Part shown: one piece after another, positions 1 to 64,000 of the stretch
How positions within the stretch are numbered: the first letter of the stretch is position 1
How the letters are laid out: the number at the start of each line of letters is the position of its first letter
Sequence record: OR437326.1
Reading direction: 5' to 3' (one strand)
From: Escherichia phage iGC_PHA_EC001
Length of the DNA: 64,000 nucleotides
Program-made: the position numbers and the translations under genes
Notes under the pieces: model-generated
Database searches by the model: none
What the model was told of the DNA's origin: nothing
What the model saw: only the letters and a program-made list of their open reading frames with translations

Positions 1-37
1 AATGTGCAAGGTAGTAATCACGGATTTCTTCAGTCAT
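1..37 (-). CDS. partial CDS, 5' end only (gene continues beyond window start)
   Basis: ATG at 35-37 on minus strand preceded by AGGAGA RBS (plus 39-50); only about 12 codons inside window. Confidence 0.3.
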   Translation of the reverse strand, partial: MTEEIRDYYLAH

Positions 38-57
38 TTTATTCTCCTAATAAGAAA

Positions 58-71
58 GGGGCCGAAGCCCC
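58..71 (-). terminator. GC-rich hairpin GGGGCCGAAGCCCC flanked by A/T runs; putative intrinsic terminator downstream of Sir2-like gene
   Basis: perfect palindromic stem with 4-nt loop followed on minus strand by T-rich tract; same hairpin recurs at 12143 and 16428. Confidence 0.5.
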
Positions 72-80
72 TTGAGTGGT

Positions 81-881
81 TTATTTGTTTAAGTGGTCTT
101 CGACCATTTTAATAAAACCTTCATTGCTGAAGGCTGTTGCAGCTTTTTCTCGGTAAACAAAAACTCCACGATCTTCATAGAGAAGTGTTTCTTCGTAATT
201 AACTCCAGGGTTAACTACAACCATTTTTGTCCCGATGTTAAGAGCAGGAAAAAGCTCCCAGTTAAAATTGATAACTTGATTAGAGCAACCCACTACAATC
301 ACCATATCTTGAGCCGTCAAGCCGTCTAAGATGTGGTACATATCGTTATACAATGGGGCAGTTTCCCCAAAGAACACTACATTAGGCTTCACATACTTGT
401 AATCATCTACATCGATAGCAGCATAGCCAACATCTTTGATGATTCTATTGTCTACGATCACTTCAGGCAGGAAGCCGTGAACATGTAGAACATCTTCATG
501 AACAACACCCGCTTGTTCCAGAAGATCATCTACGTTTGTCGTGATGTTGATAACACGATCACAGCCGTACTCTTGAAACCATTCCGCGATCTGGTAATGC
601 GCAGCGTTAGGAGTTACACTATCCATCTCTACGCGACGTTTATTGTAGAAGTCATGAGTTTTACGGTAGAGGTTGTATCCCTCTGCATCTAATCCGCCAA
701 CAGCCCCAGGAACACACTGTTCTTGTTGGTATCCAGCACGGAAGTTGAAAATGTCACACACTTCAGAAAGGTCGTATTCATCCCACAAAGCTTTGCCACT
801 TTCTGTGTCAGTGCGGAAAGTACGAACACCGCTATCGGCGCTTAAGCCAGCGCCGCTGATCACTATTAATCGTCTTGGCAT
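81..881 (-). CDS. Sir2-family NAD-dependent deacetylase/ADP-ribosyltransferase-like protein
   Basis: N-terminal GAGLSADSGVRTFR resembles Sir2 NAD-binding motif (GAGIS..SGIP.FR); RBS GAGGAGG before ATG. Confidence 0.65.
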   Translation of the reverse strand: MPRRLIVISGAGLSADSGVRTFRTDTESGKALWDEYDLSEVCDIFNFRAGYQQEQCVPGAVGGLDAEGYNLYRKTHDFYNKRRVEMDSVTPNAAHYQIAEWFQEYGCDRVINITTNVDDLLEQAGVVHEDVLHVHGFLPEVIVDNRIIKDVGYAAIDVDDYKYVKPNVVFFGETAPLYNDMYHILDGLTAQDMVIVVGCSNQVINFNWELFPALNIGTKMVVVNPGVNYEETLLYEDRGVFVYREKAATAFSNEGFIKMVEDHLNK

Positions 882-1357
882 TCTTCCTCCTCATAATCTT
901 CATCATCCAAATCGTACACTTCGTCTTGAGAATAACTCACTTCAAAGTAAATATCAAACTCTGCAAACAAACGTAGAATGTTGGACATGCTGTAATAGTT
1001 ATCATAAGCTTCCTCTGCTTCATAGTAGAGGCGTAGCAAACGTTCAGCTTCTTCGTCTTCTACCCATTTATGATCAACATAAACAGAAGCGGCATAAATA
1101 TTGTAGGCTTGTTCTCGACTATCAGCAAGATTTCGGCTTAACAGTTCAGGGAAGTCTTTACCATTTACATTTAGTCTTCCGCATAACCACAAAGCAATAT
1201 CATGCCAATCTGCATCCTCTCCGCTGAAGCAGCTTGCGACTTCGCCAAACTTGGCATCGCCTAAGTCTCCGCTAATAGTGATCATGGTTGAACTATTGTA
1301 ACCACAAGTTTCGCAATTTGAACAACTGTTGTGCACATGAATTTCTACTTGAAACAT
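866..1357 (-). CDS. hypothetical acidic Cys-containing protein
   Basis: ORF track 866-1369; start moved to internal ATG (MFQVEIHV) because first ATG lies inside the GGGAGGAAAT RBS; very acidic C-terminus (DLDDEDYEEEECQDD), CxxC pair. Confidence 0.5.
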   Translation of the reverse strand: MFQVEIHVHNSCSNCETCGYNSSTMITISGDLGDAKFGEVASCFSGEDADWHDIALWLCGRLNVNGKDFPELLSRNLADSREQAYNIYAASVYVDHKWVEDEEAERLLRLYYEAEEAYDNYYSMSNILRLFAEFDIYFEVSYSQDEVYDLDDEDYEEEECQDD

Positions 1358-1377
1358 ATTTCCTCCCATAAAAGAAA

Positions 1378-1400
1378 AGCCCCCTGAAACAGGAGGCTTT
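1378..1400 (-). terminator. putative intrinsic terminator
   Basis: minus strand GCCTCCTGTTTCAGGGGGC hairpin followed by TTTTCTTTTAT, located between convergent-ordered genes 1416-2069 and 866-1357. Confidence 0.5.
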
Positions 1401-1415
1401 GTTCAGATTCTGGCA

Positions 1416-2069
1416 CTATACCAGACTTTGTAGGTATTTGTCAAGGGCTTCTTGATCACCTTGACAAACATAGCAACGGAAGTCTTGAGCCGAAGGTTGT
1501 TTATTTTCATCCCAGTCCCAATAAACATTACCCTTATAACGTGAACCAGGAAACTCAAAAGAGGCTATATGTGTAATGTATCCTGGGCCACCAGTGAAAT
1601 CACAGAATGAGAATTGGGGGTATGCCGCCTTTACTGCCTCAATAAACCAAGCTTTACGATCTAAGGCTTCATTGATGCTATACGCATGTCTCTCCATTTC
1701 TTCCCAAGTCTTCCAGACACTTCTCTCATCAGGAGAAAAGACAAGCCATTCTGGAAGGTAGAGAGTGTCATAGTAATCATCATATTCGATCTCGGAGGCG
1801 CACGAAGCTGACTCCTCCAGTTTTGAGTAATCAAAAGCAGAATATACCCACCAACCATCTTCCAGTAAGGCTTTGATAGGGACGAAGCCTTTATCAGCAT
1901 ATTGATCGAATTGTTTGACACGGTGGCTTGTGCAGTCTTCAAACTCACATTCTAAACGATATGCACCTTTTCGACGAGCCTCAAGACCGTGTGTACTGAA
2001 AATAACAACACTTCCTTCACCATCATTACGATCTACTTGATAAGCAACTACTGGTTTTGAATTTGACAT
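1416..2069 (-). CDS. hypothetical protein
   Basis: 217-aa ORF with AAGGAGAAATA RBS. Confidence 0.55.
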   Translation of the reverse strand: MSNSKPVVAYQVDRNDGEGSVVIFSTHGLEARRKGAYRLECEFEDCTSHRVKQFDQYADKGFVPIKALLEDGWWVYSAFDYSKLEESASCASEIEYDDYYDTLYLPEWLVFSPDERSVWKTWEEMERHAYSINEALDRKAWFIEAVKAAYPQFSFCDFTGGPGYITHIASFEFPGSRYKGNVYWDWDENKQPSAQDFRCYVCQGDQEALDKYLQSLV

Positions 2070-2752
2070 TATTTCTCCTTATCTAGAAGATTGTTAGACA
2101 AAAACACGGCACGAGCAAAACCACGTGCGGTTAGGGATCTAAGTTGTTTTGTTTTTGCACTAGCTCCACCTAAGCTTTTCCAACCCCAGAAGCAGCCTAT
2201 ATGATCTACTGGTTTCTTCACTGGTTGAACAAAACCATTGCCGTGCCAAATACAAGTTTTCTTTGTATACCCATCACGGGTAGGCATTTTAGGATGAAAG
2301 CTTCCTTCCTCTTCAAACAAATACCCACCATACTCATAAGGATCAAAGTAAAAATCGGGTTTACGCCATAAGGTTGAAAGTTTACCTACTGGGTTCTCAA
2401 TCATCCAAGGAACATTATATTTGTTACCCAAAGCTTCCACTACACGAATATTAGCTAAAGCTTCATCTAATTCCTCTGTGCTACGTTCGTGTTTGCTACC
2501 ACTACCCGCTAACATAGTGCAAGGTGGAAATCCAAAAATAATATCGGGTTTAGGTATCCCATGATCTTCAGGGTTGAATGTAGAATCTATCCAGGCATTC
2601 ACATAGGTTATGTTTGGGTGCTCCATCCTAACCTCGTATTTACCGTGATCCCCTTCATCAGCGTTTACACAAAAACACTTGTGACCTGCTTCGGCATAAC
2701 GTAACACCATGATCCCAGATCCGTCAAACATAGACAAAACTGTTTTACTCAT
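2069..2752 (-). CDS. C5-cytosine methyltransferase-like protein (short, no obvious target-recognition domain)
   Basis: motif I-like FDGSG, motif IV-like GFPPC (Pro-Cys catalytic dipeptide), motif VI-like ENPVGKL; start set at MSKTVLS after GGAGGGGTA RBS (track ORF starts earlier). Confidence 0.5.
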   Translation of the reverse strand: MSKTVLSMFDGSGIMVLRYAEAGHKCFCVNADEGDHGKYEVRMEHPNITYVNAWIDSTFNPEDHGIPKPDIIFGFPPCTMLAGSGSKHERSTEELDEALANIRVVEALGNKYNVPWMIENPVGKLSTLWRKPDFYFDPYEYGGYLFEEEGSFHPKMPTRDGYTKKTCIWHGNGFVQPVKKPVDHIGCFWGWKSLGGASAKTKQLRSLTARGFARAVFLSNNLLDKEK

Positions 2753-3140
2753 TACCCCTCCATTCAAGACAAGCCATAACTTTACGCCAATCACTTTCTG
2801 TAAGAAAAATCTCGTTTGCTTTCTTCCACAAATCTAAATCGTGAAGGGTTGGAATACGATATGTTAGTTCACAGAATCTATGCTCTTCTTCTGTAATATA
2901 ACCAAAATGCAGAGCCACATCGTGAAACCAACACCAACCATGCATCTCTCGAACAACATGGTCATGCTGAGACATTGTTTTATGCCGTAAACCTAACCAA
3001 CAAGGAACAGATACTTTAGTAGTCTTTAATCTGTGATCAACAGTATTAGAGTATTCAATAATAGCTGTCAGTTTCAATCGTGCTTTTTCTAAATCCTCAT
3101 GGGTCACTTTGAAATAACTTTCTGAAAGATATCCACACAT
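2745..3140 (-). CDS. hypothetical protein
   Basis: ORF with GAAGGAGG RBS before ATG (MCGYLSES); track ORF begins at upstream TTG. Confidence 0.5.
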   Translation of the reverse strand: MCGYLSESYFKVTHEDLEKARLKLTAIIEYSNTVDHRLKTTKVSVPCWLGLRHKTMSQHDHVVREMHGWCWFHDVALHFGYITEEEHRFCELTYRIPTLHDLDLWKKANEIFLTESDWRKVMACLEWRGNE

Positions 3141-3141
3141 A

Positions 3142-4083
3142 TTAATAACCTCCTTCAAAAGGCTTAACTACATGTTGATTAGCTTTAAAACGTTCAACAT
3201 AGTCGTTTTCGCCCATGTTTTCATATAGCTTAGTAACAACATAAAAGTTTTCCCAAGCATATTCCCTAAACCAACCACTAGTGATGGATGTGCAGACTTT
3301 AGATAAAGCCATTATAAAACTTTGCTTAGGGGTTGGACCTCCGATCTCTTCACCGAAAGGAATTTGTGAACGTTCCAAAGCCAAAACACACGCTTCTTCA
3401 TAAACACCTAACAGGCGCACATGTTTTGGTTGAGCAAAAAACTTTTCTTTGCTGGTCATAACTTCACTTCCATCTTTCATATAAGATTTATATGCTGGAG
3501 CATCCATTACCGCGATTGCTTCATGGATAGAATCATGATCATAAACATACGGAACCTCATCCCCTTTAAAGAAGTCTTTACTTTTTACGTTTAAGTTCGG
3601 ATGAGAGTAAGTGTATGTTTCTTTCTCACGCAACTCATAAATACTCTTAAGATTTTCTGGGATCTTTGCACCCAGTGACCGCATGAAATGAATATCTTTC
3701 ATAGTTTTAAAGAAGTGAGGACTATCCTTTTTAAAACGATGACTCATTTTAAGAAGGTAGAGCACATCTAAAGGAGCAACAACATGTCCAGCGTAAGTTC
3801 GACGAACATCATCAGAATCTTCACAATAGCTAATCAAAGCTTCTGTGCTATCTCCTTGAGAAGCAATATCGTATTCCAAATGTGCACCAGCTATCATTTT
3901 GACATGGCCTTTGTTTCCTTTACGTTCTACAAGTTCAACAAACTCCTCTTGAGAGAACATTTTTGATAATTCTTCCCACTCTTGTTCTGTACACAGGTAA
4001 TCTAAATCTACACAAGGGCGATACAAGTCTTTTCCCATGTCCATAGCATGAATTTGCAATGCACGGCTACCAATTAACACCAT
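3142..4083 (-). CDS. hypothetical protein with possible Pol-beta-type nucleotidyltransferase fold
   Basis: N-terminal LIGSRALQIH...CVDLDYL fits hG[GS]...DxD minimal nucleotidyltransferase signature; 313 aa; GAGGAG RBS. Confidence 0.45.
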   Translation of the reverse strand: MVLIGSRALQIHAMDMGKDLYRPCVDLDYLCTEQEWEELSKMFSQEEFVELVERKGNKGHVKMIAGAHLEYDIASQGDSTEALISYCEDSDDVRRTYAGHVVAPLDVLYLLKMSHRFKKDSPHFFKTMKDIHFMRSLGAKIPENLKSIYELREKETYTYSHPNLNVKSKDFFKGDEVPYVYDHDSIHEAIAVMDAPAYKSYMKDGSEVMTSKEKFFAQPKHVRLLGVYEEACVLALERSQIPFGEEIGGPTPKQSFIMALSKVCTSITSGWFREYAWENFYVVTKLYENMGENDYVERFKANQHVVKPFEGGY

Positions 4084-4107
4084 AATATTTCTCCTCTATT
4101 GGTTGAT

Positions 4108-4142
4108 AGGTTAAGTTTATCAAGCTTCCAGATTCCTGTCAA
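4108..4142 (-). promoter_or_regulatory. putative sigma70-like promoter for leftward transcription
   Basis: minus strand TTGACA - 17 nt - TAAACT upstream of RBS of gene 3142-4083. Confidence 0.4.
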
Positions 4143-4149
4143 TAAAAAA

Positions 4150-4163
4150 CCCGCCGAAGCGGG
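4150..4163 (-). terminator. GC hairpin CCCGCCGAAGCGGG with flanking A/T runs, putative (possibly bidirectional) terminator
   Basis: palindromic stem, T-run on minus strand, A-run on plus strand. Confidence 0.5.
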
Positions 4164-4173
4164 TTATTATTTA

Positions 4174-4446
4174 CTAACACATTGAGGAAGAAGAGATCCA
4201 AACACCTCTTGTGGTTAAACCATTTTCATCCAACTCTACACCATAATCTTCACAAATGAAATCAATATAGTGATCTGCGGCTGGCGTTCCTGTAGGGTAA
4301 TAAGTTTCTCCGTTACCGTAGTCACCTATCCAAGCTTGTTCCTGAAACTGTTCACAAAGTTCTTCAATTTCCTTACGAAACTTTCTTTGTGCTTGTTCCA
4401 TCTCTTTAACTTTCTTTTTTATCAGCAGTTCGCCTTCAGACTCCAC
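4174..4446 (-). CDS. small acidic protein, paralog family member A (C-terminal W-I-SSSS-M-C)
   Basis: GTG start with AAGGAGAG RBS; C-terminus GVWISSSSMC shared with two neighbouring ORFs. Confidence 0.5.
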   Translation of the reverse strand: MESEGELLIKKKVKEMEQAQRKFRKEIEELCEQFQEQAWIGDYGNGETYYPTGTPAADHYIDFICEDYGVELDENGLTTRGVWISSSSMC

Positions 4447-4455
4447 AATCTCTCC

Positions 4456-4674
4456 TTAACAGCTACTACTGTGCCAAACGCCTTGAGAATTAACGACGAA
4501 ACCATCATCACCTTCACCATAACAAGAAGAGGATTGCCAATCTTCAAAACAGATTGCGTCATCTTCTAAACTAAGACCAAAACCAGCATCTTCAGCTTCT
4601 TTTGTAAGTTCGTCCACTAAAGCCATAATAGCTTGGGCTTTTTCAGTTAATTCTTCAACATTACGATAACTCAT
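4456..4674 (-). CDS. small acidic protein, paralog family member B (two W-x-SSS-C motifs)
   Basis: start at MSYRNVEEL after GAGGAGAAATACTA RBS; internal WQSSSC and C-terminal WHSSSC. Confidence 0.5.
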   Translation of the reverse strand: MSYRNVEELTEKAQAIMALVDELTKEAEDAGFGLSLEDDAICFEDWQSSSCYGEGDDGFVVNSQGVWHSSSC

Positions 4675-4943
4675 TAGTATTTCTCCTCTGGTTGGAAAAC
4701 GGAACGACAGGCCCACATAGAAGCTTCTTTCAACTTAGTCTTTGCTATTGAAATTTGGTCAAGGCGGGTGGATATATTGGTAGACTCTTCCAAATCTTCA
4801 CAATCATCCAGTTCAGTCCACAATTCAGACATTAGAGCATCAAAGATTAAGCCTAATCGAACTTCAGCATCTTTAATAGCATTCACTTTACCAATTTTGT
4901 CATCGGTATGCGGTTTATAACCTTTGATATCTTCGATTCCCAC
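4674..4943 (-). CDS. hypothetical protein
   Basis: ORF track 4674-4982; preferred start GTG after AGGAGGTAAA RBS, which avoids overlap with upstream gene. Confidence 0.4.
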   Translation of the reverse strand: MGIEDIKGYKPHTDDKIGKVNAIKDAEVRLGLIFDALMSELWTELDDCEDLEESTNISTRLDQISIAKTKLKEASMWACRSVFQPEEKY

Positions 4944-4954
4944 TTTACCTCCTA

Positions 4955-5152
4955 TTAACAACTTAAAGAAGATGGATGCCAATTTGTTCCAGTATTCTCA
5001 TTTTCATCTTCTGGATCATAATAACCACCCATCCCATATTCAGGGGAGAAACTGAAACCTTCACCAGTCTCGTCTGCTAACTGCTCTGCTTCCGCTAAAG
5101 CCTCATAAGCTGCTTTTACGGCTTCTTCTACTGTTTTAAACTTGGTCGTCAT
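4955..5152 (-). CDS. small acidic protein, paralog family member C (C-terminal W-H-PSSLS-C)
   Basis: RBS GGAGAGGAGAAATTTT before ATG; C-terminus NWHPSSLSC. Confidence 0.5.
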   Translation of the reverse strand: MTTKFKTVEEAVKAAYEALAEAEQLADETGEGFSFSPEYGMGGYYDPEDENENTGTNWHPSSLSC

Positions 5153-5426
5153 AAAATTTCTCCTCTCCTAAAGACATGTTGACATGAAATGCGCGGTATG
5201 TAAATTCGTTGTCCGTTGTGTTAGAATAAAACTCAAATTGAACAACACCATCTTGAGAAGACAGATACATGCCAATTTGAACTGTTCCTTCTGGTACCAG
5301 GTAAGCATACTCTGGGCGTAGTGTTACATTGTAAAAATAAAGTTCCCCAACACCCATTTCATCCCAAGCTTCCCAAGCGGTAACGAAGTTACTTTCAAAA
5401 CTTGTTACTGATCCGAACTCTGCCAT
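5136..5426 (-). CDS. hypothetical protein
   Basis: RBS GAGGAGG; 96 aa. Confidence 0.5.
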   Translation of the reverse strand: MAEFGSVTSFESNFVTAWEAWDEMGVGELYFYNVTLRPEYAYLVPEGTVQIGMYLSSQDGVVQFEFYSNTTDNEFTYRAFHVNMSLGEEKFYDDQV

Positions 5427-5917
5427 AAAACCTCCTCAATCTTGTAGTTTGACTCCATCTCCAACACATTTCCACGAACGTCTCTCCGAAGAAAGGCATA
5501 AGCTTTATTAGGTATTGTAGACTCATATTTAACCATATCTGGCACAGCAAAAGATACTACTACTCCTGCTGGGCTTCTGTCAAGAGCCTTATTAATATTT
5601 CTAAGGATATCGTTAGCCAAGATTTCTGCCAATTCTCCAAGAACGGTTTCGGTTATATCTTTATATCCCATTAAGTATTTGTTGATATCTTTCATCTCTG
5701 TATTGTTCAGAGTATAATCCAAAGGATAGAAATTCAAAGCGGAGTCACTTTTATGTGTCCACATGAAATGCACCCGATCCGAGCAGAATCGTAACCCTCT
5801 TTGAAGAATATCTTCTACAACAGGCAGAATTTCTTTTGTCACATCATTAACCATGTTGTAATCTAAGATTTCTGCCAAGTTTGTTCTTTGTTCACCACGT
5901 TTACGTTTAGGAATCAC
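5405..5917 (-). CDS. hypothetical protein
   Basis: GTG start with GAGGG RBS; 170 aa. Confidence 0.45.
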   Translation of the reverse strand: MIPKRKRGEQRTNLAEILDYNMVNDVTKEILPVVEDILQRGLRFCSDRVHFMWTHKSDSALNFYPLDYTLNNTEMKDINKYLMGYKDITETVLGELAEILANDILRNINKALDRSPAGVVVSFAVPDMVKYESTIPNKAYAFLRRDVRGNVLEMESNYKIEEVLWQSSDQ

Positions 5918-6488
5918 TTGTTATTGCCCTCATTACCAAAGGTCGTAGAAAATCGTAAATCTCTTGTTTTGTTTTCCCACGAATGTTTAAACAAGGAACA
6001 TTATTGGCTTTAGCTATCTTCCAAGCCGTAGCTGTTCCACCTTTTGCATCTCCATGTTTATCAGTATTAGCACAAGCCAACAAGAAACATGATGGAGCAG
6101 GATTCTCCAAATCTCTACCTAACACTTGATGCACATTACGTTGGTGCAATTTTCTAGCACCCTGCTTAAGCTTTTCATAGGCTGGGTGAACATCTTTGAT
6201 CCATTGCACAGAGATAGCATAGTTCATTGTATCTGGTTTTGCAAGAACAATAACATCCCCTGGAATCTGATTACCTTTGAAATTTTCCCAAGGAACATAA
6301 ATCTCCTTGTTAGTAGGATTTTCAGACTCTTGGACACCTGTTTCAAAAGCAGAATCACTACCCTCTGCCTTCCCAGACCTTAATTTAAACCCAAGGTTTG
6401 AAAGCCATTTCCCTATGCCTACCATCAAAGCCCACTCTTCTTCGGATATGTCTCTACTTCCAACTCCCGTATAGAACAGTTCTGCCAT
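5907..6488 (-). CDS. DprA/SLOG-like Rossmann-fold protein (putative nucleotide-binding)
   Basis: TGVGSRD ... SGKAEGSDSA resembles DprA/Smf motif (GSR ... SGxAxGID); start at MAELFY after GAGGTG RBS. Confidence 0.4.
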   Translation of the reverse strand: MAELFYTGVGSRDISEEEWALMVGIGKWLSNLGFKLRSGKAEGSDSAFETGVQESENPTNKEIYVPWENFKGNQIPGDVIVLAKPDTMNYAISVQWIKDVHPAYEKLKQGARKLHQRNVHQVLGRDLENPAPSCFLLACANTDKHGDAKGGTATAWKIAKANNVPCLNIRGKTKQEIYDFLRPLVMRAITSDS

Positions 6489-6495
6489 AATCACC

Positions 6496-6804
6496 TCAAC
6501 AAGTAATTTCAAAAGGTGTATACGGTTCCGTATTTCTCATGATCCAAGGACTGCTAGGATTGCTCGGATCATAAGGACCAAAAGGTTTTATGGTCGGTTG
6601 TGTTTCTTTCTTCTGAATCTCTTCAAAAATACGACGAAGTTCAGAATATTCTTGATCCACCATAAGATTCGGTGCATCTGATTCTACAGCTTGCAGGTTA
6701 TCTTCCTTAAGAACAATCTCACGAACAAGATTAACATCTTCTGTTTCTAAGATAACTTCTTTACGGATATTACCTACACTTTGAATAATTGTAATCTTAT
6801 ACAT
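6496..6804 (-). CDS. hypothetical protein
   Basis: RBS GAGGAGG; 102 aa. Confidence 0.5.
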   Translation of the reverse strand: MYKITIIQSVGNIRKEVILETEDVNLVREIVLKEDNLQAVESDAPNLMVDQEYSELRRIFEEIQKKETQPTIKPFGPYDPSNPSSPWIMRNTEPYTPFEITC

Positions 6805-7547
6805 TAATCCTCCTCAAGAGTTGAATAAAATTGAAGACCACCGTCCATATCGAAATAAGCAAATGTTAAGTTATTGTTGAACACAGATCCAGTATCCATA
6901 TAAACACGATTCGCATTGATAATAGGTGTTTTTACATAAGAGTGTCCATGAAACACATAATCCACACCCATCACAACAGGAAGTTTCATTCCCTCTTTAG
7001 CACAGTCTACCATATCTCTGTCCCACATAAGTGCTTCAGCAAAACGGTTTTCCTGTGTTTTTGTCATCTTCGAAATGTATTCTGGAATATCTGTTACAGG
7101 GAGATATTCCAAAGAAGATGGATACCCACCATGAATAAACGCAAGTTTCATGCCTCTGTAGTTAACAATGAGAACAACAGGTAAATCTTCTGTCATCATT
7201 GCTAAGGCTGTAGCTCCTTCTTCACCACATTCTTCAAAGACCGTATATCCTCCATTTTGATACCAACACTCGTAGTAGCTACGATCTCCTTCCAGCATAC
7301 CTTTAATCATCATGTCTTCATGATTACCACGAATAGCGTAGCGATTGTGTTTACGAGTAAATTCTAAAACACAACGAAAGTTTTGCTTTCCACGGTCAGT
7401 AAGATCTCCTAGAGATACAACCACATCTGTATCTCGGATACCTAACTTTGCCTTTCCTTTTTCATACAAATTATAACAACCGTGTAGATCTCCAATTATA
7501 AAAAGATCTTGATCGCTTTTAACAGTAATTTCTCTGTGTATGATCAC
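6804..7547 (-). CDS. Ser/Thr protein phosphatase (calcineurin-like metallophosphoesterase, PP-lambda type)
   Basis: motifs GDLHG, GDLTDRG, GNHE in canonical order; GTG start after GAGGAGG RBS. Confidence 0.75.
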   Translation of the reverse strand: MIIHREITVKSDQDLFIIGDLHGCYNLYEKGKAKLGIRDTDVVVSLGDLTDRGKQNFRCVLEFTRKHNRYAIRGNHEDMMIKGMLEGDRSYYECWYQNGGYTVFEECGEEGATALAMMTEDLPVVLIVNYRGMKLAFIHGGYPSSLEYLPVTDIPEYISKMTKTQENRFAEALMWDRDMVDCAKEGMKLPVVMGVDYVFHGHSYVKTPIINANRVYMDTGSVFNNNLTFAYFDMDGGLQFYSTLEED

Positions 7548-7873
7548 TTATCCTCCTCAAAATCTAAGAAAATAAAAATATTCACCTTTCCTTCAATCTC
7601 TTGTTCTAAAACAAGATCGGCAAATTCTGCATAAGCTTTCTCTTCAACTTTTTCAATATGTTCTGCGGCATCTTTAAAAGGCGTATCCCCATCCACCTTT
7701 ACTAATAAGAAAAGAGATCGCATTTCGACGTTTTTACTGTTACGAGGAAGGAAATCTACAGCTTCAACAATTCTCCAACCCAAATAGCCAGGGGTTTTAT
7801 GAATCTCCCCTAAATACTTTTCTAAGATTTTACGACCCTCGTCGATAAGGGCTTGTTCTGTAGTAATTTCCAT
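7544..7873 (-). CDS. hypothetical protein
   Basis: RBS GAGGAGGAAGGA; 109 aa. Confidence 0.5.
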   Translation of the reverse strand: MEITTEQALIDEGRKILEKYLGEIHKTPGYLGWRIVEAVDFLPRNSKNVEMRSLFLLVKVDGDTPFKDAAEHIEKVEEKAYAEFADLVLEQEIEGKVNIFIFLDFEEDK

Positions 7874-7883
7874 TCCTTCCTCC

Positions 7884-8456
7884 TCAAATTATTAACGAAA
7901 CCGCATGACTAAATCTTGGTTCAGATATAACCTCTGCTACAGTCACATATGTATCGTGCAGCCAAAAAGATTCTACTCTACAAACACAAATACCGTTGAT
8001 AATGAAATCTACACAGGCTTTATTATTTTCGCACACTTGTTGACTATAAACAACCCCTAAAGAGTCATAAAGTGATCTCACTGTTGCTACCATTTCATCT
8101 GTTTCGTCTTCCTGTGAAACAAAGAAAACGAATACAGACAAGTTATTAGCGAAAGTATTGCTATTCTCTACTTCAACCGACTTACAAGGTAAAAAGGAGT
8201 AATATTTACCGTTAGGTATCAATTTCGCCTCAACCTGGTTAAGTATGCTTTGAGATGGTTTTGTTACATAAAAAAGATTTTCTGTTGGGTTTTCAACATT
8301 GCTCCTTACTATGCAACGAGTGGGGTTCGAAGGATCAAAAACATGATCGAAATCGACACACACAGGTAAGTTAACAACTTTAAACTTTTTGCTAAGAATG
8401 CTTACTGCTGTAAAAATCAAACCAGCATTTATTTTGCCAGTGAAAGTTGAACGCAT
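7884..8456 (-). CDS. hypothetical protein
   Basis: start set at MRSTFTGK after CGAGGAG RBS; track ORF 7884-8474. Confidence 0.5.
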   Translation of the reverse strand: MRSTFTGKINAGLIFTAVSILSKKFKVVNLPVCVDFDHVFDPSNPTRCIVRSNVENPTENLFYVTKPSQSILNQVEAKLIPNGKYYSFLPCKSVEVENSNTFANNLSVFVFFVSQEDETDEMVATVRSLYDSLGVVYSQQVCENNKACVDFIINGICVCRVESFWLHDTYVTVAEVISEPRFSHAVSLII

Positions 8457-8470
8457 AACTACTCCTCGGA

Positions 8471-8665
8471 TCATTCTACCAAAGAGAATTCCGCCTCTTC
8501 CAGGTAGATTACAGACCTTGTTGCATGATATTTAACGCTCCAGAAATTACCTTCGCGCCGTAAAAGTATCTCATTCACATCAAGATTGCTTAGAAAAACC
8601 ATATAACTTAAAGCTTGTTGACGCGTTGAGAATTGTTTCTCTAAAAGTTCTTCTCCGCTCTGCAT
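8471..8665 (-). CDS. hypothetical small protein
   Basis: RBS AAGGAGGG; 64 aa. Confidence 0.4.
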   Translation of the reverse strand: MQSGEELLEKQFSTRQQALSYMVFLSNLDVNEILLRREGNFWSVKYHATRSVIYLEEAEFSLVE

Positions 8666-8682
8666 AATCCCTCCTTAAAATA

Positions 8683-8704
8683 CTCCCTCCGAAAAGGGAG
8701 TATA
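8683..8704 (-). terminator. putative intrinsic terminator/stem-loop
   Basis: inverted repeat TACTCCC ... GGGAGTA with T-run on minus strand immediately before RBS of next gene. Confidence 0.45.
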
Positions 8705-8710
8705 AGTATA

Positions 8711-8890
8711 TCACGTAGTTGTTATGTTGTCTTCTTGGATACTAGAATCCACTTCTGCAAACATATCTTCTGCACTGTAATTATTTCCAGTCCAGCGTGA
8801 TAAAAGGATAGCACCAATCTCTTTTGCATGAGATTCGGACTCCGCATAAACGTTAGTCCCAGTGTCACCTTTTTTTCTTTTCATGTGCAT
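8711..8890 (-). CDS. hypothetical small protein (59 aa, below ORF-track cutoff)
   Basis: open frame MHMKRKKGDTGTNVYAESE... found by manual translation of minus strand; no clear RBS. Confidence 0.3.
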   Translation of the reverse strand: MHMKRKKGDTGTNVYAESESHAKEIGAILLSRWTGNNYSAEDMFAEVDSSIQEDNITTT

Positions 8891-8914
8891 AAATGCAGTA
8901 ATAATTGTAAGCCA

Positions 8915-9151
8915 TTAATCTTCCCAGTCATTGCCCTCGGTAGAGTGAACTAAAGCTCGCACGATACCACCGTAATCTACTGCCTGATTTGCAGCATGTT
9001 CGGCATAAACTTCAATGGCTTTTTTGAAGAAAAGAGCAGTAGCTGCTTCAATATTATCCATTTCGCCATCTACGTCAGTAGAAAGTGAAAGGTTGAGGCT
9101 TTCATCTACTTCATCAAAATCAATAGCCACCGTCATAATTAGTTTACCCAT
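8915..9151 (-). CDS. hypothetical protein
   Basis: RBS AAGGAG; 78 aa, acidic. Confidence 0.45.
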   Translation of the reverse strand: MGKLIMTVAIDFDEVDESLNLSLSTDVDGEMDNIEAATALFFKKAIEVYAEHAANQAVDYGGIVRALVHSTEGNDWED

Positions 9152-9163
9152 AGTTCACACTCC

Positions 9164-9673
9164 TTAAACAAAATAAAATGGTTGAGAGAGGCCCAAACGA
9201 TTCTTTGGGTCGTATACATACCAAGCGTATGCTGTCTTATCTGTTCCACCTGCAACAAACGAAGGCCGTTCTGAAAGGACTATAAGGTTTGTTGGTGGAC
9301 TCTTTTGATGGAACTCTCGTCGTTTCTTTGACTCCAAGAAGCCCAACCTAAGAAGATAAATACAAACATCCGCCTCTTTTAAGCTCTTTTCCAAGAACTC
9401 CATTGCCAACTTAAATGGAGGATTTGTGATTATAATGTCGGGACGATTTTCCCATTCATGACTAAAATAATCTTTACCTTCTTCAAGTTCGCAATATTCT
9501 GAACCTTCAGGAAAATGGCGATAAATCGCTTCAGCTTCACCTCTGCAAGGTTCTGCAAAAACCCAACCTTCTTCCTTTAAATTTTTGAAATCTATAACAC
9601 TAAACAAACTATTGATTGCTTTTTGCGGTGTCGGATAATAATCGCTCGTTGGGCGATCATAATCTAATGCCAT
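9164..9673 (-). CDS. small DNA N6-adenine methyltransferase-like protein
   Basis: DYYPTP motif plus IIITNPPF (motif IV NPPF); GAGGAG RBS. Confidence 0.5.
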   Translation of the reverse strand: MALDYDRPTSDYYPTPQKAINSLFSVIDFKNLKEEGWVFAEPCRGEAEAIYRHFPEGSEYCELEEGKDYFSHEWENRPDIIITNPPFKLAMEFLEKSLKEADVCIYLLRLGFLESKKRREFHQKSPPTNLIVLSERPSFVAGGTDKTAYAWYVYDPKNRLGLSQPFYFV

Positions 9674-10091
9674 CTAAAATCTCCTCTTTTGTAATATTAT
9701 CCAACTCTTTAAAGGATGAAATCTCGTTTAATAATCCTATTTGATCAGCTTCTAGAGGATAAGTGTTTTTATCTGTTTTTCTAGACAGAATATCTTCAAC
9801 AAACTTATCAATAGCCAAAGAAGAATCATAAAATTTTAAAAGTTGGTAATCCATAGGAGATATTTTGTCATCTCTTAGAAATATTTCTAACATGTTTTCA
9901 GGAGTATCGTGGTTTAGTTTATGTTCACCAAAAATATTAACTTCGTAAACATCTTTGCCAAACCAACGTTTCTTCTTTTCAACAGTATAGGTTTTTGCCA
10001 CCAGACCATCTAAACAGTTTCTTGCCCTCTTACATGTTTGACGGTAAGAGTGGATAGCGCCTTCAACAAACTTAGCAGGAACTTGTAACAT
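9657..10091 (-). CDS. hypothetical protein
   Basis: RBS TAGGAG; 144 aa. Confidence 0.5.
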   Translation of the reverse strand: MLQVPAKFVEGAIHSYRQTCKRARNCLDGLVAKTYTVEKKKRWFGKDVYEVNIFGEHKLNHDTPENMLEIFLRDDKISPMDYQLLKFYDSSLAIDKFVEDILSRKTDKNTYPLEADQIGLLNEISSFKELDNITKEEILDGIRL

Positions 10092-10136
10092 TATTAATCT
10101 CCTATGTTTAAGAAATGCCCCCGAAGGGGCAGTTTG

Positions 10137-10829
10137 TTAAATAGCGGTTCCTTCGAAATCCGCCACATTTACGAGATTAATATTTTCAGATTTAGAAGTC
10201 AAGTTGTTTTCTGCAACAGATTTTTCTTCAGTATCCGCCTCGTTACCTGCCACGTTACGAGGTTCTTCTTCACCGTAGGGATTACCGAATTTCAAAAGAT
10301 TGATCAATTCTTCTTTGGAGAAGTTTTCTAAATCATCATCTGTTAATTCAATAATCTCGTCTTGTTCTTCAATAAATGTTTCACCACCAGAAAAAGCATC
10401 TCGCTTTTTAGCTACTTCCATAGCTTGTTCTGGTGTTGCCCCTGCATCAAGAGCAGCTAAAGCAAAATCTGACCCACTCCCTACTGCATAATATTCTTCA
10501 TCAATCGGATATGCACGTGTTGGGTTGTTACCCTCGTGCAGGAAAATACGTCCGTCTGGATGAACAACAAGTGCAATAAACTCTTCATCTTCTTTGTCTG
10601 GATCAGAGTGAATCATCAAACCAGGGACAGCATCACGTGCTGCTTCGCACTGTAGATTTTGTTCAAACCATTGAAAGAAAGAAAGCACGGAGGTCAGACG
10701 ACCAGCACCACCTACAAGGTAATCTCCAATTTTTCGGACCTTTTTGAAATTAATAGAATCTACACGTCCACCAAAAGTTACCTTACCGTCACTCAAAATC
10801 TTATTTTTGGTTGCAATAATTGTCGTCAC
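10137..10829 (-). CDS. HslV-like Ntn-hydrolase peptidase with long acidic C-terminal extension
   Basis: GTG start giving N-terminal TTIIATKNK (catalytic Thr after Met removal); FKKVRKIGDYLVGGAGRLTSVLSFFQWFEQ aligns by eye with E. coli HslV [38 protein letters not shown] RBS. Confidence 0.6.
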   Translation of the reverse strand: MTTIIATKNKILSDGKVTFGGRVDSINFKKVRKIGDYLVGGAGRLTSVLSFFQWFEQNLQCEAARDAVPGLMIHSDPDKEDEEFIALVVHPDGRIFLHEGNNPTRAYPIDEEYYAVGSGSDFALAALDAGATPEQAMEVAKKRDAFSGGETFIEEQDEIIELTDDDLENFSKEELINLLKFGNPYGEEEPRNVAGNEADTEEKSVAENNLTSKSENINLVNVADFEGTAI

Positions 10830-11329
10830 TATTCTTCCTCCTCTGTTAATGTTTTAAGAACCGCTTTCCCGCCATTCACATATTTGCAGATGTATTCTAT
10901 CGCACGTAGTGTTTCTTTGTCAACAAAAATTTGATCAGACGTTGCGAGCGGGTTATTAAGAAGATCACTGCAATCACGAACAAGCAGTGCTTTCTTATTA
11001 AACAAATTACTTAAGAACAGTAACTTCGCCTCTTCTTCTGTTATGTGCAGAAGGCTAGGATCGGAGCCAGCTATTCCTATTATACAATCAAACAAGCTTT
11101 CTTTACTATCAGAAAGTTCTTGAAAATGGTTTAAAAGCCAATCTTCTCCTAGACACCAACATTTAAACATTTCCAGTTTATCTCGGAGGGTCATATTCTC
11201 TAAAGTAAGAGCAATCTCTTTTTCAATATGGTTTACACAAATTTGACGAAATTCGTTAGGTTTTACGAGTCCCGTTTGATAGCACTCATCTATACCGCTT
11301 CTTCCGATAGCTATTGTTGCTACACCCAT
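10829..11329 (-). CDS. hypothetical protein
   Basis: RBS AAGGAGG; 166 aa. Confidence 0.5.
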   Translation of the reverse strand: MGVATIAIGRSGIDECYQTGLVKPNEFRQICVNHIEKEIALTLENMTLRDKLEMFKCWCLGEDWLLNHFQELSDSKESLFDCIIGIAGSDPSLLHITEEEAKLLFLSNLFNKKALLVRDCSDLLNNPLATSDQIFVDKETLRAIEYICKYVNGGKAVLKTLTEEEE

Positions 11330-11364
11330 CAATCCTCCTTATAAATGGCTTCCCTGCCACATTA

Positions 11365-12123
11365 TTAAATAAACACTTCAGTAATCAGTTTAGACAAACG
11401 TCCACGTTTATTATCGTCCGTTGTCAGTTCAACATATCCAATAAAATCTACAATTGGCTCACGAACACCTTCTTCATTTTCTGGATATAAAAGTTCCAGA
11501 ATTTGATGCAGACCATTGCTACGTTTTTTAATTGCATATGTCTGGCGAACATCGCCTAATACAATAACATGCGTATTAATACCTGCACGTTCAATAAGAA
11601 GTTTAAGTGTTTCTGTTGACATAAGTTGTGCTTCGTCAATAATGACGATTGTATTATCCAGGGTAGCCCCCAACAAATAGTTAGGAATATTCAATTCGAT
11701 CTTACCTGATCCAATATCGTTTTCCAATTTGTTGGCTGTCATGAATTGCTGGAAAATACGTTTTGTAGATTCATAGTGTGCTGCTAGTTTATCTGTTTTA
11801 TCCCCAGACAAGAAACCAATCTGGTCATCTCCGACTTCAGTAGGGTTCTTGATAAAAAGTAGTTTACGGAAGTCTCCTGAACGAAGCATCTGCAAAGCTT
11901 TCCATAAAGCAACAGAGGTTTTACCAGTCCCTGCCGGAGCATTTACAACAGTTAGATCATTCCAGATCATGCTTTGAACAATCTTATTTTGGTCCCCTTC
12001 AGGCATAAATTCATCTAAACGGTAATCGTCATTACCTACCGCTTTTGCTGCATAACGGCTTTCAATCTTTGCTGAATTAGCCAGTTTCTGCCGTTGTGTT
12101 TTAGCTGCGGTTTTATTTCCCAT
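11365..12123 (-). CDS. phoH: PhoH-like ATPase
   Basis: Walker A APAGTGKTSVAL and PhoH-like downstream motifs; start at MGNKTAAKT after AAAAGGAG RBS, which follows the terminator hairpin (track ORF begins earlier). Confidence 0.8.
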   Translation of the reverse strand: MGNKTAAKTQRQKLANSAKIESRYAAKAVGNDDYRLDEFMPEGDQNKIVQSMIWNDLTVVNAPAGTGKTSVALWKALQMLRSGDFRKLLFIKNPTEVGDDQIGFLSGDKTDKLAAHYESTKRIFQQFMTANKLENDIGSGKIELNIPNYLLGATLDNTIVIIDEAQLMSTETLKLLIERAGINTHVIVLGDVRQTYAIKKRSNGLHQILELLYPENEEGVREPIVDFIGYVELTTDDNKRGRLSKLITEVFI

Positions 12124-12142
12124 AGTAGCACTCCTTTTAGAA

Positions 12143-12156
12143 GGGGCCGAAGCCCC
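12143..12156 (-). terminator. GGGGCCGAAGCCCC hairpin terminator (second copy)
   Basis: identical to hairpins at 58-71 and 16428-16442; flanked by A/T runs; sits between lysozyme stop and phoH RBS. Confidence 0.5.
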
Positions 12157-12160
12157 TTTA

Positions 12161-12661
12161 TTATTTGTAAGCATCTAAAGTTCCAGAAGTCAGAACTTTA
12201 ATTACTCGTTCAGCACGGTTTGGCGTCTGGCTATACCATCGGCTTTTACGCATGTTTTTACCTGCTTGAGTATAATATGCATTGCTGATTAAAGTCAAGC
12301 TATTTTGAAACCCTTCAGCACCTTTTAACCCCAACTGGAAAACCATGTTAATTATTCCCAATTTACGAGTATCACTAACCTTATCATAGATTGGTGATAA
12401 GATAGTACTGTTTTTTATGTCTCTCTTCACTTTTGCAACATCGTCAGCAAAGATTTGACGGGCTTCTTTTTCTGTGATAACTCCATTAGTCTTACGACCA
12501 AGAAGATTATCTAAGATTTGAATAGCCTTTGCTTTATCTTTTATTTTAGTCAGAAGGTGTCCTATGCCGACTGTCCAATAACCAAGATGGTCTTGATAAA
12601 CAGTAAGCTTCAGTCCTTCATCGACTCGTAGCATATCAAACTCATCTACTACTTTAGCCAT
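12161..12661 (-). CDS. T4-type lysozyme (endolysin, glycoside hydrolase family 24)
   Basis: near-colinear similarity to T4 lysozyme: MLRVDEGLKLTVYQDHLGYWTVGIGHLLTK and C-terminal KSRWYSQTPNRAERVIKVLTSGTLDAYK. Confidence 0.85.
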   Translation of the reverse strand: MAKVVDEFDMLRVDEGLKLTVYQDHLGYWTVGIGHLLTKIKDKAKAIQILDNLLGRKTNGVITEKEARQIFADDVAKVKRDIKNSTILSPIYDKVSDTRKLGIINMVFQLGLKGAEGFQNSLTLISNAYYTQAGKNMRKSRWYSQTPNRAERVIKVLTSGTLDAYK

Positions 12662-12668
12662 TTACTTC

Positions 12669-12818
12669 CTATTCGTCGTCTCCTACTCCGTGATCCAACT
12701 CGTTAAACAACAGATGTTCTGGAGAAGTTTCACGTTTTGGTTTCGTTTTCTTTATGTTGGACTTCAGCTCATTTGCCAAAGCACGAGAAAAGATCTTACG
12801 TTTCTGTTTACTTTTCAT
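12669..12818 (-). CDS. hypothetical small basic protein (49 aa, below ORF-track cutoff)
   Basis: manual translation MKSKQKRKIFSRALANELKS...; RBS GGAGTAACAATT. Confidence 0.35.
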   Translation of the reverse strand: MKSKQKRKIFSRALANELKSNIKKTKPKRETSPEHLLFNELDHGVGDDE

Positions 12819-12823
12819 AATTG

Positions 12824-13084
12824 TTACTCCGCAATTTGAGCCATGAGATCACGCAGTTCGGTAAAACCGCCTACGTATGTTACCTCCCCGTTCACTTCAG
12901 ACAGAATTTGTGGAAATGTGCGTGGAGGAACTCCGGTAAGATCAACAACTGTTTTAGTCATTGATTCTAAATCATAGTCTTGATCAAGACTTAAATATTC
13001 AAACTGTTTATTGCGCATGGTTAATAGTTGTTTTGACATTTCGCAAAATTGACAGTTAGGTTTACCAAAAATTACAAATTCCAT
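12824..13084 (-). CDS. glutaredoxin/NrdH-like thiol-disulfide oxidoreductase
   Basis: N-terminal FGKPNCQFC CxxC active-site motif in an 86-aa protein; RBS AAGGAGAGG; start overlaps rmlD stop. Confidence 0.6.
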   Translation of the reverse strand: MEFVIFGKPNCQFCEMSKQLLTMRNKQFEYLSLDQDYDLESMTKTVVDLTGVPPRTFPQILSEVNGEVTYVGGFTELRDLMAQIAE

Positions 13085-13926
13085 TACCTCTCCTTATTAA
13101 GTAATACTGCTAAAGACTGTTCAATACCTTTATTTAAATCTGATTTTGTAAGATAGTGACTGGTTACTAGTTGTGACTTCACCGGACGTGCTGCTGGAGC
13201 ATTATAGGTTGAAGCTGATACCGCCGATATCTTAACAGGTTCTGGCATCTGTGTCAAGATCTTTTCCGCAAACTCCGCCCAAGAAATAAGATGGCTTCCT
13301 GCAAAATGGTAAGTCTTAACAGACCTTGACCAACCTGTTTTTAATACTTCAAAAATAGCTTCTGCTAAATCTGGAGCATATGTTGGACAAGAGAACTGAT
13401 CAGCAACAATAATAAAATCACGTTGTCCATCATTATAGCGAGACAACATGGTTTTTAGAAAGTTATTTCCAAATTCGCTATATACCGAGGCTGTTCGAAT
13501 AATATATGTATTTGGGTTAACTCCTCGCACCATTTTTTCACCAAGTTCTTTCGTATACCCATAATTGTTTATTGGGTTAGGTGTAGTATCTTCAAAAATA
13601 GGATGAGAATAATTAAAAATATAATCTGTAGAAATATGCACAAAATCAATTTTAAGTTTGCTGCACACTGCCGCAATATTTGCAGGTCCATACGCATTAA
13701 CAGCCAAAGCAGTAGCAAAATCATGTTCTGCTTTATCTACAGCCGTATAAGCGGCGCAATTAATAACCCCATCTACATAATCTTCAAGAATAGCGTTTCG
13801 CACAGCTTCAAAATTTGTAATATCTACACGTTCTTTAGGATAAGTTAAAGATACATTTGAAGGAGCCACTTTACGTAAAGCTTGTCCCAGTTGTCCATTA
13901 CCGCCCAATACCAGATATGTTAGCAT
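13084..13926 (-). CDS. rmlD: dTDP-4-dehydrorhamnose reductase (RmlD-like)
   Basis: Rossmann LGGNGQLG; INCAAYTAVDKAE and HISTDYIF match RmlD signature blocks; 280 aa. Confidence 0.8.
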   Translation of the reverse strand: MLTYLVLGGNGQLGQALRKVAPSNVSLTYPKERVDITNFEAVRNAILEDYVDGVINCAAYTAVDKAEHDFATALAVNAYGPANIAAVCSKLKIDFVHISTDYIFNYSHPIFEDTTPNPINNYGYTKELGEKMVRGVNPNTYIIRTASVYSEFGNNFLKTMLSRYNDGQRDFIIVADQFSCPTYAPDLAEAIFEVLKTGWSRSVKTYHFAGSHLISWAEFAEKILTQMPEPVKISAVSASTYNAPAARPVKSQLVTSHYLTKSDLNKGIEQSLAVLLNKER

Positions 13927-14486
13927 ACACCCTCGCTACGTAACTGTTGAAAAGATTTAGCCATTGCATCTTTTGTTGATAAGATAGGTTTAAAACCTTC
14001 GTCAAAAATCATATCGAAGCCCCAATCGATCCCTATGTCAGGATCATCCCAACGTAAACTTTGTTCACTAGAAGGGTCGTATGGAGTTGTGCATTTGTAT
14101 TCAAAGATCGCATCCATACTCAAAACTATAAAACCATGTGCCAAACCAGGAGGAAGCCAAAACTGCGTATGGTGTCGTGCACGAAGAACAACACCGTCCC
14201 AAGCACCGTAAGTTGGACTATCTTTACGTAAATCTACAGCGAAATCCAATACTTCCCCACTTACACAACGAACAAGCTTACCTTGCGGATTATTTGTTTG
14301 AAAGTGCATTCCTCGCAAAACACCGAAGTTTGATTTAGACATATTATCTTGAACGAAAGTTTGTTTACCAATGATATCTTCGTATTTTTGTTCATTGTAT
14401 GTTTCTAAAAAGAAACCACGATCATCTTTATAAACGTCTGGTTTGATAATTACCGCACCTTCAATTTTTGTTTTTTCTACTTTCAT
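13920..14486 (-). CDS. rmlC: dTDP-4-dehydrorhamnose 3,5-epimerase (RmlC-like)
   Basis: DDRGFFLETYN, GVLRGMHFQ, KLVRCVSGEVLDFAVDLRKDSPTYG, PPGLAHGFIVLS align by eye with RmlC/RfbC along whole length. Confidence 0.85.
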   Translation of the reverse strand: MKVEKTKIEGAVIIKPDVYKDDRGFFLETYNEQKYEDIIGKQTFVQDNMSKSNFGVLRGMHFQTNNPQGKLVRCVSGEVLDFAVDLRKDSPTYGAWDGVVLRARHHTQFWLPPGLAHGFIVLSMDAIFEYKCTTPYDPSSEQSLRWDDPDIGIDWGFDMIFDEGFKPILSTKDAMAKSFQQLRSEGVC

Positions 14487-14495
14487 TTTCTCTCC

Positions 14496-14822
14496 TTACC
14501 AGACATGTTGAGAAATAATAGTTTCCGTTTTAATGTTATATTTTTCAAGTAGCTCTGCATAGGCTTCTTTTGCATTCTCATTTACTTGCTCAAGATCTAC
14601 AGCTACGCTTCCTTCTCCGCCTTCTAAATAAATACCATATATGCAATAAGACTCATCAGCATCGTAGAAAGGAGAGATGCGACTTAAGTCAAGACCTTCT
14701 TGTAAGAACCAGTTAAAATCTCCGTCAAATTCTTCTTCAATTCTAGGGTCTTCTCCTACAGCCTCTTCCCATTTATTAAAAGGTGCACCCTGTAACATAC
14801 GCCATTCGATATCAATACCCAT
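14496..14822 (-). CDS. hypothetical protein
   Basis: 108-aa ORF in operon-like arrangement. Confidence 0.5.
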   Translation of the reverse strand: MGIDIEWRMLQGAPFNKWEEAVGEDPRIEEEFDGDFNWFLQEGLDLSRISPFYDADESYCIYGIYLEGGEGSVAVDLEQVNENAKEAYAELLEKYNIKTETIISQHVW

Positions 14823-14976
14823 TTTTCATCTCCTCCTCTTCTTGAACAGCTTTAATAATTGCTTCATAAATATCGTAAGCAATGCCTCCACAGCATCTAG
14901 CTTCGAAAGCTATTGCTTCTGCAATGTGATCTGTTAATTCTCGTGGAATACGGACATACTCTTTTTCATTCTCCAT
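14812..14976 (-). CDS. hypothetical small protein
   Basis: start at ATG (MENEKEY) after GAGGTGG RBS; track ORF uses upstream TTG. Confidence 0.35.
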   Translation of the reverse strand: MENEKEYVRIPRELTDHIAEAIAFEARCCGGIAYDIYEAIIKAVQEEEEMKNGY

Positions 14977-15112
14977 CTTCCACCTCTTCTTTTTCAAAGA
15001 CTACTACTCGTCCCTCACCATGACAATTCAGGCAAGGAAATGTTACCATAATTTCCACTTCCATCTGTCCAGTCCCACCGCACACAGGACAAAAAATAAG
15101 TTTTTCAGCCAT
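14966..15112 (-). CDS. small zinc-ribbon protein (48 aa)
   Basis: manual translation MAEKLIFCPVCGGTGQ...CLNCHGEG with two CxxC pairs; RBS GGAGGAATAAT. Confidence 0.35.
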   Translation of the reverse strand: MAEKLIFCPVCGGTGQMEVEIMVTFPCLNCHGEGRVVVFEKEEVEDGE

Positions 15113-15321
15113 TATTCCTCCTTAATTATTTCAAACTTGGCAACACCATTTACAATAATATGACCACAAGACATAACTCCTAGCCAAGGATCGCCGTTTT
15201 TCTTCAGGCGTTTACCGAATACATCACAAAAACCATTCTTCATTTCGGAGGCTTCATAAGAAGCCCCTTTGTCAAAAACGTCTTTGAATGTGTCGATTAT
15301 ACCAACACATCTCAAAATCAT
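15112..15321 (-). CDS. hypothetical protein
   Basis: 69-aa ORF immediately downstream of nrdB. Confidence 0.4.
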   Translation of the reverse strand: MILRCVGIIDTFKDVFDKGASYEASEMKNGFCDVFGKRLKKNGDPWLGVMSCGHIIVNGVAKFEIIKEE

Positions 15322-16406
15322 TAGAAGTCAAGCTCCTCATCATCAGAGAGATCTTTGTTAGCTGAATTCAATTTGTAATTAGTTAACTGAATCTCTTGGG
15401 CTGCTGACTGAATCAAATCAGGATTCAACCATTTTTCCATCCAAGCTAAAGGACTATGTTTAGGTGCTTTAAACTTGGCTTTCATTTTCAATCGACGATA
15501 AATAGGAGCAGCATTGAAATAAACCCACTGTTTAGACAATTCGGCGTTAAGACCTACAATAAAACGACCTTCACTAAACAGGTAGTCACACCACTGTTCC
15601 TCTTGTTCAACAACAGTGTCGAGGATCAAAGTCAACTCTTCAATATTATCTTCGTAAATTTTACGCCAAATTGGGTCATGCATCAATGCATCAATTACAG
15701 CATAATCCATCTTAACATGCAAGATTTCATCTAGCATAATTTTCTGGATCAGTTTACAAGCCCCAACAAACAGTTGTTGTTCTGCCATAGCAAAAGTAGC
15801 AGAGAAGGAAGATATAAACTGAATACCTTCTAATCCAATCAGGGCTACCATCCCTTTAAGAATCAGCAATCGAAGTTCATCGTTAGCTTCAATCAATCCT
15901 AGAGCATACTTATGACCAGCTTCTTCCAACTGACCCATGATATCAGCAATGATACCCATACGATTGAAAATTTTATCATTAATCATAATCTGATTGATGA
16001 CTTCAATTGGATCTGGAGTACATTGACGGATTATTTCAGAATACGTTAACGCATGGAGAACTTCCATTTCACTCTGCTTCATCATCATAGCACAGGCTTC
16101 ATTGTTACTCAAGAATGGAGAGAACAAAGTGATGATTGATTTTGCAAGAGAATCATTTTCCCATTGGAACGATAAGTTTTTAATCATAACATCATAGTTG
16201 TTTTTAGAACAAGCTACGAAATCTTTACGTGTCTGATCCAGATTAACTTCGTTTTCATCCCAATCTTGTGCTTTTTGAAGTTTGTAGAGTTTGTGCATTT
16301 CTGGATAAGTTACGTTAACAGAATCAAAGATCCCTAATTGCTCCCCCAAAAATACTGGATATTTTCCTGTTTTGTAAACTTCATTGTGTAAATTAATTGC
16401 TGCCAT
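15321..16406 (-). CDS. nrdB: ribonucleotide reductase class Ia small (beta) subunit
   Basis: 361 aa with ferritin-like RNR small-subunit architecture; adjacent to nrdA; RBS GAGGAGAA. Confidence 0.8.
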   Translation of the reverse strand: MAAINLHNEVYKTGKYPVFLGEQLGIFDSVNVTYPEMHKLYKLQKAQDWDENEVNLDQTRKDFVACSKNNYDVMIKNLSFQWENDSLAKSIITLFSPFLSNNEACAMMMKQSEMEVLHALTYSEIIRQCTPDPIEVINQIMINDKIFNRMGIIADIMGQLEEAGHKYALGLIEANDELRLLILKGMVALIGLEGIQFISSFSATFAMAEQQLFVGACKLIQKIMLDEILHVKMDYAVIDALMHDPIWRKIYEDNIEELTLILDTVVEQEEQWCDYLFSEGRFIVGLNAELSKQWVYFNAAPIYRRLKMKAKFKAPKHSPLAWMEKWLNPDLIQSAAQEIQLTNYKLNSANKDLSDDEELDF

Positions 16407-16427
16407 TTAAAATTCTCCTCAATAAAA

Positions 16428-16442
16428 GGGGGCCGAAGCCCC
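16428..16442 (-). terminator. GGGGGCCGAAGCCCC hairpin terminator (third copy)
   Basis: same palindrome as at 58 and 12143, followed on minus strand by TTTTATT and the nrdB RBS. Confidence 0.5.
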
Positions 16443-16449
16443 TTTATAT

Positions 16450-17106
16450 TTAGCCTCGAAATACTGTTTTTGTTTCCGCCAGGTGCCAATAGAAATCAGC
16501 TTTGTTTACAAGAGTGTTGTACACCTCTGGATAAAAATGTTCTTCCTCTTTGTAACGATCTGCTGTTTCCCTGATTGACTTAGCTTTATCCTTTAGCCAA
16601 GCGAAGTGTGCCTCTTCCTCTGTAGAGAAGTAGCCTAAATGCTTTCCTTTACTCCCAGAAGCTTTGGCATAAATCTTACCATCTTTCCTAACATGTGCTC
16701 CTAGTAAGTATTTTCTTTCATACCTCTTAGCATAACTTAAGAGTGTATTTATATAAGGAGGAACAAACCTACAATATTCAGGACAATAAACAGTATTTCC
16801 TTCAAGAACAAGATCTTTATCTAAAACAAAGCCTTCCACATTGTGTTCTTGATACCAGTTATCAAAGTTTGAAAAGGTGAACCAAGCATCACACACAGTA
16901 ACATCTTTATAACCTGGTCTAATGTTTTCCATACGATATGCACGATTAAACATGCCTTTCCAAGCTGCATAGGAAGGGTCTATGAATGTATTAACCCTTT
17001 TCCCATTGATAACACCACCTTCCCACAATCTACGTTCAACATCCACAATCAAGGGGATTTCTCCCCTCTCTGTGAGAACGGTAACTTTACGTTTACCCTT
17101 CTTCAT
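16450..17106 (-). CDS. putative free-standing homing endonuclease (AP2-like DNA-binding domain)
   Basis: sits between nrdA and nrdB, a classic homing-endonuclease site in phages; C-terminal GKHLGYFSTEEEAHFAW resembles AP2 domains of phage HNH/AP2 endonucleases; catalytic motif not confidently seen. Confidence 0.45.
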   Translation of the reverse strand: MKKGKRKVTVLTERGEIPLIVDVERRLWEGGVINGKRVNTFIDPSYAAWKGMFNRAYRMENIRPGYKDVTVCDAWFTFSNFDNWYQEHNVEGFVLDKDLVLEGNTVYCPEYCRFVPPYINTLLSYAKRYERKYLLGAHVRKDGKIYAKASGSKGKHLGYFSTEEEAHFAWLKDKAKSIRETADRYKEEEHFYPEVYNTLVNKADFYWHLAETKTVFRG

Positions 17107-17117
17107 CTGTTCTCCTA

Positions 17118-19361
17118 CTACATTTTACAGGCACTACACCCTTCGTCTTCAGAATCTTCTTGTGCTAAAGAATCTGCTGATTTTGTTCTACTGTTAAGGT
17201 AATACAATGACTTACCACCCAGTCTAGCAAAGTTCAAAATAAATTTCATCTCTTCTTTAACTGATAAACGTCCCCCTACCAATTTAGAATAATCTAGCCA
17301 AGAATCACAAGAAATTCCTTGGTCCGTAAACTTGGTAAAGATACCATACATTTCTGCAAGATCTTTAGCCGGAGTATCCCAGGCAGACTGGTAAAACATT
17401 TTCAGTTTTTCGTAGTCTGGAACAATAAATAATACACTACCTTTCTGACTTTGTTTATACATAATAGTATCACGAACAGGATACAGAGAGTTAGTAGTAT
17501 TGCTTACCAAACTGCTGGACTCATTAGGTGCAATAGCAGCCAAGACACTGTTACGGATACCACCTTGTTCAATGATTTCAGCACGTAAGCCTTCCCAGTC
17601 CATTTTAAGATCAAAATTACCGATACTATCTACTGTTTTAGCATAAGTGTCAATTGGTAGCCAACCTTGAGGCCATTTGGTCTTATCGATCCATTCTGCA
17701 TTACCTTTTTCCTTAGCCAGACGCAGAGAGGCTTTTGCCAACCAAAAGTAATGACGTTCTGCAAGTTCATGCATTAATTTTTTAGCATAAGCATCTGAAT
17801 AATTTACAAAATTACTTGCCAAGTAATGCGCTAAGTTTGTAATGCCTACACCAATAGATCTACGTGCTTTAGCAGTTATTTCGTTATGTTTAAATGGATA
17901 ATCCATTGTTTCAATAACGTTGTCAATTGTCAATACAGTGTAATATGCAACATCCTCATATTCTTCAGGTAAGACACGACCAGCAACAATAGAAGATAAG
18001 AAGCATAAAGCCAATTCTTGATCTTCTGTATTCTCACCAGTAAAGAGATCCGGCATACTGTGGAAAGCTTTAGTTGGTAAGAAGATCTCTTGACACAGGT
18101 TTGATTGATACACCGTATCCAGGAAAGGTGTATGGTTGTTAACGTTGTCAGCAAAGAACATGTAAATACGTCCTGTTTCTGCACGTTGAACAATAATCTC
18201 TGTCAGAAGATCACGAGCCTTAACAAATTTTTTCTTAATGCGACGACGGCTTACTTTGTCATAAACTGCATCAAACTCTTCTTCACTTTTATACAAAGCT
18301 TCATAAAGTTCAGGAGCATCATCACAACTAACTAACATCCAATCTTCGTTTTTTGCTGCTCGACGCAAGAACGAACGGTTAACAACAATAGAATAATCTA
18401 GTTTGTCTACTCGTTTATCTATAGGTGTTGTTGGATTCTTCAGTCGAATTAGATCGTCGAAGTCTGGTTCAAGTATGGTAAAGGTAACTGTAGCACTACC
18501 TCCACGACTTGCTTGCTTCGAAGCTCCAACACTATCTTCCATCCATTTCAGATACGGAAGAAGACCACCATGAATAATACGATTATTCTTAACACCTTGA
18601 CCTGTGGCACGAGTTTGAAGATTAACACCAATACCTGCGTTATTCAACGTATACTCATGAGCTAAGTAATTAGCAATGGCTAAAGATTCTGCCGTATCGT
18701 CTGCACGGAATAAGCAACAAGACGCACTTCCTTTGATTGGAGTTCGTAGAGTTGTCAGATACGGCGATGGCAGATTAATCTTAAGATCGCTAACATAAGT
18801 ATAAAGTTTTTTAATATCTTCTATACGGCGTTCTTTTGGTTGGATCTCCATAACCTTCATTGCGATACCAATGAAAAGAAACTGTGGAGACTCATGCACC
18901 ACATCGTTTACTGCATCTCGAATAAGATATTTATCTACCATCTGACGTAAAACAGAATAACCATAAGTTAGATTTTTATTATGCTTTACAATCTTACCGA
19001 TTTCTTTGATCTCTTCATCAGTATAATCCATTTTATCCCAATGTCCACGTTCTACCATATCATGATAAAAGGTATTCAGTGAAGGGATACTGTGGTATCC
19101 CCCATGAGCCTGTTTGTAAATCATACCCAGAAGAAGTCTTCCTGCCATATCACTGTAAGCTTGTGTTTTCTTGTCAATACACGCTGCAATCATTGCTTTA
19201 TGCAGATCACGTGTAGACACACCGTCATAACACCGCTTCACAGCTTCTAATTCAATTTCAGACCAGTTTAGTTTACCTGCTGCAAATTCAGACCACTTGC
19301 GAAGTTTTTCTGGATTAAACTCCTCTGTCTTACCGTTAGATTTAGTTACAAAACGAATCAA
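17118..19361 (-). CDS. nrdA: ribonucleotide reductase class Ia large (alpha) subunit
   Basis: 747 aa; N-terminal ATP-cone-like region, conserved Cys-containing blocks and C-terminal Cys pair (CSACKM); TTG start after GGGAGGAG RBS. Confidence 0.9.
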   Translation of the reverse strand: MIRFVTKSNGKTEEFNPEKLRKWSEFAAGKLNWSEIELEAVKRCYDGVSTRDLHKAMIAACIDKKTQAYSDMAGRLLLGMIYKQAHGGYHSIPSLNTFYHDMVERGHWDKMDYTDEEIKEIGKIVKHNKNLTYGYSVLRQMVDKYLIRDAVNDVVHESPQFLFIGIAMKVMEIQPKERRIEDIKKLYTYVSDLKINLPSPYLTTLRTPIKGSASCCLFRADDTAESLAIANYLAHEYTLNNAGIGVNLQTRATGQGVKNNRIIHGGLLPYLKWMEDSVGASKQASRGGSATVTFTILEPDFDDLIRLKNPTTPIDKRVDKLDYSIVVNRSFLRRAAKNEDWMLVSCDDAPELYEALYKSEEEFDAVYDKVSRRRIKKKFVKARDLLTEIIVQRAETGRIYMFFADNVNNHTPFLDTVYQSNLCQEIFLPTKAFHSMPDLFTGENTEDQELALCFLSSIVAGRVLPEEYEDVAYYTVLTIDNVIETMDYPFKHNEITAKARRSIGVGITNLAHYLASNFVNYSDAYAKKLMHELAERHYFWLAKASLRLAKEKGNAEWIDKTKWPQGWLPIDTYAKTVDSIGNFDLKMDWEGLRAEIIEQGGIRNSVLAAIAPNESSSLVSNTTNSLYPVRDTIMYKQSQKGSVLFIVPDYEKLKMFYQSAWDTPAKDLAEMYGIFTKFTDQGISCDSWLDYSKLVGGRLSVKEEMKFILNFARLGGKSLYYLNSRTKSADSLAQEDSEDEGCSACKM

Positions 19362-19377
19362 CTTCTCCTCCCTATTA

Positions 19378-19632
19378 TTAATGCATATTCAAAACATCTA
19401 CATCATAACCGAACTTCATTTCATTAAAAAGTCCATTAGCATATAGAAAACCTTCAAAATGAGTTATGTCATCAAACCCTTTTGCTTTTGCTCGACGGTC
19501 TGCTTCTTGTCTTTTAGGAGATAAACGTTTTGAAGTGTCTAGAATTACAGTTACATTACAACCAACAGTTTCATCAAAATAGACTTCGATTTCACAGCCT
19601 TCATATTTATTATCAGTCATTGTCCCTCTCAT
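19378..19632 (-). CDS. hypothetical protein
   Basis: 84-aa ORF. Confidence 0.45.
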   Translation of the reverse strand: MRGTMTDNKYEGCEIEVYFDETVGCNVTVILDTSKRLSPKRQEADRRAKAKGFDDITHFEGFLYANGLFNEMKFGYDVDVLNMH

Positions 19633-20040
19633 TGATTAGTATCATCTGCTTTCGCAGGATCATAAGAGTTACCGAAATCATCCATCTTAATATGTGACGC
19701 ACCCCAACCTGTAAATTCTTCATCACCAAAATGAAAAATATCATTTTCTTGATAGATTCGTTTAAAACCACAATTAGGTGAAACAGGGAAAGTGAAAAGC
19801 GTTGTATTTGCAAACACTACCCGCTTATCGTTATTGCTTCGGATATTCACATTACGCTCAACAGAATAATGTGAATCTTCAGCCATACCCAGCATTACAA
19901 GCGACGCTCTAATAACAGCATTTTGTTTCTCGTGTGGGATATTGCCATTGTGTTTATTTGATTCTAGTTTCCAGATAGGGGTAGACATTACAGTAGACAT
20001 GCTTACGGTAGCCCAAGTTGTAGTATTTACTAATGACATA
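19629..20040 (-). CDS. hypothetical protein
   Basis: start set at MSLVN after GAAGGAGAAAAT RBS; the track's upstream ATG would translate through a GC hairpin. Confidence 0.45.
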
Positions 20041-20056
20041 TTTTCTCCTTCGTTTT

Positions 20057-20080
20057 GAATGGGAGGACTCACCTCCTCCC
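20057..20080 (-). other. perfect inverted repeat GGGAGGA(GG/..)TCCTCCC, stem-loop between ThyX-like gene and next gene
   Basis: plus 20057-20080 gggaggactcacctcctccc; no strong T-run, so regulatory or processing hairpin rather than canonical terminator. Confidence 0.4.
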
Positions 20081-20137
20081 AGTATTGTGCTATATTATAC
20101 TAAAACTAATACTAAAGTCAATAACTATTTAAACAGA

Positions 20138-21136
20138 TCACCATTTAGTATGATTTGTTAAAAGTTGACGATGTTGAATCCAGCCTTTGAAATTGCCAGA
20201 CCAAAACTTACCATTACGATCTACATGGGTAATACCTGGTTCCCAAGAGTTAAAATCCCAAGGAGCATTGATAAACAAATCTTCAAAACAGTTCTCTCCA
20301 TATTGTTCGCATGTTTCTTGCATTGGAGTGGCTTGATGTTCAAACGGAGAAGCATGAACCTTGCGCCCAGTCAGCAAGCGACCATAGATATCTAAAGCTT
20401 TATCTTTAGTTGCATTTAAACGACGATAGCTAACCTGTGCACAACACGAAGCTGAAATAGCTTTGGCTTCTTCCAAAGTAAGCACAACGACTTCTCCAGA
20501 TTCATCTTGAACGTAGTATCCACCAAAAACAAAATGATCGTCACCTTCTGTGCCAATAGTATCATAGAAATGGTCTACATAAGGTGTGTGCCATTGCCCT
20601 GGTTTCAGCACTTCTGGTGTAGATCCTTCATACTCTTTGTGCATCTCTTTAGCCAAAGCTTCGATAGTAGGATCGGCTTCTTTGTCATCACGTAGCCACC
20701 AGAAATTTTCATATTCTGTTGCTGTCAGAACTGTTTTAATTCGTTGGAAAGGTTCCAGAAGACGGTTTGCAACTTGTTTATGGTACCCTGCCAAAGAGAA
20801 TTCTTCTGCAAAACGTGCTGCACTAAGCGCGGCAAGATCCCACCACTCTTGAGCAGTATAACCTGCATCAATAAGAGCGTCATGATCAACACCTTTATCC
20901 TGCATACCAGGCTGGTTAGCCCCAAAACGATAAGGACGAGCAGGTTGATTTCGCACCATTTCAATCAGTGTTTTAACAGGTATAGCACGGCTAGAAGCAG
21001 CATTACGACTGAACAGGCGGTGAGTCATCAATTCTGAATGAATAATACGTGGATATTCTAGTTCAAAAGTTACAATCTCTTTTCCGTCTTCAGTGATGGA
21101 ATGCGCAATAATACTAGCCGAAATCTGTTTTGTCAT
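20138..21136 (-). CDS. thyX: flavin-dependent thymidylate synthase-like protein (ThyX family, variant motif)
   Basis: THRLFSRNAASSR resembles ThyX RHR-x7-S-x-R motif (first Arg replaced by Thr); HASPFEHQ resembles HAQWE block; 332 aa, longer than typical ThyX. Confidence 0.6.
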   Translation of the reverse strand: MTKQISASIIAHSITEDGKEIVTFELEYPRIIHSELMTHRLFSRNAASSRAIPVKTLIEMVRNQPARPYRFGANQPGMQDKGVDHDALIDAGYTAQEWWDLAALSAARFAEEFSLAGYHKQVANRLLEPFQRIKTVLTATEYENFWWLRDDKEADPTIEALAKEMHKEYEGSTPEVLKPGQWHTPYVDHFYDTIGTEGDDHFVFGGYYVQDESGEVVVLTLEEAKAISASCCAQVSYRRLNATKDKALDIYGRLLTGRKVHASPFEHQATPMQETCEQYGENCFEDLFINAPWDFNSWEPGITHVDRNGKFWSGNFKGWIQHRQLLTNHTKW

Positions 21137-21145
21137 TTTTTATCC

Positions 21146-21754
21146 TTAGTTTTTAAAATTGTTCAAAGTGTTAAAAACATCCAAACATGTTAGCCACTGA
21201 TCTTCTAAACCTGTGATCACAACATTTGGTTTTTTCTTTAGTTCTTCTAGATGGTTATCTTTATAAGGCGTATTAAAATATATTTTAACCACTTCATCTG
21301 GAAAATATAGTAGGTTATCAGCCCTGTCATCTATTGCTATATCACAAGGCAATAAGTATTTTTCTTTCGTAGCAAAAAAGCCGTTACCAGATCCTTTGCT
21401 AAAATCAATCGTATCTAATGTTCTTAAAACATGCTTATGTTTAGAACTTAAGTGACCACCTTTTGTCACACTTGCGATCAAAAGATTGCTACCTTTCCTT
21501 GAAACATACTTTAAGAAATCTGGCATACCTGGAACAAAACCCATTGTATCATAGAGATGAGGATTATCCAGAAATCCGTAAGGATCTATATTGAACTCCT
21601 CCCTGAAACCAGGAAAGTAGTTGGTAAGATCATAGTCTGCATTTTTTGTGAATGTGTCTATCTTAACACCAAGTCCACTAATCTTATTCAACCATTCTAA
21701 CCAAGCAACATCTAATGGAGCCACAACTAAATCCCAATCACATACTATCTGCAT
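21146..21754 (-). CDS. HAD-superfamily 5'(3')-deoxyribonucleotidase-like protein
   Basis: N-terminal MQIVCDWDLVV fits HAD motif I DxDxV; size and context with nucleotide metabolism genes. Confidence 0.55.
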   Translation of the reverse strand: MQIVCDWDLVVAPLDVAWLEWLNKISGLGVKIDTFTKNADYDLTNYFPGFREEFNIDPYGFLDNPHLYDTMGFVPGMPDFLKYVSRKGSNLLIASVTKGGHLSSKHKHVLRTLDTIDFSKGSGNGFFATKEKYLLPCDIAIDDRADNLLYFPDEVVKIYFNTPYKDNHLEELKKKPNVVITGLEDQWLTCLDVFNTLNNFKN

Positions 21755-21790
21755 AAAACCTCCTCTCTCTTTTAGTATAGTTATCTTATA

Positions 21791-22366
21791 CTAACTTTCA
21801 ATTTCCTGCAATAGGATTTTGACTATTTGTTTACGGCGTTTTGCTACTGTGCTTTCAGGTTCTATTTTACGCTTCTTCAGCCACGCTTTATCTTTCTTAG
21901 CTCTACACAAAGCTATCGCTTCTTTTTCAGCTTTTGCTTCTTCAAAAGATATGCCTTGCTTGTCTGCATAAGCAAGAATAGAGTTGCACAATTTACAAAC
22001 CATTCGCAAATCTTCTTCTTTCACATAGATCAAACGGAAAACAAAAAGGGGAATATCCTCAAAACATTGAAGTTGTTTTGCTGCGTGAATATGATCCACT
22101 TGGAAGTCTTTCATTCCTCCTCTGTGTCCACATATTTCGCACTCACAATTCCAAACTTGTTTTGGTTTTCCAGTTTTCTTGTCTATCATCACATTGCCGT
22201 CTTTATCTACACGATCAACTTTAAAACGCCTTGCATTGATAACCTTAATTTTATTAGGGTGTCTCATCCATGCTTTTCTAAAACATCCCCTAAGATAAGT
22301 ATAAAATTCAGCTTGTGTTTTCCAGGGTGTTCCTTCACCCCACATTATTTTTGGTTCACCTGCCAA
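21791..22366 (-). CDS. HNH homing endonuclease
   Basis: CECEICGHRG ... FQVDHIH ... CKLCNS HNH/zinc motif; probable TTG start after GGTGAG RBS. Confidence 0.7.
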   Translation of the reverse strand: MAGEPKIMWGEGTPWKTQAEFYTYLRGCFRKAWMRHPNKIKVINARRFKVDRVDKDGNVMIDKKTGKPKQVWNCECEICGHRGGMKDFQVDHIHAAKQLQCFEDIPLFVFRLIYVKEEDLRMVCKLCNSILAYADKQGISFEEAKAEKEAIALCRAKKDKAWLKKRKIEPESTVAKRRKQIVKILLQEIES

Positions 22367-22410
22367 TATTGCTCACCTTTTTAGCTGTATATTCCCCTGG
22401 TGGGATATTG

Positions 22411-22443
22411 TGTTTAAAAAACAAAAGGCGGTCTAACCCCGCC
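22411..22443 (-). terminator. intrinsic terminator
   Basis: minus strand GGCGGGGTTAGACCGCC hairpin followed by TTTTGTTTTTT. Confidence 0.6.
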
Positions 22444-22533
22444 TTGCACATTGTTTCTGGAATAGTCAAAGTTAGTAAAAGTTTATCACCTTTTCGGTTG
22501 AATATTTTATAAACTTCTCCTGCTCCATATTGT

Positions 22534-22935
22534 TTAGTATTGCTCGCCACTAATACGTTCCTTAAGTTGTTTAATAGCTTCGATTGCATCTACATAAGAA
22601 GAGTTATACATGTGTTTCAGTGCTACTCGTATTAAAGGATCTTTTGTGAAGAAATCAATAAGAAGCATAGCTTGATCATGTTTAGCTGCATTTGTCATAG
22701 ATGGATAATTTTCACGAACCATATACGTGTTATTTTGCATAAGGGTTCTTTCTAGTTCAATACAATGAATAGCTTTATCTAGGTTAATCTGACGTTCACC
22801 TTTAATACGTGTTGCATATTTTGCCAATTTGCAAAAACAAGGTGTGCCACCAACCAAATAAGCTAGTTCAATAGGTTGCATTGCCATTTTTGTGTAGTGA
22901 TCACCGTCAACCTGATTATCAAAAGCATTAGACAT
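22534..22935 (-). CDS. hypothetical protein
   Basis: 133-aa ORF containing GDHYTKMAMQPIELAYL; family assignment not attempted. Confidence 0.45.
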   Translation of the reverse strand: MSNAFDNQVDGDHYTKMAMQPIELAYLVGGTPCFCKLAKYATRIKGERQINLDKAIHCIELERTLMQNNTYMVRENYPSMTNAAKHDQAMLLIDFFTKDPLIRVALKHMYNSSYVDAIEAIKQLKERISGEQY

Positions 22936-23191
22936 AATTTTCCTCCTGAATTCCTACTGCGCCTTCTTCTGGGTAGTCTGTATAATAAGCTACCCTACCT
23001 TGATAGATAACATCACCATCATCATTGTAGATTGCTGTATCTTCTTGAATTGTTATTTCAACATCAAGTAAATCTGGGTCTTTCTCGATGGTATAGTTCA
23101 AACCTAACATTTCAAACAGTTCGAAAATTTCGTTACCTGTTAATGTAATGCTCATATTTCCTCCTTTTATTGTGGTTAGCAGAGTATACAC
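22928..23191 (-). CDS. hypothetical protein
   Basis: 87-aa ORF, acidic. Confidence 0.45.
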   Translation of the reverse strand: MYTLLTTIKGGNMSITLTGNEIFELFEMLGLNYTIEKDPDLLDVEITIQEDTAIYNDDGDVIYQGRVAYYTDYPEEGAVGIQEENYV

Positions 23192-23241
23192 TAATATAAA
23201 ATTTTTGTCAATAAAAAAGGGAGCAATAAGCTCCCTGATTA

Positions 23242-24201
23242 TTAGATTCCAATAATAGTTGCTGCTCGTTTATCTTTGGATCTGGTGTTTGCTCTACTAC
23301 GTGACAAACCTCCACAAGATTCACAACGAATGATATCGAAAGAACTTACCGCAGTGTGGTATTGCTTACCAGTAACAACGTGAACATGATCACTGCCGCA
23401 ACGAGAACAACGGACTTTCTCATCTGGGTAATAAGCGGATAAGTTAGGATGCTGTGGAATCCACGGAAGGATTTTCATATACAAATCACGGAGTGAAACA
23501 ACATCGCCATCATTGTAAATCTGCATACGTTCAAAAGCATCACGATCACCTTCACAACATGCTTTCCATAAAGGGAACCCCTCGTTATCCAGTTTTTCAC
23601 TTTCTGTTTCGAAATATGCTCCCATTTCTTTAAGGGAGTTGGAAGGAAGTGCAAATTGTTTCTTAGCTGCCTTCAATGTATCAACAACTACATAATTAGA
23701 AGGAGGAGCCATATCGTGATATGCAAATCGTTGGTTAATGTATGCACGGTCAAACTTATACCCGTTGTGTGCCACAACTACATCTGCCTCGTTCAGAAGG
23801 TTCCAAAGATCTTGGCAAAGCTCCCAATCATCTGTATGATCAATATCAAAAAGAGGATAAGAAGACAAGTTCTTACCTTCTACTTCACCTGTATACAAAT
23901 CAGCAGAAGAGTAAGATAACAAATAACCCCTACGAATTACCTGGTCTGGAGAAATGAAGGCTTTGAATCGACGGAAAGTATATGCAATCTCTGGTGCAGT
24001 TTCAACATCAATAATTTTAATAACTGGTTGTTTCTTTTTAACTGGCTCTTGTTTACTTGCACCGAAACGTGCAAGGAAATCATTTACTGTGCTTTTTCTT
24101 GTTGGACTACCTAAAACAATTGCTGCAATATTACGAGAAGACATACCCTCTGCACTCATACTAAGGATATCTGCTTTCTGCTCTTCTGTTAATCTGCTCA
24201 C
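23242..24201 (-). CDS. DnaQ-like (DEDD) 3'-5' exonuclease with N-terminal HTH and C-terminal Cys-rich zinc-binding region
   Basis: Exo I IIDVETAP, Exo II HNGYKFD, Exo III YNDGD; C-terminal CSRCGS...CESCGG; GTG start after AGGAGG RBS. Confidence 0.55.
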   Translation of the reverse strand: MSRLTEEQKADILSMSAEGMSSRNIAAIVLGSPTRKSTVNDFLARFGASKQEPVKKKQPVIKIIDVETAPEIAYTFRRFKAFISPDQVIRRGYLLSYSSADLYTGEVEGKNLSSYPLFDIDHTDDWELCQDLWNLLNEADVVVAHNGYKFDRAYINQRFAYHDMAPPSNYVVVDTLKAAKKQFALPSNSLKEMGAYFETESEKLDNEGFPLWKACCEGDRDAFERMQIYNDGDVVSLRDLYMKILPWIPQHPNLSAYYPDEKVRCSRCGSDHVHVVTGKQYHTAVSSFDIIRCESCGGLSRSRANTRSKDKRAATIIGI

Positions 24202-25316
24202 TCTGCCTCCTGTTGTGAGATGTATGACTGAAGCATACTCTCAAATGTTGTATCGTCATTATCCCAGCGTTTCATGTATACCAACTGGAAAATTGTTTCT
24301 ATCCATTCATCTGTTGTCATATGGACTTCTTCTCCATCCCAAGAAGTAAAATTAACACCATCTGGGAACCATGAGTAGTAAGTATCTTTAACTGTTTGGA
24401 AAAGTTCTGCTTGAGTTTTACAAGCTGAAAGAAGATTAAAACAAGTAATATCTCCGAACTTAATATCAAAATCTTGATAAGGTCGGATACTATCTGTTTT
24501 ATCCCCCATTAGCATCTGATATGCTAACCAGTAACTGCCCCAACCTTTAACTTCTTTCTTTTTACCTTTATCTACGATCCATATATCGCCAATAGACTCG
24601 TCAATAAGAATTATATCTGGATTTTTAAATACTCCATCCTCTTTGTAGAAATTAAAAAGGATACTAGGAGTATGTAAACTATCTTTATCTATAGACACTA
24701 CGATATAAGAAAATTTACCCGTCCTTTTATAATCTTTATAACCTTGGAAACCATACTTCTCTAACTCATCATCAGCTTCTATTACAGTAACAACATCACC
24801 ATTGTGGAACTCCACAAGATAATCTTTGGTTTCTGAAAGCTGAAGTGGTTTGATATCTAATCGTTCAGATTTATATTCTACAGGCATTTTGAAGGCGTGT
24901 CTGAAAGTTTTTCCTACGCCAATAACTCCGCAATATTTTTCTAAACGTAGATGTTTTAGAATACCTAAGACTTTTGTTTTAGCTGCTTGGAAGGTGTGTC
25001 CGATATCTTCTGGCGGGTATTGCTTATCAATGATTTCGAACTCTTCCTTTGTGAAGGGACGTTTGTTTTTGGAGGCTCTTTCTGCATTTGTATCTCCTAG
25101 CCAACCTCCAATTTTAGTCTTGCTTTTACCCCAAAACTCTGTCTTATTTTTAAATTCCTTTTGAGCACCTGAAGGGATGTGCTTCGCAATGATTGTTCTT
25201 TTCTCTAACGCAGATGCTGCTTGGAAAGCGATCTGATCATAATCAATTGCAGCTATTGTTTCTTCGTTGACATATAAATGAAGATCTTCAGGTTTAATTA
25301 AAATATAACCGCTAAT
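24198..25316 (-). CDS. FEN-family 5'-3' exonuclease / flap endonuclease (T4 RNase H, T5 D15-like); start codon unresolved
   Basis: EADD, DESIGD and LMGDKTDSIRPY blocks match FEN signature; reading frame is open for 147 codons upstream of first ATG (24887) with no ATG/GTG/TTG; candidate ATT start at 25314-25316 after GGGGGA. Confidence 0.5.
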   Translation of the reverse strand: MSGYILIKPEDLHLYVNEETIAAIDYDQIAFQAASALEKRTIIAKHIPSGAQKEFKNKTEFWGKSKTKIGGWLGDTNAERASKNKRPFTKEEFEIIDKQYPPEDIGHTFQAAKTKVLGILKHLRLEKYCGVIGVGKTFRHAFKMPVEYKSERLDIKPLQLSETKDYLVEFHNGDVVTVIEADDELEKYGFQGYKDYKRTGKFSYIVVSIDKDSLHTPSILFNFYKEDGVFKNPDIILIDESIGDIWIVDKGKKKEVKGWGSYWLAYQMLMGDKTDSIRPYQDFDIKFGDITCFNLLSACKTQAELFQTVKDTYYSWFPDGVNFTSWDGEEVHMTTDEWIETIFQLVYMKRWDNDDTTFESMLQSYISQQEAE

Positions 25317-25328
25317 ATTTCCCCCTAA

Positions 25329-25538
25329 TTATTCATCGTCATCCTCTGTTGAGAATGTTTTAGTATACGGACATTGACGACTTTTCGGGATTGCTATAAC
25401 TTCATCTTGGTTAGCGTTAGAATAGTAGCAATATTTTGTGTTGCCATTAACTTCAGAATCAGACAAGATTAAAGTAATTTGACCTGCTGCTACTGTGAAA
25501 CTAAAAGCTAAAAGAACGACTGTCAGAATCTTTTTCAT
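25329..25538 (-). CDS. small secreted/periplasmic protein with N-terminal signal peptide
   Basis: MKKILTVVLLAFSFTVAAGQ signal-like N-terminus, acidic C-terminus; RBS AGGAGGCG. Confidence 0.5.
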   Translation of the reverse strand: MKKILTVVLLAFSFTVAAGQITLILSDSEVNGNTKYCYYSNANQDEVIAIPKSRQCPYTKTFSTEDDDE

Positions 25539-25548
25539 AACGCCTCCT

Positions 25549-25577
25549 AAAAAGCCTACCTCATTAAGTAGGTAGGC
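25549..25577 (-). terminator. intrinsic terminator
   Basis: inverted repeat GCCTACC ... GGTAGGC followed on minus strand by TTTTT directly before RBS of 25329-25538. Confidence 0.55.
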
Positions 25578-25610
25578 ATAATATCATAACTAATCCCGCA
25601 AGTCAAGAAC

Positions 25611-26489
25611 TTATTTAAGGATTGTTGCTTTGGTTAAATCTTCCATCAGACCTCGAATCTCATTGAAGCACAGAAGGACCGAAGCTTCAATACTACCTTC
25701 TTCGTCTGCAAAATATTTCGGAAAACGTAGTTTAGAAAGTTTAAACTCTTTATCCACTACAAAATCTACAACACCGTCATATTCAAGACCGATTGCAACA
25801 ACATCTTTACCATCTTCTTTTAGTTCGACAGCTTTAGACTCGTATAGGGATTCTTTACTCCAAACAACAACGCCCTCGCTATCCTCCATTTTGATATAAT
25901 TTCCGAGAGTAATACGATCTGCTTCGTGATTCTCCAGCAATTCACCAAAACCTTTTACAATAGCTTCTTCATGCACACTAAAACCTACCGAAGGGAAAGT
26001 CCCCAGAACGGAACGGAGGAAAGAAGTAATCTCTTCTGCAACCTTTTTACTTCCATTAAGAACATAAAGAAGATTCGTAGTTTTATCCAAGACAACATAG
26101 TTAAAGAAATCTTCAGGTTCTGTTTCAGGCAATAGTGCAAATTCAATATCTTCCTTCATTGCTTTGACTACTTCTTTATCGACATAAAACTCTTTACCTT
26201 CGCTCTCCATGTCCTGACGCATTTCTTCTAGCCGTTCATTCAGAATACGTTTAACTTTCTTTTTATCTACCTTCTTCACAGATTGACCTACATTAAGCAG
26301 TTCAAGATCTGAGAACTCTTTTACAAATTTAGAGTCATCTTCGAAACGAACAAGACCGATAGTGTGTGACTGGGAGCCTTCTGCTGTTACAAATTCCAGA
26401 GGAATATCTGTAATGCTGTTAAGGGATGCTACAGAAGCATTGTCACCAACAACCATAGGCAGAGCGGATTTAAAAGATTTTACAAACAT
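25611..26489 (-). CDS. RdgC-like recombination-associated protein
   Basis: YVLNGSKKVAEEITSFLRSVLGTFPSVGFSV resembles RdgC block [37 protein letters not shown]; about 290 aa as RdgC. Confidence 0.5.
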   Translation of the reverse strand: MFVKSFKSALPMVVGDNASVASLNSITDIPLEFVTAEGSQSHTIGLVRFEDDSKFVKEFSDLELLNVGQSVKKVDKKKVKRILNERLEEMRQDMESEGKEFYVDKEVVKAMKEDIEFALLPETEPEDFFNYVVLDKTTNLLYVLNGSKKVAEEITSFLRSVLGTFPSVGFSVHEEAIVKGFGELLENHEADRITLGNYIKMEDSEGVVVWSKESLYESKAVELKEDGKDVVAIGLEYDGVVDFVVDKEFKLSKLRFPKYFADEEGSIEASVLLCFNEIRGLMEDLTKATILK

Positions 26490-26545
26490 GTTTCCTCCTA
26501 TTTAATACATCTCACATTACCGCCCGTAAAGGGCGGCTTACAACA

Positions 26546-27271
26546 TTACTTGTTAATAATACCTGCAATATTAGGTTTGACAAAGGTCGATGGTTTCATG
26601 ATCTTACCTTTATCATCAAAGAACACATACACTTTCTGTTTTTCATTATAAACAGCATGAACACCAGTGTATGCCCCTTCTGGACGATTGGCATTTCGTT
26701 CTTCAATTGCAGCGCATTCTTGTGCAATGGCTGAATCGATATCAGAAGTTTTCCAAGTTTTCAGCAACTGTTGTTTAGTTGGATACTTAGAATCATTACT
26801 TTTCAATACCTCTTTAATAACTTTCTTTTCTGGATATTTTGAACGGATTAGAGTGTCACGAGACATACGCATAATACCAGCAGCCATTAGTGCCATTTGA
26901 ACTGGCTCTGTAAATGTTTGTTCCAAAGCATCAAAATCAGTATACACAGTTGGAGTAAAAACATCGCCTACAGCATAGTCCAAGAAATTCATCGTATGTT
27001 CTTCACCAAAGAACATGTAAGTCAGATAACTGGATACTACAAAAATATCCGCCGCTGCATCCAAGAGTTCTACATGATCGTTTACTTTCGCGGCTGTTTC
27101 ATACTCTTTAAGCTCTTCACGAACGAACCCGATTTGGGACATAAATAACTCTTGAGTGAATTCAGGTTGTTCACCACCTCGTGCTTTGGCATTCCAATCA
27201 ATTACGTGCTTTGCTGCATTTTTGAAAAATTCAGTATCGAATTTAATATCTTTAAAAAAATTCTCGATCAT
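26546..27271 (-). CDS. hypothetical protein, possible MazG-like all-alpha NTP pyrophosphohydrolase domain
   Basis: REELKEYETAAKVNDHVELLDAAADIFVV has MazG-like E..E...E/D spacing; weak. Confidence 0.4.
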   Translation of the reverse strand: MIENFFKDIKFDTEFFKNAAKHVIDWNAKARGGEQPEFTQELFMSQIGFVREELKEYETAAKVNDHVELLDAAADIFVVSSYLTYMFFGEEHTMNFLDYAVGDVFTPTVYTDFDALEQTFTEPVQMALMAAGIMRMSRDTLIRSKYPEKKVIKEVLKSNDSKYPTKQQLLKTWKTSDIDSAIAQECAAIEERNANRPEGAYTGVHAVYNEKQKVYVFFDDKGKIMKPSTFVKPNIAGIINK

Positions 27272-27280
27272 TATAACTCC

Positions 27281-27463
27281 TTATTTAAAATAGCTTTCTA
27301 GAAAGTTGCTAATATTTACTACAGTCTCACCCATGTAAATTCCTGCGAAACCGAAAACAAGCATACGTGGAATATTGAAATACCATTTATCTGCCGGAAA
27401 AGATGCCAGAATTACAATAGCAATTGCTATCAACATCATAAGAATTGTTGCTAAAATTATCAT
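27281..27463 (-). CDS. small membrane protein
   Basis: start at MIILATILMMLIAIAIVILASF (hydrophobic helix) after CTGGAGG RBS. Confidence 0.4.
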   Translation of the reverse strand: MIILATILMMLIAIAIVILASFPADKWYFNIPRMLVFGFAGIYMGETVVNISNFLESYFK

Positions 27464-27516
27464 AAAAATGCCTCCAGGTATTTTGCACAATGATAAGCTA
27501 AGAACATTTTTCCTCC

Positions 27517-28632
27517 TTATTCTGCTGGTTCCCAAGTGTCTGGGATCATTTCTCGAATACGAACACCAACAGGTTTTGTTGGAATACCTTCATCTGAAAA
27601 TTCTTCATACTCTATTTCAACGAACTGATTAATCAAGGTAGAAGCATTCTCTGCTTTACGATAATTGATAGTCTCATGAGCATCTTTACGCATTAAGAAT
27701 TCGACTACTTTACCATTTTCCATCTCACCTGTCAACACTCCATCGCCATTTTTATCACTTTTTGAATTTGTTACTTTAACTTCAAGGGTGTGGCGAGGCT
27801 TACGTTTAATAACGTCATAAGAACGTTTATCAAATTCGTAAACTCCGTGAGCATTACGATATACTACACCTTCAGCTTTCTCAAGTAAAGCTTTTTCATA
27901 GAAAGCATCAAACTGTTCTTGGTTTTCAATATACTCTGTATGAACTACGCAAATAAGCTCGTCAAGACCATAATCTTCAACTACTGCCTTAAGAGCAGCA
28001 AGAACATCAACACGTTTTTCAAACGGTAGATCTGGAACTGGAATATCATATACGTAATAATTCAGCAAAGGTGTATTTGCATTATGCTTCTTCCAGGCAC
28101 TGTTAATTTGTTGCAGACTAAGGACACCTAACCCAGCAAACACTTCACCATCAAGAGGATGACCAACAACTTCACTAATAAAGTTTGGAATACCTTTCCA
28201 ATGAGGTGGCAGGTTATACACTTCCCCAGCTTTTGATAAACACTCCCCTTTCATATTAATCATAGAACGTAACCCGTTCAGTTTGTATTGTGCATAACCA
28301 GGGAACACAACCCTTTCAGGATAATCTTTATAATCCTGGCATTTCATTGGTGTAGAAGGAACATGGTTTTCAGCTTCTTCTTTTGTTTTATAATAGCCAT
28401 TCTTTAACTGTTTTGTCCATTTTGCAAAAGCTTCAAGTTCAGCTTGCTCTTCCGGTGTTGTTTCATTGGAACGACCAATGTTTTTTGCTTCTGCTGTATA
28501 AGATTTTTCTGTGATTTTTCCACCTACCCTTCCATGAGCTACAGTAACAACTGCACCATCTGTATACACTGTCCACTGTTTAAGTTTTCCTTTTGAATCT
28601 TTACCATACAGCGTTTGATTTGTTTGTTGCAT
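27517..28632 (-). CDS. ATP-dependent polynucleotide ligase (DNA ligase-like, nucleotidyltransferase superfamily)
   Basis: motif I variant YKLNGLR (KxDG with Asn), motif V-like EGVVYRN and KRKP; start at MQQTNQ after GGGAGGA RBS. Confidence 0.6.
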   Translation of the reverse strand: MQQTNQTLYGKDSKGKLKQWTVYTDGAVVTVAHGRVGGKITEKSYTAEAKNIGRSNETTPEEQAELEAFAKWTKQLKNGYYKTKEEAENHVPSTPMKCQDYKDYPERVVFPGYAQYKLNGLRSMINMKGECLSKAGEVYNLPPHWKGIPNFISEVVGHPLDGEVFAGLGVLSLQQINSAWKKHNANTPLLNYYVYDIPVPDLPFEKRVDVLAALKAVVEDYGLDELICVVHTEYIENQEQFDAFYEKALLEKAEGVVYRNAHGVYEFDKRSYDVIKRKPRHTLEVKVTNSKSDKNGDGVLTGEMENGKVVEFLMRKDAHETINYRKAENASTLINQFVEIEYEEFSDEGIPTKPVGVRIREMIPDTWEPAE

Positions 28633-28853
28633 TAGTCCTCCCATTTAAAAACTGAAATTTTCAATCTGTTACACACTTCATCCAAATCTGCGTCGAGTAA
28701 CGTTGTAGATGTTGCCAACATATAATCAATGCTTGTGAAACCTTGCCCTTTGGCATAGTCAAGCATATCTTCATACATATCTTCAAGATCACCGTCATCA
28801 AAAGTAGCTAGAAAATCCTCGTCCCCGCTACGAACATAAAATGCAGTACTCAT
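28632..28853 (-). CDS. hypothetical protein
   Basis: 73-aa acidic ORF; stop overlaps ligase start (TAATG). Confidence 0.4.
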   Translation of the reverse strand: MSTAFYVRSGDEDFLATFDDGDLEDMYEDMLDYAKGQGFTSIDYMLATSTTLLDADLDEVCNRLKISVFKWED

Positions 28854-29041
28854 TCATCTTCATCCCAAGATTCAAAAGCACAACAATCATCGGTTTCTAT
28901 AATACCGACACGTCCACAGGTATTGCAAGTGATTTTATCCCCGTAGAATAAATAATTTTTATCACCCTCTGTGTTTACAGTTATGTCATTACTACCACAA
29001 GGGCAAGTCAGCCAACCAACAACAACGATATCTTTTTTCAT
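28850..29041 (-). CDS. small Cys-rich zinc-ribbon-like protein
   Basis: CPCGS...CNTCGR...CC; RBS AAGGAGGG. Confidence 0.4.
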   Translation of the reverse strand: MKKDIVVVGWLTCPCGSNDITVNTEGDKNYLFYGDKITCNTCGRVGIIETDDCCAFESWDEDE

Positions 29042-29050
29042 AATCCCTCC

Positions 29051-29377
29051 TTAAGCATTCAGTTCGTTGTTGAGTTCGTAAATCTCTTCTTGAAGAGAAT
29101 CGATCTCTTCCTCCAAACGGGAGATCTCTTCTTTTAGATATACCATTTCAGATTCTTTCTCTTCTAACTCATTTTCAAATTTTACTTTATTCGCCTCATT
29201 TTCATAATGGAGTTCAGCATAATCATCGCGCATTTGTTCAATAAGATGAATCAGAGACAAGATGTAATTATCTCCCGTTTCATCACGCCACTCTTCACCG
29301 TGGCGGAGAATGGTAATTCGTCCAGTATCTTCATCTAAAATTGTCTCATATTTACGATCATCTGTATAAATCTGCAT
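29051..29377 (-). CDS. hypothetical coiled-coil protein
   Basis: heptad-like EISRLEEEIDSLQEEIYELNNEL; RBS AAGGAGAAATA. Confidence 0.45.
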   Translation of the reverse strand: MQIYTDDRKYETILDEDTGRITILRHGEEWRDETGDNYILSLIHLIEQMRDDYAELHYENEANKVKFENELEEKESEMVYLKEEISRLEEEIDSLQEEIYELNNELNA

Positions 29378-29386
29378 TATTTCTCC

Positions 29387-29791
29387 TTATTGAAGTTTAA
29401 GTGAACCACGAAGACGCTTCTCTTGCTGATCACGAATATATTGTGGAACCTCGTGAATTGAATCATTACAGTGCCTATTTTCAACAACTAAAGAGATAAC
29501 TTGATAACCAAACTCTTCAGCAAGAGCTAGATAAGGTTTAAGTTCTTTCTCTGTGGTTGAAGTGTTAGAAACAATAATCTTGTTAAGATTAGATGCCATA
29601 GCATCACGAACAATACTCTGACACCATGCGTGTGCTTTACCTACATTTTCTGGCTTCCAATCGTAAACACCACTTTCTGTGTAATGATATTGATCTGCCT
29701 CACAGATAGGCCAATAACCTTCAGAAATAATTTCTGCTACCGTAGATTTACCAGCACCTGAAACGCCACGTAAAATGATAAGTTGTTTCAT
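29387..29791 (-). CDS. P-loop polynucleotide 5'-kinase-like protein (T4 Pnk kinase-domain-like)
   Basis: Walker A LRGVSGAGKST; overall resemblance to N-terminal kinase domain of T4 Pnk; directly downstream of RNA ligase gene. Confidence 0.55.
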   Translation of the reverse strand: MKQLIILRGVSGAGKSTVAEIISEGYWPICEADQYHYTESGVYDWKPENVGKAHAWCQSIVRDAMASNLNKIIVSNTSTTEKELKPYLALAEEFGYQVISLVVENRHCNDSIHEVPQYIRDQQEKRLRGSLKLQ

Positions 29792-30724
29792 TTATCCTCC
29801 AAAGAAGTTTTCGATTTTTTCACGTCGCTCTTGCTGATTTAAAGCAGCCCATTGAGTCTTCGTAAAATTATTTCGAATCCATTCTAACAAAGCGTAATAT
29901 TCTTCGTCAACAATTTGTTTGGCATTTTTTGGATTATCCCAAATCAGATCCCACTTTTTATCTCCACCGCGCATAAGAAACTTCTTAGTAAGATAGTATG
30001 GTGACTTAATCTTTAAGAGTAAGTTAAACGGATAGTTTGTTTCACGAACTACAAACCCTTCGTGTTTACAATGTTTAGACATTTCAACAACATCTGAAAA
30101 CTTAACCATTGGATGAACTTCAGGACGCTTAAATTTGGTGACAGAAGCAATTCCATCAAGAGCACCTTCAGGTAACATAAAACTTGTCCCATCAGGGTTT
30201 TGAATTCTGGCACCAATTAAGTATGCACCTGGTTCTTCTTCGACAATATGCGGATCAGAAGGATCACAGATTTCAAAAAGGAAAGTTGCTTTTGCACTCT
30301 CTGTCCATTTGATGAAGTGTTCTATGTCATCACACTCTGAAACAATACGATTCTTTGCAATACTTGCAAAATCTGATTCAAGGCTTCCTGTTGTCGATAC
30401 AATAAGTTGACCTTTATATACACCTACAGAGGCCATAAAACCATTTACTTTACGAACCACATCTACAAATTCATCCGCTGGTAGATCTGTGCCATTCTCA
30501 AAACGATTAAAAATCTTAGTGAAAGGCCAAATAACAACATTGTCATCAGCATCAACAACGATTCCGCGACATTCTAGAAGACGAGAATCAATGTTCCATA
30601 GGTTATCCCAGAAAACTTTGTTCTTATACTTAAGAACAGATAGACCAGAATATTCTCCTTCTTTATATGTTTTCTTATGAACTAAACCTTTTTCAACCAA
30701 ATCGTCGCAATTAAATTTAGTCAC
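29792..30724 (-). CDS. RNA ligase (T4 Rnl1/RnlA-like)
   Basis: LLECRGIVVD (T4 Rnl1 LPDALECRGIMFE), nucleotidyl-lysine motif RKVNGFM (T4 KEDGSL), STTGS (T4 SKGS); GTG start after AAAGGAGAG RBS. Confidence 0.65.
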   Translation of the reverse strand: MTKFNCDDLVEKGLVHKKTYKEGEYSGLSVLKYKNKVFWDNLWNIDSRLLECRGIVVDADDNVVIWPFTKIFNRFENGTDLPADEFVDVVRKVNGFMASVGVYKGQLIVSTTGSLESDFASIAKNRIVSECDDIEHFIKWTESAKATFLFEICDPSDPHIVEEEPGAYLIGARIQNPDGTSFMLPEGALDGIASVTKFKRPEVHPMVKFSDVVEMSKHCKHEGFVVRETNYPFNLLLKIKSPYYLTKKFLMRGGDKKWDLIWDNPKNAKQIVDEEYYALLEWIRNNFTKTQWAALNQQERREKIENFFGG

Positions 30725-30725
30725 A

Positions 30726-31277
30726 TTACTCTCCTTTGATTATTTTGTGATGGTCTACAGTTACGATATCTCGTTTACTCATCATAGAAATTATCTCATC
30801 AAAATGTAAGATTTTTCCGTGTGCATCCCAACCCACATCTAACATTTTACCATAAGCTTCATCAGGGAAAGATCCGTGGGAATGCCCGTGTAGCATGATT
30901 GATCCACGACCTTGTTTATTCCAGGAGGCTATAGGGTAATGGCTTAAGACGAAGAACAGCTTCTGATATTTCACTTCGTCATAATACACCACTTCTCCAT
31001 ACTCTGCAAGCACTTCTCGGTGTTTGCTGTAATCATGGTTCCCAACACAATAAGTGATATCCCCTTGGAGGCGGGAAGCAATCTTACGGGTATCTTCTTC
31101 AGTCCCGAAACAGAAGTCACCCAAATGCCACATCTTGACACCTGGACTCGTAGCGCATTTATTCCATGCTTCGATCAGTGCTTCTGTCATGTGGTCCATA
31201 TCTTCCCACGGTCGATATTCAGGAGCAAACTCTCGTATACGTTTGTGCATAAAATGCAAATCACTTGTAATAAACAT
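30726..31277 (-). CDS. calcineurin-like metallophosphoesterase (putative RNA-end phosphatase/phosphodiesterase)
   Basis: motifs SDLHF, GDF, GNHD, HGHSH in order; operon-like with RNA ligase and kinase. Confidence 0.65.
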   Translation of the reverse strand: MFITSDLHFMHKRIREFAPEYRPWEDMDHMTEALIEAWNKCATSPGVKMWHLGDFCFGTEEDTRKIASRLQGDITYCVGNHDYSKHREVLAEYGEVVYYDEVKYQKLFFVLSHYPIASWNKQGRGSIMLHGHSHGSFPDEAYGKMLDVGWDAHGKILHFDEIISMMSKRDIVTVDHHKIIKGE

Positions 31278-31633
31278 TAGTATAATCCCTCGCTAAATAG
31301 GTCACGATCATGACCATTACGTTCGTAGTCAATCTGGTCTGCGTGTTTTGCAATAATGTATGCATCTTCACGACTCCACCAATTGTAGTATTGATCAATA
31401 AAACCTTGATTGTTTGGAAGACAATGCACTTTATCAAGCACACCTGCTTCTTTCAATACATTCAATTGTGCAGATAATACAGGATTTGCATGTCGAACAC
31501 AAGGAATAATTAACTCTTCACCATTATTCAAAATATACTTATTTGCAGCACAGACGATAACACGTTGCGCATAATGACCCTCACCCATCCAGGTAAGAGG
31601 TTGGTAACAAATGTTGTTTTCAATACCACTCAT
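31277..31633 (-). CDS. hypothetical protein
   Basis: 118-aa ORF, RBS GAGAGGAGG. Confidence 0.5.
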   Translation of the reverse strand: MSGIENNICYQPLTWMGEGHYAQRVIVCAANKYILNNGEELIIPCVRHANPVLSAQLNVLKEAGVLDKVHCLPNNQGFIDQYYNWWSREDAYIIAKHADQIDYERNGHDRDLFSEGLY

Positions 31634-31639
31634 TGTTTC

Positions 31640-31783
31640 CTAATCCTCCTCTCTTAAGTTATCCTCGAAAAAACTAGTATCTGGAAGTAAAAGATCATTA
31701 CTTGTGTCGGGCCAATCCTCTTCTTCTCGGTAGATAAAGTAACCTTCGTCCTCTTCTTGTTCCGACCAAACCGAATGATGCAT
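31640..31783 (-). CDS. hypothetical small acidic protein (47 aa, below ORF-track cutoff)
   Basis: manual translation MHHSVWSEQEEDEGYFIYREEEDWPD...; RBS TAAGGAGAGAAC. Confidence 0.35.
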   Translation of the reverse strand: MHHSVWSEQEEDEGYFIYREEEDWPDTSNDLLLPDTSFFEDNLREED

Positions 31784-31792
31784 GTTCTCTCC

Positions 31793-32149
31793 TTAATAGT
31801 GCACACGAATCATTTTAATACCATAACGCAGCATGGATTCTTTTGCAAGCATGAATTTATCCCCAGCAGCGGGATTAGAAGTATGCACGAAAATGGTAGG
31901 TGAACCAAAGCAAGGTTTACCAAACGCCAGAAGTTCTTCCAGGCACAGGAAAACATCATACCCATCTTGGTCAGAATCTTCACCCAAATCGTTGTCAAAA
32001 TGCCACTCGTCTACAAAACGATAACCCTTCTGCACATCATTCATGTAGCGAGAGGCAAGAAGTTCCTGTGATGTTTTAAACCAGATTGCATCTGGACAAC
32101 CATAATCTTTTGGATCACGTAAATCATCAAGCCAAATAATAGTACCCAT
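31793..32149 (-). CDS. hypothetical protein
   Basis: 118-aa ORF. Confidence 0.5.
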   Translation of the reverse strand: MGTIIWLDDLRDPKDYGCPDAIWFKTSQELLASRYMNDVQKGYRFVDEWHFDNDLGEDSDQDGYDVFLCLEELLAFGKPCFGSPTIFVHTSNPAAGDKFMLAKESMLRYGIKMIRVHY

Positions 32150-32159
32150 ATAACCTCCT

Positions 32160-32630
32160 CTAAGCTGGCATGATTAAAAAAGAACTCTCCACTTCAAAAT
32201 GCCAATCATCTACAAGCCCTGATTCCCAATCCTTCTCTTCATGGAAAGAGCAAATCCAACGGTACATACCTGGCGGTGTATTCTCAACATCTTCTGGCAA
32301 CCCGTAATCTAAAGCTGTCAAACCGTTCTCTGTAAAACTAGGATGGAGATTAGGAGCTTTCAATACAGAAACCCTGCCTCCAACATCTACAGCCACAATC
32401 CACTCTGTCATGTATGGGCTGTCATATTGAGGTTCATCAGAACCTACCTCAACAGCCTCTGTGCGTAAGATGATAATAGCCTGCTCTGTGATTGGGGCTT
32501 TGACAATATACCCGTGATCCTCAAAAAGATCGATAACCTCGAACTCATCGCCGTTTTCGACACCATAACTCTTATTCAAAGAGATAAACTTCGGGTTATC
32601 ATCGTAAGCTTTAGTTACTTTAATTCTCAT
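32160..32630 (-). CDS. hypothetical protein
   Basis: 156-aa ORF. Confidence 0.5.
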   Translation of the reverse strand: MRIKVTKAYDDNPKFISLNKSYGVENGDEFEVIDLFEDHGYIVKAPITEQAIIILRTEAVEVGSDEPQYDSPYMTEWIVAVDVGGRVSVLKAPNLHPSFTENGLTALDYGLPEDVENTPPGMYRWICSFHEEKDWESGLVDDWHFEVESSFLIMPA

Positions 32631-32851
32631 TTTTCCTCCTTCACTTTAACCTCAAATTCTACAGGCTTACCCTCAATGTAAAAACACTGATACTCTGCCT
32701 TATCATCCTCATCACGAGGCCAAGTTACCAAGGAGTTATAGCAATCTTCTGGTGCTTTGAAGATGGTTTTAGTCTCCACAGTAACATTCCCATTAAGTGT
32801 TGCCAATACCACCCACCCAGCTACAGGGATCATAGTGCCTCCACTTTCCAC
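32627..32851 (-). CDS. hypothetical protein
   Basis: 74-aa ORF with overlapping start/stop. Confidence 0.4.
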   Translation of the reverse strand: MESGGTMIPVAGWVVLATLNGNVTVETKTIFKAPEDCYNSLVTWPRDEDDKAEYQCFYIEGKPVEFEVKVKEEK

Positions 32852-33012
32852 GTTTTACCCTTATCAACCAAGGTCTTTGCTACAGCATACTCCTTCCCAT
32901 TAACAAGGAAATAATAAACGATAAAAGATTTCCCGATTGTTACTGTCTTAGTAACCTCTACACGTTTAACACCTTGCATGTATTTTGCCTTACCGGAATA
33001 GAGTAAAATCAT
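32830..33012 (-). CDS. hypothetical protein
   Basis: 60-aa ORF. Confidence 0.35.
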   Translation of the reverse strand: MILLYSGKAKYMQGVKRVEVTKTVTIGKSFIVYYFLVNGKEYAVAKTLVDKGKTWKVEAL

Positions 33013-33290
33013 TTTGCATTCCTCTTGTTGTTGATAACATCCATAGCAGTATATGGTTTATTAGTGCCATGATACTCCAGAATCATTGGAGAGCCTTCTT
33101 GCACTACTTCAAAGATACCATAAACAGAACTTTCAGCAAATACCATTTGCTTCGTGCCTTCATCGTTTACAACGAGAGAAAACTTCTTGCCTGTCCCGTT
33201 GAGGATCTCGTATTTCTTGCCAGCAGTGAATAATCCAGAGTACCACTCATTATCTGTTGCTTTTACACACTTCAGGAAAGTCTTGATCAT
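33009..33290 (-). CDS. hypothetical protein
   Basis: 93-aa ORF. Confidence 0.45.
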   Translation of the reverse strand: MIKTFLKCVKATDNEWYSGLFTAGKKYEILNGTGKKFSLVVNDEGTKQMVFAESSVYGIFEVVQEGSPMILEYHGTNKPYTAMDVINNKRNAK

Positions 33291-33640
33291 TTCTTTTTGC
33301 TCCTCTTTTTAGATTTCTCATACAAACCTAACACAGCCGCTTCTTTTGCACAAGTAGGAACTGAAGTCATCCCTCTTCTTTTTGCTTCTGGTAGTTGCAA
33401 AGTCCATATTCCCCACCAATAAATTTGGTCTGCCGTGAGTGGTTCAGCCATTGGATCTGCCTCCTGCTCCTCAAGACGTTGCAACGCTTCTTCAATCTTC
33501 TCGATTGGTGTGTCAAAGACGAATGCCTCCGTATCAAATTTATCTTTCTTAGGAACTGATTTGGCTACTTTGAGAACCTCGTTTTTCGGTTTCTTAGTAA
33601 CGTTCTTTGGCTTTGATAACTTCTTCGGTGTTTTCGCCAC
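33287..33640 (-). CDS. lysine-rich basic protein (possible nucleic-acid-binding)
   Basis: N-terminal AKTPKKLSKPKNVTKKPKNEVLKVAKSVPKK and C-terminal KSKKRSKKK. Confidence 0.45.
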   Translation of the reverse strand: MAKTPKKLSKPKNVTKKPKNEVLKVAKSVPKKDKFDTEAFVFDTPIEKIEEALQRLEEQEADPMAEPLTADQIYWWGIWTLQLPEAKRRGMTSVPTCAKEAAVLGLYEKSKKRSKKK

Positions 33641-33833
33641 TTACTACCTCCATACGATCTAAAAAGTCATTCACAAATCTCCAGTAACGTTGACCTGTTC
33701 TAAGATCTTCATAGATAACCACAGGATCAAACACTTTAGATATTCCGGCAGGTTTTGGAAATTCCACTACCGTATATAAACCACCTTTTGCTACACAAGA
33801 ATAGGTTACGCCTGTAATTGGATAGTTGCTCAT
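33594..33833 (-). CDS. hypothetical protein
   Basis: 79-aa ORF. Confidence 0.4.
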   Translation of the reverse strand: MSNYPITGVTYSCVAKGGLYTVVEFPKPAGISKVFDPVVIYEDLRTGQRYWRFVNDFLDRMEVVSGENTEEVIKAKERY

Positions 33834-34024
33834 TTCTTTACGTACTCCATGATTGGGGTATGGTCGCCAGTAAGCGTAACACGGCTGTAGGACACATCTT
33901 GTGTCCTCAGTGTATCAATCCACTCTAAGAAGTGTTCTTTCGCTTCTGTGTAGTTCTGTGTGCCTTTAACAACGTGTATACCATCTAGAGTTACACGGAA
34001 TACCATTTGAATAACGTCTTTCAT
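33830..34024 (-). CDS. hypothetical protein
   Basis: 64-aa ORF. Confidence 0.4.
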   Translation of the reverse strand: MKDVIQMVFRVTLDGIHVVKGTQNYTEAKEHFLEWIDTLRTQDVSYSRVTLTGDHTPIMEYVKK

Positions 34025-34137
34025 TTCTTACCTCCTTTGTTGTCAAAATAACTTACCAGAACATCGTGAACCACACACATGGCAAAAATCAGAACAATTG
34101 TTGTCAGGACCGGATTCTCACTAATTAGTGCTATCAT
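34021..34137 (-). CDS. small hydrophobic (membrane) protein
   Basis: start at MIALISENPVLTTIVLIFAMCVV after GGAGGTGG RBS; track ORF begins earlier. Confidence 0.35.
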   Translation of the reverse strand: MIALISENPVLTTIVLIFAMCVVHDVLVSYFDNKGGKK

Positions 34138-34444
34138 CTTTAACCACCTCCAATTGCCTTTCGAGTTTGACTTTGTTTGAGAACTGATAATGACACAACT
34201 TACATTGCATGTCAACAATCTGATCGTGATTTAACCCTACAATTTTAACTTCCTTTGCACCATCCCATTCCAAATACTCAAAGCCATCCAAATGAGTACT
34301 CTTGTCCAACAAAAATGCTATCTGCTGCCATTCGATCTGAATGTCATTTAAATGATATGCTGCACAGAAGATATCCTCGTAGTAAAAGACGATCATTGTC
34401 ATTGCTTCGTCCAGCACAACTACCTCTTGTCTTGTAAATCTCAT
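34121..34444 (-). CDS. hypothetical protein (first gene of leftward block)
   Basis: RBS TAGGAGG; 107 aa. Confidence 0.5.
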   Translation of the reverse strand: MRFTRQEVVVLDEAMTMIVFYYEDIFCAAYHLNDIQIEWQQIAFLLDKSTHLDGFEYLEWDGAKEVKIVGLNHDQIVDMQCKLCHYQFSNKVKLERQLEVVKDDSTN

Positions 34445-34687
34445 TCTAGCCTCCTAAACGCGTCTCTGACGCACTTTTTATATATAAGATGATAAATCAC
34501 CTTACCTAGTAAGTGAACTTGCTCTACGAGCCTCTTATGAAGCTTATGTTATAGGCTATACTATTGCTACCTGTTTAAGCAAGGTTTTTGCACACAGAAA
34601 ATAATTTTAATAAAACTCTTGACTTTTGTGTTCGAAGTATGCTACCCTAGAAATCTATTAACGAGCGCAGCGAGTTAAGGTTTTAGG

Positions 34688-34905
34688 TTGTTGATGTAGT
34701 ACTCTGTACTCAAGTACTGTACTCCGTACTAGATTAATAATTATTAAATATTAATAATAAATAATTATTAGATCTAACAAACAGGTACAGTGTATCAGAA
34801 CTGGTACGTACAGATCAACTTCTATCAATTAAAAATAAAATAATAAATTATTATAAATAATACTTGATCTATAGATCAGTATGAAGTACAGTACGGAACA
34901 TCTTA
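34688..34905. repeat. strand-switch region with clustered GTAC(T) repeats, AT-rich palindromes (TAATAATTATTA x2) and GATCTATAGATC palindrome
   Basis: five GTACT within 34697-34730 (gtagtactctgtactcaagtactgtactccgtact), further GTAC copies at about 34784-34815 and 34884-34895; no ORFs; lies between divergent gene blocks. Confidence 0.6.
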
Positions 34906-34923
34906 ACAAGATGGAGGTGTGCA

Positions 34924-35109
34924 ATGATTAGCGAGAATCCGTGCAAATGGCATCATGTACCTATTAAAGATTGTATGTCTTGTAATCCACGTTCTATTTA
35001 TAACATTGCATCTTATGACGATGACATTGTGTTAGACGATGATGAAGGCTGGGAGGATTTAGATTGGACTGGTTATGAAACCAAAAAGGATAAAATTATT
35101 CCTAGTTGA
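34924..35109 (+). CDS. hypothetical small Cys-containing protein
   Basis: RBS GGAGGTGTGCA; 61 aa. Confidence 0.4.
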   Translation: MISENPCKWHHVPIKDCMSCNPRSIYNIASYDDDIVLDDDEGWEDLDWTGYETKKDKIIPS

Positions 35110-35146
35110 CTTAAGATATCCTTCGTGCTAAACTAGAAGTGAGGAG

Positions 35147-35398
35147 ATGCCGATCACTCCCCATTTGGGGTTCGAAGGATATATGCAAAATAGTTTTTAT
35201 TTTAGGTGCCGTGCTTGTAATAGGCATTTGACAAACCACTCCAGACGTGATAAAAATGGAGTCATCAAGGAATCAGACCTCTGTTCTATTTGCACAGGTT
35301 TGGCTTTTGATGATAGTCTCGAAAGGGTTTATCAGCATCAATGTATAACAGACGTTCTCGTGTCAAACTTGGTAGAGGACGAACAACTAACAGATTAG
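35147..35398 (+). CDS. hypothetical small zinc-finger-like protein
   Basis: CRACNRH ... CSICTG Cys pairs; RBS GAGGAG. Confidence 0.4.
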   Translation: MPITPHLGFEGYMQNSFYFRCRACNRHLTNHSRRDKNGVIKESDLCSICTGLAFDDSLERVYQHQCITDVLVSNLVEDEQLTD

Positions 35399-35406
35399 GA
35401 GGAACA

Positions 35407-35655
35407 ATGTCTCTATTAGAAAAACACGTGTTTGAAGATGGTAACGGCAATGCAGTTTTTCTTTTCCATCCAGAAAAATACACATCTGAAAACAATGGTA
35501 CAACTTCTATTGTAATCACTAAAGATGTTAAAGTTATTGATTTCTTGGCTCTGATGCGAGAGATGGATCTTGAAATTAACACTTTTAACGCAGAAGCTTT
35601 GGTTGTTGCTCTTCTGGAAAAGAAAGATAGTGAAGAAGTAGCAGAATATGCTTAA
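35407..35655 (+). CDS. hypothetical protein
   Basis: start at MSLLEKHVF after AGGAGGAACA RBS (track ORF 35341-35655). Confidence 0.4.
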   Translation: MSLLEKHVFEDGNGNAVFLFHPEKYTSENNGTTSIVITKDVKVIDFLALMREMDLEINTFNAEALVVALLEKKDSEEVAEYA

Positions 35656-35662
35656 ATAACTA

Positions 35663-35693
35663 TTGACAAACGTATCCTTCATATGTTAGGATA
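35663..35693 (+). promoter_or_regulatory. sigma70-like promoter (AACTATTGACAA family, copy 1)
   Basis: TTGACA at 35663-35668, TAGGAT 18 nt downstream; same -35 context repeated at 36250 and 37212. Confidence 0.45.
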
Positions 35694-35901
35694 CGTTCAT
35701 CAAGTGTGGTAACAGGGTCGTTGACTTTTGTTAAGAGGGGCTTGCACTGCGGTAGTGTTAGAGACTACTTCTTCAGAGGTTAGCTACCAAAGAGGAAAAG
35801 GAATAGTCTCGGCTCAAGAACTTTTACGCTGAAAGTTGGGCTTGGTCTTAGAGAATGTAGCGGTTCTCTACAATCGTCAGCGTCTCTGTTACCACATTTA
35901 T

Positions 35902-35976
35902 GGCCCTGTAGCTCAATGGGAGAGCTGTCGGCTCATAACCGATAGGTAGCTGGATCGAAACCAGCCAGGGCCACCA
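35902..35976 (+). tRNA. tRNA-Met (anticodon CAT; could alternatively be Ile2/lysidine)
   Basis: acceptor GGCCCTG/CAGGGCC, D-arm TAGCTCAATGGGAGAGC, anticodon loop CTCATAA, T-arm GCTGGATCGAAACCAGC, encoded CCA. Confidence 0.7.
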
Positions 35977-35978
35977 AA

Positions 35979-36053
35979 GTCTTTATGGTGTAATGGATAG
36001 CACAGGAGTCTTCTAAACTCTTAGTCAAGGTTCGATTCCTTGTAAAGACACCA
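35979..36053 (+). tRNA. tRNA-Arg (anticodon TCT)
   Basis: acceptor GTCTTTA/TAAAGAC, anticodon loop CTTCTAA, T-arm CAAGGTTCGATTCCTTG, CCA encoded. Confidence 0.7.
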
Positions 36054-36249
36054 GAACATTTTAACATGAATTAGCTCAAGTGATTTGAACCCACTACTGA
36101 TCATGGTGGCAGAGAATGAGGCAAGTATGTCAGACATTATAAACAAAGGCCACGGTTATATTAGAAGACATAAATGCTCGAAGAGCACCGTTCGTGGAGA
36201 ACGGGGGTTGGTGGAGTCACCATTCATGGTAAAATGTTTTAAAAAACTA

Positions 36250-36280
36250 TTGACAACAAACATTATTTTATGTTAGATTA
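36250..36280 (+). promoter_or_regulatory. sigma70-like promoter (AACTATTGACAA family, copy 2)
   Basis: TTGACA at 36250-36255, TAGATT 18 nt downstream, immediately upstream of tRNA-Ser. Confidence 0.45.
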
Positions 36281-36287
36281 TAAGTAT

Positions 36288-36378
36288 GGAAGGGCAAATC
36301 GATGTGGCGACGAAAACGGTCTTGAAAACCGCCGAGCTTGAAAGAGCCTTGGGAGTTCGACTCTCCCTCCTTCCGCCA
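36288..36378 (+). tRNA. tRNA-Ser (anticodon TGA), type II with long variable arm
   Basis: acceptor GGAAGGG/TCCTTCC, anticodon arm CGGTCTTGAAAACCG, T-arm GGGAGTTCGACTCTCCC, CCA. Confidence 0.65.
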
Positions 36379-36383
36379 GATTA

Positions 36384-36469
36384 GGTAGATTGGTGAAATG
36401 GTAGCCACGACAGTTTGCTAAACTGTAGTCGGAAACGGCGTGTAGGTTCGAGTCCTACATCTACCGCCA
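36384..36469 (+). tRNA. tRNA-Ser (anticodon GCT), type II
   Basis: acceptor GGTAGAT/ATCTACC, anticodon arm ACAGTTTGCTAAACTGT, T-arm GTAGGTTCGAGTCCTAC, CCA. Confidence 0.65.
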
Positions 36470-36599
36470 AGTTCTTTTTAATGTAGCTTACTTTAGCAGA
36501 GTAAATCTTCGGCAAGTGGCGGTAACCACTTTACCGATACCTCATAGTTAGTGGTCTGAACACTGGCTATTTTAAAAAGAATTTAAATATTAGTATTTA

Positions 36600-36687
36600 G
36601 GTGAGTTAATTCCGTAGGGGTAGCGGGGCAGACTGTAAATCTGTTATCATTGCGATTCGGGTGGTTCGACTCCATCACTCACCACCA
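36600..36687 (+). tRNA. tRNA-Tyr (anticodon GTA), type II
   Basis: acceptor GGTGAGT/ACTCACC, anticodon arm GCAGACTGTAAATCTGT (near identical to E. coli tRNA-Tyr), T-arm GGTGGTTCGACTCCATC, CCA. Confidence 0.65.
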
Positions 36688-36693
36688 AATTAA

Positions 36694-36779
36694 GATGAGT
36701 TGGCTGAATGGTTTAAGCGGCGGACTGTTAATCCGTGTTCGAAAGAACAATATAGGTTCGAATCCTATACTCATCGCCA
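36694..36779 (+). tRNA. tRNA with anticodon GTT (Asn by anticodon) but atypical long variable arm
   Basis: acceptor GATGAGT/ACTCATC, anticodon stem-loop GCGGA-CTGTTAA-TCCGT at positions 27-43, extra hairpin GTTCGAAAGAAC, T-arm ATAGGTTCGAATCCTAT, CCA. Confidence 0.45.
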
Positions 36780-36786
36780 GAATTAT

Positions 36787-36862
36787 GGACTTGTAGAGTT
36801 AAGGTAAACCCCAGTAGCCAAGAGGCTTCTGGAATTGCAGGTATCGAATCCTGCCGAGTCCC
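36787..36862 (+). ncRNA. tRNA-like element without canonical anticodon arm (possible pseudo-tRNA or small RNA)
   Basis: acceptor pairing GGACTTG/CGAGTCC and T-arm-like GCAGGTATCGAATCCTGC, but central region folds as CCAG-T-AGCC-AAGA-GGCT-T-CTGG hairpin. Confidence 0.3.
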
Positions 36863-36868
36863 AGCTTT

Positions 36869-36943
36869 GCTCCTATAGTATAATGGCTATTACAACGGTT
36901 TTGTAATCCGTGGATCTCTGTTCGATTCAGAGTGGGAGCACCA
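36869..36943 (+). tRNA. tRNA-Thr (anticodon TGT)
   Basis: acceptor GCTCCTA/TGGGAGC, anticodon loop TTTGTAA, T-arm CTCTGTTCGATTCAGAG, CCA. Confidence 0.7.
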
Positions 36944-37211
36944 ACACAACATTAAGGGCACTGTGATTGATCGTCGTATCCTGTGCACAAGGTCTGTTCG
37001 AAAGACAGTGTTCTTAGTATTGTGTTGATCACAAAAAGAGTCACCTGAAACTTGACCGGAGTAGGGTTGGATGGGGTAAAGAAGAAGCGGATTCTCCCAT
37101 CGACGTGATAGTTTTCCAGTGTTGCAAGCGACACCCAGGAGGTTAATCACAACCGAACGTAGGGCTAGTCACCCAAAGGGATACTCGTCACTGTCCCACT
37201 CAATAAAACTA

Positions 37212-37242
37212 TTGACAACCAATAGTAAAATGTAGTATAGTA
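37212..37242 (+). promoter_or_regulatory. sigma70-like promoter (AACTATTGACAA family, copy 3)
   Basis: TTGACA at 37212-37217, TATAGT 18 nt downstream, upstream of tRNA-Gly. Confidence 0.45.
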
Positions 37243-37252
37243 AATATGTAGG

Positions 37253-37326
37253 GCGTTCTTGGTGTAGCGGTAGCATTCCGTCCTTCCAAGTCGGCGGCAC
37301 GAGTTCGATCCTCGTAGAACGCTCCA
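37253..37326 (+). tRNA. tRNA-Gly (anticodon TCC)
   Basis: acceptor GCGTTCT/AGAACGC, anticodon loop CTTCCAA, T-arm ACGAGTTCGATCCTCGT, CCA. Confidence 0.65.
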
Positions 37327-37424
37327 AATTATTTAATAAAGGGTTGCCAGAAAACTTTCTCTTTTACTCATGGTTTTCTCCTTCTCTCACACTTCTTCTG
37401 GTTGCCCTTCATTAAATGATTTAT

Positions 37425-37500
37425 TGGTTTGTAGTGTAGTCAGGTAGCACACGACACTTTGACTGTCGTAGGTTTGGTTCAAATCCAGACAGACCAGCCA
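37425..37500 (+). tRNA. tRNA-Gln (anticodon TTG)
   Basis: acceptor TGGTTTG/CAGACCA, anticodon arm CGACACTTTGACTGTCG, T-arm TTTGGTTCAAATCCAGA, CCA. Confidence 0.7.
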
Positions 37501-37505
37501 TATAA

Positions 37506-37582
37506 CGGAATTTAGCTCAGTTTGGTAGAGCATACGCTTTGGGAGCGTAGGGTCGCAGGTTCGAATCCTGCAATTCCGACCA
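37506..37582 (+). tRNA. tRNA-Pro (anticodon TGG)
   Basis: acceptor CGGAATT/AATTCCG, D-arm GCTCAGTTTGGTAGAGC, anticodon arm TACGCTTTGGGAGCGTA, T-arm GCAGGTTCGAATCCTGC, CCA. Confidence 0.75.
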
Positions 37583-37588
37583 ATTTAA

Positions 37589-37662
37589 TGTTTCGTAGTT
37601 CAATGGTAGAACCCACGACTGATAATCGTGAGATACAAGTTCGATTCTTGTCGAAACAACCA
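37589..37662 (+). tRNA. tRNA-Ile (anticodon GAT)
   Basis: acceptor TGTTTCG/CGAAACA, anticodon arm CACGACTGATAATCGTG, T-arm ACAAGTTCGATTCTTGT, CCA. Confidence 0.75.
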
Positions 37663-37664
37663 GT

Positions 37665-37734
37665 TTCCCGTTAGACTTACAGGATAAGAGTTCCACAACT
37701 TATTGTGATGCTGGTTCGAATCCAGCACGGGATA
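37665..37734 (+). ncRNA. tRNA-like element, anticodon not assignable
   Basis: acceptor TTCCCGT/ACGGGAT (1:72 mismatch) and canonical T-arm GCTGGTTCGAATCCAGC, but no 5-bp/7-nt anticodon stem-loop could be folded (CACAA-CTTA-TTGTG tetraloop hairpin instead); no encoded CCA. Confidence 0.3.
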
Positions 37735-37740
37735 CCTAAT

Positions 37741-37819
37741 AGCGGGATAGAGGAGTCTGGTCGTCCTCGCCAGTTTCATATGCTGGAGATCATCGGTTCA
37801 AATCCGATTCCCGCCTCCA
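37741..37819 (+). tRNA. tRNA-Met-like (anticodon CAT) with unpaired 1:72 and TTCAAAT T-loop (possible initiator-type)
   Basis: acceptor AGCGGGA/TCCCGCC (A1 x C72), anticodon arm CCAGT-TTCATAT-GCTGG, T-arm ATCGGTTCAAATCCGAT, CCA. Confidence 0.5.
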
Positions 37820-37934
37820 AATATCGCTTGCCAGCGGTATCTTTGAAGACCTTGCCTGGTTCCTTCTAAGATGGAGGGGTGCGACTCCTTAACGCACAAT
37901 TATAATAAAGCATTTCAAATTAACAGTGTTTATT

Positions 37935-37957
37935 AGCCTCCTTATTGGAGGCTTTTT
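37935..37957 (+). terminator. rho-independent terminator at end of tRNA cluster
   Basis: AGCCTCC TTATT GGAGGCT hairpin followed by TTTTT. Confidence 0.7.
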
Positions 37958-37976
37958 GCTATCTATTGAATAAAAC

Positions 37977-38005
37977 TTGACTTATTATTTTTTATATGTT
38001 AAGAT
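37977..38005 (+). promoter_or_regulatory. sigma70-like promoter
   Basis: TTGACT - 17 nt - TAAGAT, upstream of RBS AGGAGG of gene 38027. Confidence 0.45.
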
Positions 38006-38026
38006 AAAGTTTAGGAGGATTTTATT

Positions 38027-38323
38027 ATGCCTAAACTAAAACGTGGTCGTGGAAGACCAACAGCCGAAATGCAACAGATTTACGCAATGGATGCGGCGCA
38101 AGCAAGTGTAAAAGAATTATTTGCAGAGCATTATTTAGAAGCTATGCGGTATATTGTTGAACTTGTTAATGATAAGGATGCAGCAAAACCTCTCCGCTTC
38201 CAAGCAGCTAAAGCTATTAAAGAGCAAGTAGAAGAATGGTTAGAAGAACATTATGAAGCTATGGAAGAAGAAACCCCTGCCGTGCAGAATACAGATGACG
38301 TTCCTAAAAAGATCGTAATCTAA
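38027..38323 (+). CDS. hypothetical protein (possible DNA-binding protein / small terminase subunit candidate)
   Basis: 98 aa, basic N-terminus MPKLKRGRGRPT, acidic C-terminus; first gene of rightward module; function is inference. Confidence 0.45.
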   Translation: MPKLKRGRGRPTAEMQQIYAMDAAQASVKELFAEHYLEAMRYIVELVNDKDAAKPLRFQAAKAIKEQVEEWLEEHYEAMEEETPAVQNTDDVPKKIVI

Positions 38324-38338
38324 TCCCTCTCCTCTCTT

Positions 38339-38405
38339 GGGGCTTTGCCCCTCCTCCTTGTTATTTTTAACACCCCTCTCCGAAAGGTTAGGGGCTTTTT
38401 TATTT
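38339..38405 (+). terminator. tandem GC hairpins with T-runs (terminator region)
   Basis: GGGGCTTTGCCCC at 38339-38351 and CCCCTCTCCGAAAGGTTAGGGG followed by CTTTTTTATTTTT. Confidence 0.6.
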
Positions 38406-38412
38406 TTAATGC

Positions 38413-38442
38413 TTGCAATTATATATCATTTTGTGATAAGAT
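38413..38442 (+). promoter_or_regulatory. sigma70-like promoter
   Basis: TTGCAA - 18 nt - TAAGAT. Confidence 0.4.
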
Positions 38443-38463
38443 CAGATATGAGGAGGATAAAAT

Positions 38464-38619
38464 ATGCGCAATTTTGTAGTTAAAAATGATTTTAACCGTT
38501 CTTCTTATCATAAAGATAAAAAGAATGATTACACACGGGCTTGGAACTTGGAGGAAGAACTTTATGATGACAGAGAAGACTTGGGAAGAGATCCTAGCGG
38601 AGGCTCAACCAATGGAAGT
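38464..38619 (+). CDS. hypothetical small protein (51 aa)
   Basis: strong RBS GAGGAGGATAAAAT before ATG; overlapping alternative small ORFs (38486-38701 in track; 38564-38701 with RBS GGAGGAAG) make this region ambiguous. Confidence 0.35.
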
Positions 38620-38684
38620 GAAGAAGATAGTTAACAACACCCCTTCTCTTCCTAAAATAAAATTTTATGAGGAAGTAGAAGATA

Positions 38685-39077
38685 ATGAATCTAAAGACTA
38701 AAACTGTATTGAGTTTTGTTTTAATTGTTGTTCTTATTCTTGCCGGAATGTTTGCTTATAACAAGATACGTGAGTCTGGCTACAAAGATGGTGTTGCCTA
38801 TCAAACGCAAGTATATCAAACAGCCCAAGCAAAAGCAAAACAAGATTTTGATGTTCTTCAAAAAAGAGCAGATGAAGAAAGAGCATTATTAAATACTCAA
38901 ATAAACAACTTGTCTAAAAACAATGCACAATTAAAAGCAGATTTAGAGAAGAAGAAACAAACGATCAATGAGGATACAACGAATTATGCAAAAACTAATT
39001 CTGGCAGTATGTCTTGCTTTGCCCCTAATGATGACGGGTTGTTCATCATCAACAAAAGTTTCCCCAGTTCTTATTGA
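38685..39077 (+). CDS. i-spanin (Rz-like inner-membrane spanin)
   Basis: N-terminal TM helix VLSFVLIVVLILAGMFAY, then coiled-coil-rich periplasmic domain; o-spanin gene is embedded in its 3' end in another frame. Confidence 0.55.
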   Translation: MNLKTKTVLSFVLIVVLILAGMFAYNKIRESGYKDGVAYQTQVYQTAQAKAKQDFDVLQKRADEERALLNTQINNLSKNNAQLKADLEKKKQTINEDTTNYAKTNSGSMSCFAPNDDGLFIINKSFPSSY

Positions 39078-39312
39078 TGAGTGTAAGGCTGTAGCCATAG
39101 AAAAGGTTAAAGGTCCAGATTCGGACTTGATGGATAAAGTATCGACACCTGTGCCATACACTAAAAATCAAATTGCAAAAGGGGTTAGTAGATCTGAAGT
39201 TGTTAACAACCAAACTCAAAACAATGCTCTTTGGGAGCAAGATAGACGAAAGGTTCTAGGTTTACAAACATATATTAAAACACTGCAAGAAAAAGGTATT
39301 ATTGCTGAATAA
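38986..39312 (+). CDS. o-spanin (Rz1-like outer-membrane lipoprotein), overlapping i-spanin
   Basis: start set at MQKLILAVCLALPLMMTGCSSS (signal peptide plus lipobox-like MTGC); track ORF 38968-39312; classic overlapping spanin architecture. Confidence 0.55.
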   Translation: MQKLILAVCLALPLMMTGCSSSTKVSPVLIDECKAVAIEKVKGPDSDLMDKVSTPVPYTKNQIAKGVSRSEVVNNQTQNNALWEQDRRKVLGLQTYIKTLQEKGIIAE

Positions 39313-39321
39313 GGAGGGAAT

Positions 39322-41397
39322 GTGGCAAAGAAAAAGGCAGCAGGTAGTTTAGCTGGAGTAGATATTGAAGTAAAGGCTCAACCAGGTAAACAGACTCTTG
39401 CAATGGATTTAATGCCAGAAGTTATGATTTATGGTGGTGCCGCTGGATGTGTTTCTGCTGAAACGGAATATCTTACAAAAGATGGTTGGAGGCAGATTAG
39501 TGAATATTCGGGAGAGGATATTTACCAATACAATCCTAAGAATAAGCGTTTAGAATTGGTAACACCTTATTTTGTAGAATACGATTTAAATGGAGATAAC
39601 CTATACAGAATAACAAATGGTGTAGGATTATTCCAAGAACTTAGTATGGAACACCGTTTTGTATTCTATAAGAAAAAGAAATCAAAGAAACATTTCGAGA
39701 TTCTTGTAGGAGATCTTATTGCATTACAGCAAATAGGAAAACCCCTGCAAGGTTATGTAGAAAATCCATTCGGTAAACGTGTTCCTTTTAACATACCTGG
39801 TAAAAAGAGCACTTACTTAAAAATACACGAGGTTATTTCAACAGATGATAAGAAATATTGTTTTGAGACTCCAAGCAGCTATATTGTCTTTAGACGTGGC
39901 GATCACTGCTTCGTTACTGGGAATAGCGGCAAGTCTCGTCTGCTATTGCTGAAAGCTTTAAAATACGCCTACAAAGACCCTTTGTTTGGTGGAATACTTT
40001 TCCGTAAGAACACCACTGCTCACCGTAAACCAGGTGGTCTGTTTACAGAAGCAAAACGTTTGTATCTTCCTTTACAACCACACGTAAAAGAAAGTACAAT
40101 GGATATCATTTTTGAAGCCACTGGTGGTGGAACCCTCAAATTTGACCATTTGGAAAATGATAACGTAACAGCAGAAACAAACCATCAGGGTACACAGTAT
40201 TCAATGGTAGGTTTTGACGAGTTAACCCACTTCACACAATATGAAATGCTCTATCTTCTGGGACGTATGCGTTCAGAGTCAGAAACAAGTTTCATGTTGT
40301 GCACATGTAACCCTGACGCAGATAGTTGGGTTTTGAATTGGGTGTTACCTTATCTTGATGAGGGTGGTTATCCTAGAGAAGATATGTGTGGTAAACAAAA
40401 ATATTTCATCATTGTTAACGATGAACCTGTTTTTGCTGACACACCTGAAGAACTGAAAGAAAAATATCCAGAAAACTGTTTCATGGAAAACCCTAATACA
40501 GGGGAGACAGTTGTTATTGAACCACAAACTTTCGTATTTATTGGTGGGACAATATTTGATAACCCAGAACTCATTAGGCTTAACCCTAATTACTTAGCAC
40601 AGCTTAAATCACAAACAGCTATCAAAAGAGCACAGCTTCTGGACGGTTGTTGGTTTGCACGTATCCAGAAAGAATCTTTCTTTCAACGTGAATGGTTACA
40701 TAAAATATCTTATAAAGATGTTCCTAACAATCTTAAACTAATGCGAGCATGGGATAAAGCTGTTTCAGTTCCTACAGAAACTTACCGTTATCCAGACTAT
40801 ACAACATCTGTCAAAATGGGTAAAGATCAAGATGGTAATATCTACATCTTTGGCGACTATGATTATGATGCTGTGGATGAGAAAAGTAAAATTTTCGGAA
40901 GGTTTCGAAGACTACCTGGGGAAAGGGATAACCTGATTCTAAATCAATGTAAGATTGATGGACCAGAAGTTACAGTAGTGCTTCCTAAAGACCCATCTGG
41001 TGCTGGGACAATAGAATACACAGAGTCTGCAAAGAAACTTATTCTAGAAGGTTTTGTTGTTAAACCAGATGCTATGCCAGGTAACAAGAAAAAGCTTCAG
41101 CGTTTTATGCCTTTTAGTAGTGCGTGTCAAAACGGTTTTGTTTATATTGTTGAAGATTCTTTCCCTAATGTGGAAACTTTAACCCACTTTTATAAAGAAT
41201 TGGAATCTTTCAATGGTGAAAGATCTACAGCCACTATTAAAGATGACATTCCCGATGCTGCTGCCTCTTGTTTTAATACTCTGTCAAAAGAGAATACTTT
41301 CAAAGCAGTAGCTATCCCTACAACAACAAATGCTCCTACAGGATACAGTAGAATGAACAGCGGATTTCACCAACCGTATAGTGTCCGTAAAAGATAA
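39322..41397 (+). CDS. terL: terminase large subunit, interrupted by a mini-intein in the Walker A motif
   Basis: Walker A GGAAG/SGKS split by the insertion; Walker B MVGFDELTHF; C-terminal nuclease-type acidic motifs LPKDPSGAG and IKDDIPDAAA; 691 aa. Confidence 0.8.
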   Translation: MAKKKAAGSLAGVDIEVKAQPGKQTLAMDLMPEVMIYGGAAGCVSAETEYLTKDGWRQISEYSGEDIYQYNPKNKRLELVTPYFVEYDLNGDNLYRITNGVGLFQELSMEHRFVFYKKKKSKKHFEILVGDLIALQQIGKPLQGYVENPFGKRVPFNIPGKKSTYLKIHEVISTDDKKYCFETPSSYIVFRRGDHCFVTGNSGKSRLLLLKALKYAYKDPLFGGILFRKNTTAHRKPGGLFTEAKRLYLPLQPHVKESTMDIIFEATGGGTLKFDHLENDNVTAETNHQGTQYSMVGFDELTHFTQYEMLYLLGRMRSESETSFMLCTCNPDADSWVLNWVLPYLDEGGYPREDMCGKQKYFIIVNDEPVFADTPEELKEKYPENCFMENPNTGETVVIEPQTFVFIGGTIFDNPELIRLNPNYLAQLKSQTAIKRAQLLDGCWFARIQKESFFQREWLHKISYKDVPNNLKLMRAWDKAVSVPTETYRYPDYTTSVKMGKDQDGNIYIFGDYDYDAVDEKSKIFGRFRRLPGERDNLILNQCKIDGPEVTVVLPKDPSGAGTIEYTESAKKLILEGFVVKPDAMPGNKKKLQRFMPFSSACQNGFVYIVEDSFPNVETLTHFYKELESFNGERSTATIKDDIPDAAASCFNTLSKENTFKAVAIPTTTNAPTGYSRMNSGFHQPYSVRKR
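39448..39924 (+). mobile_element. mini-intein (about 159 aa, Hint domain only) inserted in terL P-loop
   Basis: begins with Cys (CVSAETEY) right after GGAAG; ends ...HCFVTGN followed by +1 Ser (SGKS); excision reconstitutes GGAAGSGKS; TxxH-like block SMEHRF; no endonuclease-sized insert. Confidence 0.65.
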
Positions 41398-41400
41398 TTG

Positions 41401-41429
41401 TTGACAAAAGTCACTTTAAAGTGTATTAT
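41401..41429 (+). promoter_or_regulatory. sigma70-like promoter
   Basis: TTGACA - 17 nt - TATTAT upstream of portal gene. Confidence 0.5.
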
Positions 41430-41498
41430 AACTAGATAGGTGAGGTTGTATATAATACAGCCTTGCCTTAACGATTTTATACCTGACTGGAGGAACAA

Positions 41499-43064
41499 GT
41501 GTCAACAGGAAAAAGAACGTACACTAAAAAGTCAGAATACTGGGACAAAGGTGCTGCAAATAAAGCTGCTCTCTCTCCAACAAAAGAGGCAGAGAAAGAG
41601 AAAACGTTACTCCTGTCACCTGAAATAGGAACGATCGGATTAAACTCAATCAAAGCATTTACGAATTTCATGCAACCTTATGAGACTCGTTTCCCAGAAT
41701 GTATTCGCACTTTTAAAGAGATGGGTGAAGACCCTGATGTAGCTACTGCTCTTGACGCTACATATATCTTTGTAGATAGAGCATTCTTTGATTTCAAGAT
41801 AAAATACAATGTAAACTCGGCAAAGTCAAGAAAAGCTGCTAAGTTTATTGATTACATGTTACGCAATATGCAAGCCCCTCTACGTCAATATGTTAGATCA
41901 CTTTTGACATATAAGCAATATGGTTTTGCATTTGCAGAGAAAGTTTATGAGTTGGATGAAGATCCTAAAAGTCCTTACTTTGGGTATTGGCGATTAACCA
42001 AACTGGCTTTTAGACCACAAGACACTCTTCACATGGCTCAACCTTTTACATATTCGGCAGACGGACGTTCTATTCTATCTGTTAACCAGAATATCACCAA
42101 TACGATGTTAGCTCCAGGCAATACAACTTTAGAAACTGGTATTAAAGAAATTCCTTTCAGTAAAGTTTTATTTGTTGGTAGCAACATTACAGAGAATAAC
42201 CCACTAGGAGTTAGTCCGCTTTTAGCTGTATATCGTAGCTGGCGTGAAAAATCTCTTATTCAGGAATTTGAGGTTATTGGGGTATCTAAAGATTTAGGTG
42301 GTATGCCAGTTCTTAAGGTTCCAAGTGACATTCTAAACAGGGCATCTTTAGATCCTGCTGGGGATGAAGCACAATCTCTTCGAGTTCTCCAAGCCAACAT
42401 CGCTAACCTGCACTCTGGTGAGCAAGCCTACATGGTATTGCCTTCAGACGTTTATGAAGGCACAGTGATGCGTCAATACGATCTTGTATTCCAAGGTGTT
42501 GATGGCACGGGTAAACAGTTTGACACTCAAGCACTAATCAAACAACGCAAGCTAGATATTTATAACCGCTTTGGTGCGGGTGTGTTGATTATGGGTGATG
42601 GTGATGCAGGAAGTTTTGCGCTTTCTGACAACAAACAAACACTATTGTCTCATTTTATTGAGCGAGATGTAGATATTGTTGTAGAAGCTATAAACTCTCA
42701 ACTGATCCCTCAAACACTACGACTAAACAATATCTTCCTTTCTGATGAAGATATGCCTAAGTTTGTCAGTGGTGAAATGGGTGATCCTGATATTGAAGTA
42801 AATGCTAAAGCTATTCAGCAGTTGGTAGCCTCTGGTGCAATACCTTTAACCCCAGAAGTTATTAACGAGTTCCTTGAAAAAATTGGTTTTGAATATCGCA
42901 TCCCTGACGATATTGTTGCCAATAAAGAGAAATTCTTTGAATTCATGGATAACTATATGCCTGACAAAACTTCACGATCAGGAGATGGTTTAGCTACAGC
43001 GGGAACTGGAACATCTGATACTGTTTCTGCTTTAGATCCTTCAGCACAAAACCTGTCGAATTAA
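41499..43064 (+). CDS. portal protein
   Basis: 521 aa directly downstream of terL; GTG start after GGAGGAACAA RBS; size and position typical of portal. Confidence 0.7.
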   Translation: MSTGKRTYTKKSEYWDKGAANKAALSPTKEAEKEKTLLLSPEIGTIGLNSIKAFTNFMQPYETRFPECIRTFKEMGEDPDVATALDATYIFVDRAFFDFKIKYNVNSAKSRKAAKFIDYMLRNMQAPLRQYVRSLLTYKQYGFAFAEKVYELDEDPKSPYFGYWRLTKLAFRPQDTLHMAQPFTYSADGRSILSVNQNITNTMLAPGNTTLETGIKEIPFSKVLFVGSNITENNPLGVSPLLAVYRSWREKSLIQEFEVIGVSKDLGGMPVLKVPSDILNRASLDPAGDEAQSLRVLQANIANLHSGEQAYMVLPSDVYEGTVMRQYDLVFQGVDGTGKQFDTQALIKQRKLDIYNRFGAGVLIMGDGDAGSFALSDNKQTLLSHFIERDVDIVVEAINSQLIPQTLRLNNIFLSDEDMPKFVSGEMGDPDIEVNAKAIQQLVASGAIPLTPEVINEFLEKIGFEYRIPDDIVANKEKFFEFMDNYMPDKTSRSGDGLATAGTGTSDTVSALDPSAQNLSN

Positions 43065-43091
43065 AAATATTTAATATTTTTTAATTTTTCT

Positions 43092-43120
43092 ATTGACAAA
43101 ACAACAAATATCCTGTAGAC
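43092..43120 (+). promoter_or_regulatory. sigma70-like promoter
   Basis: TTGACA - 17 nt - TAGACT. Confidence 0.5.
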
Positions 43121-43157
43121 TAAGATTTATGGGATATCTGTTTTTAAGAGGTTTCAA

Positions 43158-43637
43158 ATGGAACTCAATAAAGATACACTGTGGGAACTCTTCAAAACCT
43201 TCGCTGGTTTTAAAGAGAATTCTGAATCCCAACAAGATTCTATACCATCTCAAAAACCTGAAACTCTAGTCAAACAAAATAAATTTGATGAAGAAAAGAT
43301 GCAGGTTATTGAGGTCTTGTATTGTCCACCTGAAGAAGACGATCTCCACGGAGAGCGCATGTCTGATTTGGAAATCAGGAAGATGGTTGACAACTTCAAT
43401 GAGAATATTACCAACATTAGTGGTAATCTTGGTCACATGAAGAACACCGATAAGTTTTCTCCAATTAAAGCTTGGGTAAATGAAGTCGATTGTTACATTG
43501 GTGACGAACTCGTTGTGGAAGGAACTCCCCTCGTTAAAATCCAATTCAACGACCCTGAATTATATCAAGCTCGTAAAGACGGCGTTCTTAAAGGTTTGAG
43601 TATAGGCGCAATGGGCGTTAAAGTCAAGAAGGACTAA
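43158..43637 (+). CDS. head morphogenesis protein (function uncertain; possible prohead protease/processing factor)
   Basis: 159 aa between portal and scaffold genes; RBS AAGAGG. Confidence 0.4.
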   Translation: MELNKDTLWELFKTFAGFKENSESQQDSIPSQKPETLVKQNKFDEEKMQVIEVLYCPPEEDDLHGERMSDLEIRKMVDNFNENITNISGNLGHMKNTDKFSPIKAWVNEVDCYIGDELVVEGTPLVKIQFNDPELYQARKDGVLKGLSIGAMGVKVKKD

Positions 43638-43639
43638 TC

Positions 43640-44755
43640 GTGGCAAATACATATTTAACTAATGTAGACTTTTCTGGAAAAGCTACGGAAGAGTCACTAG
43701 GTGCTCATATTGCTTACACTTTTGATTTTCAAGGTGGAGCGGCATCTGGTTATAATACCCCCCTTTTATTTAAGTCAGACGGATCTCCAGACATAACTTT
43801 TGAAAAGTTAGAAGCTCTCACTAAAATGGGAGAAGATGTTACAGAGTTACGTAAAAGCTATATTCAACAAGTGATGGATCGCATTTCTGAAAAAGTGCGT
43901 GAAAAATTTGAAGCTGGTTGGGATTGGGTTTACGTTATTGATGCTGACTTCGATGCGAACGTTGCAATTTTCTGTTCAGATAACGGTATGTTCTCTGTTG
44001 GCTTTAAAGTTGACGGACTGAATGTTGAAGTTGAAGAGGTTGCTAAACCTGTTGTTCGTGTTACTGATTATCAAGTTGTTGATGGTGATGTAATGATCTC
44101 CATTGATTTCTTTGAGGACGTTTTAGACGATGCTTTGAGTAATCTCGTTAAGAGTTCCTTGAAACAAAGTCAAGTTAAAGATTATTTAGTGAAAGCTCAC
44201 GCTAAAGCTAATACAAACTCTGTGGATGCAGAGGCTAACCCCGCAGGTGATAAATCTGCAAACACAACTGGAATCAATAAAGGAGAAACCCCTTTGGAAA
44301 ATATCAACAAAGAAGAATTCCTGAAATCTGCTGAATTCCAAGAACTGATGAAAGCACAGATCGCTGAAGCTGTAGAAAAAGCAGCCGCAGATGCACGTGC
44401 AGCCGCAGAACTTGAAGCACAGGAAAAAATCGCTAAGGCAGAACAGGAAGCAGAAGAACTTCGTAAAGCTGAACAAGCTCGTATCGAAGAAGAATATACA
44501 ACTGTTGTTAAATCCTATTCTTTCGTAGAAGAAGACAAAGTTGAAGCTCTCGTTAAATATCTGGTAGACAATAAAGATATCGCTGAAACTATCGTCAAAG
44601 CATTCGAAAAAGCACGTGCAGAAGTGGACGCAGTTAAGAAAGAATTTGGAACAGAACGTGGTGTTGACGTGATCAATACTCAACCTGTAGCTAAATCTTC
44701 TTCTGAACTGATTAGTCAGAAAGCTGCTGAACTTAAAAAAGCCCAGAAACAATAA
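43640..44755 (+). CDS. scaffolding protein
   Basis: position before decoration and capsid genes; C-terminal Ala/Glu/Lys-rich coiled coil (AAELEAQEKIAKAEQEAEELRKAEQ); GTG start. Confidence 0.55.
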   Translation: MANTYLTNVDFSGKATEESLGAHIAYTFDFQGGAASGYNTPLLFKSDGSPDITFEKLEALTKMGEDVTELRKSYIQQVMDRISEKVREKFEAGWDWVYVIDADFDANVAIFCSDNGMFSVGFKVDGLNVEVEEVAKPVVRVTDYQVVDGDVMISIDFFEDVLDDALSNLVKSSLKQSQVKDYLVKAHAKANTNSVDAEANPAGDKSANTTGINKGETPLENINKEEFLKSAEFQELMKAQIAEAVEKAAADARAAAELEAQEKIAKAEQEAEELRKAEQARIEEEYTTVVKSYSFVEEDKVEALVKYLVDNKDIAETIVKAFEKARAEVDAVKKEFGTERGVDVINTQPVAKSSSELISQKAAELKKAQKQ

Positions 44756-44774
44756 TCTTAGGAGATTAAATTAA

Positions 44775-45173
44775 ATGGCTAAAGGAATTACTTTATCTAA
44801 CTCTCGCCAGGAATTCGGACACCTGGTTCTGGGTGGAGTGTTTAGCTCTGACCTTGGACACTGTGTACGTGAAGTTAACCTGGTTAAAACAGCAACCATG
44901 AAAATTGGTTCTATCCTGAAAGCTGACAACACTGAAGCTGCTAAAGCTGAAGCTGCCGATGCTGCTAAAGTTCTGATTTGGACTGATGCTCTGTTCGGTA
45001 TTGACGATGTAGCAGTAGGTGATACTTTCACCGCAGTTGTTGGCGTACGTGATCTTACTCTGAACCGCTTTGCAGTATACTACAAAGATGGCTCCCTGGT
45101 AGATGACGCTGGCGTAGCAGCACTGGAAACACATGATCTGAAACTGACCGAAAAAGTCGTTTTCACTTCTTAA
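44775..45173 (+). CDS. head decoration protein (lambda gpD-like position)
   Basis: 132 aa immediately upstream of major capsid gene; strong RBS TAGGAGATTAAA. Confidence 0.5.
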   Translation: MAKGITLSNSRQEFGHLVLGGVFSSDLGHCVREVNLVKTATMKIGSILKADNTEAAKAEAADAAKVLIWTDALFGIDDVAVGDTFTAVVGVRDLTLNRFAVYYKDGSLVDDAGVAALETHDLKLTEKVVFTS

Positions 45174-45194
45174 TTTTAATAGGAGATTAATATA

Positions 45195-46196
45195 ATGCCA
45201 GCAGTAATTTTAGATCAGGTTGTAGATTTCAGCCCTATGATCGAACTTCAGGATTCCCCTGATACACTGATTGCCAGCCTGAATCTGTTCAGTGTTGACT
45301 ATCATTCAACTACCGCTATTGAAATCGGTAAAGAAAAAGCTGAAGATGCTCTGATCTCCGCTCGTGAGCGTGGTGGTGAGCGTAACTTCCTGACCATGAA
45401 AAATACAGAACTGAAAGCGTTCCGCATTCCGTTCTTCCCTCTGGATAAAAACATCAAAGCTCAAGATATTCAATCTTTCCGTAGCTTTGCAATGGCAGGA
45501 ATCAATGACTCTCTGCGCACAGACGCTGAAGTTGTTAACCGCTATATGTCCCAGATTCTGCGTGACGTAGCAAAAACCAAAGAGAAAATCTTTGCAGAAG
45601 CAGTTATGGGTCGTGCCTATAACGGCGTAGGTGGTGCAGCTAACTCTGCATACAACTGGTATACCGAATGGGGTGCTACCCAGAAATCTGTTGCTGTAGA
45701 CTTTGCTTCTACCACTGTTTCTCCAGCAGCCACTATCGAACAAGAAGCTCGTGCTTACATCATCGATACTAAACAAGATGGCTCTACCGCTACCCGTATC
45801 GTAGCTCTGTGTTCTCGTGAGTTTTTCGCATCTCTGGTTAACTCTCCATTTGTTCGCCAGGCATATCAGTATTTCCAGGGAACTCCTAACCTTCTGCGTG
45901 ACCGCCTTAGCGGTAACATGGATGTTCAGGTGTTCGAATGGAACGGTGTAACTTACATTGAAGATATCCACGGTAACATCCCTGCTGGTGAAGCATATGT
46001 TCTGCCTATGGGTATCGAAGGTATGTTCCAGGCGCACTACGCTCCTGCGGATACTCCAGAACTGGCTAACACCCAGGCTCGTGAACTGTATACCTTCATG
46101 ATCAGCCAGCACCGCACTATTCAGCTTCAGTCTGAATTCTCGCTGCTCGCAGTTAACACCCGTCCAGAACTGGTAGTTAAACTGACTACGGCTTAA
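45195..46196 (+). CDS. major capsid protein (lambda gpE-like family)
   Basis: 333 aa; LANTQARELYTFMISQH resembles lambda E LGNTQARGLRTYGCIQD; strong RBS; followed by terminator. Confidence 0.75.
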   Translation: MPAVILDQVVDFSPMIELQDSPDTLIASLNLFSVDYHSTTAIEIGKEKAEDALISARERGGERNFLTMKNTELKAFRIPFFPLDKNIKAQDIQSFRSFAMAGINDSLRTDAEVVNRYMSQILRDVAKTKEKIFAEAVMGRAYNGVGGAANSAYNWYTEWGATQKSVAVDFASTTVSPAATIEQEARAYIIDTKQDGSTATRIVALCSREFFASLVNSPFVRQAYQYFQGTPNLLRDRLSGNMDVQVFEWNGVTYIEDIHGNIPAGEAYVLPMGIEGMFQAHYAPADTPELANTQARELYTFMISQHRTIQLQSEFSLLAVNTRPELVVKLTTA

Positions 46197-46216
46197 TAGA
46201 ACTCTGTTAATATTAG

Positions 46217-46248
46217 AGGCTCGTCCGTGATGGGCGAGCCTTTTCTGT
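46217..46248 (+). terminator. rho-independent terminator after capsid gene
   Basis: AGGCTCGTCC GTGATG GGCGAGCC hairpin followed by TTTTCTGTTT. Confidence 0.65.
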
Positions 46249-46280
46249 TTACAATAAGAGTTTACAACGAGGAGATTGAT

Positions 46281-46625
46281 ATGTCAAACCCAGAATTGAA
46301 ACGTTACTTTAGTTATCACGAAATGATTCGTGATTTCGAATCGCTTTCACCACTGATCGATGCTGATAAAACATTAGTATCTGCGCCACCAATGTCTTTC
46401 TATCTGAAAGATGGTCGTATTGCATTAGGTGGAAACTTCATTCACTTCCTCACGCGTTTGAGAGAAGAAACAGGTATTCTTGTGCATCCTTTTGCAAGTG
46501 AAGAACACATGGGTTACTATCTTGTAAGTTACGAAGACTATTCACCTGTAAAAATCAAAGAAGAAGTTTTAAAAGTAGAAGCGGTAGACACTCCAGCTAA
46601 AAAACGTTCCCTTCGTAAAAAATAA
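46281..46625 (+). CDS. hypothetical protein
   Basis: start at MSNPELKRYF after GAGGAG RBS (track ORF starts inside terminator). Confidence 0.45.
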   Translation: MSNPELKRYFSYHEMIRDFESLSPLIDADKTLVSAPPMSFYLKDGRIALGGNFIHFLTRLREETGILVHPFASEEHMGYYLVSYEDYSPVKIKEEVLKVEAVDTPAKKRSLRKK

Positions 46626-46634
46626 GGTGGGCTT

Positions 46635-47183
46635 ATGCTGAATGCGGTAGAGTTGGCACCACTGATCCGAATTCTTGTTTATAACCCTTCTCAAGAAGTA
46701 TTGCCAGATGCAATGCTGATTCAGATCATCCAAACTTGGATTGATATTATAGGGAATGAAGATAAGGATAAGTGTGCAGTATTGTGGAACAGCTTGATTT
46801 CTGTTTTAGAGTATCTATGGAACAACGATGTTCTTAACAACAGTACTCAAACAGGAGGAGCTATGTCCCGCAGAGAAAAGATGGGTGAAGTCGAAGTTGA
46901 AGTTAAATTTAACAACGGTCAAGTAACTTATAAGTCTCCGTGGGAAGATATTTATCATAACTATTTAAATGGTCTTATGGTCATTCCTGGGTGCACGGCA
47001 GGACGAGGAGCAACCAGTAAAGTTCTTATTGGCGGTGTGGATGCTCGTGAGATTGATCGAGTAAACAGCGATCCTAACTCTGTGAATGGTCTTGGTAATG
47101 TTGCAAGTGTTGATCGTAATACACGCAACGTTAATTATTTGCGAAATTACGGACCTGTTTCTTTTTATCGTAGGGACAAATAA
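46635..47183 (+). CDS. putative head-tail joining/completion protein
   Basis: position between capsid and tail genes; 182 aa; function by synteny only. Confidence 0.4.
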   Translation: MLNAVELAPLIRILVYNPSQEVLPDAMLIQIIQTWIDIIGNEDKDKCAVLWNSLISVLEYLWNNDVLNNSTQTGGAMSRREKMGEVEVEVKFNNGQVTYKSPWEDIYHNYLNGLMVIPGCTAGRGATSKVLIGGVDAREIDRVNSDPNSVNGLGNVASVDRNTRNVNYLRNYGPVSFYRRDK

Positions 47184-47671
47184 TGGAAAGTGAGATCTTA
47201 CCAGGTGATGATACAGATTGGGAAACCATTATCAAAAAGATGATGGACCTTGAACAAGTTCAAATCGAAGCTGGTTTTTTAACAAACAAAAGGCATCCTG
47301 AATCAGATCTCACTATTCCTGCAATAGCAGCTATTCAACAATATGGTAATGAAACAAATAACATACCTGCTCGCCCTTTTATAACAGATGGTGCTGTTAT
47401 CTCACAGAACAATATCGCTAAAAAGATGAAGCAGGTGTTTGCAAATTACTTACTGAATAATGTCGGGTTAGCTGTTTTTGAGCCTATAGCGAGAGCCTCT
47501 AGAGAAGGAATAGCTCAAGCGATTGCAATGCAACGTTATCGTCCTTTATCTCCTGTGACAATTAAGATACGACAAGATAAAGGCAACTATTCTAATCATA
47601 TCTTAATAGATACGGCACACATGATAAATGCAATCGAAACAAAAATCACAAAAAGCAAGTCTAAAAAATAA
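47183..47671 (+). CDS. putative head-tail joining/tail completion protein
   Basis: 162 aa; synteny only. Confidence 0.4.
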   Translation: MESEILPGDDTDWETIIKKMMDLEQVQIEAGFLTNKRHPESDLTIPAIAAIQQYGNETNNIPARPFITDGAVISQNNIAKKMKQVFANYLLNNVGLAVFEPIARASREGIAQAIAMQRYRPLSPVTIKIRQDKGNYSNHILIDTAHMINAIETKITKSKSKK

Positions 47672-47672
47672 C

Positions 47673-47701
47673 TTGCATAAACTTTGTTTTTGATGTATAC
47701 T
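47673..47701 (+). promoter_or_regulatory. sigma70-like promoter
   Basis: TTGCAT - 17 nt - TATACT followed by AAGGAG RBS. Confidence 0.45.
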
Positions 47702-47726
47702 AAAAAGGAGATACAAGTGTTACTAG

Positions 47727-48133
47727 ATCAATTTACTCTCCTTGATCTAACTGAATACCAAGGTCGTAGACGAGTCTACAAAGAGGCCGTTGGTTCAGTT
47801 ATTGCTAACTTAGAAAGTAGTGTAGAATATGAACCATTTACTATTGAAGCGGCAAGCTTACAACCGATATCTGGTAAAACACTGAATGCACTACCCGAAG
47901 GTTACAGATCTAAGGCTCAATATAGTTTCTGGACTAAAACAGAAATGAAGGGGTTACAACAAGGAACAGAACAGTTATCAGATCAAATATTGATAGATGG
48001 TAAATGGTATTCTGTTTATTCCCTTAAAGATTGGACCAGAACATCTTTCTTAGTCCATCATCACTGTGTTGCAATATTAGACGATCAAAACAACTCCTGG
48101 TCTTATGGAACAGAAGGAGGAAACTTTGGCTAA
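47727..48133 (+). CDS. hypothetical structural protein
   Basis: GTG start after AAAAGGAGATACAA; track ORF 47684-48133 would begin inside the promoter -10. Confidence 0.45.
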
Positions 48134-48764
48134 TATTTACCAACAAATAGAAGCATACGAAAATGCCATCTACTTAAATATAGGTGGCTTCCTTCAAGAA
48201 TTAGTGGGGTTGCCAGTCTATGTTATGGATAAGCCATTCATTAAACCGGATACTCCTTACCTAGCACTACGTATTATCACTTCCAGCGATTCTGGAGGTT
48301 GGTCTTACCGAAGCTCTATTCAAAATGATATGTATTCCTACGAGATGGATAATACCTACGAGATTGAACTTGTAGCCTATCGTGGAAGACCTACCACTTT
48401 GATGAGCTATGTTCTGGCTGCTCTCCGTGGTGCAGAGGAATTAAAATACAAACATCTCTATTCTAAAGGTCTTGGTTTTTTAGGAGCCTCCAATATAGCT
48501 CAAGCCAATACAATTGTAGACGGAGATAAGACTGAATTAAGAGCGCGTATGGTTATGACGTTCAACACTCGTATGAGTATTGAAGATATTGCTACTACAC
48601 CAATAGAAGCAATCAACATGCACATCCGTTCATTCAGAGATAGTTACAATGATCCTATCCCTTTAGATTTAATTCTAAACAGGGTTTATGCAATTACTTT
48701 GGTTCCAGGCGAATACTCGTCAGTCAATCAAAATGGATCATTATTTAACAACCCTACCGAATAA
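48105..48764 (+). CDS. hypothetical structural protein (start ambiguous: ATG 48105 or TTG 48126 after AAGGAGG)
   Basis: 219-aa ORF overlapping upstream gene. Confidence 0.45.
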   Translation: MEQKEETLANIYQQIEAYENAIYLNIGGFLQELVGLPVYVMDKPFIKPDTPYLALRIITSSDSGGWSYRSSIQNDMYSYEMDNTYEIELVAYRGRPTTLMSYVLAALRGAEELKYKHLYSKGLGFLGASNIAQANTIVDGDKTELRARMVMTFNTRMSIEDIATTPIEAINMHIRSFRDSYNDPIPLDLILNRVYAITLVPGEYSSVNQNGSLFNNPTE

Positions 48765-48798
48765 ACTCATTGGAATTAAGTTTCTAACAGGAGCATAA

Positions 48799-50172
48799 AT
48801 GGCAACTTTTCGTGAAAAGGTAGCAACCGTAACTTTACTGTATGGTGCTACATCAATTCGTGAAACCCAGTTCGATATTCCCCTGATCCTTACAGGTCAG
48901 AACGTAACTGGCGAAGCGATTCAATATTACTCTTCTTCCGATGCACTTTTGGAAGCAGGTTATGGATTAAATGATCCAGCGTATATTATGGCAGTCAAAC
49001 TGTTTAACGGTTTGTTCCCACCAGATCAAGTCATGGTTGGTAAGCGTGAAGTTACAAACTTTACTCTAACTCCAATCGTAGAAGATAGTGCAACTTACAC
49101 AATTACCATCAAAAATGGTACCAAGAAAAAAGAATTTAAATTCATTGCTGATGACACTGCAACTGCACAAGAGATTGTAGTTGGTCTGACTGAAATGATC
49201 AATGCAGATCTTGTTTATGGCCCACTGTTTACAGTAGCTAACAACGGCGCTGCAATGACTTTCACTCCAGTAGAAGGTAAGTTTGGTTCTATTGACAGCA
49301 CAGGTTTCACTCAAGAAACTGTCTATGCTAATGCTATTACGGAAGATATCGCTGCTCTGCATGATATTGATAGTAGCTGGTTCTGGACCCTTTCAGATTC
49401 CCATGAAACAGAAGATGTTCTAGCTTTGGCTGCATGGGTAGAAGAGAATGATAAAGTTTACTTCTTCTCTAGCTCTGAACCTGGAATTAAAACGAAAGCA
49501 GAAGATAACGTTCTGGAACGACTGAATGACCTCGGTTATAATAACACTTGCTTTGCTTTGTGGATGACCGATGCAGATTCTGTATTCCCAGAAGCGGCAG
49601 TTGTTGGTGCAATCTGTTCTCGTCAACCTGGTTTAACTACTCTTCACGGTAAAACACTGGTAGGTGTAGAGATCGAGAAACTGGATCAGACTTCGGAAAA
49701 CAATATTGTTCAACAGAACGGTAACATCTATCGTAAAGAGCATGGAACTCTGTTCTATCGTGATGGATTGATGGTTAGCGGTTTCTTTGTTGACTATGTT
49801 GTTCATGCTTTGTGGTTTAAAGCTCGCACAGAAGAATCACTGTTTACACTGTTTAAACAACAGTCTATGCTGGGTGGCGGTGTTCGTGCTACTTCAAACG
49901 GTCTGGCTTTGATTCGACAAGCTGTTCTGGCTAACCCGATCCAAGTAGGTATCCTCAACGGTTCCATCGCTAATGAAGTTGTTACTTCTGAAGAGACTGG
50001 TTTGCGTGTCGATCTGAAACCTATTGTTTATATTCCTTCTCGTGCCGATATGACTGATGCGCAAATCAATGCTCGTCTGGTAGATGGGATGAAGATTGAA
50101 TATGTTTACGCTGGCTTCTTCCATTACGTTAAAGTTCAGGTCAACGTCCTGACTAACCGTACTGCAAACTAA
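48799..50172 (+). CDS. tail sheath protein
   Basis: 457 aa immediately followed by a 159-aa tube-like gene, each with its own terminator; typical sheath size and order for contractile tails. Confidence 0.7.
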   Translation: MATFREKVATVTLLYGATSIRETQFDIPLILTGQNVTGEAIQYYSSSDALLEAGYGLNDPAYIMAVKLFNGLFPPDQVMVGKREVTNFTLTPIVEDSATYTITIKNGTKKKEFKFIADDTATAQEIVVGLTEMINADLVYGPLFTVANNGAAMTFTPVEGKFGSIDSTGFTQETVYANAITEDIAALHDIDSSWFWTLSDSHETEDVLALAAWVEENDKVYFFSSSEPGIKTKAEDNVLERLNDLGYNNTCFALWMTDADSVFPEAAVVGAICSRQPGLTTLHGKTLVGVEIEKLDQTSENNIVQQNGNIYRKEHGTLFYRDGLMVSGFFVDYVVHALWFKARTEESLFTLFKQQSMLGGGVRATSNGLALIRQAVLANPIQVGILNGSIANEVVTSEETGLRVDLKPIVYIPSRADMTDAQINARLVDGMKIEYVYAGFFHYVKVQVNVLTNRTAN

Positions 50173-50173
50173 T

Positions 50174-50195
50174 ACGGCGGGGGTTAAGCCCCCGT
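50174..50195 (+). terminator. stem-loop/terminator after sheath gene
   Basis: CGGCGGGGG TTAAG CCCCCG hairpin; weak T tract. Confidence 0.45.
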
Positions 50196-50218
50196 TATCA
50201 AAATAAAGAGGATCTATA

Positions 50219-50698
50219 ATGGATAAAATGCTTACTGGCGTAATGGCCTACGACCCATCTCAAGTTATCCTTTCATTAGGTGGTTGGGAACCGTGGGGTT
50301 TTGCGGCTGATACTAAAATCGTTATTGCTAAATCTAACGATATTATCAACCCTTATGCAGGGACTGATGGCGACGTTTCACTAGCTTTGAGTCGTAACCG
50401 TTTGGGAACACTCACAATGTCTTTGCAACGCACATCTCCAGCTAACGAAGTACTTGCAACATATGCACAAACAATGTATTCTACTCGTCAAGTAGCATTC
50501 AGCGTTTACTTGGAAGACCCACGTGGCTATTACATTAGCACGATTGGATGGATTCAAAGTCAGCCTGAAGATACTATTGGCGAAATGATTACAGAGAACC
50601 AATGGGTTATTGGTCTTAAAGATGCAAGCCTTCTGCGTAATGAAGTTGGTGTAGGTTTGAGCACCCTTAACTCAATCTCTGCTCTGACAATTCAATAA
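50219..50698 (+). CDS. tail tube protein
   Basis: 159 aa, follows sheath gene; strong terminator downstream. Confidence 0.65.
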   Translation: MDKMLTGVMAYDPSQVILSLGGWEPWGFAADTKIVIAKSNDIINPYAGTDGDVSLALSRNRLGTLTMSLQRTSPANEVLATYAQTMYSTRQVAFSVYLEDPRGYYISTIGWIQSQPEDTIGEMITENQWVIGLKDASLLRNEVGVGLSTLNSISALTIQ

Positions 50699-50705
50699 TA
50701 AATAA

Positions 50706-50725
50706 AGGGCAGAAATGCCCTTTTT
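50706..50725 (+). terminator. rho-independent terminator after tube gene
   Basis: GGGCA GAAA TGCCC hairpin followed by TTTTT. Confidence 0.7.
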
Positions 50726-50743
50726 ATCATTAGAGAGGAAAAT

Positions 50744-51226
50744 ATGTCACAAGAACAAGATAACACAATTCAAAAATATGCTCGACCAGAAGAAGTAGTT
50801 GAGATTCCGTTAGATGGAAACAGATCTGTTACTTTCCGTATTATGAAGTGGAGTCCATCTAAAGTGTTTGACAGGATTCCAGAATTAGGTAGTGTTCTGG
50901 TTGTTCCTATGACTATGTATAGCACAGCAACAATGTCCGCAGACGAAGACCTTGAGTCGCGTATTGCTATGGCACTGATCCAACTTTTTGCAGGTTTGGA
51001 AGAAAAGAATTTAACTGTCTTTTTGCGTAAAATTTTAGATGAGGTTTATACTCAAGACGGTTATAACGTTGCAGAAAATTTTGATGAATTATTTATGGCT
51101 CACCCAGAACTAGTGTTAGATCTTACTGCTAAAGTTCTGGAGGTAAACTACGGCCCTTTTTTCAAACGAGGTTTCGGAAAACTGTTCACACAGCTTCAGG
51201 CGATGACGAGTTTAGCAGCAAATTAA
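50744..51226 (+). CDS. tail assembly chaperone (gpG-like, unshifted product)
   Basis: 160 aa between tube and tape-measure genes; contains slippery site near 3' end. Confidence 0.55.
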   Translation: MSQEQDNTIQKYARPEEVVEIPLDGNRSVTFRIMKWSPSKVFDRIPELGSVLVVPMTMYSTATMSADEDLESRIAMALIQLFAGLEEKNLTVFLRKILDEVYTQDGYNVAENFDELFMAHPELVLDLTAKVLEVNYGPFFKRGFGKLFTQLQAMTSLAAN

Positions 51227-51492
51227 CACCTGCGATTGAACATGCTATCGACATAGCAACGAAAACCCTTACTTTGAAGTGGTATGAGGTTATTCTTTGC
51301 AAAGTCGTTAAAGATACCTCGGAAACACTGAAAACATTGGATAACTACGGTGTAGATTATCTTTTAAAACTATATGAGTATTTAACATACGAAGAGTATG
51401 TTGAAGCCATGTATGTTAAAGACACTTCAATAAAGAGAAAACATCAAAACCAGACAAATAAAATGTCAGATTTGTTTAAGAAACTTGTTTAA
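50744..51492 (+). CDS. tail assembly chaperone frameshift fusion product (gpGT-like), via -1 shift at 51157-51163
   Basis: inference from frame continuity and conserved G/GT architecture upstream of tape-measure genes. Confidence 0.45.
51157..51163 (+). promoter_or_regulatory. candidate -1 programmed ribosomal frameshift slippery heptamer T TTT TTC
   Basis: heptamer in zero frame of 50744-51226 (cct ttt ttc); -1 frame is open from 51133 to 51492 and contains the track ORF 51274-51492. Confidence 0.5.
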
Positions 51493-51512
51493 TCCAACAC
51501 GAGGAACATACT

Positions 51513-53501
51513 TTGTTAGAAATTAACGCCTCCAGAATTAGTAACGTGGTTACGTTTAAGGTGGACAAGAACAGTCTCAAGGAAGCAAAAGATGCCGTGT
51601 TGAGTGTTCAGAAGTTTGCAAATAAAATGCAACCCACTATGAACATGACCAAGTTTAGACAACAAATGAAAGAGATTGAGCGTGAACTTAAGAAAGCTCA
51701 AACTCAAAGTCAAAAACCTATGCGAGCACCTACTCCCGCTGGAGCGGGTGCTCCTGTAGGCGGATCTGGTAGACCTAGAACTCCTAAAACCCCGCAAGGA
51801 AGAGAAGAAGAAAAAGCTCGTAAAGCTGCTGAACGCGAAGCTAAAGCAGCAGCACGTAGGGAAGATTTAGGTAATCTTCGTTTGCAGAACTTTAACTATC
51901 GAGCAAGAGCATTTAGTAAAGCTAGTCCTGGCGCTATGCAAGAAGCTAGAGACGTTATGGGTAAAGCTGTAGAGCAATACAAAAAGGGTGAAATAACTCT
52001 TCAACGTATGAACCAAGCTCTTGCTCACCAGTTGGATGCTTTACGCAGATCTCATCGTGAAAAGAATGCTGAAATAGAAGACGAGGTTCGCGGTCGTCGC
52101 CGTATTCGTAGAGAGCTAGAAGCAGAAGCTAAAATGCGTATACGTATGCGAAATCGTGAACTTAGAGATATAGAACGCAACCGTAAGCGTGAATTAGCTC
52201 AACAAAAACGTGATCGTGATCGTCGATATGGACAATTAAAAGAAGGTGCAGCAGGTCTTAATCCACGCATGATTGCATCCTCTTTGATCGGTGCTGGACT
52301 GTTTGCAGGTGGTTCTGTAGTTGGTAACACTTTGATGAATACTAACGAAAGAATTAAACTTGTAAGCCGTGGCGCTGAAAACGTTCAGACAAACGCCAAC
52401 TCTATTTTAACGATGACAGCTTGGGGTGAACAGAACGGTGTAGACTCTGCAAATATTATTAAGTCAATAGATAATATTAAAGACGTTCGTGAACGTCTTG
52501 GTAATACAGTTTTAGCCTCAAAATGGAATGAGAAAGAAGGGAAGTGGAAAGGCGGTGATAATGGCATAAATGACATTATGAACTTGTTTGGATGGAATCC
52601 AGAACAGCTTAAACCTTTACAGAACGATCCTTTAGCTTTTATTCAGGCTACTGTTAATGAGGGTGAGCGTCGAGGTATGAACTCTGCTCAAATCGGGCGA
52701 CTTCTTGAAAACCTTGGTGACGACCTTATGCACTACCAACGAATGTTTAGTAAAAACGGCGAAGGATACAATGAAACATTGAAAATGCTTCAAAGAACAG
52801 GTGCAACATTAACTCAAGAACAAATAGACGCTTCTAAAGAGTTTACTCGTTTTGCTGCAACAGTTCAACTTGTAGGTCAAGGTATGCAGAACCATTTCTT
52901 AGAAGGTTTTGTAAAAGCTTTACCTAAAGATGATTCTTGGTTGGATAACGTTAAAGTGCTAGATCAGTTTGCCAAAGATTTAGGTGAAGAACTCGGTAAG
53001 ACAACAGTTCAATTAGGAGGTTTTGCTAAAGAATTGGGAGATGGTTTCGGATCTTTTACCAATTGGCTTAAAGAAACATTCCCAGATACATTCGGAGACA
53101 ACACAGATCCTAATAAATCCCTGGCCCAAAAAGCATACGAGGCAACGCAAAGTGGAGACAGCAATCCTGTAGCAGATTGGTTGTACAATTTAACAGGTAT
53201 TGATACACAAGATATTGGTCGTATGTGGAGAGGAGAACAAACAAGGACACGTGCTTTTGGATTTGGTAATCCTCTTGAAGATTTACGTGAATCAGCCTAT
53301 ACACCTAACGTAAGTTTGGCTCGTAATCAACCTGTTGTTGAGAATACGGTAGCAATACCAAGTGATCTTATCAAAGTTACGATCAGCCCTTCTTCAGAGT
53401 TTGGAAATATTCTTGATGCAAGAATTCAAAATAGCGGAAATAGCATTTTCCAACGTTTATCTCTTTCAACTCTAAGTGGACAATCTAACACTGGTGGTTA
53501 A
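51513..53501 (+). CDS. tail tape measure protein
   Basis: 662 aa; long Arg/Glu/Lys-rich coiled-coil segment, Gly-rich hydrophobic segment (LIGAGLFAGGSVVG); position after chaperones; probable TTG start. Confidence 0.7.
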   Translation: MLEINASRISNVVTFKVDKNSLKEAKDAVLSVQKFANKMQPTMNMTKFRQQMKEIERELKKAQTQSQKPMRAPTPAGAGAPVGGSGRPRTPKTPQGREEEKARKAAEREAKAAARREDLGNLRLQNFNYRARAFSKASPGAMQEARDVMGKAVEQYKKGEITLQRMNQALAHQLDALRRSHREKNAEIEDEVRGRRRIRRELEAEAKMRIRMRNRELRDIERNRKRELAQQKRDRDRRYGQLKEGAAGLNPRMIASSLIGAGLFAGGSVVGNTLMNTNERIKLVSRGAENVQTNANSILTMTAWGEQNGVDSANIIKSIDNIKDVRERLGNTVLASKWNEKEGKWKGGDNGINDIMNLFGWNPEQLKPLQNDPLAFIQATVNEGERRGMNSAQIGRLLENLGDDLMHYQRMFSKNGEGYNETLKMLQRTGATLTQEQIDASKEFTRFAATVQLVGQGMQNHFLEGFVKALPKDDSWLDNVKVLDQFAKDLGEELGKTTVQLGGFAKELGDGFGSFTNWLKETFPDTFGDNTDPNKSLAQKAYEATQSGDSNPVADWLYNLTGIDTQDIGRMWRGEQTRTRAFGFGNPLEDLRESAYTPNVSLARNQPVVENTVAIPSDLIKVTISPSSEFGNILDARIQNSGNSIFQRLSLSTLSGQSNTGG

Positions 53502-53509
53502 TAAAATAC

Positions 53510-53530
53510 CTCGCTTCGGCGGGGTTTTTT
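53510..53530 (+). terminator. rho-independent terminator after tape-measure gene
   Basis: CTCGC TTCG GCGGG hairpin followed by GTTTTTT. Confidence 0.6.
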
Positions 53531-53558
53531 CGTTTCCCTTGACACGAAGTTTCTATAT
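53529..53558 (+). promoter_or_regulatory. sigma70-like promoter for baseplate operon
   Basis: TTGACA - 18 nt - TACAAT. Confidence 0.5.
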
Positions 53559-53568
53559 GTGTTACAAT

Positions 53569-53593
53569 AATCAATATGGGAAGATCTTGCATC
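53569..53593 (+). other. leader stem-loop between promoter and first baseplate gene
   Basis: GGAAGAT CTTGC ATCTTCC inverted repeat followed by TTTT, located in 5' UTR. Confidence 0.4.
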
Positions 53594-53627
53594 TTCCTTT
53601 TGGCATTATCATTACTACGAGGTTATC

Positions 53628-54329
53628 ATGGCAGCAATGACTCCACAACAGTCGGTGAGAGCCGTCTATAAGGCAGAACAGGAAATCAACTCTACCGAGA
53701 ATAAAAATACCTCGGCATCTACTGTAAAGGGTGATAATGGTTTCTGCATTTTAGCAAGTGTTTATAATAGTTCAAGTGATCAATACATTCAAAACTTTAA
53801 AGCAATTACTTTCGATTCAGTCCCTGAAATAGGTGTAACTCGTGAGGCAGATGTTACAAGTTTTCCAGTAGAATCAGGATCGGATGTAAGTGACCACGTT
53901 CAAATAAAAAACAACAGATTTAAACTTTCAGGTATAATTACCGAAACACCAATTCGGCTTATGCGAGATCAATTATACAGTGCAGGTGTAAATGGTGCAA
54001 GGATTTCTCAAGCAATAGAATATCTAGATCAAATATTTGAGTCAAGACAACCAATAGTTCTTTTGACAGAACACAGAACTTTTGAAAATGTTATCCTCAA
54101 AGGTTATTCGTATGATTATAAATCTGAATTTGCTATGCAATTTGATTTAGAGTTTGAACAAATCCGCCTCGTTTCTAAGGCCACTACTAACGCTATTGCT
54201 GTAAAAACAGCACCAAATAAGTCAACTGGTGGTGATGTGAAAGGTCAAGTTTCTTCGGATGGTCCTAAGTCAGATATTACAGTAAGAACTGGCAAAGCTA
54301 CTAATACCCCAACAAACAACGGAGGTTAA
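53628..54329 (+). CDS. putative baseplate/tail protein
   Basis: 233 aa, first gene after tape measure; synteny only. Confidence 0.45.
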   Translation: MAAMTPQQSVRAVYKAEQEINSTENKNTSASTVKGDNGFCILASVYNSSSDQYIQNFKAITFDSVPEIGVTREADVTSFPVESGSDVSDHVQIKNNRFKLSGIITETPIRLMRDQLYSAGVNGARISQAIEYLDQIFESRQPIVLLTEHRTFENVILKGYSYDYKSEFAMQFDLEFEQIRLVSKATTNAIAVKTAPNKSTGGDVKGQVSSDGPKSDITVRTGKATNTPTNNGG

Positions 54330-54331
54330 TA

Positions 54332-54745
54332 GTGACAACTTATTCTAAAACAACAAGGTCTACAAGTAACACTGGCTACAGTGCAGTTTATCTGGAGGAC
54401 CATTCTACTTATTTTGCATGGTACCTGAAAACTGAAGAGTATCCTGATCAAACATATACAGTTACATTGGATGGAGTTGATTATGACATTCGTTTAAGGT
54501 GGAACACTAGGGACGAGTCTTGGCAATGTCAGATTGGATTATCTGGAGATGATCCAAGTATAAGTTTCAAAGTTACAAATGGTTTAGATCTTCTTAAACC
54601 TTATAAATATCTTGAAAGTGTGCCAGATGGTCAATTGTATATAGTAGATACAGTCAAGATTAATGGTCGTCCTGGGTATACAACTACAGGTCGAGATAAA
54701 CGTTTTGTATTGGTTTATATTGATAACAAACCTAATCAGGCGTAA
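54332..54745 (+). CDS. putative baseplate/tail protein
   Basis: GTG start after GGAGGTTAATA; 137 aa. Confidence 0.45.
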   Translation: MTTYSKTTRSTSNTGYSAVYLEDHSTYFAWYLKTEEYPDQTYTVTLDGVDYDIRLRWNTRDESWQCQIGLSGDDPSISFKVTNGLDLLKPYKYLESVPDGQLYIVDTVKINGRPGYTTTGRDKRFVLVYIDNKPNQA

Positions 54746-54754
54746 GGAGATAAT

Positions 54755-55765
54755 ATGGCAGAAAGAGAGTATACAAAAGCTCCTGCCCCTAATTTAAACA
54801 GGGCATACAAATTATTAATTGGTTCTGCCACAAACACAATACAGAAGAGAACTAAGAACTCGGCATTTAAATCTACAGTAGATTTGGATACCAAGTTAGG
54901 GACAACAGAAAAATCCTCTTCTAATTTGTATTTGTTGCAAGACCATCAAATAACCTTCAGTATTAAGAAAGATAATAACAAAGATCCTAACCAAGCAGAG
55001 ATTGTAGTTTATAACCTTTCGGATGATACTGTTAACTATATAAACCGTGGTATCCGAAATAACTTGGCTGTTGCTTTAGCGGTAGGATACGAAGGTGAAG
55101 AGTTGGTTATGATCTTCAAAGGAACTATCCAGTGGGTTAGTGATACTTTTGACTCGGTAGACAGGAAAACCACTTTACACTGTTTGGATGGCGGTATTAA
55201 CATTGCAGAAGCAAGAACAAGCCGCAGTTATCCAAAAGGAACTAAAATCAAACGTGTTGTGACAGATTTGGTAAAGGATTTAGGAACTACAGAAGGTAAT
55301 ATACACGTAGATAATGATCAAACCTTATCTTCAGCAACAGCTATGTGTGGAAACACTTCACATTACCTAGAACATATTTGTAAAAGTATTGATCACAATG
55401 TGTCAATACAAGATGGGTCTGTTTATGTCACTCCTCGTTCACAAATGTCTAGTGCACGTAGCGCCTATATTAGCCCTGAAACTGGTCTGATAGGAAGTCC
55501 AGAACCATTCCACAACGATATAAAACCTACTAAAAAAGTTACCAAATCCTCTAAGAAGGCAAAGAAACCTACAGATGGTGTTAAATTCAAATGCCAAATG
55601 AATGGTGCAATATTACCAGAAAAAACAATCTGGTTAAAAAGCCGAGATTATGATGGTCCATTTAAAGTAGTTTCTGTTTCTCACAACGGAGATAAAGAAG
55701 GTAAAGAGTGGGTTACTGAAGTGGAATGTGTATCCGTGTCTGAAATAATGACTAAGGAGAAATAA
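54755..55765 (+). CDS. putative baseplate hub protein
   Basis: 336 aa upstream of spike-like gene; synteny only. Confidence 0.45.
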   Translation: MAEREYTKAPAPNLNRAYKLLIGSATNTIQKRTKNSAFKSTVDLDTKLGTTEKSSSNLYLLQDHQITFSIKKDNNKDPNQAEIVVYNLSDDTVNYINRGIRNNLAVALAVGYEGEELVMIFKGTIQWVSDTFDSVDRKTTLHCLDGGINIAEARTSRSYPKGTKIKRVVTDLVKDLGTTEGNIHVDNDQTLSSATAMCGNTSHYLEHICKSIDHNVSIQDGSVYVTPRSQMSSARSAYISPETGLIGSPEPFHNDIKPTKKVTKSSKKAKKPTDGVKFKCQMNGAILPEKTIWLKSRDYDGPFKVVSVSHNGDKEGKEWVTEVECVSVSEIMTKEK

Positions 55766-56499
55766 TGGATGCATTGAATTTTGTCACAGCAATGCGTGGC
55801 TTAATGACAGAACAATTAGCAGAAGTCCATACAGCCTTGCCAGTCCGTGTGACTGGCGTTAATTATGGTGCTAAAACTGTCACCTTAGAATCTATTGTTA
55901 AAAACACACGATCTAGTGAAGATGAAATAGATTATCCTACTTTTGAAGATGTTCCTTTTATGGTTAATGGTGGTGGGACAGGAAGAATCTCATTCCCTAT
56001 TAAAGCTGGCGATTTAGGAACTGTTATATTTTCTGAAAGAGATCCTTCTAATGCACTGCAAACTAGTGGAGAAACCTCTTCATCATCCACTTTTATGCAG
56101 CCTTGTGGATTATACCCTATTTGTTTTATTCCCAAAATAGCTACAGGAACAGATTCAACAGAAGCTGTAGATTCTGAAAAGGTAGTTATTTCTAATAACA
56201 AAAACACGTACGCTTCTTTCGACCCTACAGGTAATATTTCAATATGGAATAGTCAAGGGATGAAAATAGATATTACTACCTCTGGTATTACTATTACAGA
56301 TGGCACAGGGACTTTGGATCTAAAAGGTGGTAATTTAACTTTCAAAGGCGGCGTGGCAGATATCAATGGTCTTAAAATAGATCAGAACGGTTTGATGACA
56401 GATGGTAATGGCATCGGATTCCATACTCACACGCACACGGTTCGTAACATTCAGAGCGGTAGCTCAAGTGCCGAGTCCTTAAAACCAACAGGAGCCTAA
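55765..56499 (+). CDS. putative baseplate spike (gpV/gp5-like) with C-terminal HTHTHT motif
   Basis: C-terminal GIGFHTHTHTV resembles metal-binding HxH repeats at spike tips; precedes gpW/gp25-like gene. Confidence 0.5.
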   Translation: MDALNFVTAMRGLMTEQLAEVHTALPVRVTGVNYGAKTVTLESIVKNTRSSEDEIDYPTFEDVPFMVNGGGTGRISFPIKAGDLGTVIFSERDPSNALQTSGETSSSSTFMQPCGLYPICFIPKIATGTDSTEAVDSEKVVISNNKNTYASFDPTGNISIWNSQGMKIDITTSGITITDGTGTLDLKGGNLTFKGGVADINGLKIDQNGLMTDGNGIGFHTHTHTVRNIQSGSSSAESLKPTGA

Positions 56500-56500
56500 C

Positions 56501-57127
56501 ATGGGAATCCCTTTTGACTTAAAACTTGGACCAAACAACGACCTCATCATGGATGATGGGGATTTGGTCCTCACTACAACCAGAACAGAAATTGCAGCAC
56601 AAACTCTTGGGATAACTCTGAACACGTATCGTGGGGAGTGGTTTTTAAATACTAACTTCGGTGTTCCTTACTTACAAGAGATTATTGGTGTTGCCAGAAA
56701 GAAAGATATTGTAGACAGAATATTTTTAGCAGAGATTGCCAAAAACGTTTACATAGATACAATAAACAGTTATAAATCTGCTTATGACATGGACCAACGT
56801 TATTATTCAATGACAGTTATGGTCACAGTTGGAGCAGATACAGTAACATCTATATTCAATACTCAACCTTCTGAAGAGTTTATTTACCCTGAAGCTGGTG
56901 AAGACAATGCAGCGATCATTTGTGAAGCTTACAGTATTGTTGAGAATTCGAATAGACTTTATCGCTTTATCAACTTTGTTGGTTTGCCACGTGATACCTA
57001 CTCTACTTGGTGGAATGAATGGTCTACAGAGTCAGCAGTGGAAAGAATCATGGTTAACGAAAAAGGTGATGCATTAGCTACAAACAATGACTTCGGTATA
57101 ACAGCTATGACAGGAGTAGAAGAGTAA
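56501..57127 (+). CDS. baseplate wedge protein (GPW/gp25-like)
   Basis: N-terminal MGIPFDLKLGPNNDLIMDDGDLVLTTTRTEIAAQTLGITLNTYRGEWFLNTNFGVPY matches GPW/gp25 pattern. Confidence 0.55.
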   Translation: MGIPFDLKLGPNNDLIMDDGDLVLTTTRTEIAAQTLGITLNTYRGEWFLNTNFGVPYLQEIIGVARKKDIVDRIFLAEIAKNVYIDTINSYKSAYDMDQRYYSMTVMVTVGADTVTSIFNTQPSEEFIYPEAGEDNAAIICEAYSIVENSNRLYRFINFVGLPRDTYSTWWNEWSTESAVERIMVNEKGDALATNNDFGITAMTGVEE

Positions 57128-57600
57128 TGGCAGATTTAACTACGATCAAAATTTCTGATCTTACACAAACAACCTCTGTGTCTGATACAGATTTCTTTGT
57201 AACAGATCAGGCTGGAATAACAAAGAAAACTTCTTTGAAAGTGCTGTTGAGTGGTGCAGGGGTAACTAGAAACCGTCTGAATGCACGGGGAACAGTAACT
57301 AGCACCTTGGCATTAGATATTAGTTCAGCAGAATATTTTTCTGCAACTTTATCTTCTGCAACGTGCACAATTAGTTTTACTAATATTCCAGTAGCAACAA
57401 ATGCAGTTTTAAACTTTACTTTAGCTTTGCGTCAAGGAAGTGGTGCAAATAAAGTCGTATGGCCTTCTTCTGTAAAATGGAGTTTTGGTCGTTCCCCAGT
57501 TTTGAGTTATCGTCAAGGTGCAACAGACACTTTTGAGTTTATCAGTTATGATAATGGAGCAACTTGGACAGGTAGCTTAGTTTTAGCAGGAGTTATTTAA
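57127..57600 (+). CDS. putative baseplate/tail protein
   Basis: 157 aa, ATGA start/stop overlaps with neighbours. Confidence 0.45.
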   Translation: MADLTTIKISDLTQTTSVSDTDFFVTDQAGITKKTSLKVLLSGAGVTRNRLNARGTVTSTLALDISSAEYFSATLSSATCTISFTNIPVATNAVLNFTLALRQGSGANKVVWPSSVKWSFGRSPVLSYRQGATDTFEFISYDNGATWTGSLVLAGVI

Positions 57601-60476
57601 TGTCAAGAGTTAAGCACAATATTGACAACACGTTTCAGTTGATTGAAGGGTTGGTTCAGTTTTTGGAAAGAAATACTGGGCTTACCATAGATCCTACGGT
57701 TCAGCATTACATTATCAACCCACAAAACGTATTGGCGAACAACAGACACTTTATTAACTGGACAGCGCAGGAAGGGCAACCAAACGGTGACGCTACTACC
57801 GAAGGTCAATCTGTGCTTATCACTGGTTTTGCTTATGCATATTTGGCTACAGGGGATAAAAAATATCTTGAATCTGCCGAGAAGTATTGGCAAGCCTATA
57901 TAGATCACTTCTTCGGGGGCCAACCTATTCCTGATCCTCCAGCTAAATATCGTCCCAACTGGATCATCAATGGTAAAGAACCACGTTTAGCACATTACCC
58001 TCTCACAGATGATGGGTATCCTACGCACGGCGGGTTCAAAGGTAGCATGATGACTTGGATTAACGGAAGGACTGTTATTCCTAAAGGTGCGCCACATTGG
58101 GGAGAATACTTAGATAAAGCTTGGTTTGCTTTCAATGGTAATCTTGGTTGGAACTCTGTTAACGCAACAGTGTATGCAACTAACCCAGATGGTTCAACCA
58201 ACTGGAAAGAATATGGAGATCAGTGGGACGTTGAATGGATTATAGATCGTCTAGGACGTAAAGTTGATTGGGATGGTAATATTTTATCCACTGGGCATAG
58301 CTTTGCAGAATATGGAACAGTGCAACTTAAAAACGCTTCTGTGAACGGTGACTATAAATTCAACTACGCTACATGCAACCCTGTAGAACACGGTGGATAT
58401 CTGCTTAAGCGTAATGAGATGTGGCATAACCGTCCTGTAAACGTTCCGGTAGAGTTAGGTTATCAAGACAATGCTTCCGATGCTGAAACGTGGTGGTGTG
58501 ATGCAAACTACTTGATGTATCAGATCACAGGAGAGAGAAAATACTGGCTTTGCTGGCAATCTTCTTTATTGTTGTGTCAAGACTACTCAAACATCGATAT
58601 GTTTGATAAATTCTTCCGTAGATCTACGACAGCAATAATTCCTTTTACAGATGGTATCTCGTATGATTACTCATACCCATCTACAGCAATACCTAAATAT
58701 TCTCGTGACGAATTAGGATACACAGTAATTCGCCAAGATGTTTCAGCACAAACAACTCTAGAACAACAGGCAGTTTGGTTCAGAGTAGATCAGAATTCAA
58801 AACTGCGTATTGAGTTTCAAGGTGTAGATGATGCAGGGGAAGGTGTTCTTTTCCGTCCAGAGCTAGAATTAAGCAAAACTAAGAGTGAAACAGACACAGT
58901 GACATATCGTTGTGGCTTACCTCTTGGTGCAGCTAATATGACTAAGATGGATATACCTTTATCTAGTTTTATGCGCACCGAACCTCCTGGAGGTGGTGTA
59001 TATATTATTGCTGAACCCAGAATTATTGTTGACTGGGGAAGCAATACTGTGATACAATATAAATATGCAACTGGTATTGCTGGGACAAATAGTGATCAGA
59101 TAGTTTCTGCTAATATGGATTCAGATGGTGGTTTTACTGTTGGGTTTTGGTTAACACCAACTAAAACAGCCAATTTAAAATCTATTACGTATCGTTCATA
59201 CGCAGATGATTTTAACATCACTATTACGGATTCCGCAGGTTGGAGATGGTGGGCCATGTTAGAAAAAACAAATTCTGCATGGGTTACTAAAGCTTTAAGT
59301 CCTGCCGATTTCAAATTAAGTACTTGGCAACCTAATCACGAAGACACAGAGGCAAAACCTTCGTCAATAAACCTGACTGCTGTTGATCAGATCAATATTG
59401 CATTGGATTCTGAACCTGCAAATGGCTTGACAGGGGCAATCGACTTTTATTGCGTTAACGATATCCCATCTTTGTATTCTTCAGCCGCTGGCGATGATTA
59501 CACAATGTATTTCAGGGTTACAGTTTCATCTGAAAATCCTTATACAGCAAAACTTGGAGATTGTACAATACTGGACTACAAACTTGACAGTTTGAATTAT
59601 ACTCCAGGAATCATTCCATTTTCCAATATTAGTGATCCTAACACAGCATTATATGACGGTTGGCGTGGTATTCCTTACCCAGGTTATCAATACCCATCCT
59701 TATATTGTTTTAAAGGGAGAGATATTGACTGGGTTCGTATGAACAACAGTATAGACTTTTTATATGATTCACAAATGTGGTTTTATAATAAGTTTGCCCC
59801 TGTAATGCCTGGGCCAATGGCACAAGCTTATGTTTGGGATCGTTGGGATGCTCATAAATATGGAAACAAAAATGAGTTCACAATGTATCATTGGAACGAT
59901 AAAGCTTGGGATGGTTATGAAGCACGAGCATTCTTCTGTGCGTGTCATACGGTATACGAACTAAAGCGACGAGGAGCCGAAGTTCCTGAAAAACTTTTAA
60001 CAGTTTGTAAAAACTGGATCAACTACCTGAAGTGGTTCCAAGATAACAACGAAGGAAGAACACCAACAATATTTTATCCCAACGGAGAAGTGGCTGCGCC
60101 TGTAGATGACTTTACAAGTCACATGTCTGCGCTCTTTATGGCGGGATGTGCTATAATGGGGATGGCTGGATATGATTCAGAAATTCCTAACATTAAAATA
60201 GTAGCAGACCGCTGTTTTGAACTTATTCAGGAAAACTATATTGTTCTTGGTCCTAATCACGTTATGAATGGTTGTTGGAGTGCTGCTCCTAGACCAGACA
60301 GTGATAACGGAGTCTTCTTTGGCTTCCACGCTGGAGAGTTGTTACGTGGTTTTGGGTTGTATGCTTTATACAAAAAACTTAATCCCCAAAATGCATTACC
60401 TGTTTTGGATTCGAGCAATATTCCTGCACTTACTGTTTTGACAATGGCAAACATTAGTGTGGACGTTACCGAGTAA
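57600..60476 (+). CDS. large tail/baseplate structural protein (958 aa)
   Basis: long ORF in baseplate-fibre region; Trp/Tyr-rich, no motif assigned. Confidence 0.5.
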   Translation: MSRVKHNIDNTFQLIEGLVQFLERNTGLTIDPTVQHYIINPQNVLANNRHFINWTAQEGQPNGDATTEGQSVLITGFAYAYLATGDKKYLESAEKYWQAYIDHFFGGQPIPDPPAKYRPNWIINGKEPRLAHYPLTDDGYPTHGGFKGSMMTWINGRTVIPKGAPHWGEYLDKAWFAFNGNLGWNSVNATVYATNPDGSTNWKEYGDQWDVEWIIDRLGRKVDWDGNILSTGHSFAEYGTVQLKNASVNGDYKFNYATCNPVEHGGYLLKRNEMWHNRPVNVPVELGYQDNASDAETWWCDANYLMYQITGERKYWLCWQSSLLLCQDYSNIDMFDKFFRRSTTAIIPFTDGISYDYSYPSTAIPKYSRDELGYTVIRQDVSAQTTLEQQAVWFRVDQNSKLRIEFQGVDDAGEGVLFRPELELSKTKSETDTVTYRCGLPLGAANMTKMDIPLSSFMRTEPPGGGVYIIAEPRIIVDWGSNTVIQYKYATGIAGTNSDQIVSANMDSDGGFTVGFWLTPTKTANLKSITYRSYADDFNITITDSAGWRWWAMLEKTNSAWVTKALSPADFKLSTWQPNHEDTEAKPSSINLTAVDQINIALDSEPANGLTGAIDFYCVNDIPSLYSSAAGDDYTMYFRVTVSSENPYTAKLGDCTILDYKLDSLNYTPGIIPFSNISDPNTALYDGWRGIPYPGYQYPSLYCFKGRDIDWVRMNNSIDFLYDSQMWFYNKFAPVMPGPMAQAYVWDRWDAHKYGNKNEFTMYHWNDKAWDGYEARAFFCACHTVYELKRRGAEVPEKLLTVCKNWINYLKWFQDNNEGRTPTIFYPNGEVAAPVDDFTSHMSALFMAGCAIMGMAGYDSEIPNIKIVADRCFELIQENYIVLGPNHVMNGCWSAAPRPDSDNGVFFGFHAGELLRGFGLYALYKKLNPQNALPVLDSSNIPALTVLTMANISVDVTE

Positions 60477-60484
60477 GGGGTAAA

Positions 60485-62638
60485 ATGAAACAAGCTATAT
60501 TTACTGTCACGCGAGACAAGAGAGTAAATGCGAGTTCATTTAACTACACGACTGTTGACGGAACAGCAGTCGCTGGTAGAGATTATATTGCAAAATCGGG
60601 AACACTTGTGTTCCCTGATGATGCTGATTCTGCTACTATTGTGGTTGAAGTATTTGAACGACCAAAGAACTCAATAGATCTTAACTTCTCCCTCCAAGTT
60701 TCAGGGATTAGTCAAAATAACATGATGGTTGAAACAACCATCAATTGTATTATAACTACTATCCAAGAAAATACTACTCCAATAACTTGGACTACAAAAG
60801 ACGTTAAAATGTTCTCTCCTATGTATTGGACAATAGATTCTCAAGCAACGGAAAGTTGTTCTATTGTATCTCATGGAGGCTCTTTTACTGCAAGATTTGT
60901 AAACAGAACAACAGCAGGTTTGGCAGGGGTTATCTGGAGCACAGTTGACAAATATGACCATAAAGGTGTTGGGTATTTACCCCACACAGATTTAAGTTCA
61001 GAGAAACTTTGGTTTAAAATGGAAATTAGTCAAAACATGCCAGGTTTTAAAGAAGAACCTTTGGTGCCGACTTTGACTGTAACTCTCCTGGATAAAAGTG
61101 TTCATTATGTCAGTTTAGGATTCTATGCTTCAGATATTTCAGAAGATGGTAAAACAGCCACAATCAAGCTAGATTTTGGTAATATCTTTTCTGGCCCTAA
61201 TAATGATATTCCTTTGGATATGAGTGCCGTAGACAATATTTTCTTCTCTTTGATTACAGCAAGGTATGAAGAAATAGAGGAGATTGTACCTATTGATAGT
61301 CAAGAGGCTTGGTTTACTTTCACTCTTCTTGAACCTACTTCTGGTTACAGTATGATGAAAGTCAGCAACCTTGTCCAGCCTGAACATGATATTCGCATGT
61401 GCACATCTTATGATGATATGTATAACCTGACTCCAGAGAGAGTTATTTATAATACATATGCACTAGGTTATCGTGGGATGATTAACCATTATAACGGAAT
61501 GTCTCACTATTATGAGTTCTCATGGAATGGAACATCTTGGGCTTTAAATAAATCTGTTTTCCTGAATCCGGCTACAGAAGCTTGGCTTAACAGCTTCCAT
61601 TCTATAGCAAACGAGAAGGGCTACACAATAATGAACTCTTTAAGTTTTGAATTGATGAGCACAGTTTGTCCTGTAGAATGGGTCCAGCATGATTGGAACG
61701 ATGCTCTTGCAGCAACAGGGTATAAACCTCCTAGTTATGTGTTGTCTCCAACTATTGACGAAGGTATGGAATATTTGCAAAATGTTATTAATAAAATAGC
61801 ATCTATTTCGCAAGCTAATAATATTCCAGTTGTCATTCAAATTGGTGAGCCTTGGTGGTGGTATAATACAGCAAGTAAAATGCCTTGCATATATGATTAC
61901 ACTACCAAACTGGCATTCAACACAGAAACAGGTTTATTTGCACAAGATGCAGGAACAATAGATAATTATAAAACAGGAACGCCGTTTGACGAATACTATG
62001 CATTTTTGTCTCGTAAACTAGGATTAAGAGTTACAAAGTTTGCAACAGACACTAGAGCAACCTATCCAGGAGCTAAAGTAACATTGCTTCCGTTCTTACC
62101 GTCAATTATTGGCAACGGTTTGATGGAGAAAGTTAACTTTCCGTCTGATTACTACATTCCTGAAACTTTTGATTTTTACTGTTCAGAGTGTTACGACTGG
62201 CTTCTGGAAGGTAAAATGATGAAAGCATTCGATGCAATTACCATACCACATGAAAAATTAGGTTTTGAATATTCTGATATTCACTATCTTTCGGGTTTTG
62301 TTCCAGATGCTACTCTTGCACCTTTGTATGGCTTCGATCCTGAATCAAACTACCGCACGTATCTTTGGAAAATGATTATAGGTAATATAGTGTTGAACGC
62401 CAATAAGTTCAATGGGCTTACACAATATATATGGGCCTATCCTCAAATAATGCATGATTCCATCACGGTAGTTAATTCTCAATCCCAAGTTTTCTATATG
62501 GGTAATGTGCCTTTGAATTGTTATTTGCAAGATATCACTCTTAAACAAGCAAATGTTGAGATTGCTACCATAAGTGGAATTACATTAGCTACTAAATCTG
62601 GAGAAGATTTAGTAACAACACAAAAATTTTATATATAG
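60485..62638 (+). CDS. tail protein with N-terminal Calx-beta-like domain
   Basis: FNYTTVDGTAVAGRDYIAKSGTLVFPDDADSATIVVEVFE resembles Calx-beta consensus. Confidence 0.5.
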   Translation: MKQAIFTVTRDKRVNASSFNYTTVDGTAVAGRDYIAKSGTLVFPDDADSATIVVEVFERPKNSIDLNFSLQVSGISQNNMMVETTINCIITTIQENTTPITWTTKDVKMFSPMYWTIDSQATESCSIVSHGGSFTARFVNRTTAGLAGVIWSTVDKYDHKGVGYLPHTDLSSEKLWFKMEISQNMPGFKEEPLVPTLTVTLLDKSVHYVSLGFYASDISEDGKTATIKLDFGNIFSGPNNDIPLDMSAVDNIFFSLITARYEEIEEIVPIDSQEAWFTFTLLEPTSGYSMMKVSNLVQPEHDIRMCTSYDDMYNLTPERVIYNTYALGYRGMINHYNGMSHYYEFSWNGTSWALNKSVFLNPATEAWLNSFHSIANEKGYTIMNSLSFELMSTVCPVEWVQHDWNDALAATGYKPPSYVLSPTIDEGMEYLQNVINKIASISQANNIPVVIQIGEPWWWYNTASKMPCIYDYTTKLAFNTETGLFAQDAGTIDNYKTGTPFDEYYAFLSRKLGLRVTKFATDTRATYPGAKVTLLPFLPSIIGNGLMEKVNFPSDYYIPETFDFYCSECYDWLLEGKMMKAFDAITIPHEKLGFEYSDIHYLSGFVPDATLAPLYGFDPESNYRTYLWKMIIGNIVLNANKFNGLTQYIWAYPQIMHDSITVVNSQSQVFYMGNVPLNCYLQDITLKQANVEIATISGITLATKSGEDLVTTQKFYI

Positions 62639-62646
62639 GAGTAAAA

Positions 62647-64000
62647 ATGTCAACTACAATTACTAATTTACCCGAAACATCAAAAGTTAATGATTCTGAT
62701 TACCTGGTTTTAGACCAACCTGATAAGACTGTTAAAAGCACAGTTTCCAACTTTCTTACTGACACTGGGGTGGTTTTAGCCACCCAGTTGAAAGATACAG
62801 ATGGAGCAGATTTAATACAATCCTCAAATGGTAATACTGTTCAGGAAGAGTTGAATAACAATCTTCTTAATGATCGTGAACAGTGGCGTCGTAGTCTTGC
62901 CGAGGCTGGGTTAACTCTTGTTGATGGTAGTTTTGAAGAAGGGGCTACAGTGGGCAGTGTAACTGATGCTGTCTGGTACATAGCGGGTGCTCAGTGCTAC
63001 ACATGGGGGTCTGGTTTCCCTAAAGATGTACCACCTAAATCAACCCCGACATCAACCGGTGGAGTAGGTGTAGGGGCGTGGATATCAGTTGGGGATGCAT
63101 CGCTGCGCAGCCAGCTACACAGCCCATCGCTACCAGGAACATCGCTAATCAAACACTCTGACGGCAAGACTGTTCAGCAGGAACTCAACAGCATTCTTTC
63201 CGTCCATTCGCGCGTTTTCAGCGTTGATGACCCGCAGTTTGCTGGCGGTGCAAAAGGTGACAGCAACGGCACGGCAGGTAATGGTACAGACGATACGGCA
63301 GCTATTTATGCTTGCTTCCAGGCTGCAATTGCTGCTGGTGGTGGGAAGATTGTCTTCTCCCCTGGTAAGATATATCGGACGACATACACCGTCTTATACG
63401 GCAGCAACATGGTTATCGATATGCAGGGAGCGTCAATTTTCTTTGATGTCAAGCCGAATGACGGCTCTGTGTTCATGCCAGACTCCTTCCAGTCTTACAC
63501 CAAATTCACGACCGATGTGATTTTTATGAACGGCCAGATTAACGGCAGAACCGGTGCCGGTAACGGTATCGGTGCTAACCGTGCTCGCCGCCTCACATTG
63601 TTTAACATTGGTAGTAAATATCTACATTGGCACCTGTTTGACGGTGCTGGCGCACAGCAGGTTAAAATCATTAATTGCTGGTGTGAGGGGACTAACTCTA
63701 CTCCTTTCCAGGTTGATAACGCCACTTATGATAAGGCATCGTGGGGTATAGACGCATCGGGAAATGTACTTCCCATATCATTCGACGCAACAGGGGTCGG
63801 AGGATGGTCTAACTGTCGTGACGTGCTGATTATGGGATGCACTGTAAGGAATGCCCTTTATTCATGTGTGCATATTCATAATACCAATAACCAAAATATT
63901 CAGGTTATTAACTGTCATTTTGAAAATTCTAAGGCAGGTGTCTTTGCAGATAACAACGCAACATTTATAACCACTAATACATTAATTCAGGGGTGTACCT
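62647..64000 (+). CDS. tailspike/tail fibre protein with pectate-lyase-like beta-helix (partial, runs off window end)
   Basis: RBS ATAGGAGTAAAA; frame open from 62647 to window end; NGTAGNGTDDTAAIYACFQAAIAAGGGKIVF resembles pectin-lyase-fold tailspike motif. Confidence 0.6.
   Translation, partial: MSTTITNLPETSKVNDSDYLVLDQPDKTVKSTVSNFLTDTGVVLATQLKDTDGADLIQSSNGNTVQEELNNNLLNDREQWRRSLAEAGLTLVDGSFEEGATVGSVTDAVWYIAGAQCYTWGSGFPKDVPPKSTPTSTGGVGVGAWISVGDASLRSQLHSPSLPGTSLIKHSDGKTVQQELNSILSVHSRVFSVDDPQFAGGAKGDSNGTAGNGTDDTAAIYACFQAAIAAGGGKIVFSPGKIYRTTYTVLYGSNMVIDMQGASIFFDVKPNDGSVFMPDSFQSYTKFTTDVIFMNGQINGRTGAGNGIGANRARRLTLFNIGSKYLHWHLFDGAGAQQVKIINCWCEGTNSTPFQVDNATYDKASWGIDASGNVLPISFDATGVGGWSNCRDVLIMGCTVRNALYSCVHIHNTNNQNIQVINCHFENSKAGVFADNNATFITTNTLIQGCT

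Follow-up and report, generated by a model that had tools for sequence, protein, structure and literature searches.

Phages that carry 'HslV without HslU' were noted earlier (PMC7823757), and the phage proteasome homologs (PPH), which are phage-borne proteins of ~140 aa lacking H2 (that is, the second apical helix), have been described in PMC8665760. In that description, some of the newly found proteasome homologs may not form stacked rings, the C-termini of these homologs mostly point outward from the presumed rings and might offer sites for interaction, and the homologs are functionally diverse, with connectase as a protein-ligating member (PMC8665760). The literature that we searched yielded no experimental work on phage HslV/PPH members, and the record consists of this bioinformatic description (PMC8665760) and genome notes. 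RPC proteins have, by description, a PPH-like core without H2 and a further C-terminal region of unknown structure; they are reported from Proteobacteria only, not from phages, and are more divergent. BPH of Thiobacillus (PDB 5ovs/5ovt) is a bacterial ring protease of the proteasome-like type for which no ATPase partner is known and in which both apical helices are kept and an acidic tail is absent.

Bacterial HslV (ClpQ) is the peptidase component of the HslUV protease. In Escherichia coli it starts with MTTI, and its formyl-methionine is removed by methionine aminopeptidase, for which threonine is a permitted second residue; HslV alone is a poor protease. Lys28 of E. coli HslV binds the carboxylate of HslU. 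The C-terminus of HslU, with the sequence EDLSRFIL, enters a pocket between HslV subunits that is lined by F54, F57, A79, K80 and Q114 (PMC6429459).

Here we analyse a phage gene of this kind in a window of 64,000 nucleotides (that is, the whole stretch of DNA that was analysed) from Escherichia phage iGC_PHA_EC001 (OR437326.1). Because the gene has been recorded before, together with its family name and its lack of HslU (RefSeq, PHROG 1040, PMC8665760 and PMC7823757), the original observation adds little. The additions of the present analysis are the failed tests for a true HslV, the two-part organization of the C-terminal tail, a conserved neighbour (gp174) that is not a subunit, and a natural deletion.

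Identity and distribution of the gene

The window belongs to a phAPEC8-like Phapecoctavirus (Stephanstirmvirinae) and is, over 6 kb, 99.5% identical to Escherichia phage Mt1B1_P17 and 99.3% identical to phAPEC8. The gene corresponds to phAPEC8 gp175 (G377_gp175, YP_007348462.1), for which RefSeq uses the name "peptidase HslV family"; elsewhere it is entered as "ATP-dependent protease subunit HslV", as "putative proteasome component" or simply as "hypothetical protein". The features of the locus are as follows.

10137–10829, minus strand: coding sequence of an HslV/proteasome-like (putatively PPH-type) Ntn peptidase, 230 aa, GTG start, TAA stop at 10137–10139
10365–10829, minus strand: catalytic core, residues 1–155, with MTTI start, Asp14, Lys30 and Gly-Ser-Gly at 117–119
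10275–10364, minus strand: conserved tail module, residues 156–185 (…IIELTDDDLENFSKEELINLLKFGNPY), with two short predicted helices at 164–169 and 172–181 (pLDDT 92–94)
10140–10274, minus strand: variable acidic end, residues 186–230, predicted to be disordered (pLDDT 45–56), 11 D/E versus 3 K/R
10829–11329, minus strand: gp174, 166 aa, PHROG 14834 (function unknown), the upstream gene, whose stop overlaps the peptidase GTG
10837–10842, minus strand: Shine–Dalgarno sequence AGGAGG, 7 nt 5' of the GTG
10106–10131, minus strand: terminator-like hairpin TGCCCC-TTCG-GGGGCA (10116–10131) followed by TTTCTTAAAC, a consensus match only
10894–10923, minus strand: sigma-70-like promoter match TTGACA-18-TAGAAT (11/12), a consensus match only

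The open reading frame with a GTG start that had been picked out at 10137–10829 in the earlier note is a real gene, preceded by an AGGAGG ribosome-binding site and located on the minus strand, which had not been stated there. The GTG is the earliest possible start past an in-frame stop and, because no further in-frame Met occurs before residue 72, it is also the sole start that preserves the N-terminal MTTI. In one GenBank record (P0023) the gene is started at Met72, which yields a 159-aa protein without the catalytic N-terminus. The GTG shares bases with the TAG stop of the preceding open reading frame (TAGTG), a type of stop/start overlap that is usual in translational coupling. Downstream, the terminator-like hairpin begins 5 nt past the peptidase stop (z = -3.1 for a 61-nt stretch). 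The sigma-70-like match lies ~65 nt before the GTG, within the 3' end of gp174, and belongs to a class that is not significant as a whole (13 sites in the region versus 9.4 expected).

Conservation in related phages had been proposed as a check for this gene, and tblastn recovered homologs in 233 phage records, including phages of Escherichia, Klebsiella, Vibrio, Aeromonas, Caulobacter (the phiCbK group), Rhizobium and Rhodobacter. Among predicted viral structures, Foldseek returned 47 proteasome-like viral proteins (E<=1e-3), some of them from jumbo phages, and from these two counts together we conclude that proteasome-like genes are common in large phages. With HMMER, an exhaustive search through 1.84 billion representatives gave 2334 relatives of the peptidase at E<=1e-3. 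The nearest ~55 clusters comprise proteins of 183–350 aa with alignments that reach about residue 180, and the next tier contains many proteins of 135–160 aa that score 56–75 bits.

Family, fold and active site

The protein matches PHROG 1040 ('peptidase HslV family') with E=1.6e-63, residues 1–229 aligning with profile positions 14–247 of 277; given this span, the PHROG profile already takes in the tail. The Pfam family PF00227 is matched at 25.6 bits (gathering cutoff 22.4), and phmmer against PDB sequences retrieved the HslV proteins of Thermotoga maritima (E=4.9e-9) and E. coli (2.5e-5). The alignment with E. coli HslV runs from residue 1 to residue 1 and covers the N-terminal 145 residues of the phage protein, in agreement with the by-eye alignment of the earlier note. 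Sequence comparison thus places homology to the HslV/proteasome superfamily far above chance.

An AlphaFold2 model of the monomer, built on 53 homologs (pLDDT 86, pTM 0.72), has the alpha-beta-beta-alpha sandwich fold. A Foldseek comparison of the model with the PDB ranks HslV, BPH and 20S beta subunits highest (E 1e-10 to 1e-8; target-normalised TM 0.55–0.69). BPH is therefore among the top structural matches, whereas its sequence match to the phage protein is marginal (E about 1). The modelled core contains helix H1 (45–67), helices at 120–128 and 133–143, and a last strand at 151–155. Where HslV has H2, the model has an acidic, Pro-containing coil loop (residues 68–84; VPGLMIHSDPDKEDEEF).

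Residue numbers used here are those of the precursor (Met = 1), such that T2 is the mature Thr1. In the 53-sequence homolog alignment, T2, T3, I4, D14, K30 and G117-S118-G119 are invariant, and T2, D14, K30 and the G117-S118-G119 motif align with Thr1, Asp17, Lys33 and Gly123-Ser124-Gly125 of E. coli HslV. An MTTI or MTTV start is present in 196 of the 233 relatives collected. The proposal that this is an HslV/proteasome-type protein in which a Thr would be exposed upon Met removal is accordingly borne out by PF00227, PHROG 1040, the fold and the catalytic positions. Both a profile match and the counterparts of Thr1 and Lys33, whose lack had been named in advance as grounds for abandoning that proposal, are present, and the observation stands.

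Comparison with HslV

The phage protein shares with bacterial HslV the fold, the catalytic residues and the MTTI N-terminus, and HslV provides its best PDB matches in both sequence and structure. The protein nevertheless scores far under the curated thresholds for HslV: the NCBI equivalog models NF003964 and TIGR03692 give 32.2 bits (cutoff 137) and 31.4 bits (cutoff 157.75), respectively. The N-terminal hairpin is shorter than that of HslV by 4 residues and, of the two apical helices, H1 is present and H2 is absent in the AlphaFold2 model.

The pocket that receives the HslU tail in HslV is only half recognizable. Its H1-side positions remain hydrophobic (F54 corresponds to L49 and F57 to F52), whereas the H2-side positions are changed to Asp and Pro (A79 corresponds to D76 and K80 to P77); the Q114 column is unreliable. 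The position aligned with K80 is Pro in 36 of the 53 relatives. At the position of E. coli HslV Lys28, the phage protein has Ser, and Lys never occurs there across the family. Further differences from HslV are the lack of an adjacent hslU gene and the additional C-terminal tail. We conclude that the phage peptidase is not a bona fide HslV, as it misses the equivalog cutoffs, has no H2 in its model and seems to have lost half of the HslU-tail pocket.

Comparison with PPH and RPC

With PPH, the protein has in common a missing H2 and no known ATPase partner, in addition to being phage-encoded, beginning at Met-Thr without a propeptide in a group-I proteasome-like core that is compact, and keeping the Thr/Asp/Lys active site. 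Similarity is also higher in this direction, with 56–75 bits to relatives of 135–160 aa versus 26–39 bits to solved HslVs. The proteins of the Caulobacter phage CcrPW and the Rhizobium phage TM30 (139–142 aa, 32–35% identical to the phage peptidase) stop exactly at the point at which the tail of the phage peptidase starts. On the basis of these scores and end points, we interpret the protein as having a PPH-type core that is extended at the C-terminus, a likeness to PPH and RPC that is drawn from their descriptions and from the short relatives.

The phage protein differs from PPH in its length (230 residues against ~140), with the two-helix module and the disordered acidic end as the added parts. 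It also differs from the short forms within the core, in that the loop in place of H2 is longer, such that 42 residues separate the G-x-A-G motif from the next strand, compared with 26–28 in the short forms. RPC proteins are similar by description, in that a PPH-like core without H2 is followed by a further C-terminal region.

The C-terminal tail

Alignments with HslV run out near residue 160 of the phage protein, and the remainder is acidic (22 D/E versus 5 K/R in residues 153–230, pI 4.05). The acidic extension that the earlier note had described as not present in bacterial HslV is therefore real, but it comprises about 75 residues rather than 60. Nor is it uniform: residues 186–230 are variable and predicted to be disordered, whereas the ~30 residues before them are conserved and have a predicted fold (pLDDT 92–94). 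The tail, as newly delineated in this analysis from the alignment and the model, is a conserved, predicted structured module followed by a variable, predicted disordered end.

The module occupies its columns in the 53-homolog alignment at 0.82–0.87, and the AlphaFold2 model has no low-confidence linker at the junction between the core and the module. In diverse relatives its motif is roughly [LI]T.E..E.[ML][ST]KE[EQ]L[LI]..[LI][FT]G, and this is found in Aeromonas phage 2L372D gp211 (37% identity; LTREVAENLSKKELINMM) and in many metagenomic clusters; the module is kept across relatives with only 30–40% identity. By comparison, column occupancy and conservation are low in residues 186–230, in place of which relatives carry unrelated acidic stretches or additional domains that can reach about 200 residues.

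Pfam searches with the tail alone, with seven longer relatives and with two phage homologs gave no match outside the core. A 47-sequence profile of the module likewise failed to match any PDB sequence (best E 0.19) or, in a consistent manner, any Pfam family. A SAP/HeH-like reading of 'L..FSKEELINLL' was considered and set aside as an impression only. We also considered whether the tail imitates the C-terminus of HslU and retained this only as an improbable case, given that the likeness is that of generic amphipathic helices and that the motif lies inside the chain and lacks the basic residue. As a side observation, the module is contiguous with the core, conserved and matches no known domain, none of which speaks against a built-in activator.

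Neighbouring genes and candidate partners

The peptidase gene lies in the nucleotide-metabolism region, on the strand opposite to the structural module, and is part of a conserved block (NrdA-NrdB-glutaredoxin-lysozyme-PhoH-gp174-peptidase) that is syntenic in distant contigs. The lack of HslU in the window, pointed out from the start, extends further: no HslU, ClpX or Lon is annotated in the whole phAPEC8 reference genome. An anti-phage defence library search gave no match.

The gene directly upstream, gp174, is limited to this phage lineage (133 records), in which it and the peptidase gene make up a conserved pair. In distant metagenomic contigs with a peptidase that is 42–47% identical, a gp174 homolog immediately precedes the peptidase gene (hhalign probability 99.7–99.9%), and the peptidase genes of the Aeromonas phage have no gp174 ahead of them. 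Its model is mostly helical (pLDDT 92), and it matches no Pfam, NCBIfam or PADLOC family and no PDB structure (best E 0.16). In Aeromonas phage 2L372D, two PHROG-1040 genes stand side by side. We considered whether gp174 might be a hidden second proteasome-like subunit and rejected this, as BLASTP found no similarity, the model is helical and not proteasome-like, and no PDB match was obtained. What we retain is a conserved neighbour that is possibly a partner, by association only, since the entire block from NrdA to the peptidase is syntenic.

The sole AAA protein of phAPEC8 is gp014 (139005–140144), encoded about 105 kb off and outside the window. It matches the Pfam family AAA (PF00004, 29.9 bits) and PHROG 2376. 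PF00004 covers the classical AAA clade, which includes the proteasomal ATPases. As a dedicated ATPase partner of the peptidase, gp014 was nonetheless rejected on the grounds of distance and a differing phage distribution.

A natural deletion bears on the importance of the gene. Relative to phages that are 99.9% identical, among them ESCO9 and muut, phage VEcB has a 1129-bp deletion that joins the N-terminus of PhoH to peptidase residues ~63–217 and eliminates gp174 as well as the catalytic Thr, Asp and Lys. This suggests that the peptidase gene is dispensable for propagation, if the single deposited VEcB assembly is correct.

Proposed function and alternative explanations

We propose, with a probability of roughly 0.55, that the gene encodes an accessory phage Ntn peptidase that is PPH-like and works without a dedicated unfoldase. 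By analogy with E. coli HslV, the host methionine aminopeptidase would strip the formyl-methionine and leave Thr1 free as the nucleophile, and the protein would assemble into ring oligomers resembling those of HslV and BPH. These oligomers may then cleave peptides, or unfolded or disordered proteins, without a dedicated unfoldase; this independence from an ATPase is an assumption, given how poor a protease HslV is when alone. The two-helix module would be an integral structural part, either as an assembly surface or as a stand-in for the lost H2 side, and the distal acidic tail may serve as a lineage-specific arm that binds partners or substrates. The gene itself would be accessory and not essential.

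A bolder version gives the module the role of the C-terminal helix of HslU, in which case it would dock between subunits or fill the H2 gap and render the ring active without an ATPase, while the distal tails would recruit host targets (for example, regulators or defence proteins) for cleavage; we regard this as a speculative and rather improbable extension. If the proposed accessory peptidase is active, it would be a virus-encoded, self-sufficient proteasome-like protease expressed by many large phages of Proteobacteria together with their nucleotide-metabolism genes. As no member of the phage clade is characterized in the literature searched, biochemistry of this E. coli phage protein would supply the first functional data for the clade, with E. 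coli as the best host for genetics and the tail module as a concrete handle for truncations.

The earlier note had suggested either that the protein recruits host HslU or that it acts as a decoy or modulator of host proteolysis, and our data support neither. In the former case, phage rings would dock E. coli HslU and redirect or boost ATP-dependent degradation during infection. HslU is indeed available in the host and none is annotated in phAPEC8, the alignment with E. coli HslV begins at its first residue and spans the N-terminal 145 residues, and both H1-side pocket positions are hydrophobic (F54 replaced by Leu, F57 kept). This idea is opposed by scores of 32 bits against equivalog cutoffs of 137–158, H2 missing in the model, A79 replaced by Asp and K80 by Pro (Pro in 36 of 53), and Lys28 replaced by Ser at a position that is never Lys in the family; the same divergent surface is shared by homologs in phages of Caulobacter, Rhizobium, Vibrio and Aeromonas. 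We therefore consider a hijack of host HslU unlikely. A passive role, in which the tail or the HslV-like body titrates HslU or basic DNA-binding proteins and proteolysis is unneeded, would make sense of a tail that is strongly acidic (22 D/E versus 5 K/R) and disordered from residue 186, and acidic tails of other phage proteins do mediate protein binding. Yet the catalytic residues are invariant in 53 divergent homologs, which indicates selection on catalysis and argues against a passive decoy, and the distal acidic part that would do the binding is the least conserved region, swapped for unrelated sequence in relatives. Such a role is very unlikely.

Non-proteolytic Ntn chemistry on one target (that is, connectase-like ligation, transpeptidation or amide hydrolysis) would be in line with the functional diversity of proteasome homologs stressed in PMC8665760, which cites connectase, and the loss of H2 together with the C-terminal modules or domains added in relatives would suit a specialized enzyme with a targeting domain. 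However, the proteins matched best in sequence and in structure (HslV, BPH and 20S beta) are all true proteases, the complete set of Thr1, Asp17, Lys33 and Ser-Gly is kept, and no observation indicates a ligase, and we judge this chemistry to be fairly improbable. That the phage AAA ATPase gp014 is the unfoldase partner finds some encouragement in its PF00004 match (29.9 bits) and in its occurrence in all peptidase-bearing Stephanstirmvirinae, but some 105 kb separate the two genes, which fall into different transcription blocks, and the secondary PHROG matches of gp014 are clamp loaders and helicase loaders. Its relatives, moreover, come mainly from phages of Enterococcus, Bacillus, Staphylococcus and Lactococcus, which are absent among the peptidase matches, and the phages of Vibrio, Caulobacter and Rhizobium that are prominent for the peptidase are not so for gp014. 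From the distance and these non-matching phages, we take a dedicated partnership to be highly improbable. Least of all do we expect the protein to be a prohead (that is, head-maturation) protease, an extremely unlikely role that would come to mind for any protease-family gene of a large myovirus. VEcB is viable without the catalytic N-terminus (in the single deposited assembly), and a capsid-maturation role is also opposed by the location of the gene, in a nucleotide-metabolism block on the strand opposite to the head genes, and by the existence of a separate candidate: another gene, located at window 43158–43637 between those for the portal and the scaffold, matches head-maturation-protease PHROGs.

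Upstream gene and start of the peptidase gene

The gene whose stop overlaps the GTG of the peptidase gene, gp174, is always found immediately upstream of the peptidase gene in this phage lineage, and a promoter-like sequence lies within its 3' end:

10829-11329, minus strand, gp174 (PHROG 14834)
10894-10923, minus strand, near-consensus sigma-70 promoter match (TTGACA-18-TAGAAT, 11 of 12 positions)
10827-10829, minus strand, GTG start codon of the peptidase gene

The gp174 product is Cys-rich, with two invariant Cys residues, and its predicted structure is mostly helical and confident (pLDDT 92); no match to it was found in PDB, Pfam, NCBIfam or PADLOC. Judging from its sequence, the promoter-like site could allow host RNA polymerase to transcribe the peptidase gene separately; the record of the related phage phAPEC8 carries no promoter annotation at the corresponding position. 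Start codons other than ATG recur across the peptidase family (that is, GTG here and in gp211 of Aeromonas phage 2L372D, at 4001, and TTG in Rhizobium phage TM30, at 3998, and in gp210 of 2L372D, at 3432, with these three positions counted within the stretch of each phage genome analysed), with ATG used by the Vibrio and Caulobacter phage homologues. Probably because of the GTG start, some GenBank records begin the gene at the internal Met72, which yields a 159-aa product that lacks the active site.

Paired, fused and distant genes in related phages

Aeromonas phage 2L372D encodes two PHROG-1040 (peptidase HslV family) genes side by side (positions within the stretch of its genome analysed):

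3432-3983, gp210, divergent paralogue (183 aa; TTG start, Thr-Cys N-terminus, G-C-G replacing G-S-G)
4001-4885, gp211, tail-bearing orthologue (294 aa; GTG start)

This pair may represent a two-subunit arrangement that is absent from the phage studied here. For a Salmonella jumbo phage, two HslV genes have likewise been reported in the absence of HslU (PMC7823757).

Escherichia phage VEcB lacks 1,129 bp that are present in ESCO9 and muut, two phages 99.9% identical to it. The deletion took out the gp174 homologue and the catalytic Thr, Asp and Lys of the peptidase, and left the N-terminal 112 aa of PhoH fused to what remains of the HslV-like protein, residues ~63-217 (fusion ORF at 1501-2304 of NC_052663.1 19998-23798). 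RefSeq still names this ORF 'peptidase HslV family'.

Outside the window, phAPEC8 encodes a classical-clade AAA ATPase, gp014 (phAPEC8 139005-140144; PF00004, PHROG 2376), which also occurs in SPO1-like, Enterococcus and Staphylococcus phages and in some jumbo phages. Its secondary matches are clamp loaders and helicase loaders; in one record it is named 'FtsH-like protease'.

Annotations and host labels in public records

A further gene lies between the portal and putative scaffold genes:

43158-43637, plus strand, 160-aa candidate prohead protease (phAPEC8 gp117)

RefSeq labels gp117 'DNA methyltransferase'. As the gene matches head-maturation-protease PHROGs (phrog_3017, E = 3e-12), it probably encodes the prohead protease and has been mis-annotated.

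Some records share 99% identity with these E. coli phages across 6 kb although they carry the names 'Campylobacter phage B15/A145/A150' and 'Acinetobacter phage vB_AbaM_ABPW7' (MG065650.1 and OP562383.1 among them), which suggests wrong host labels or contaminated lysates in the public records.

Follow-up and report, generated by a model that had tools for sequence, protein, structure and literature searches.

What does a virulent coliphage gain from two of the four genes of a sugar-nucleotide pathway, where would the enzymes find their substrate, and where would the product go? These questions are raised by a leftward gene run of Escherichia phage iGC_PHA_EC001, in which rmlC and rmlD are found side by side and are followed by a glutaredoxin gene. 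The window, as we call the whole stretch of 64,000 nucleotides that was analysed, is AT-rich (37-42% GC) and comes from a virulent Phapecoctavirus (phAPEC8-like). It is 98-99% identical to GenBank records; the closest matches it at about 98-99% over 24 kb, and no record is identical. The rmlCD genes are already known: they carry annotations in over 100 phage genomes, and three papers treat them. The four-gene dTDP-rhamnose cassette of phAPEC8/phi92-like phages is mentioned in PMC7552041 and PMC8594841, and the lack of rmlA/rmlB in phage ESCO37 is stated in PMC10269720. In the literature searched, no paper addresses the function of the rml genes or the glycosyltransferases (GTs) of these phages. 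A scan of IMG/VR for RmlC relatives yielded two loci, too few to compare, and GenBank phage records were used instead.

Table 1. Features of the rml locus and its surroundings (positions are those of the window).
Feature	Position	Strand	Basis or remark
Glutaredoxin, 86 aa, CQFC at 11-14	12824..13084	-	PF00462, phrog_22
rmlD, dTDP-4-dehydrorhamnose reductase, 280 aa	13084..13926	-	PF04321, TIGR01214, motifs
rmlC, dTDP-4-dehydrorhamnose 3,5-epimerase, 188 aa	13920..14486	-	PF00908, TIGR01221, catalytic residues
rmlBA-less junction: upstream ORF stop codon, then GGAGAGAAA (ribosome-binding site), then rmlC ATG	14487..14498	-	comparison with phAPEC8
Conserved acidic ORF, 108 aa, phrog_15453	14496..14822	-	borders the rml cassette upstream in all lineages
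nrdB, class Ia ribonucleotide reductase (RNR) small subunit	15321..16406	-	PF00268, 6.3e-33
nrdA, class Ia RNR large subunit, 747 aa	17118..19361	-	syntenic with annotated nrdA in L001, L002 and L005

The initial annotation had named the three ORFs, and all three are found on the minus strand at the positions of Table 1, carry the motifs that it quoted and show a genuine overlap of the rmlC stop and the rmlD start (7 nt). It had proposed Pfam searches as a check and counted the absence of the RmlC His/Lys/Tyr or RmlD YxxxK residues as evidence against the assignment. RmlC matched PF00908 with an E-value of 7.8e-67 (224.6 bits) and, over residues 2-181 of its 188 aa, the NCBIfam equivalog TIGR01221 with 225.3 bits (cut-off 155.75). 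In a HMMER alignment to PDB 1dzr, its residues H61, K70, Y130 and D173 correspond to H63, K73, Y133 and D170 of Salmonella RmlC, and its best PDB matches were bona fide RmlC enzymes (~192 bits), whereas the mono-epimerases NovW, EvaD and ChmJ scored 92-105 bits. RmlD matched PF04321 (1.7e-73) and passed the equivalog TIGR01214 by the narrow margin of 14 bits (238.1 bits, cut-off 224.05); on the enterobacterial-type model NF007440 it scored 119 against 308. The RmlD motifs comprise GGNGQLG at 8-14, T100 in STDY and Y122-x3-K126, and the GxxGxxG element and the SDR Thr/Tyr/Lys triad are kept in all seven phage lineages examined. The best PDB matches of this protein were the RmlD enzymes of B. 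anthracis (3sc6) and C. acetobutylicum (1vl0), and it falls into a deep phage-only clade with its best cellular matches at 40-44% identity. Both identities proposed at the outset are thus borne out, with scores above the equivalog cut-offs and every catalytic residue in place. Judged by these features, RmlC and RmlD of the window are predicted to be working enzymes, and the predicted product of RmlD is dTDP-L-rhamnose; a reductase forming 6-deoxy-L-talose would be indistinguishable by sequence.

A local tblastn search of the entire 64 kb returned no homologue of RmlA, RmlB or a glycosyltransferase, as had been annotated, and the window does not encode the complete dTDP-L-rhamnose pathway (RmlA+RmlB+RmlC+RmlD). 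In phAPEC8, phi92 and other relatives, the same slot holds rmlB-rmlA-rmlC-rmlD, with phAPEC8 RmlB scoring 431 bits on TIGR01181 and RmlA 464 bits on TIGR01207. This slot lies between the backbone ORF and the RNR-associated glutaredoxin gene, that is, between nrdB with its small ORFs and a glutaredoxin-lysozyme-PhoH group. The products of rmlC, rmlD and the glutaredoxin gene are 98-100% identical in amino acids between phAPEC8 and the window, which, unlike phAPEC8, is without exactly rmlB and rmlA. What had been taken for a special two-step module therefore appears instead to be a variant, by deletion, of the known four-gene rmlB-A-C-D cassette of the Stephanstirmvirinae. The junction reads TGGTAAGGAGAGAAAATG in the window, and the corresponding phAPEC8 sequences are TGGTAAGGAGAACTGATG at rmlB and TTAGCGGAGAGAAAATG at rmlC. 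The breakpoint lies inside the repeated GGAGA of the two ribosome-binding sites, so that rmlC now stands behind the stop codon of the upstream gene with its ribosome-binding site intact. All eight two-gene genomes examined share this breakpoint, marking a single origin of the junction within the window clade, and ESCO37, nepoznato, Mt1B1_P17, ZCKP1 and other two-gene Phapecoctavirus records have the architecture and junction of the window, to which two-gene records are 98.3-99.4% identical in DNA across 1.9 kb. RmlC is present at 95% identity or more in 64 records and RmlA in 48, including about 5-6 of the phiWec type, so about one third of the Phapecoctavirus records are of the two-gene form.

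Loss of rmlBA was not confined to this clade. In the Klebsiella-phage lineage KP2025/L022, the two-gene form has a different junction, and its rmlC/rmlD are 89%/83% identical to those of the four-gene L020, as compared to 60%/57% for the window. In DIJ07P2, an internal deletion of ~811 bp removes RmlA residues 1-239 and leaves rmlC, rmlD and the glutaredoxin gene intact. By these comparisons, rmlBA function was lost independently at least three times with rmlCD kept intact, deletion being the most parsimonious course. We prefer this polarity because five divergent lineages have the four-gene order in common and the two-gene genomes show less linked diversity. The GC3 of phAPEC8-type rmlBA (0.40) resembles that of phiWec-type genomes, and the flanks have 0.22-0.29, which suggests that the rmlBA module itself has been exchanged between phages and weakens a simple deletion-only story; rmlBA may have been imported into phAPEC8-type genomes, and the two-gene form may be ancestral in the phAPEC8 clade. 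Recent capture of rmlBA from host rffGH was not supported: the gene order is alike, but the amino-acid identity is 52-69%, similar to that with rfbBA.

Given the loss of rmlBA, rmlCD could in principle be a decaying remnant, functionless ever since and with its degradation still to come. The rmlD data lend this reading something, as pN/pS was 0.20 in two-gene genomes vs 0.08 in four-gene genomes and the window RmlD carries two private substitutions, I28T and A140T, absent from 12 relatives compared. For rmlC, however, pN/pS was 0.02-0.03, and it stayed at 0.03 among two-gene genomes despite their 9% synonymous diversity (pS 0.093). All ORFs were intact in 15 of the 15 genomes compared, with no stop codon or frameshift in eight window-type genomes, KP2025, L022 and DIJ07P2, and every lineage has kept its catalytic residues. 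Moreover, both genes persist in the Klebsiella-phage two-gene lineage despite its divergence of ~40% from the window type. Thus, rmlC is under strong purifying selection and rmlD is constrained more weakly, and we consider the idea of a functionless remnant largely refuted, retaining hardly any credence for it.

If rmlCD are functional, the substrate has to come from the host, and the initial annotation had indeed made the phage dependent on host dTDP-4-keto-6-deoxyglucose. With phage rmlBA DNA as query, rffG-rffH-like genes were detected in 5,423 of 5,426 complete E. coli genomes, in support of this dependence, and the matches adjoin rffC and rffA of the enterobacterial common antigen (ECA) pathway. 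Supply of the intermediate by this pathway would make phage rmlBA expendable. About half of the E. coli genomes had only one rmlBA-like locus; by this rough proxy, which counts rmlBA-like loci and not host rmlCD, many strains are probably without rmlCD of their own, and such strains would not otherwise make dTDP-L-rhamnose. Searching the E. coli genomes with phage rmlCD by blastn gave weak matches in 18 of 5,426, the genes being too divergent for host rmlCD to be counted in this way. As a separate observation, K-12 hosts already produce dTDP-rhamnose, which we counted against the overall explanation favoured below.

The neighbourhood of rmlCD points to nucleotide metabolism. rmlCD belong to a leftward run of closely spaced genes that begins with nrdB. 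Upstream of nrdB is a hairpin resembling a terminator (16442-16429, minus strand), and none was found between nrdB and the glutaredoxin gene. The cassette is also close to a 5'-nucleotidase-like gene and to the thymidylate synthase gene of the window, which is of the ThyX type (PF02511). The glutaredoxin (38 bits on PF00462, gathering score 22.9; thioredoxin domain by phrog_22) is encoded by a gene that overlaps rmlD by 1 nt (ATGA) and is probably co-transcribed with it. Counting it as part of the rml unit, as was done initially, did not hold. In the rml-less Vequintavirinae phage A7_1, a homologue sits one gene past nrdB in an nrdB-x-grx-lysozyme-PhoH block, and the same block exists in PVP-SE1 according to the notes of the phi92 record, which equate the glutaredoxin with PVP-SE1 gp141 and NrdB with gp139. 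Because this block exists in phages without rml genes, the glutaredoxin is, by gene order, a member of the conserved nrdAB block and not of the sugar pathway, and it would serve the neighbouring ribonucleotide reductase. On the other side of the cassette, the 108-aa ORF precedes rmlB in four-gene genomes and rmlC in two-gene genomes, in all that were examined. tblastn found it in 132 records of the same phage set and, as a weak 32% match, in Salmonella phage SSBI34. As this weak homologue lies outside the rml-bearing set, we rejected the idea that the ORF is a fifth gene of the cassette, and consider it a probable backbone gene.

To find a consumer of the sugar, the initial annotation had suggested searching the rest of the phage genome for glycosyltransferases and for rmlA/rmlB. 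In the near-identical two-gene phage Mt1B1_P17, the first part of this search was positive and the second negative: it has four adjacent GTs (gp102-gp105) ~70 kb from rmlCD, beyond the range of the window, and no rmlA or rmlB is annotated in the 150 kb covered of its 151.2-kb record. From such relatives we infer a GT cluster in the source phage as well. The cluster of Mt1B1_P17 adjoins primase-helicase and DNA polymerase genes. Comparison with PVP-SE1, made through the homologies noted in the phi92 record in place of the PVP-SE1 sequence itself, gives the rml cassette as well as the GT cluster the appearance of insertions. At 95% identity or more, the GT cluster and RmlC were found in 64 records each, and beyond these in the same phiWec, phi92-like, Tr1 and Klebsiella groups. 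Furthermore, in the distant phage L030 a dTDP-glucose-4,6-dehydratase-like SDR gene is located inside the GT module. The GT module is the likely consumer by virtue of its co-occurrence with rml across one subfamily, whose members are not phylogenetically independent, and of this one embedded SDR; the GT folds themselves point to no particular sugar donor. A test for co-loss of rml and GT genes was uninformative, as Klebsiella phage FKP3, in which GT-B is frameshifted and GT-A absent, keeps rmlD at 97.9%.

The shared distribution and the embedded SDR point to real glycan synthesis and bear on an alternative in which no glycan is made at all. dTDP-L-rhamnose is reportedly an allosteric feedback inhibitor of RmlA, and RmlCD might serve to shut down host RmlA/RffH, sparing dTTP for replication of the AT-rich genome. 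Such an economy would suit a cassette inside the nrdAB-grx block near thyX and the 5'-nucleotidase-like gene, as well as the fact that rmlCD is the part always retained and rmlBA the part lost. Yet the ancestral cassette contains rmlA, a consumer of dTTP, and dTDP is recycled after glycosyl transfer, so that any saving would be only pool-sized. We therefore rate this possibility as very improbable.

The explanation that we favour, and hold to be somewhat better than an even bet as a whole, combines working RmlCD, feeding by the host and use of the sugar by the phage GT module. During infection, host RffH/RffG of the ECA pathway, together with RfbA/RfbB where present, would provide dTDP-4-keto-6-deoxy-D-glucose. 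Phage RmlC would epimerise this compound at C3 and C5, and RmlD would then reduce C4 with NAD(P)H, yielding dTDP-L-rhamnose. The latter would most likely be used by the GT module (gp102-gp105 in Mt1B1_P17) to form a rhamnose-containing glycan, for which our first guess at an acceptor is a virion or other phage-specified protein and our second a host lipid-linked glycan. A broader proposition, which we put forward tentatively and expect to fail more readily than to hold, is that the Stephanstirmvirinae build a rhamnose-containing glycoconjugate of their own, by means of rmlCD, in some genomes joined by rmlBA, and of a portable [gp102-like]-[GT-A]-[GT-B] module ~70 kb away, with a phage-specific acceptor (virion proteins or, less likely, DNA) and with the two-gene variants as natural minimal versions relying on host ECA enzymes.

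DNA as the acceptor deserves separate consideration. Phage GTs could move dTDP-rhamnose onto a modified base for nuclease evasion, comparable to glucosyl-hmC in T4 and arabinosyl-5hoC in RB69; DNA glycosylation was already proposed in PMC7552041, and the initial annotation likewise drew a link to DNA modification. The position of the cassette in the nrd/thyX block and of the GT cluster next to replication genes would fit, as would short, weak matches of gp103 to the beta-glucosyl-HMC-alpha-glucosyltransferase family phrog_842 (E 7.6e-6) and, short of the gathering score, to Pfam TAGT (E 1e-3). However, the folds of gp103 and gp105 are generic GT2 and GT4, with TAGT proteins appearing only at ranks 39 and 45 in BFVD, and the GT trio also occurs in a small HK97-like Serratia prophage whose 16.8-kb contig has no DNA-metabolism genes. 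In addition, the characterised DNA sugar modifications, as far as the part of the literature consulted describes them, all depend on a hydroxylated pyrimidine, which is supplied either by a ThyA homologue or by a methyltransferase acting together with a TET enzyme. The window has only the ThyX-type enzyme, and the annotations of Mt1B1_P17, whose unannotated ORFs were profile-scanned in part, list neither a ThyA-like nor a TET-like gene. Finally, PMC8594841 describes the Vequintavirinae and related phages, among them phi92-like ones that carry this cassette, as 'exceptionally susceptible' to restriction-modification systems. With no hydroxypyrimidine synthase found and relatives reported as restriction-sensitive, DNA glycosylation is unlikely, and we would give it about one chance among many.

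Another use of the sugar would be manipulation of the host envelope. RmlCD, with or without the GTs, might drain dTDP-4-keto-6-deoxyglucose from ECA synthesis (dTDP-Fuc4NAc) or might mask receptors by assembling a changed lipid-linked or LPS-core glycan, causing superinfection exclusion or keeping progeny from sticking to debris. The RmlC substrate is the ECA branch-point intermediate, with rffG, rffH, rffC and rffA adjacent in E. coli; surface glycans serve relatives as receptors (PMC8594841); and in the Serratia prophage the GT trio occupies a moron-like position between lysis genes and terminase. Sequence searches of gp103 and gp105 against the PDB gave no match, and the nearest GT folds include PglA/WlaC, WaaG, WbnH, TarP/TarS and RmlT, among them enzymes acting on undecaprenyl-linked or LPS acceptors. 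On the other hand, the annotations show no flippase, polymerase, ligase or polyprenyl-phosphate transferase, and complete surface remodelling within a lytic cycle was argued to be probably futile for abundant glycans (PMC11990801). The ancestral rmlBA would also be left unexplained, since these genes would feed ECA precursors and not drain them. We regard envelope manipulation as improbable, though less so than modification of DNA.

Returning to the favoured explanation, the question posed by the locus has narrowed: rmlCD is the selected part, rmlBA is expendable, and the likely consumer is a defined, portable GT module. Were the broader proposition true, a glycosylated coliphage virion or a rhamnosylated phage DNA would be known for the first time. 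The matter has a practical side, given that phAPEC8-like and phi92-like coliphages are used therapeutically and that the whole subfamily keeps a dTDP-rhamnose pathway and several GTs. A product decorating virions could change how therapeutic phages are recognised by the immune system and alter their pharmacokinetics, and one altering the host surface would matter for superinfection and host range. Two-gene variants occurring in nature, combined with E. coli mutants without rffGH and rfbBA, offer a clean genetic handle.

Compared to bacterial RmlC and RmlD (Salmonella RfbC, 1dzr; RmlD, 1kbz; B. anthracis RmlD, 3sc6), the phage proteins have folds, motifs and catalytic residues in common and both pass the equivalog HMMs, with E. 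coli RfbC/RfbD being 48% (RmlC) and 33% (RmlD) identical to those of the window. Unlike the bacterial genes, phage rmlCD do not lie inside a polysaccharide locus. Virion glycosylation in mycobacteriophages is an example of virus-encoded decoration. In common with such systems and with the rhamnose pathways of giant viruses (reviewed in PMC9614988), the coliphages have virus-encoded sugar-nucleotide enzymes with soluble GT-A and GT-B enzymes and without membrane export machinery; the coliphage pathway, a candidate for virion decoration, differs in being dTDP-based and, in the two-gene variant, host-dependent. RB69 and DLP3, with their UDP-arabinose genes and GTs (PMC13326640), and T4 with its glucosylation are likewise virulent phages that combine nucleotide-sugar enzymes with several GTs. 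In contrast to these, the sugar of the phages studied here would be dTDP-linked, no ThyA-type hydroxypyrimidine synthase was found, relatives are reported to be restriction-sensitive, and the sugar genes and the GT genes stand ~70 kb apart.

The initial annotation had placed three overlapping leftward open reading frames (ORFs) in this region, and all three are present exactly where it had placed them, with start/stop overlaps joining neighbours in the run of rmlC, rmlD and the glutaredoxin gene grx. Their assignment as RmlC (3,5-epimerase) and RmlD (reductase) is sound, as profile matches lie above the equivalog cut-offs, and among solved structures the top-scoring matches are true RmlC enzymes for the one (about 192 bits) and RmlD enzymes for the other (153 bits to 3sc6 of B. 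anthracis). By alignment, phage RmlC residues H61, K70, Y130 and D173 equal the catalytic H63, K73, Y133 and D170 of Salmonella RmlC (1dzr), and RmlD carries GGNGQLG at residues 8-14, T100 inside STDY, and Y122xxxK126. Given these profile matches and the retained catalytic residues, neither membership of unrelated families nor a missing active-site residue, which would have spoken against the annotation, was found. Compared to the E. coli host proteins, amino-acid identity is 48% for RmlC and 33% for RmlD. Phage RmlD falls into a deep phage-only clade with many members on ~150 kb contigs, and the closest cellular RmlDs are just 40-44% identical.

Coordinates and supporting matches of features in the window and in other phage or prophage records
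Feature	Record	Position	Strand	Evidence
grx	window	12824-13084	-	PF00462, 38 bits (gathering score 22.9)
rmlD	window	13084-13926	-	PF04321, 1.7e-73; NCBIfam TIGR01214, 238 bits (cut-off 224)
rmlC	window	13920-14486	-	PF00908, 7.8e-67; NCBIfam equivalog TIGR01221, 225 bits (cut-off 155.75)
Terminator-like hairpin, strong	window	16429-16442	-	GGGGCTTCGGCCCC, then T-run
HNH endonuclease, 218 aa	window	16450-17106	-	phrog_953, 6.6e-57
ThyX-like gene	window	20138-21136	-	PF02511, only 33 bits, residues 22-174 only
NT5C-like pyrimidine 5'-deoxynucleotidase	window	21146-21754	-	26 bits
Patchy end	window	1-1500		only 83-88% identical to Mt1B1_P17
Opposite end (last 1.5 kb)	window	62500-64000		no match to Mt1B1_P17
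Internal rmlBA deletion	DIJ07P2 (L032)	about 2650-2658		TTGCAC microhomology
Glycosyltransferases gp102-gp105	Mt1B1_P17	45.0-48.2 kb		
Ter-type cluster and glycosyltransferases	Mt1B1_P17 (L003), outside window	33000-48500		
Sole GT-B gene	FKP3 (L025)	3990-4930		readable only with two frameshifts
gp102-, gp103- and gp104-like trio	Serratia sp. M24T3 (L031, AJHJ01000054.1)	5589-7670		36-51% amino-acid identity

The two-gene state of the window is a variant of a four-gene rml cassette. In phAPEC8, the same slot holds rmlB-rmlA-rmlC-rmlD-grx, and a four-gene cassette occupies the corresponding slot in phi92, phiWec179 and the metagenomic phage loci L020/L021 and L023 (two divergent phages). The window junction reads TGGTAAGGAGAGAAAATG, and the phAPEC8 junctions read TGGTAAGGAGAACTGATG (rmlB) and TTAGCGGAGAGAAAATG (rmlC); the 1.88 kb absent from the window is flanked by two GGAGA ribosome-binding copies. 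This junction was common to all eight of the two-gene genomes examined. Judged by tblastn match counts, the two-gene form makes up about one third of Phapecoctavirus records, with RmlC found at at least 95% identity in 64 records and RmlA in 48, of which ~5-6 are phiWec-type.

Sequence comparison indicates that the function of rmlBA, the pair for the first two steps, was removed in three separate events, in the window type, a Klebsiella-phage lineage and Phapecoctavirus DIJ07P2. The Klebsiella-phage lineage (KP2025, FKP3, phi1_175008, KP13-26 and metagenomic L022) has the order hypothetical gene-rmlC-rmlD-grx and a junction, TTTGGTAAGAGGAGTAAGAGTG, that differs from the window type; for rmlC and rmlD of this lineage, identity is 89% and 83% with the four-gene locus L020 and just 60% and 57% with the window. 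In DIJ07P2, an internal deletion of ~811 bp removes the C-terminus of RmlB together with RmlA residues 1-239 and leaves rmlC, rmlD and grx intact (98-100%), although the record is an unannotated assembly and the deletion may be an assembly artefact. Retention of rmlBA with loss of rmlCD was not seen in any genome examined. For rmlC, pN/pS was 0.03 in two-gene genomes (pS 0.093) and 0.02 in four-gene genomes, and for rmlD 0.20 and 0.08, respectively. Because these values are low, the ORFs are all intact and no lineage examined has lost the catalytic motifs, we conclude that rmlCD is maintained by selection, and the idea that the pair is a mere remnant is very unlikely.

Across phAPEC8, phiWec179 and phi92, the rml locus reads as strongly mosaic. 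Between phAPEC8 and phiWec179, amino-acid identity is 94% for RmlB and 97% for RmlA, but 63% and 65% for RmlC and RmlD and only 56-76% for the genes flanking rmlBA. The phAPEC8 rmlBA pair also has a phiWec-like GC3 of 0.40, compared to 0.22-0.29 in its flanks. For an upstream 108-aa ORF, phAPEC8 and phi92 share 92% identity, whereas their Rml proteins share only 53-71%. These shifts in identity and GC3 along the locus suggest that rmlBA and rmlCD are two gene pairs that are exchanged independently of each other. Since the rmlBA pair itself appears to have moved between phages, the direction of change within the window clade is uncertain. Deletion is nevertheless the more parsimonious reading, as the two-gene junction is surrounded by lower linked diversity and five divergent lineages have the four-gene order in common.

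Homologues of phage rmlBA DNA occur in all but three of the complete E. coli genomes (5,423 of 5,426). What these genomes have in common is the rffG-rffH pair in the enterobacterial common antigen (ECA) cluster, adjoining rffC and rffA, and a second locus, rfbB/rfbA, is present in about half of the genomes. The ECA pathway yields dTDP-4-keto-6-deoxy-D-glucose, which, with rffG-rffH near-universal, should always be made by the host. We infer that these host genes explain why phage rmlBA is dispensable.

The combination of grx and rmlCD into one functional unit is not supported. In A7_1, an rml-less member of Vequintavirinae, the order is nrdA, nrdB, small ORF, grx, hypothetical ORF, peptidoglycan hydrolase and PhoH, and the phi92 record notes liken grx to gp141 and nrdB to gp139 of PVP-SE1, placing the two together there as well. 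Because grx stays with nrdB in A7_1 and the 108-aa ORF upstream of rml appears to be a backbone gene, we regard the rml cassette as an insertion into a conserved ribonucleotide reductase (RNR)-glutaredoxin block. The HNH gene is set apart from nrdB by a terminator-like hairpin, and none was found from nrdB through grx, suggesting that rmlCD is probably transcribed as one unit with nrdB and the small ORFs. The HNH gene separates nrdB from nrdA; phi92 has an HNH gene at the matching place, nepoznato and ukendt lack it and have nrdA adjoining nrdB, and nrdA of L022 instead bears an intein with a LAGLIDADG domain. RNR genes thus seem to be a repeated target of homing elements. Elsewhere in the window, a putative ThyX-type thymidylate synthase, unusually long (332 aa) and divergent, directly adjoins the NT5C-like gene.

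The initial annotation had seen no obvious glycosyltransferase (GT) in the 64-kb window, and the search confirmed that it contains none. The near-identical Mt1B1_P17 carries four adjacent GTs, gp102-gp105, at a distance of ~70 kb from rml, in a part of the genome that the window does not span. The phage distributions of GT and RmlC match, each being found in 64 records at at least 95% identity and both in the phiWec, phi92-like, Tr1 and Klebsiella groups. This distant module is the probable partner or consumer of the rml sugar. Record notes place homologues of PVP-SE1 gp006 and gp008 on the flanks of the phi92 GT cluster, which therefore looks like an insertion. A confident structure model predicts gp105 to be a GT4-type GT-B enzyme; the GT models show neither donor nor acceptor. 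A module of gp102-like, GT-A and GT-B genes recurs in unrelated settings. In the metagenomic locus L030, it embeds a dTDP-glucose-4,6-dehydratase-like SDR gene (TIGR01181, 171 bits, below cut-off), the sole physical link found between the GT module and 6-deoxyhexose nucleotide synthesis. The Serratia trio sits in an HK97-like prophage, between holin/endolysin/spanin genes and HNH-terS-terL, which argues that the module is portable across unrelated phage types. In FKP3, the frameshifts in the GT-B gene reflect either pseudogenization or an error in sequencing, and the gp103-like GT-A and a second GT-B are absent; a reduced GT complement seems to accompany the two-gene rml form in the Klebsiella lineage. 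Immediately upstream of the four GT genes of Mt1B1_P17 is a cluster of Ter type, comprising genes for a TerC membrane protein, TelA-like, vWA-TerF, TerD, a ComF-like PRTase and a HAD hydrolase; metagenomic L029 likewise has a Ter cluster followed by GT genes.

Glycosylation of phage DNA with dTDP-rhamnose, one of the candidate roles in the initial annotation and an idea also put forward in PMC7552041, is unlikely. In all characterised systems of this kind, a ThyA-type or TET-type enzyme is needed to provide a hydroxyl acceptor on the base, whereas the putative thymidylate synthase of the window is ThyX-type only and neither enzyme type is among the annotations of relatives. Moreover, related phages with "putative dTDP glycosylation machinery" are nonetheless reported to be exceptionally susceptible to restriction-modification systems (PMC8594841). 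As soluble enzymes, the GTs are not accompanied by annotated genes for export, and we therefore prefer the reading that the sugar enters a glycan whose acceptor is specified by the phage, for example a virion protein. Two options remain beside it, namely remodelling of host lipid-linked glycans and a purely metabolic role, in which, for example, dTDP-rhamnose feedback-inhibits host RmlA and spares dTTP. Transfer to a phage-specified acceptor is favoured over both.

Many Phapecoctavirus genomes in GenBank (phAPEC8-like, subfamily Stephanstirmvirinae) match the rml region at 98.3-99.4% identity. Across 24 kb, several records match the window at 97-99%, and no record is identical to it. Compared to the 99.4% identity with Mt1B1_P17 in the rml region, the low or absent identity at the window ends indicates that these may be variable or mosaic segments, the far end probably lying in the tail-fibre region. 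Records named Campylobacter phage A145, A150, B15, C3 and A110a, Acinetobacter phage vB_AbaM_ABPW7 and Pseudomonas phage PsgM04F match E. coli Phapecoctavirus or Justusliebigvirus genomes at 94-99% identity, and their host labels look doubtful, perhaps reflecting contaminating coliphages or misattribution. Records of GenBank relatives already name the three genes rmlC, rmlD and glutaredoxin, and the absence of thymidylyltransferase and dehydratase from ESCO37 has been described (PMC10269720), so the rmlC-rmlD feature had been annotated and treated in the literature before. To this, our analysis adds the apparent repeated and selective loss of rmlBA with retention of rmlCD, the host ECA pathway as the likely reason for its dispensability, the separation of glutaredoxin from the sugar pathway, and a distant GT module as the probable partner of rml.

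Follow-up and report, generated by a model that had tools for sequence, protein, structure and literature searches.

Two endonuclease-like open reading frames lie near the ribonucleotide reductase (RNR) genes of a phAPEC8-like coliphage (Phapecoctavirus), one of 218 residues between nrdA and nrdB (ORF1) and a second located 5 kb away (ORF2), and the question raised by this locus is what ORF1 is and whether the two are elements of the same kind. A preliminary description had taken both for probable mobile selfish elements, a claim that stands for ORF1 and fails for ORF2. The 218-residue frame is found between nrdA and nrdB as described there, on the minus strand; its coordinates and those of the associated features are collected in Table 1, where all positions refer to the window, the complete 64-kb stretch of DNA that was analyzed. 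We consider it likely, with a probability of roughly 80%, that ORF1 is a free-standing homing endonuclease gene (HEG) of the IPA-HNH class, inserted between the nrdA stop codon and a resident hairpin upstream of nrdB.

Table 1. Features of the nrdA/nrdB region and of the ORF2 neighborhood, in coordinates of the window
Feature	Position	Strand	Evidence and remarks
nrdA (class Ia RNR large subunit)	17118-19361	-	Pfam Ribonuc_red_lgC 1.8e-97; phrog_84; upstream host gene
nrdB (RNR small subunit)	15321-16406	-	Pfam Ribonuc_red_sm 6.3e-33; phrog_86; downstream host gene
ORF1, 218 aa	16450-17106	-	ORF listing; phrog_953 'HNH endonuclease' 6.6e-57; between nrdA and nrdB
Mobile cassette as defined against the empty allele, 705 bp	16444-17148	-	BLAST breakpoints and junction sequences vs WPEC1
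Recoded nrdA 3' end	17118-17148	-	...EDEGCSACKM* in place of ...DGGCEACKM*
Spacer between nrdA stop and ORF1 ATG, 11 nt	17107-17117	-	Shine-Dalgarno AGGAG; sequence ...AAAATGTAGTAGGAGAACAGATGAAG...
Predicted beta-beta-alpha core, ORF1 residues 94-123, VLDKDLVLEGNTVYCPEYCRFVPPYINTLL	16738-16827	-	DSSP on AF2 model; I-HmuI register; PHROG bridge
D96-K97-D98 codons of ORF1	16813-16821	-	Translation; 263/263 family members
AP2-like DNA-binding domain, ORF1 residues 134-186	16549-16707	-	Profile match to AP2/ERF structures
Resident nrdA/nrdB GC hairpin	16429-16442	-	Terminator scan; GGGGC-UUCG-GCCCC and U-run
ORF2, 191 aa (184 aa from ATG at 22344)	21791-22366	-	phrog_1985 6.8e-66
NT5C-like gene	21146-21754		Adjoins ORF2
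Thy1-like gene	20138-21136		In ORF2 neighborhood

The spacer that separates the nrdA stop codon from the ORF1 ATG supplies ORF1 with a Shine-Dalgarno sequence but is too short to accommodate a promoter, so that transcription of ORF1 together with nrdA is most likely. Six nucleotides past the ORF1 stop codon a terminator scan of the minus strand locates the start of a hairpin with a 5-bp GC stem, a UUCG loop and a T-run. The frame had been thought to be bracketed by a terminator hairpin of its own; the hairpin is, however, on the downstream side only, so that ORF1 is not bracketed, and it is also present in genomes that lack the ORF. The empty allele of phage WPEC1 carries the hairpin directly after nrdA, which rules it out as the insert's own terminator, and L012, a distant relative, has retained the stem, there with a GAAA loop. 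It is the resident hairpin of the nrdA/nrdB intergenic region. The weight that we attach to it comes from this conservation across alleles and not from statistics, since shuffle tests show no excess, either in the number of terminator-like sites in the region (6 vs 4.4 in shuffles) or in stability within a 71-nt context (z=0.07 vs shuffles).

As the preliminary description had proposed, the nrdA-nrdB junctions of relatives were compared for presence or absence of the insert, on the basis of 74 records containing the nrdAB region. The site is polymorphic: the junction is empty in ∼43 phage records, and 21 of the 74 carry ORF1. The borders of the insert are exact. A cassette consisting of the recoded 3' end of nrdA, the Shine-Dalgarno spacer, the endonuclease ORF and a 6-nt trailer, 705 bp in all, stands in place of 35 bp of WPEC1, and on either side of it identity to the empty allele is 98-99.9%. 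The nrdA tails of carrier and empty alleles differ by 12 mismatches over 30 aligned nt and a codon indel. This recoded tail always accompanies ORF1 and is retained in two remnants, ZCKP1, in which the copy of the ORF has an internal deletion, and DE16, in which a clean deletion with breakpoints at TAAAG microhomology has left the recoded tail, the Shine-Dalgarno sequence and 21 nt of the ORF. Three tails correspond to three states of the site, DGGCEACKM to the empty junction, EDEGCSACKM to the ORF1-type HEG and NLKESGCEGCSM to EF1-1, where this third tail is paired with a third HEG variant.

Comparison with Justusliebigvirus VEcB, a phage of another genus, reveals an island of 94-100% identity over the cassette (16444-17148), set in a background of 70-85% and stopping sharply at the cassette borders. 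The phi92 HEG is 90% identical, with flanks of 73-80%, while within the genus HEGs that are ∼80% identical reside inside backbones of 98-99% and the HEG variants are mosaic. These comparisons indicate clearly that the cassette has moved between phages. The 300 nt of nrdA nearest the cassette are 94-95% identical, as compared with 98-99% for the remaining nrdA, with no comparable drop in identity on the nrdB side, an asymmetry that resembles co-conversion. The features by which a homing gene is recognized are thus found together in ORF1: fixed-site polymorphism, an altered flank that travels along, horizontal transfer and degenerate copies. A compositional anomaly that would point to foreign origin is ruled out, the GC content being 0.37-0.38 across ORF1 and its flanks. 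Relatives at 50-58% protein identity also sit between nrdA and nrdB, and the ORF1 lineage appears to be specialized for this site. That the lineage is found at this position even in fairly distant relatives is also compatible with a long-standing resident that is lost from time to time.

Alternatively, ORF1 could in principle be a passenger, passive or no longer functional, that owes its movement to another endonuclease acting in trans or to general recombination at a hotspot. Such trans-homing is documented at the T4 nrd locus, where the defunct I-TevIII is mobilized by MobE (PMC2790892), and in relatives of the present phage HNH_3 and LAGLIDADG endonuclease genes are located ∼3 kb away, downstream of thyX. 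The transferred island, however, ends at the cassette borders and does not reach another nuclease gene, sporadic endonuclease genes are absent from the immediate surroundings of the cassette, neither the ORF1 nor the ORF2 family has a second copy within the 64-kb window, and most carriers have an intact ORF1 in which the core residues are invariant. We regard a passenger as very improbable.

The AP2-like C-terminal signature reported earlier for ORF1, GKHLGYFSTEEEAHFAW, is present in the translation, inside the region that matches AP2/ERF domains, and the assignment is borne out at the level of the family, the profile of which matches the AP2/ERF structures WRI1 (3.7e-5), ERF096 (0.022) and AtERF1 (0.048). 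Pfam AP2 is found in 51 of 120 family members and is below detection for ORF1 alone. In the AF2 model of ORF1 (pLDDT 87) the AP2 region is built from strands 137-139, 145-148 and 156-160, followed by a helix at 163-186. The family itself is very large, amounting to 38,091 representative clusters and to 2,555 places in 1,506 phage records, often with several copies per genome. One homolog (32% identity, E=1e-15, tblastn over 71% of ORF1) is the ICP1_2006_D ORF directly downstream of the DNA polymerase gene, from its position presumably gp59. ICP1 gp59, along with gp115-116 and gp209, belongs to the IPA-HNH class (Barth, Dunham & Seed 2023, PMC10448857), for which a place beside RNR genes has been reported in 18% of instances (PMC10448857). 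ORF1 resembles this class, beyond its direct homology to the ICP1 ORF, in combining an N-terminal HNH_3-related domain that is too divergent for Pfam HNH_3 with a C-terminal AP2 domain, and in that the same lineages (ICP1, Rheinheimera Barba phages) are rich in members of the class, which often lie beside RNR genes. It differs in its hosts, Stephanstirmvirinae coliphages, which are another phage group, in the specialization of its lineage for the nrdA/nrdB junction, in a short N-terminal beta-hairpin extension in place of DUF723 or zinc-ribbon modules, and in the replacement of His by Lys described below, which PMC10448857 does not discuss.

Homing-endonuclease-like had been the initial label for ORF1, and a catalytic domain of the HNH or GIY-YIG type cannot simply be assumed for it. 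Pfam and NCBIfam return nothing usable for ORF1 (the sole match is DUF4170 at E=0.046), and Pfam HNH models match neither ORF1 nor any of 120 family members. Searching the PDB with the sequence of ORF1 by itself gives chance matches only, Foldseek finds no match for the ORF1 model below E=0.3 in the PDB, the ORF1-family HMM scores ∼0 bits on both I-HmuI and the Pfam-HNH_3 ORF of L013, and an hhalign comparison of the family profile with the HNH family of ORF2 is not significant (E=0.27). Fold matches in BFVD are confined to the same family and so do not constitute independent support for an HNH fold. Against these stands a bridge through PHROG: phrog_374 and phrog_3377 are each matched by ORF1 and by I-HmuI in profile columns that overlap, with residues 63-103 of I-HmuI matching phrog_374 at 2.8e-5 within the columns matched by ORF1 at 1.5e-40. 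As the direct profile and structure tests are negative, the link between ORF1 and HNH enzymes is based on this bridge, on topology and on motif register. The topology is that of the AF2 model, in which DSSP assigns strands 94-96 and 113-115 and a helix at 117-123, and the register is that of an hhalign alignment of the family with I-HmuI, non-significant at E=0.09, in which D96 corresponds to D74, K97 to H75 and N120 to N96. We therefore predict for ORF1 an HNH_3-like beta-beta-alpha core with an unusual catalytic center in which Lys replaces His, and, since this core is matched neither by Pfam HNH models nor by solved structures, its nuclease chemistry is something that we infer.

Residue conservation was evaluated from an HMM alignment of 263 family members. 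D96-K97-D98 is invariant in 263/263, as are R55, Y66, W84, C112 and N120, and the omega-loop Tyr107 is invariant as well; the metal-ligand positions D96 and N120, assigned from the non-significant alignment above, are therefore occupied identically throughout. The position of the HNH general-base His is Lys (K97), and among the 263 members no invariant His is found anywhere. A Lys at this position in every member could mean that ORF1 is a catalytically dead, endonuclease-derived DNA binder, for instance an nrd regulator or an anti-host or anti-competitor repressor, with a patchy distribution that results from ordinary recombination and loss. The lack of matches to Pfam HNH models or solved nucleases would be in keeping with such a role, phage CasPR anti-CRISPRs use AP2 domains as pure DNA binders (bioRxiv 10.64898/2026.02.23.707548), His-less His-Me domains such as Smad MH1 bind DNA (PMC5714182) and the phi92 record is annotated 'potential transcription factor'. 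For a regulator, however, one would not expect a recoded stretch of an essential neighbor to travel along, nor a sharp island of 94-100% identity between genera, nor several copies per genome beside essential genes, nor clean deletion without other change. In addition, the absolute conservation of D96, K97, D98 and N120 at metal-site positions suggests chemistry and not binding alone. A dead binder is, in our estimation, unlikely.

The broader proposal that the IPA-HNH family (at least 38,000 clusters) constitutes a branch within the His-Me finger superfamily that is catalytically active without the general-base His, a residue nearly invariant elsewhere, is put forward tentatively, at somewhat less than even odds; Lys97 or, as in PacI, the omega-loop Tyr107 might then work with a metal site at D96/N120 in nicking or cutting DNA. 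Only three groups in the His-Me finger superfamily are without the catalytic His and two of those are inactive (PMC5714182), and in the literature searched we found no report of nuclease activity for any IPA-HNH-class member. It is this very abundant endonuclease-like family without a catalytic His that is the point of wider interest, the ORF1 locus being a clear but ordinary case of a known kind of element. Were the His-less branch active, the locus would offer a natural genetic system for proof, because intact, decayed, presumably immune scar and empty alleles share E. coli K-12 as host. Of the phages isolated on E. coli K-12 MG1655, nieznany carries ORF1, and in tuntematon, ukendt, anhysbys and nepoznato the junction is empty.

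A counterpart of ORF1 in terms of location is MobE of T4, an HNH endonuclease encoded by a free-standing gene in the nrdA-nrdB interval (Wilson & Edgell 2009, PMC2790892). Both occupy the same genomic niche and both are promoterless; MobE depends on nrdA transcription, a hairpin terminator is involved in its expression, and it is mobilized along with flanking nrd sequence (PMC2790892). MobE, however, is of the canonical HNH/Mob class and requires its HNH motif for nicking, whereas ORF1 has neither the canonical His nor a Pfam HNH match, and MobE nicks in nrdB, downstream, whereas the identity gradient and recoded segment of ORF1 are on the nrdA side. I-HmuI of SPO1 (PDB 1U3E), an HNH_3-type nicking enzyme, shares with ORF1 a beta-beta-alpha core, predicted in the case of ORF1, the motif register, VVDHKDGNKDNNLSTNLRWVTQKIN vs VLDKDLVLEGNTVYCPEYCRFVPPYIN, and the correspondence of its metal-ligand positions D74 and N96 to D96 and N120. 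The catalytic H75 is replaced by K97 in ORF1 and direct comparisons are non-significant; moreover, I-HmuI binds DNA through a NUMOD/HTH module where ORF1 has AP2, and is encoded in an intron while ORF1 is free-standing. HNH-AP2 endonucleases have also been proposed as ancestors of the plant AP2/ERF factors (Magnani et al. 2004, as cited in PMC10448857 and PMC5714182). As those citations portray them, they too join HNH-type and AP2 domains in phage and bacterial mobile genes, and the AP2 region of ORF1 matches plant AP2/ERF structures by profile; theirs is a recognizable HNH domain, unlike the His-less nuclease-like domain of ORF1.

Taken as a homing endonuclease gene, ORF1 would operate as follows. 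Its transcript would be ended or attenuated at the resident hairpin, as the sequence suggests. In a co-infection the protein would bind the insert-free allele through its AP2-like domain and would nick or cut it near the 3' end of nrdA, within the codons for the C-terminal pair of Cys residues, beside the GC hairpin, or both. Repair by recombination, with the insert-bearing genome as template, would then copy in ORF1 along with the ∼30 recoded nt of nrdA next to it. Since the target is split and recoded after insertion, the carrier allele is probably immune. We infer this immunity, as we do the nuclease activity, the target site and the choice between a nick and a double-strand break.

Seen in this manner the locus would be a compact natural record of a homing cycle that runs from invasion through inter-genus spread, mosaicism and decay to clean loss with a recoded scar. 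The gene whose 3' end the element abuts is essential, and the phages concerned are under development for therapy and biocontrol. The locus also illustrates why synteny is lost at nrdA/nrdB junctions and why these coincide with recombination boundaries when phage genomes are compared.

ORF2 presents a different picture. It had been described as an HNH-motif ORF 5 kb away beside ThyX-like and 5'-nucleotidase genes, here the Thy1-like and NT5C-like genes, and this is confirmed: D91-H92 is invariant in 47 homologs, CxxC pairs are found at 76/79 and 125/128, and the AF2 model (pLDDT 94) has as its best fold match in the PDB the Gme HNH enzyme 4H9D (Foldseek probability 0.99, 59 residues, rmsd 2.3). 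Several homologs carry PF01844, ORF2 itself being under the Pfam cut-off (15.0 vs 21.4 bits), and a profile search of the PDB yields no significant relative. With respect to Endonuclease VII, the Pfam Endonuclease_7 score is 14.5 bits (cut-off 23.6) and phrog_2914, 'endonuclease VII', is matched at 9.2e-6; the similarity to T4 gp49 is not significant (hhalign, E=0.08), and for this reason we do not class ORF2 as an endonuclease VII. A 2.3-kb region across ORF2 is matched in one uninterrupted piece in 67 of 72 relatives. By tblastn it is found at 553 places in 552 records and thus as one copy per genome. Homologs of ∼30% identity in Nankokuvirus lie in the same neighborhood of exonuclease, polymerase-exonuclease, thymidylate synthase and nrdA genes, and that of phiEcoM-GJ1 lies beside a 5'-3' exonuclease and a ligase. 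Uninterrupted in nearly all relatives and syntenic in distant genera, ORF2 belongs with the core genes rather than with sporadic selfish elements, and we describe it as a putative zinc-knuckle HNH nuclease, conserved and by all appearances vertically inherited, of the replication/nucleotide-metabolism module, separate from the mobile element.

It might be argued that ORF2 is a selfish homing endonuclease gene nonetheless, one that is old and has become fixed. The HNH motif is genuine, with its invariant D91-H92 and its match to the Gme HNH fold, both PHROG and RefSeq use the label 'HNH endonuclease', and a free-standing homing endonuclease with an Endo VII-type motif, F-CphI, is mentioned in PMC10448857, where it is cited from other work. 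Against this, the match to relatives is full-length and uninterrupted, the gene is single-copy across 552 records, its distant homologs in Nankokuvirus and phiEcoM-GJ1 keep like neighborhoods and, among the relatives compared, an empty-site allele was not seen; we think a fixed selfish gene quite unlikely. The RefSeq label 'HNH endonuclease' would then be shared, over a distance of 5 kb, by two genes of very different nature, one sporadic and selfish, the other encoding a fixed core enzyme. Among known systems the Gme HNH nicking endonuclease (PDB 4H9D), a small enzyme of the zinc-knuckle phage type, is the closest to ORF2 and to ORF2 only, sharing its HNH core fold and the CxxC...DH...CxxCN features; ORF2 differs in the addition of ∼70 N-terminal and ∼60 C-terminal helical residues and in its placement in a replication/nucleotide-metabolism module.

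The window matches phAPEC8-like coliphages (genus Phapecoctavirus, Stephanstirmvirinae) in this region at 95-99.5% identity, and on its minus strand nrdA is followed by an 11-nt spacer, ORF1, a GC hairpin and nrdB. All features listed in the preliminary description are present, as established by ORF listing, Pfam matches and the positions returned by a hairpin scan. Comparing the nrdA-nrdB junctions of relatives, the check proposed at that stage, we find ORF1 in 21 records, while a probe for the empty junction has a full match in 43 phage records.

Features of the nrd region and neighboring genes. Positions are those of the window, except where a relative's locus (L002-L014) is named.
Feature	Position	Strand	Basis or size
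nrdA	17118-19361	minus	Pfam Ribonuc_red_lgC 1.8e-97
Spacer, nrdA stop to ORF1 ATG	11 nt	minus	sequence
ORF1	16450-17106	minus	218 aa
GC hairpin	16429-16442	minus	between ORF1 and nrdB
nrdB	15321-16406	minus	Pfam Ribonuc_red_sm 6.3e-33
ORF2	21791-22366	minus	191 aa
ThyX-like gene	20138-21136		332 aa
ORF pair downstream of nrdB	13084-14486		280 aa and 188 aa
phrog_17458 ORF insert	L002 1913-2237; L003; L007 1121-1459; L012 4691-5032		relatives' loci
Endonuclease ORFs downstream of thyX-like gene	L013 578-1006; L014 570-989		relatives' loci

Where the insert-free phage WPEC1 has 35 bp, the window has 705 bp (16444-17148) with exact junctions, the DNA around them being 98-99.9% identical between ORF1 carriers and the empty allele. 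Divergence on the nrdA side starts ∼31 nt before the stop codon, with 12 mismatches over 30 aligned nt and a one-codon indel, and NrdA ends in DSDGGCEACKM in the empty allele and in DSEDEGCSACKM in carriers; in phage EF1-1 a third ORF1 variant is paired with a third tail, NLKESGCEGCSM. Two deletion remnants retain the recoded tail, followed in ZCKP1 by ∼40 nt of the ORF1 5' end and ∼155 nt of its 3' end, and in DE16 by the Shine-Dalgarno sequence plus 21 nt of ORF1 that run straight into the hairpin; the DE16 breakpoints show TAAAG microhomology.

The ORF1 variants are mosaic: that of ESCO5 is 100% identical over the first 60 nt and 72-75% thereafter, and that of EF1-1 is 56-75% identical at the 5' end and 97-98% over the last 180 nt. 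Within the genus, ORF1 copies of ∼80% identity lie in backbones of 98-99% identity, whereas between genera the pattern is inverted and ORF1 is more alike than its flanks, with 90-92% identity for ORF1 and tail against 73-80% for the flanks in phi92, and a sharp island of 94-100% (window ∼16450-17190) in a 70-85% background in the Justusliebigvirus VEcB. Among carriers and remnants the 300 nt of nrdA adjoining the insert are 94-95% identical and the remaining nrdA 98-99%, and there is no comparable drop beside the insert on the nrdB side. In metagenomic phage contigs, too, relatives of ORF1 with 50-58% protein identity occupy the nrdA-nrdB junction, next to NrdA of up to 90% identity. Read from sequence, the combined patterns are what a homing endonuclease cycle would be expected to leave at one fixed site, with the break or the start of recombination probably on the nrdA side. 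The proposal that ORF1 is a mobile, homing-endonuclease-like gene is thus supported by occupied and empty junctions, remnants, recoded tail and inter-genus islands alike.

The hairpin had been taken for ORF1's own terminator. Because the sequence shared with the empty allele on the nrdB side begins with the hairpin, GGGGCTTCGGCCCC, it is instead resident in that allele, WPEC1 included. Its GGGGC/GCCCC stem is kept across alleles and genera, with the loop UUCG in the window and GAAA in the distant relative L012, where it lies just after the endonuclease gene stop; the phi92 form is GGGGTTTCGGCCCC. Both loops are stable tetraloops, which suggests that the RNA hairpin itself is selected. A separate 324-bp insert, with a 112/113-aa ORF (phrog_17458, unknown function) whose stop overlaps the nrdB start, lies between hairpin and nrdB in ZCKP1, ECML-183-2, ESCO5, phAPEC8 and metagenomic relatives and is absent from the window, where the site is ∼16412/16413. 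Its segregation is independent of that of the endonuclease gene, all four combinations existing, and it may be another small mobile element of this junction.

The ORF1 ATG is preceded by AGGAG, and since there is no space for a promoter between it and the nrdA stop, ORF1 would be transcribed together with nrdA and the transcript would end at the resident hairpin; T4 mobE is arranged likewise (PMC2790892). The recoded segment spans the codons of the NrdA C-terminal Cys pair. In class Ia ribonucleotide reductase (RNR) this pair serves as redox shuttle, and its codons fit the conserved, function-critical kind of sequence that is a frequent target of homing endonucleases. AP2 domains prefer GC-rich DNA (PMC10448857), and at the empty site no element other than the hairpin is GC-rich. 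The ORF1 target may therefore be bipartite, comprising nrdA tail and hairpin, and in carriers it would be both split by ∼660 bp and recoded.

ORF1 itself has no Pfam or NCBIfam match; it matches phrog_953, 'HNH endonuclease' (6.6e-57), and belongs to a very large family, with at least 943 proteins in a word-indexed profile search and, in an exhaustive one at E<=1e-3, 38,091 representative clusters. The AP2-like DNA-binding signature noted at its C-terminus is confirmed, for the C-terminal third, by matches of the family profile to solved plant AP2/ERF domains (WRI1, 3.7e-5; ERF096; AtERF1), by Pfam AP2 in 51/120 relatives and by an AlphaFold model (pLDDT 87, pTM 0.80) in which residues 137-186 form three strands and then a long helix. 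With tblastn ORF1 finds 2,555 places in 1,506 phage records, often several per genome, including Rheinheimera Barba phages and ICP1, where the match is the ORF directly downstream of the DNA polymerase gene. These properties characterize the 'IPA-HNH' class of Barth, Dunham & Seed, which combines an HNH_3-related domain, so divergent that the Pfam model misses it, with a C-terminal AP2 domain, is enriched in ICP1 and Barbaviruses and adjoins RNR genes in 18% of copies (PMC10448857). ORF1 is a member of this class. In RefSeq it already carries the label 'HNH endonuclease' in the nieznany, ESCO5, phi92 and VEcB records, and with annotation and class both known, what is new is one more well-documented member.

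The core of the ORF1 model (strand 94-96, loop, strand 113-115, helix 117-123) has the sequence VLDKDLVLEGNTVYCPEYCRFVPPYIN, which aligns with the motif VVDHKDGNKDNNLSTNLRWVTQKIN of I-HmuI (sequence as in PDB 1U3E) at a non-significant E=0.09, placing D96 on D74, K97 on the catalytic H75 and N120 on N96. Pfam HNH models match 0/120 relatives, Foldseek of the model against the PDB gives no match, and the family HMM scores ∼0 bits on two HNH_3 proteins. The sole significant link to HNH is an indirect one, through profile columns shared with I-HmuI, residues 63-103 of which match phrog_374 (2.8e-5) and phrog_3377 within the columns matched by ORF1 (1.5e-40 and 5e-9, respectively). The family site lacks the histidine, with K97 in that register, and is under strict selection, since R55, Y66, W84, D96, K97, D98, C112 and N120 are invariant in 263/263 members; Y107 is kept in 262/263. 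Just three groups in the His-Me finger classification lack the histidine: PacI, where an omega-loop tyrosine replaces it, and Smad MH1 and Enpp, which are inactive (PMC5714182). Y107 sits in the loop corresponding to that of PacI and, given its genetic behavior, ORF1 is plausibly an active Lys- or Tyr-based variant. We found no biochemical work on the class in the literature searched, and Barth et al. (PMC10448857) do not mention the His substitution. While ORF1 will not surprise the specialist, its allele series and putative His-less active site have some value as an experimental system.

The preliminary interpretation, which holds for ORF1 and fails for hairpin ownership, also fails for ORF2 in so far as this gene had been considered a mobile selfish element. 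ORF2 is a genuine HNH protein, as had been stated: it matches phrog_1985 (6.8e-66), D91-H92 is invariant in 47 homologues, CxxC pairs flank the motif on both sides, and its model (pLDDT 94) has its best PDB match in 4H9D, the Gme HNH nicking endonuclease (prob 0.99, 59-residue core). Its distribution is not sporadic: the 2.3 kb around it form one uninterrupted match in 67/72 relatives, and tblastn finds 553 places in 552 records, hence one copy per genome. Homologues of ∼30% identity occupy the same module in other genera: in Nankokuvirus LSL4 between exonuclease and polymerase exonuclease subunit, with thymidylate synthase and nrdA downstream, and in phiEcoM-GJ1 between 5'-3' exonuclease and DNA ligase. 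ORF2 is best read, from conservation and synteny, as a vertically inherited nuclease of a replication/recombination module. ORF2 resembles endonuclease VII in its match to phrog_2914 (9.2e-6), the Pfam endonuclease VII model staying below cut-off, and comparison with T4 gp49 gave no confirmation (E=0.08). The start is uncertain: TTG at 22366 overlaps an upstream 77-aa ORF, and ATG at 22344 gives a 184-aa form, as in public proteins (P0122).

NT5C-like and Thy1-like genes adjoin ORF2. The ThyX-like product, with a weak, partial Pfam Thy1 match (5e-8, residues 22-174) and a phrog_85 match of 1.6e-108, is a divergent relative of flavin-dependent thymidylate synthases. Directly downstream of its gene one relative has a Pfam-HNH_3 ORF and another a LAGLIDADG ORF, with no endonuclease ORF there in L012 or the window (20073-20137); at ∼3 kb from the nrd junction, this site is a second hotspot of homing endonucleases. 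Counterparts of the two ORFs downstream of nrdB match Pfam RmlD_sub_bind and dTDP_sugar_isom in related contigs that also encode NTP_transferase and epimerase, which amounts to a dTDP-sugar pathway in phage, perhaps with a role in DNA or surface modification. Both nrdA and the endonuclease gene are unannotated in the ECML-183-2 record. In these regions ∼99% identity to coliphage Phapecoctavirus is also seen in records named Campylobacter phage B15/C3, Acinetobacter phage ABPW7, Klebsiella phage ZCKP1 and Dompiswa phage TSP7_1, so that their host labels look doubtful.
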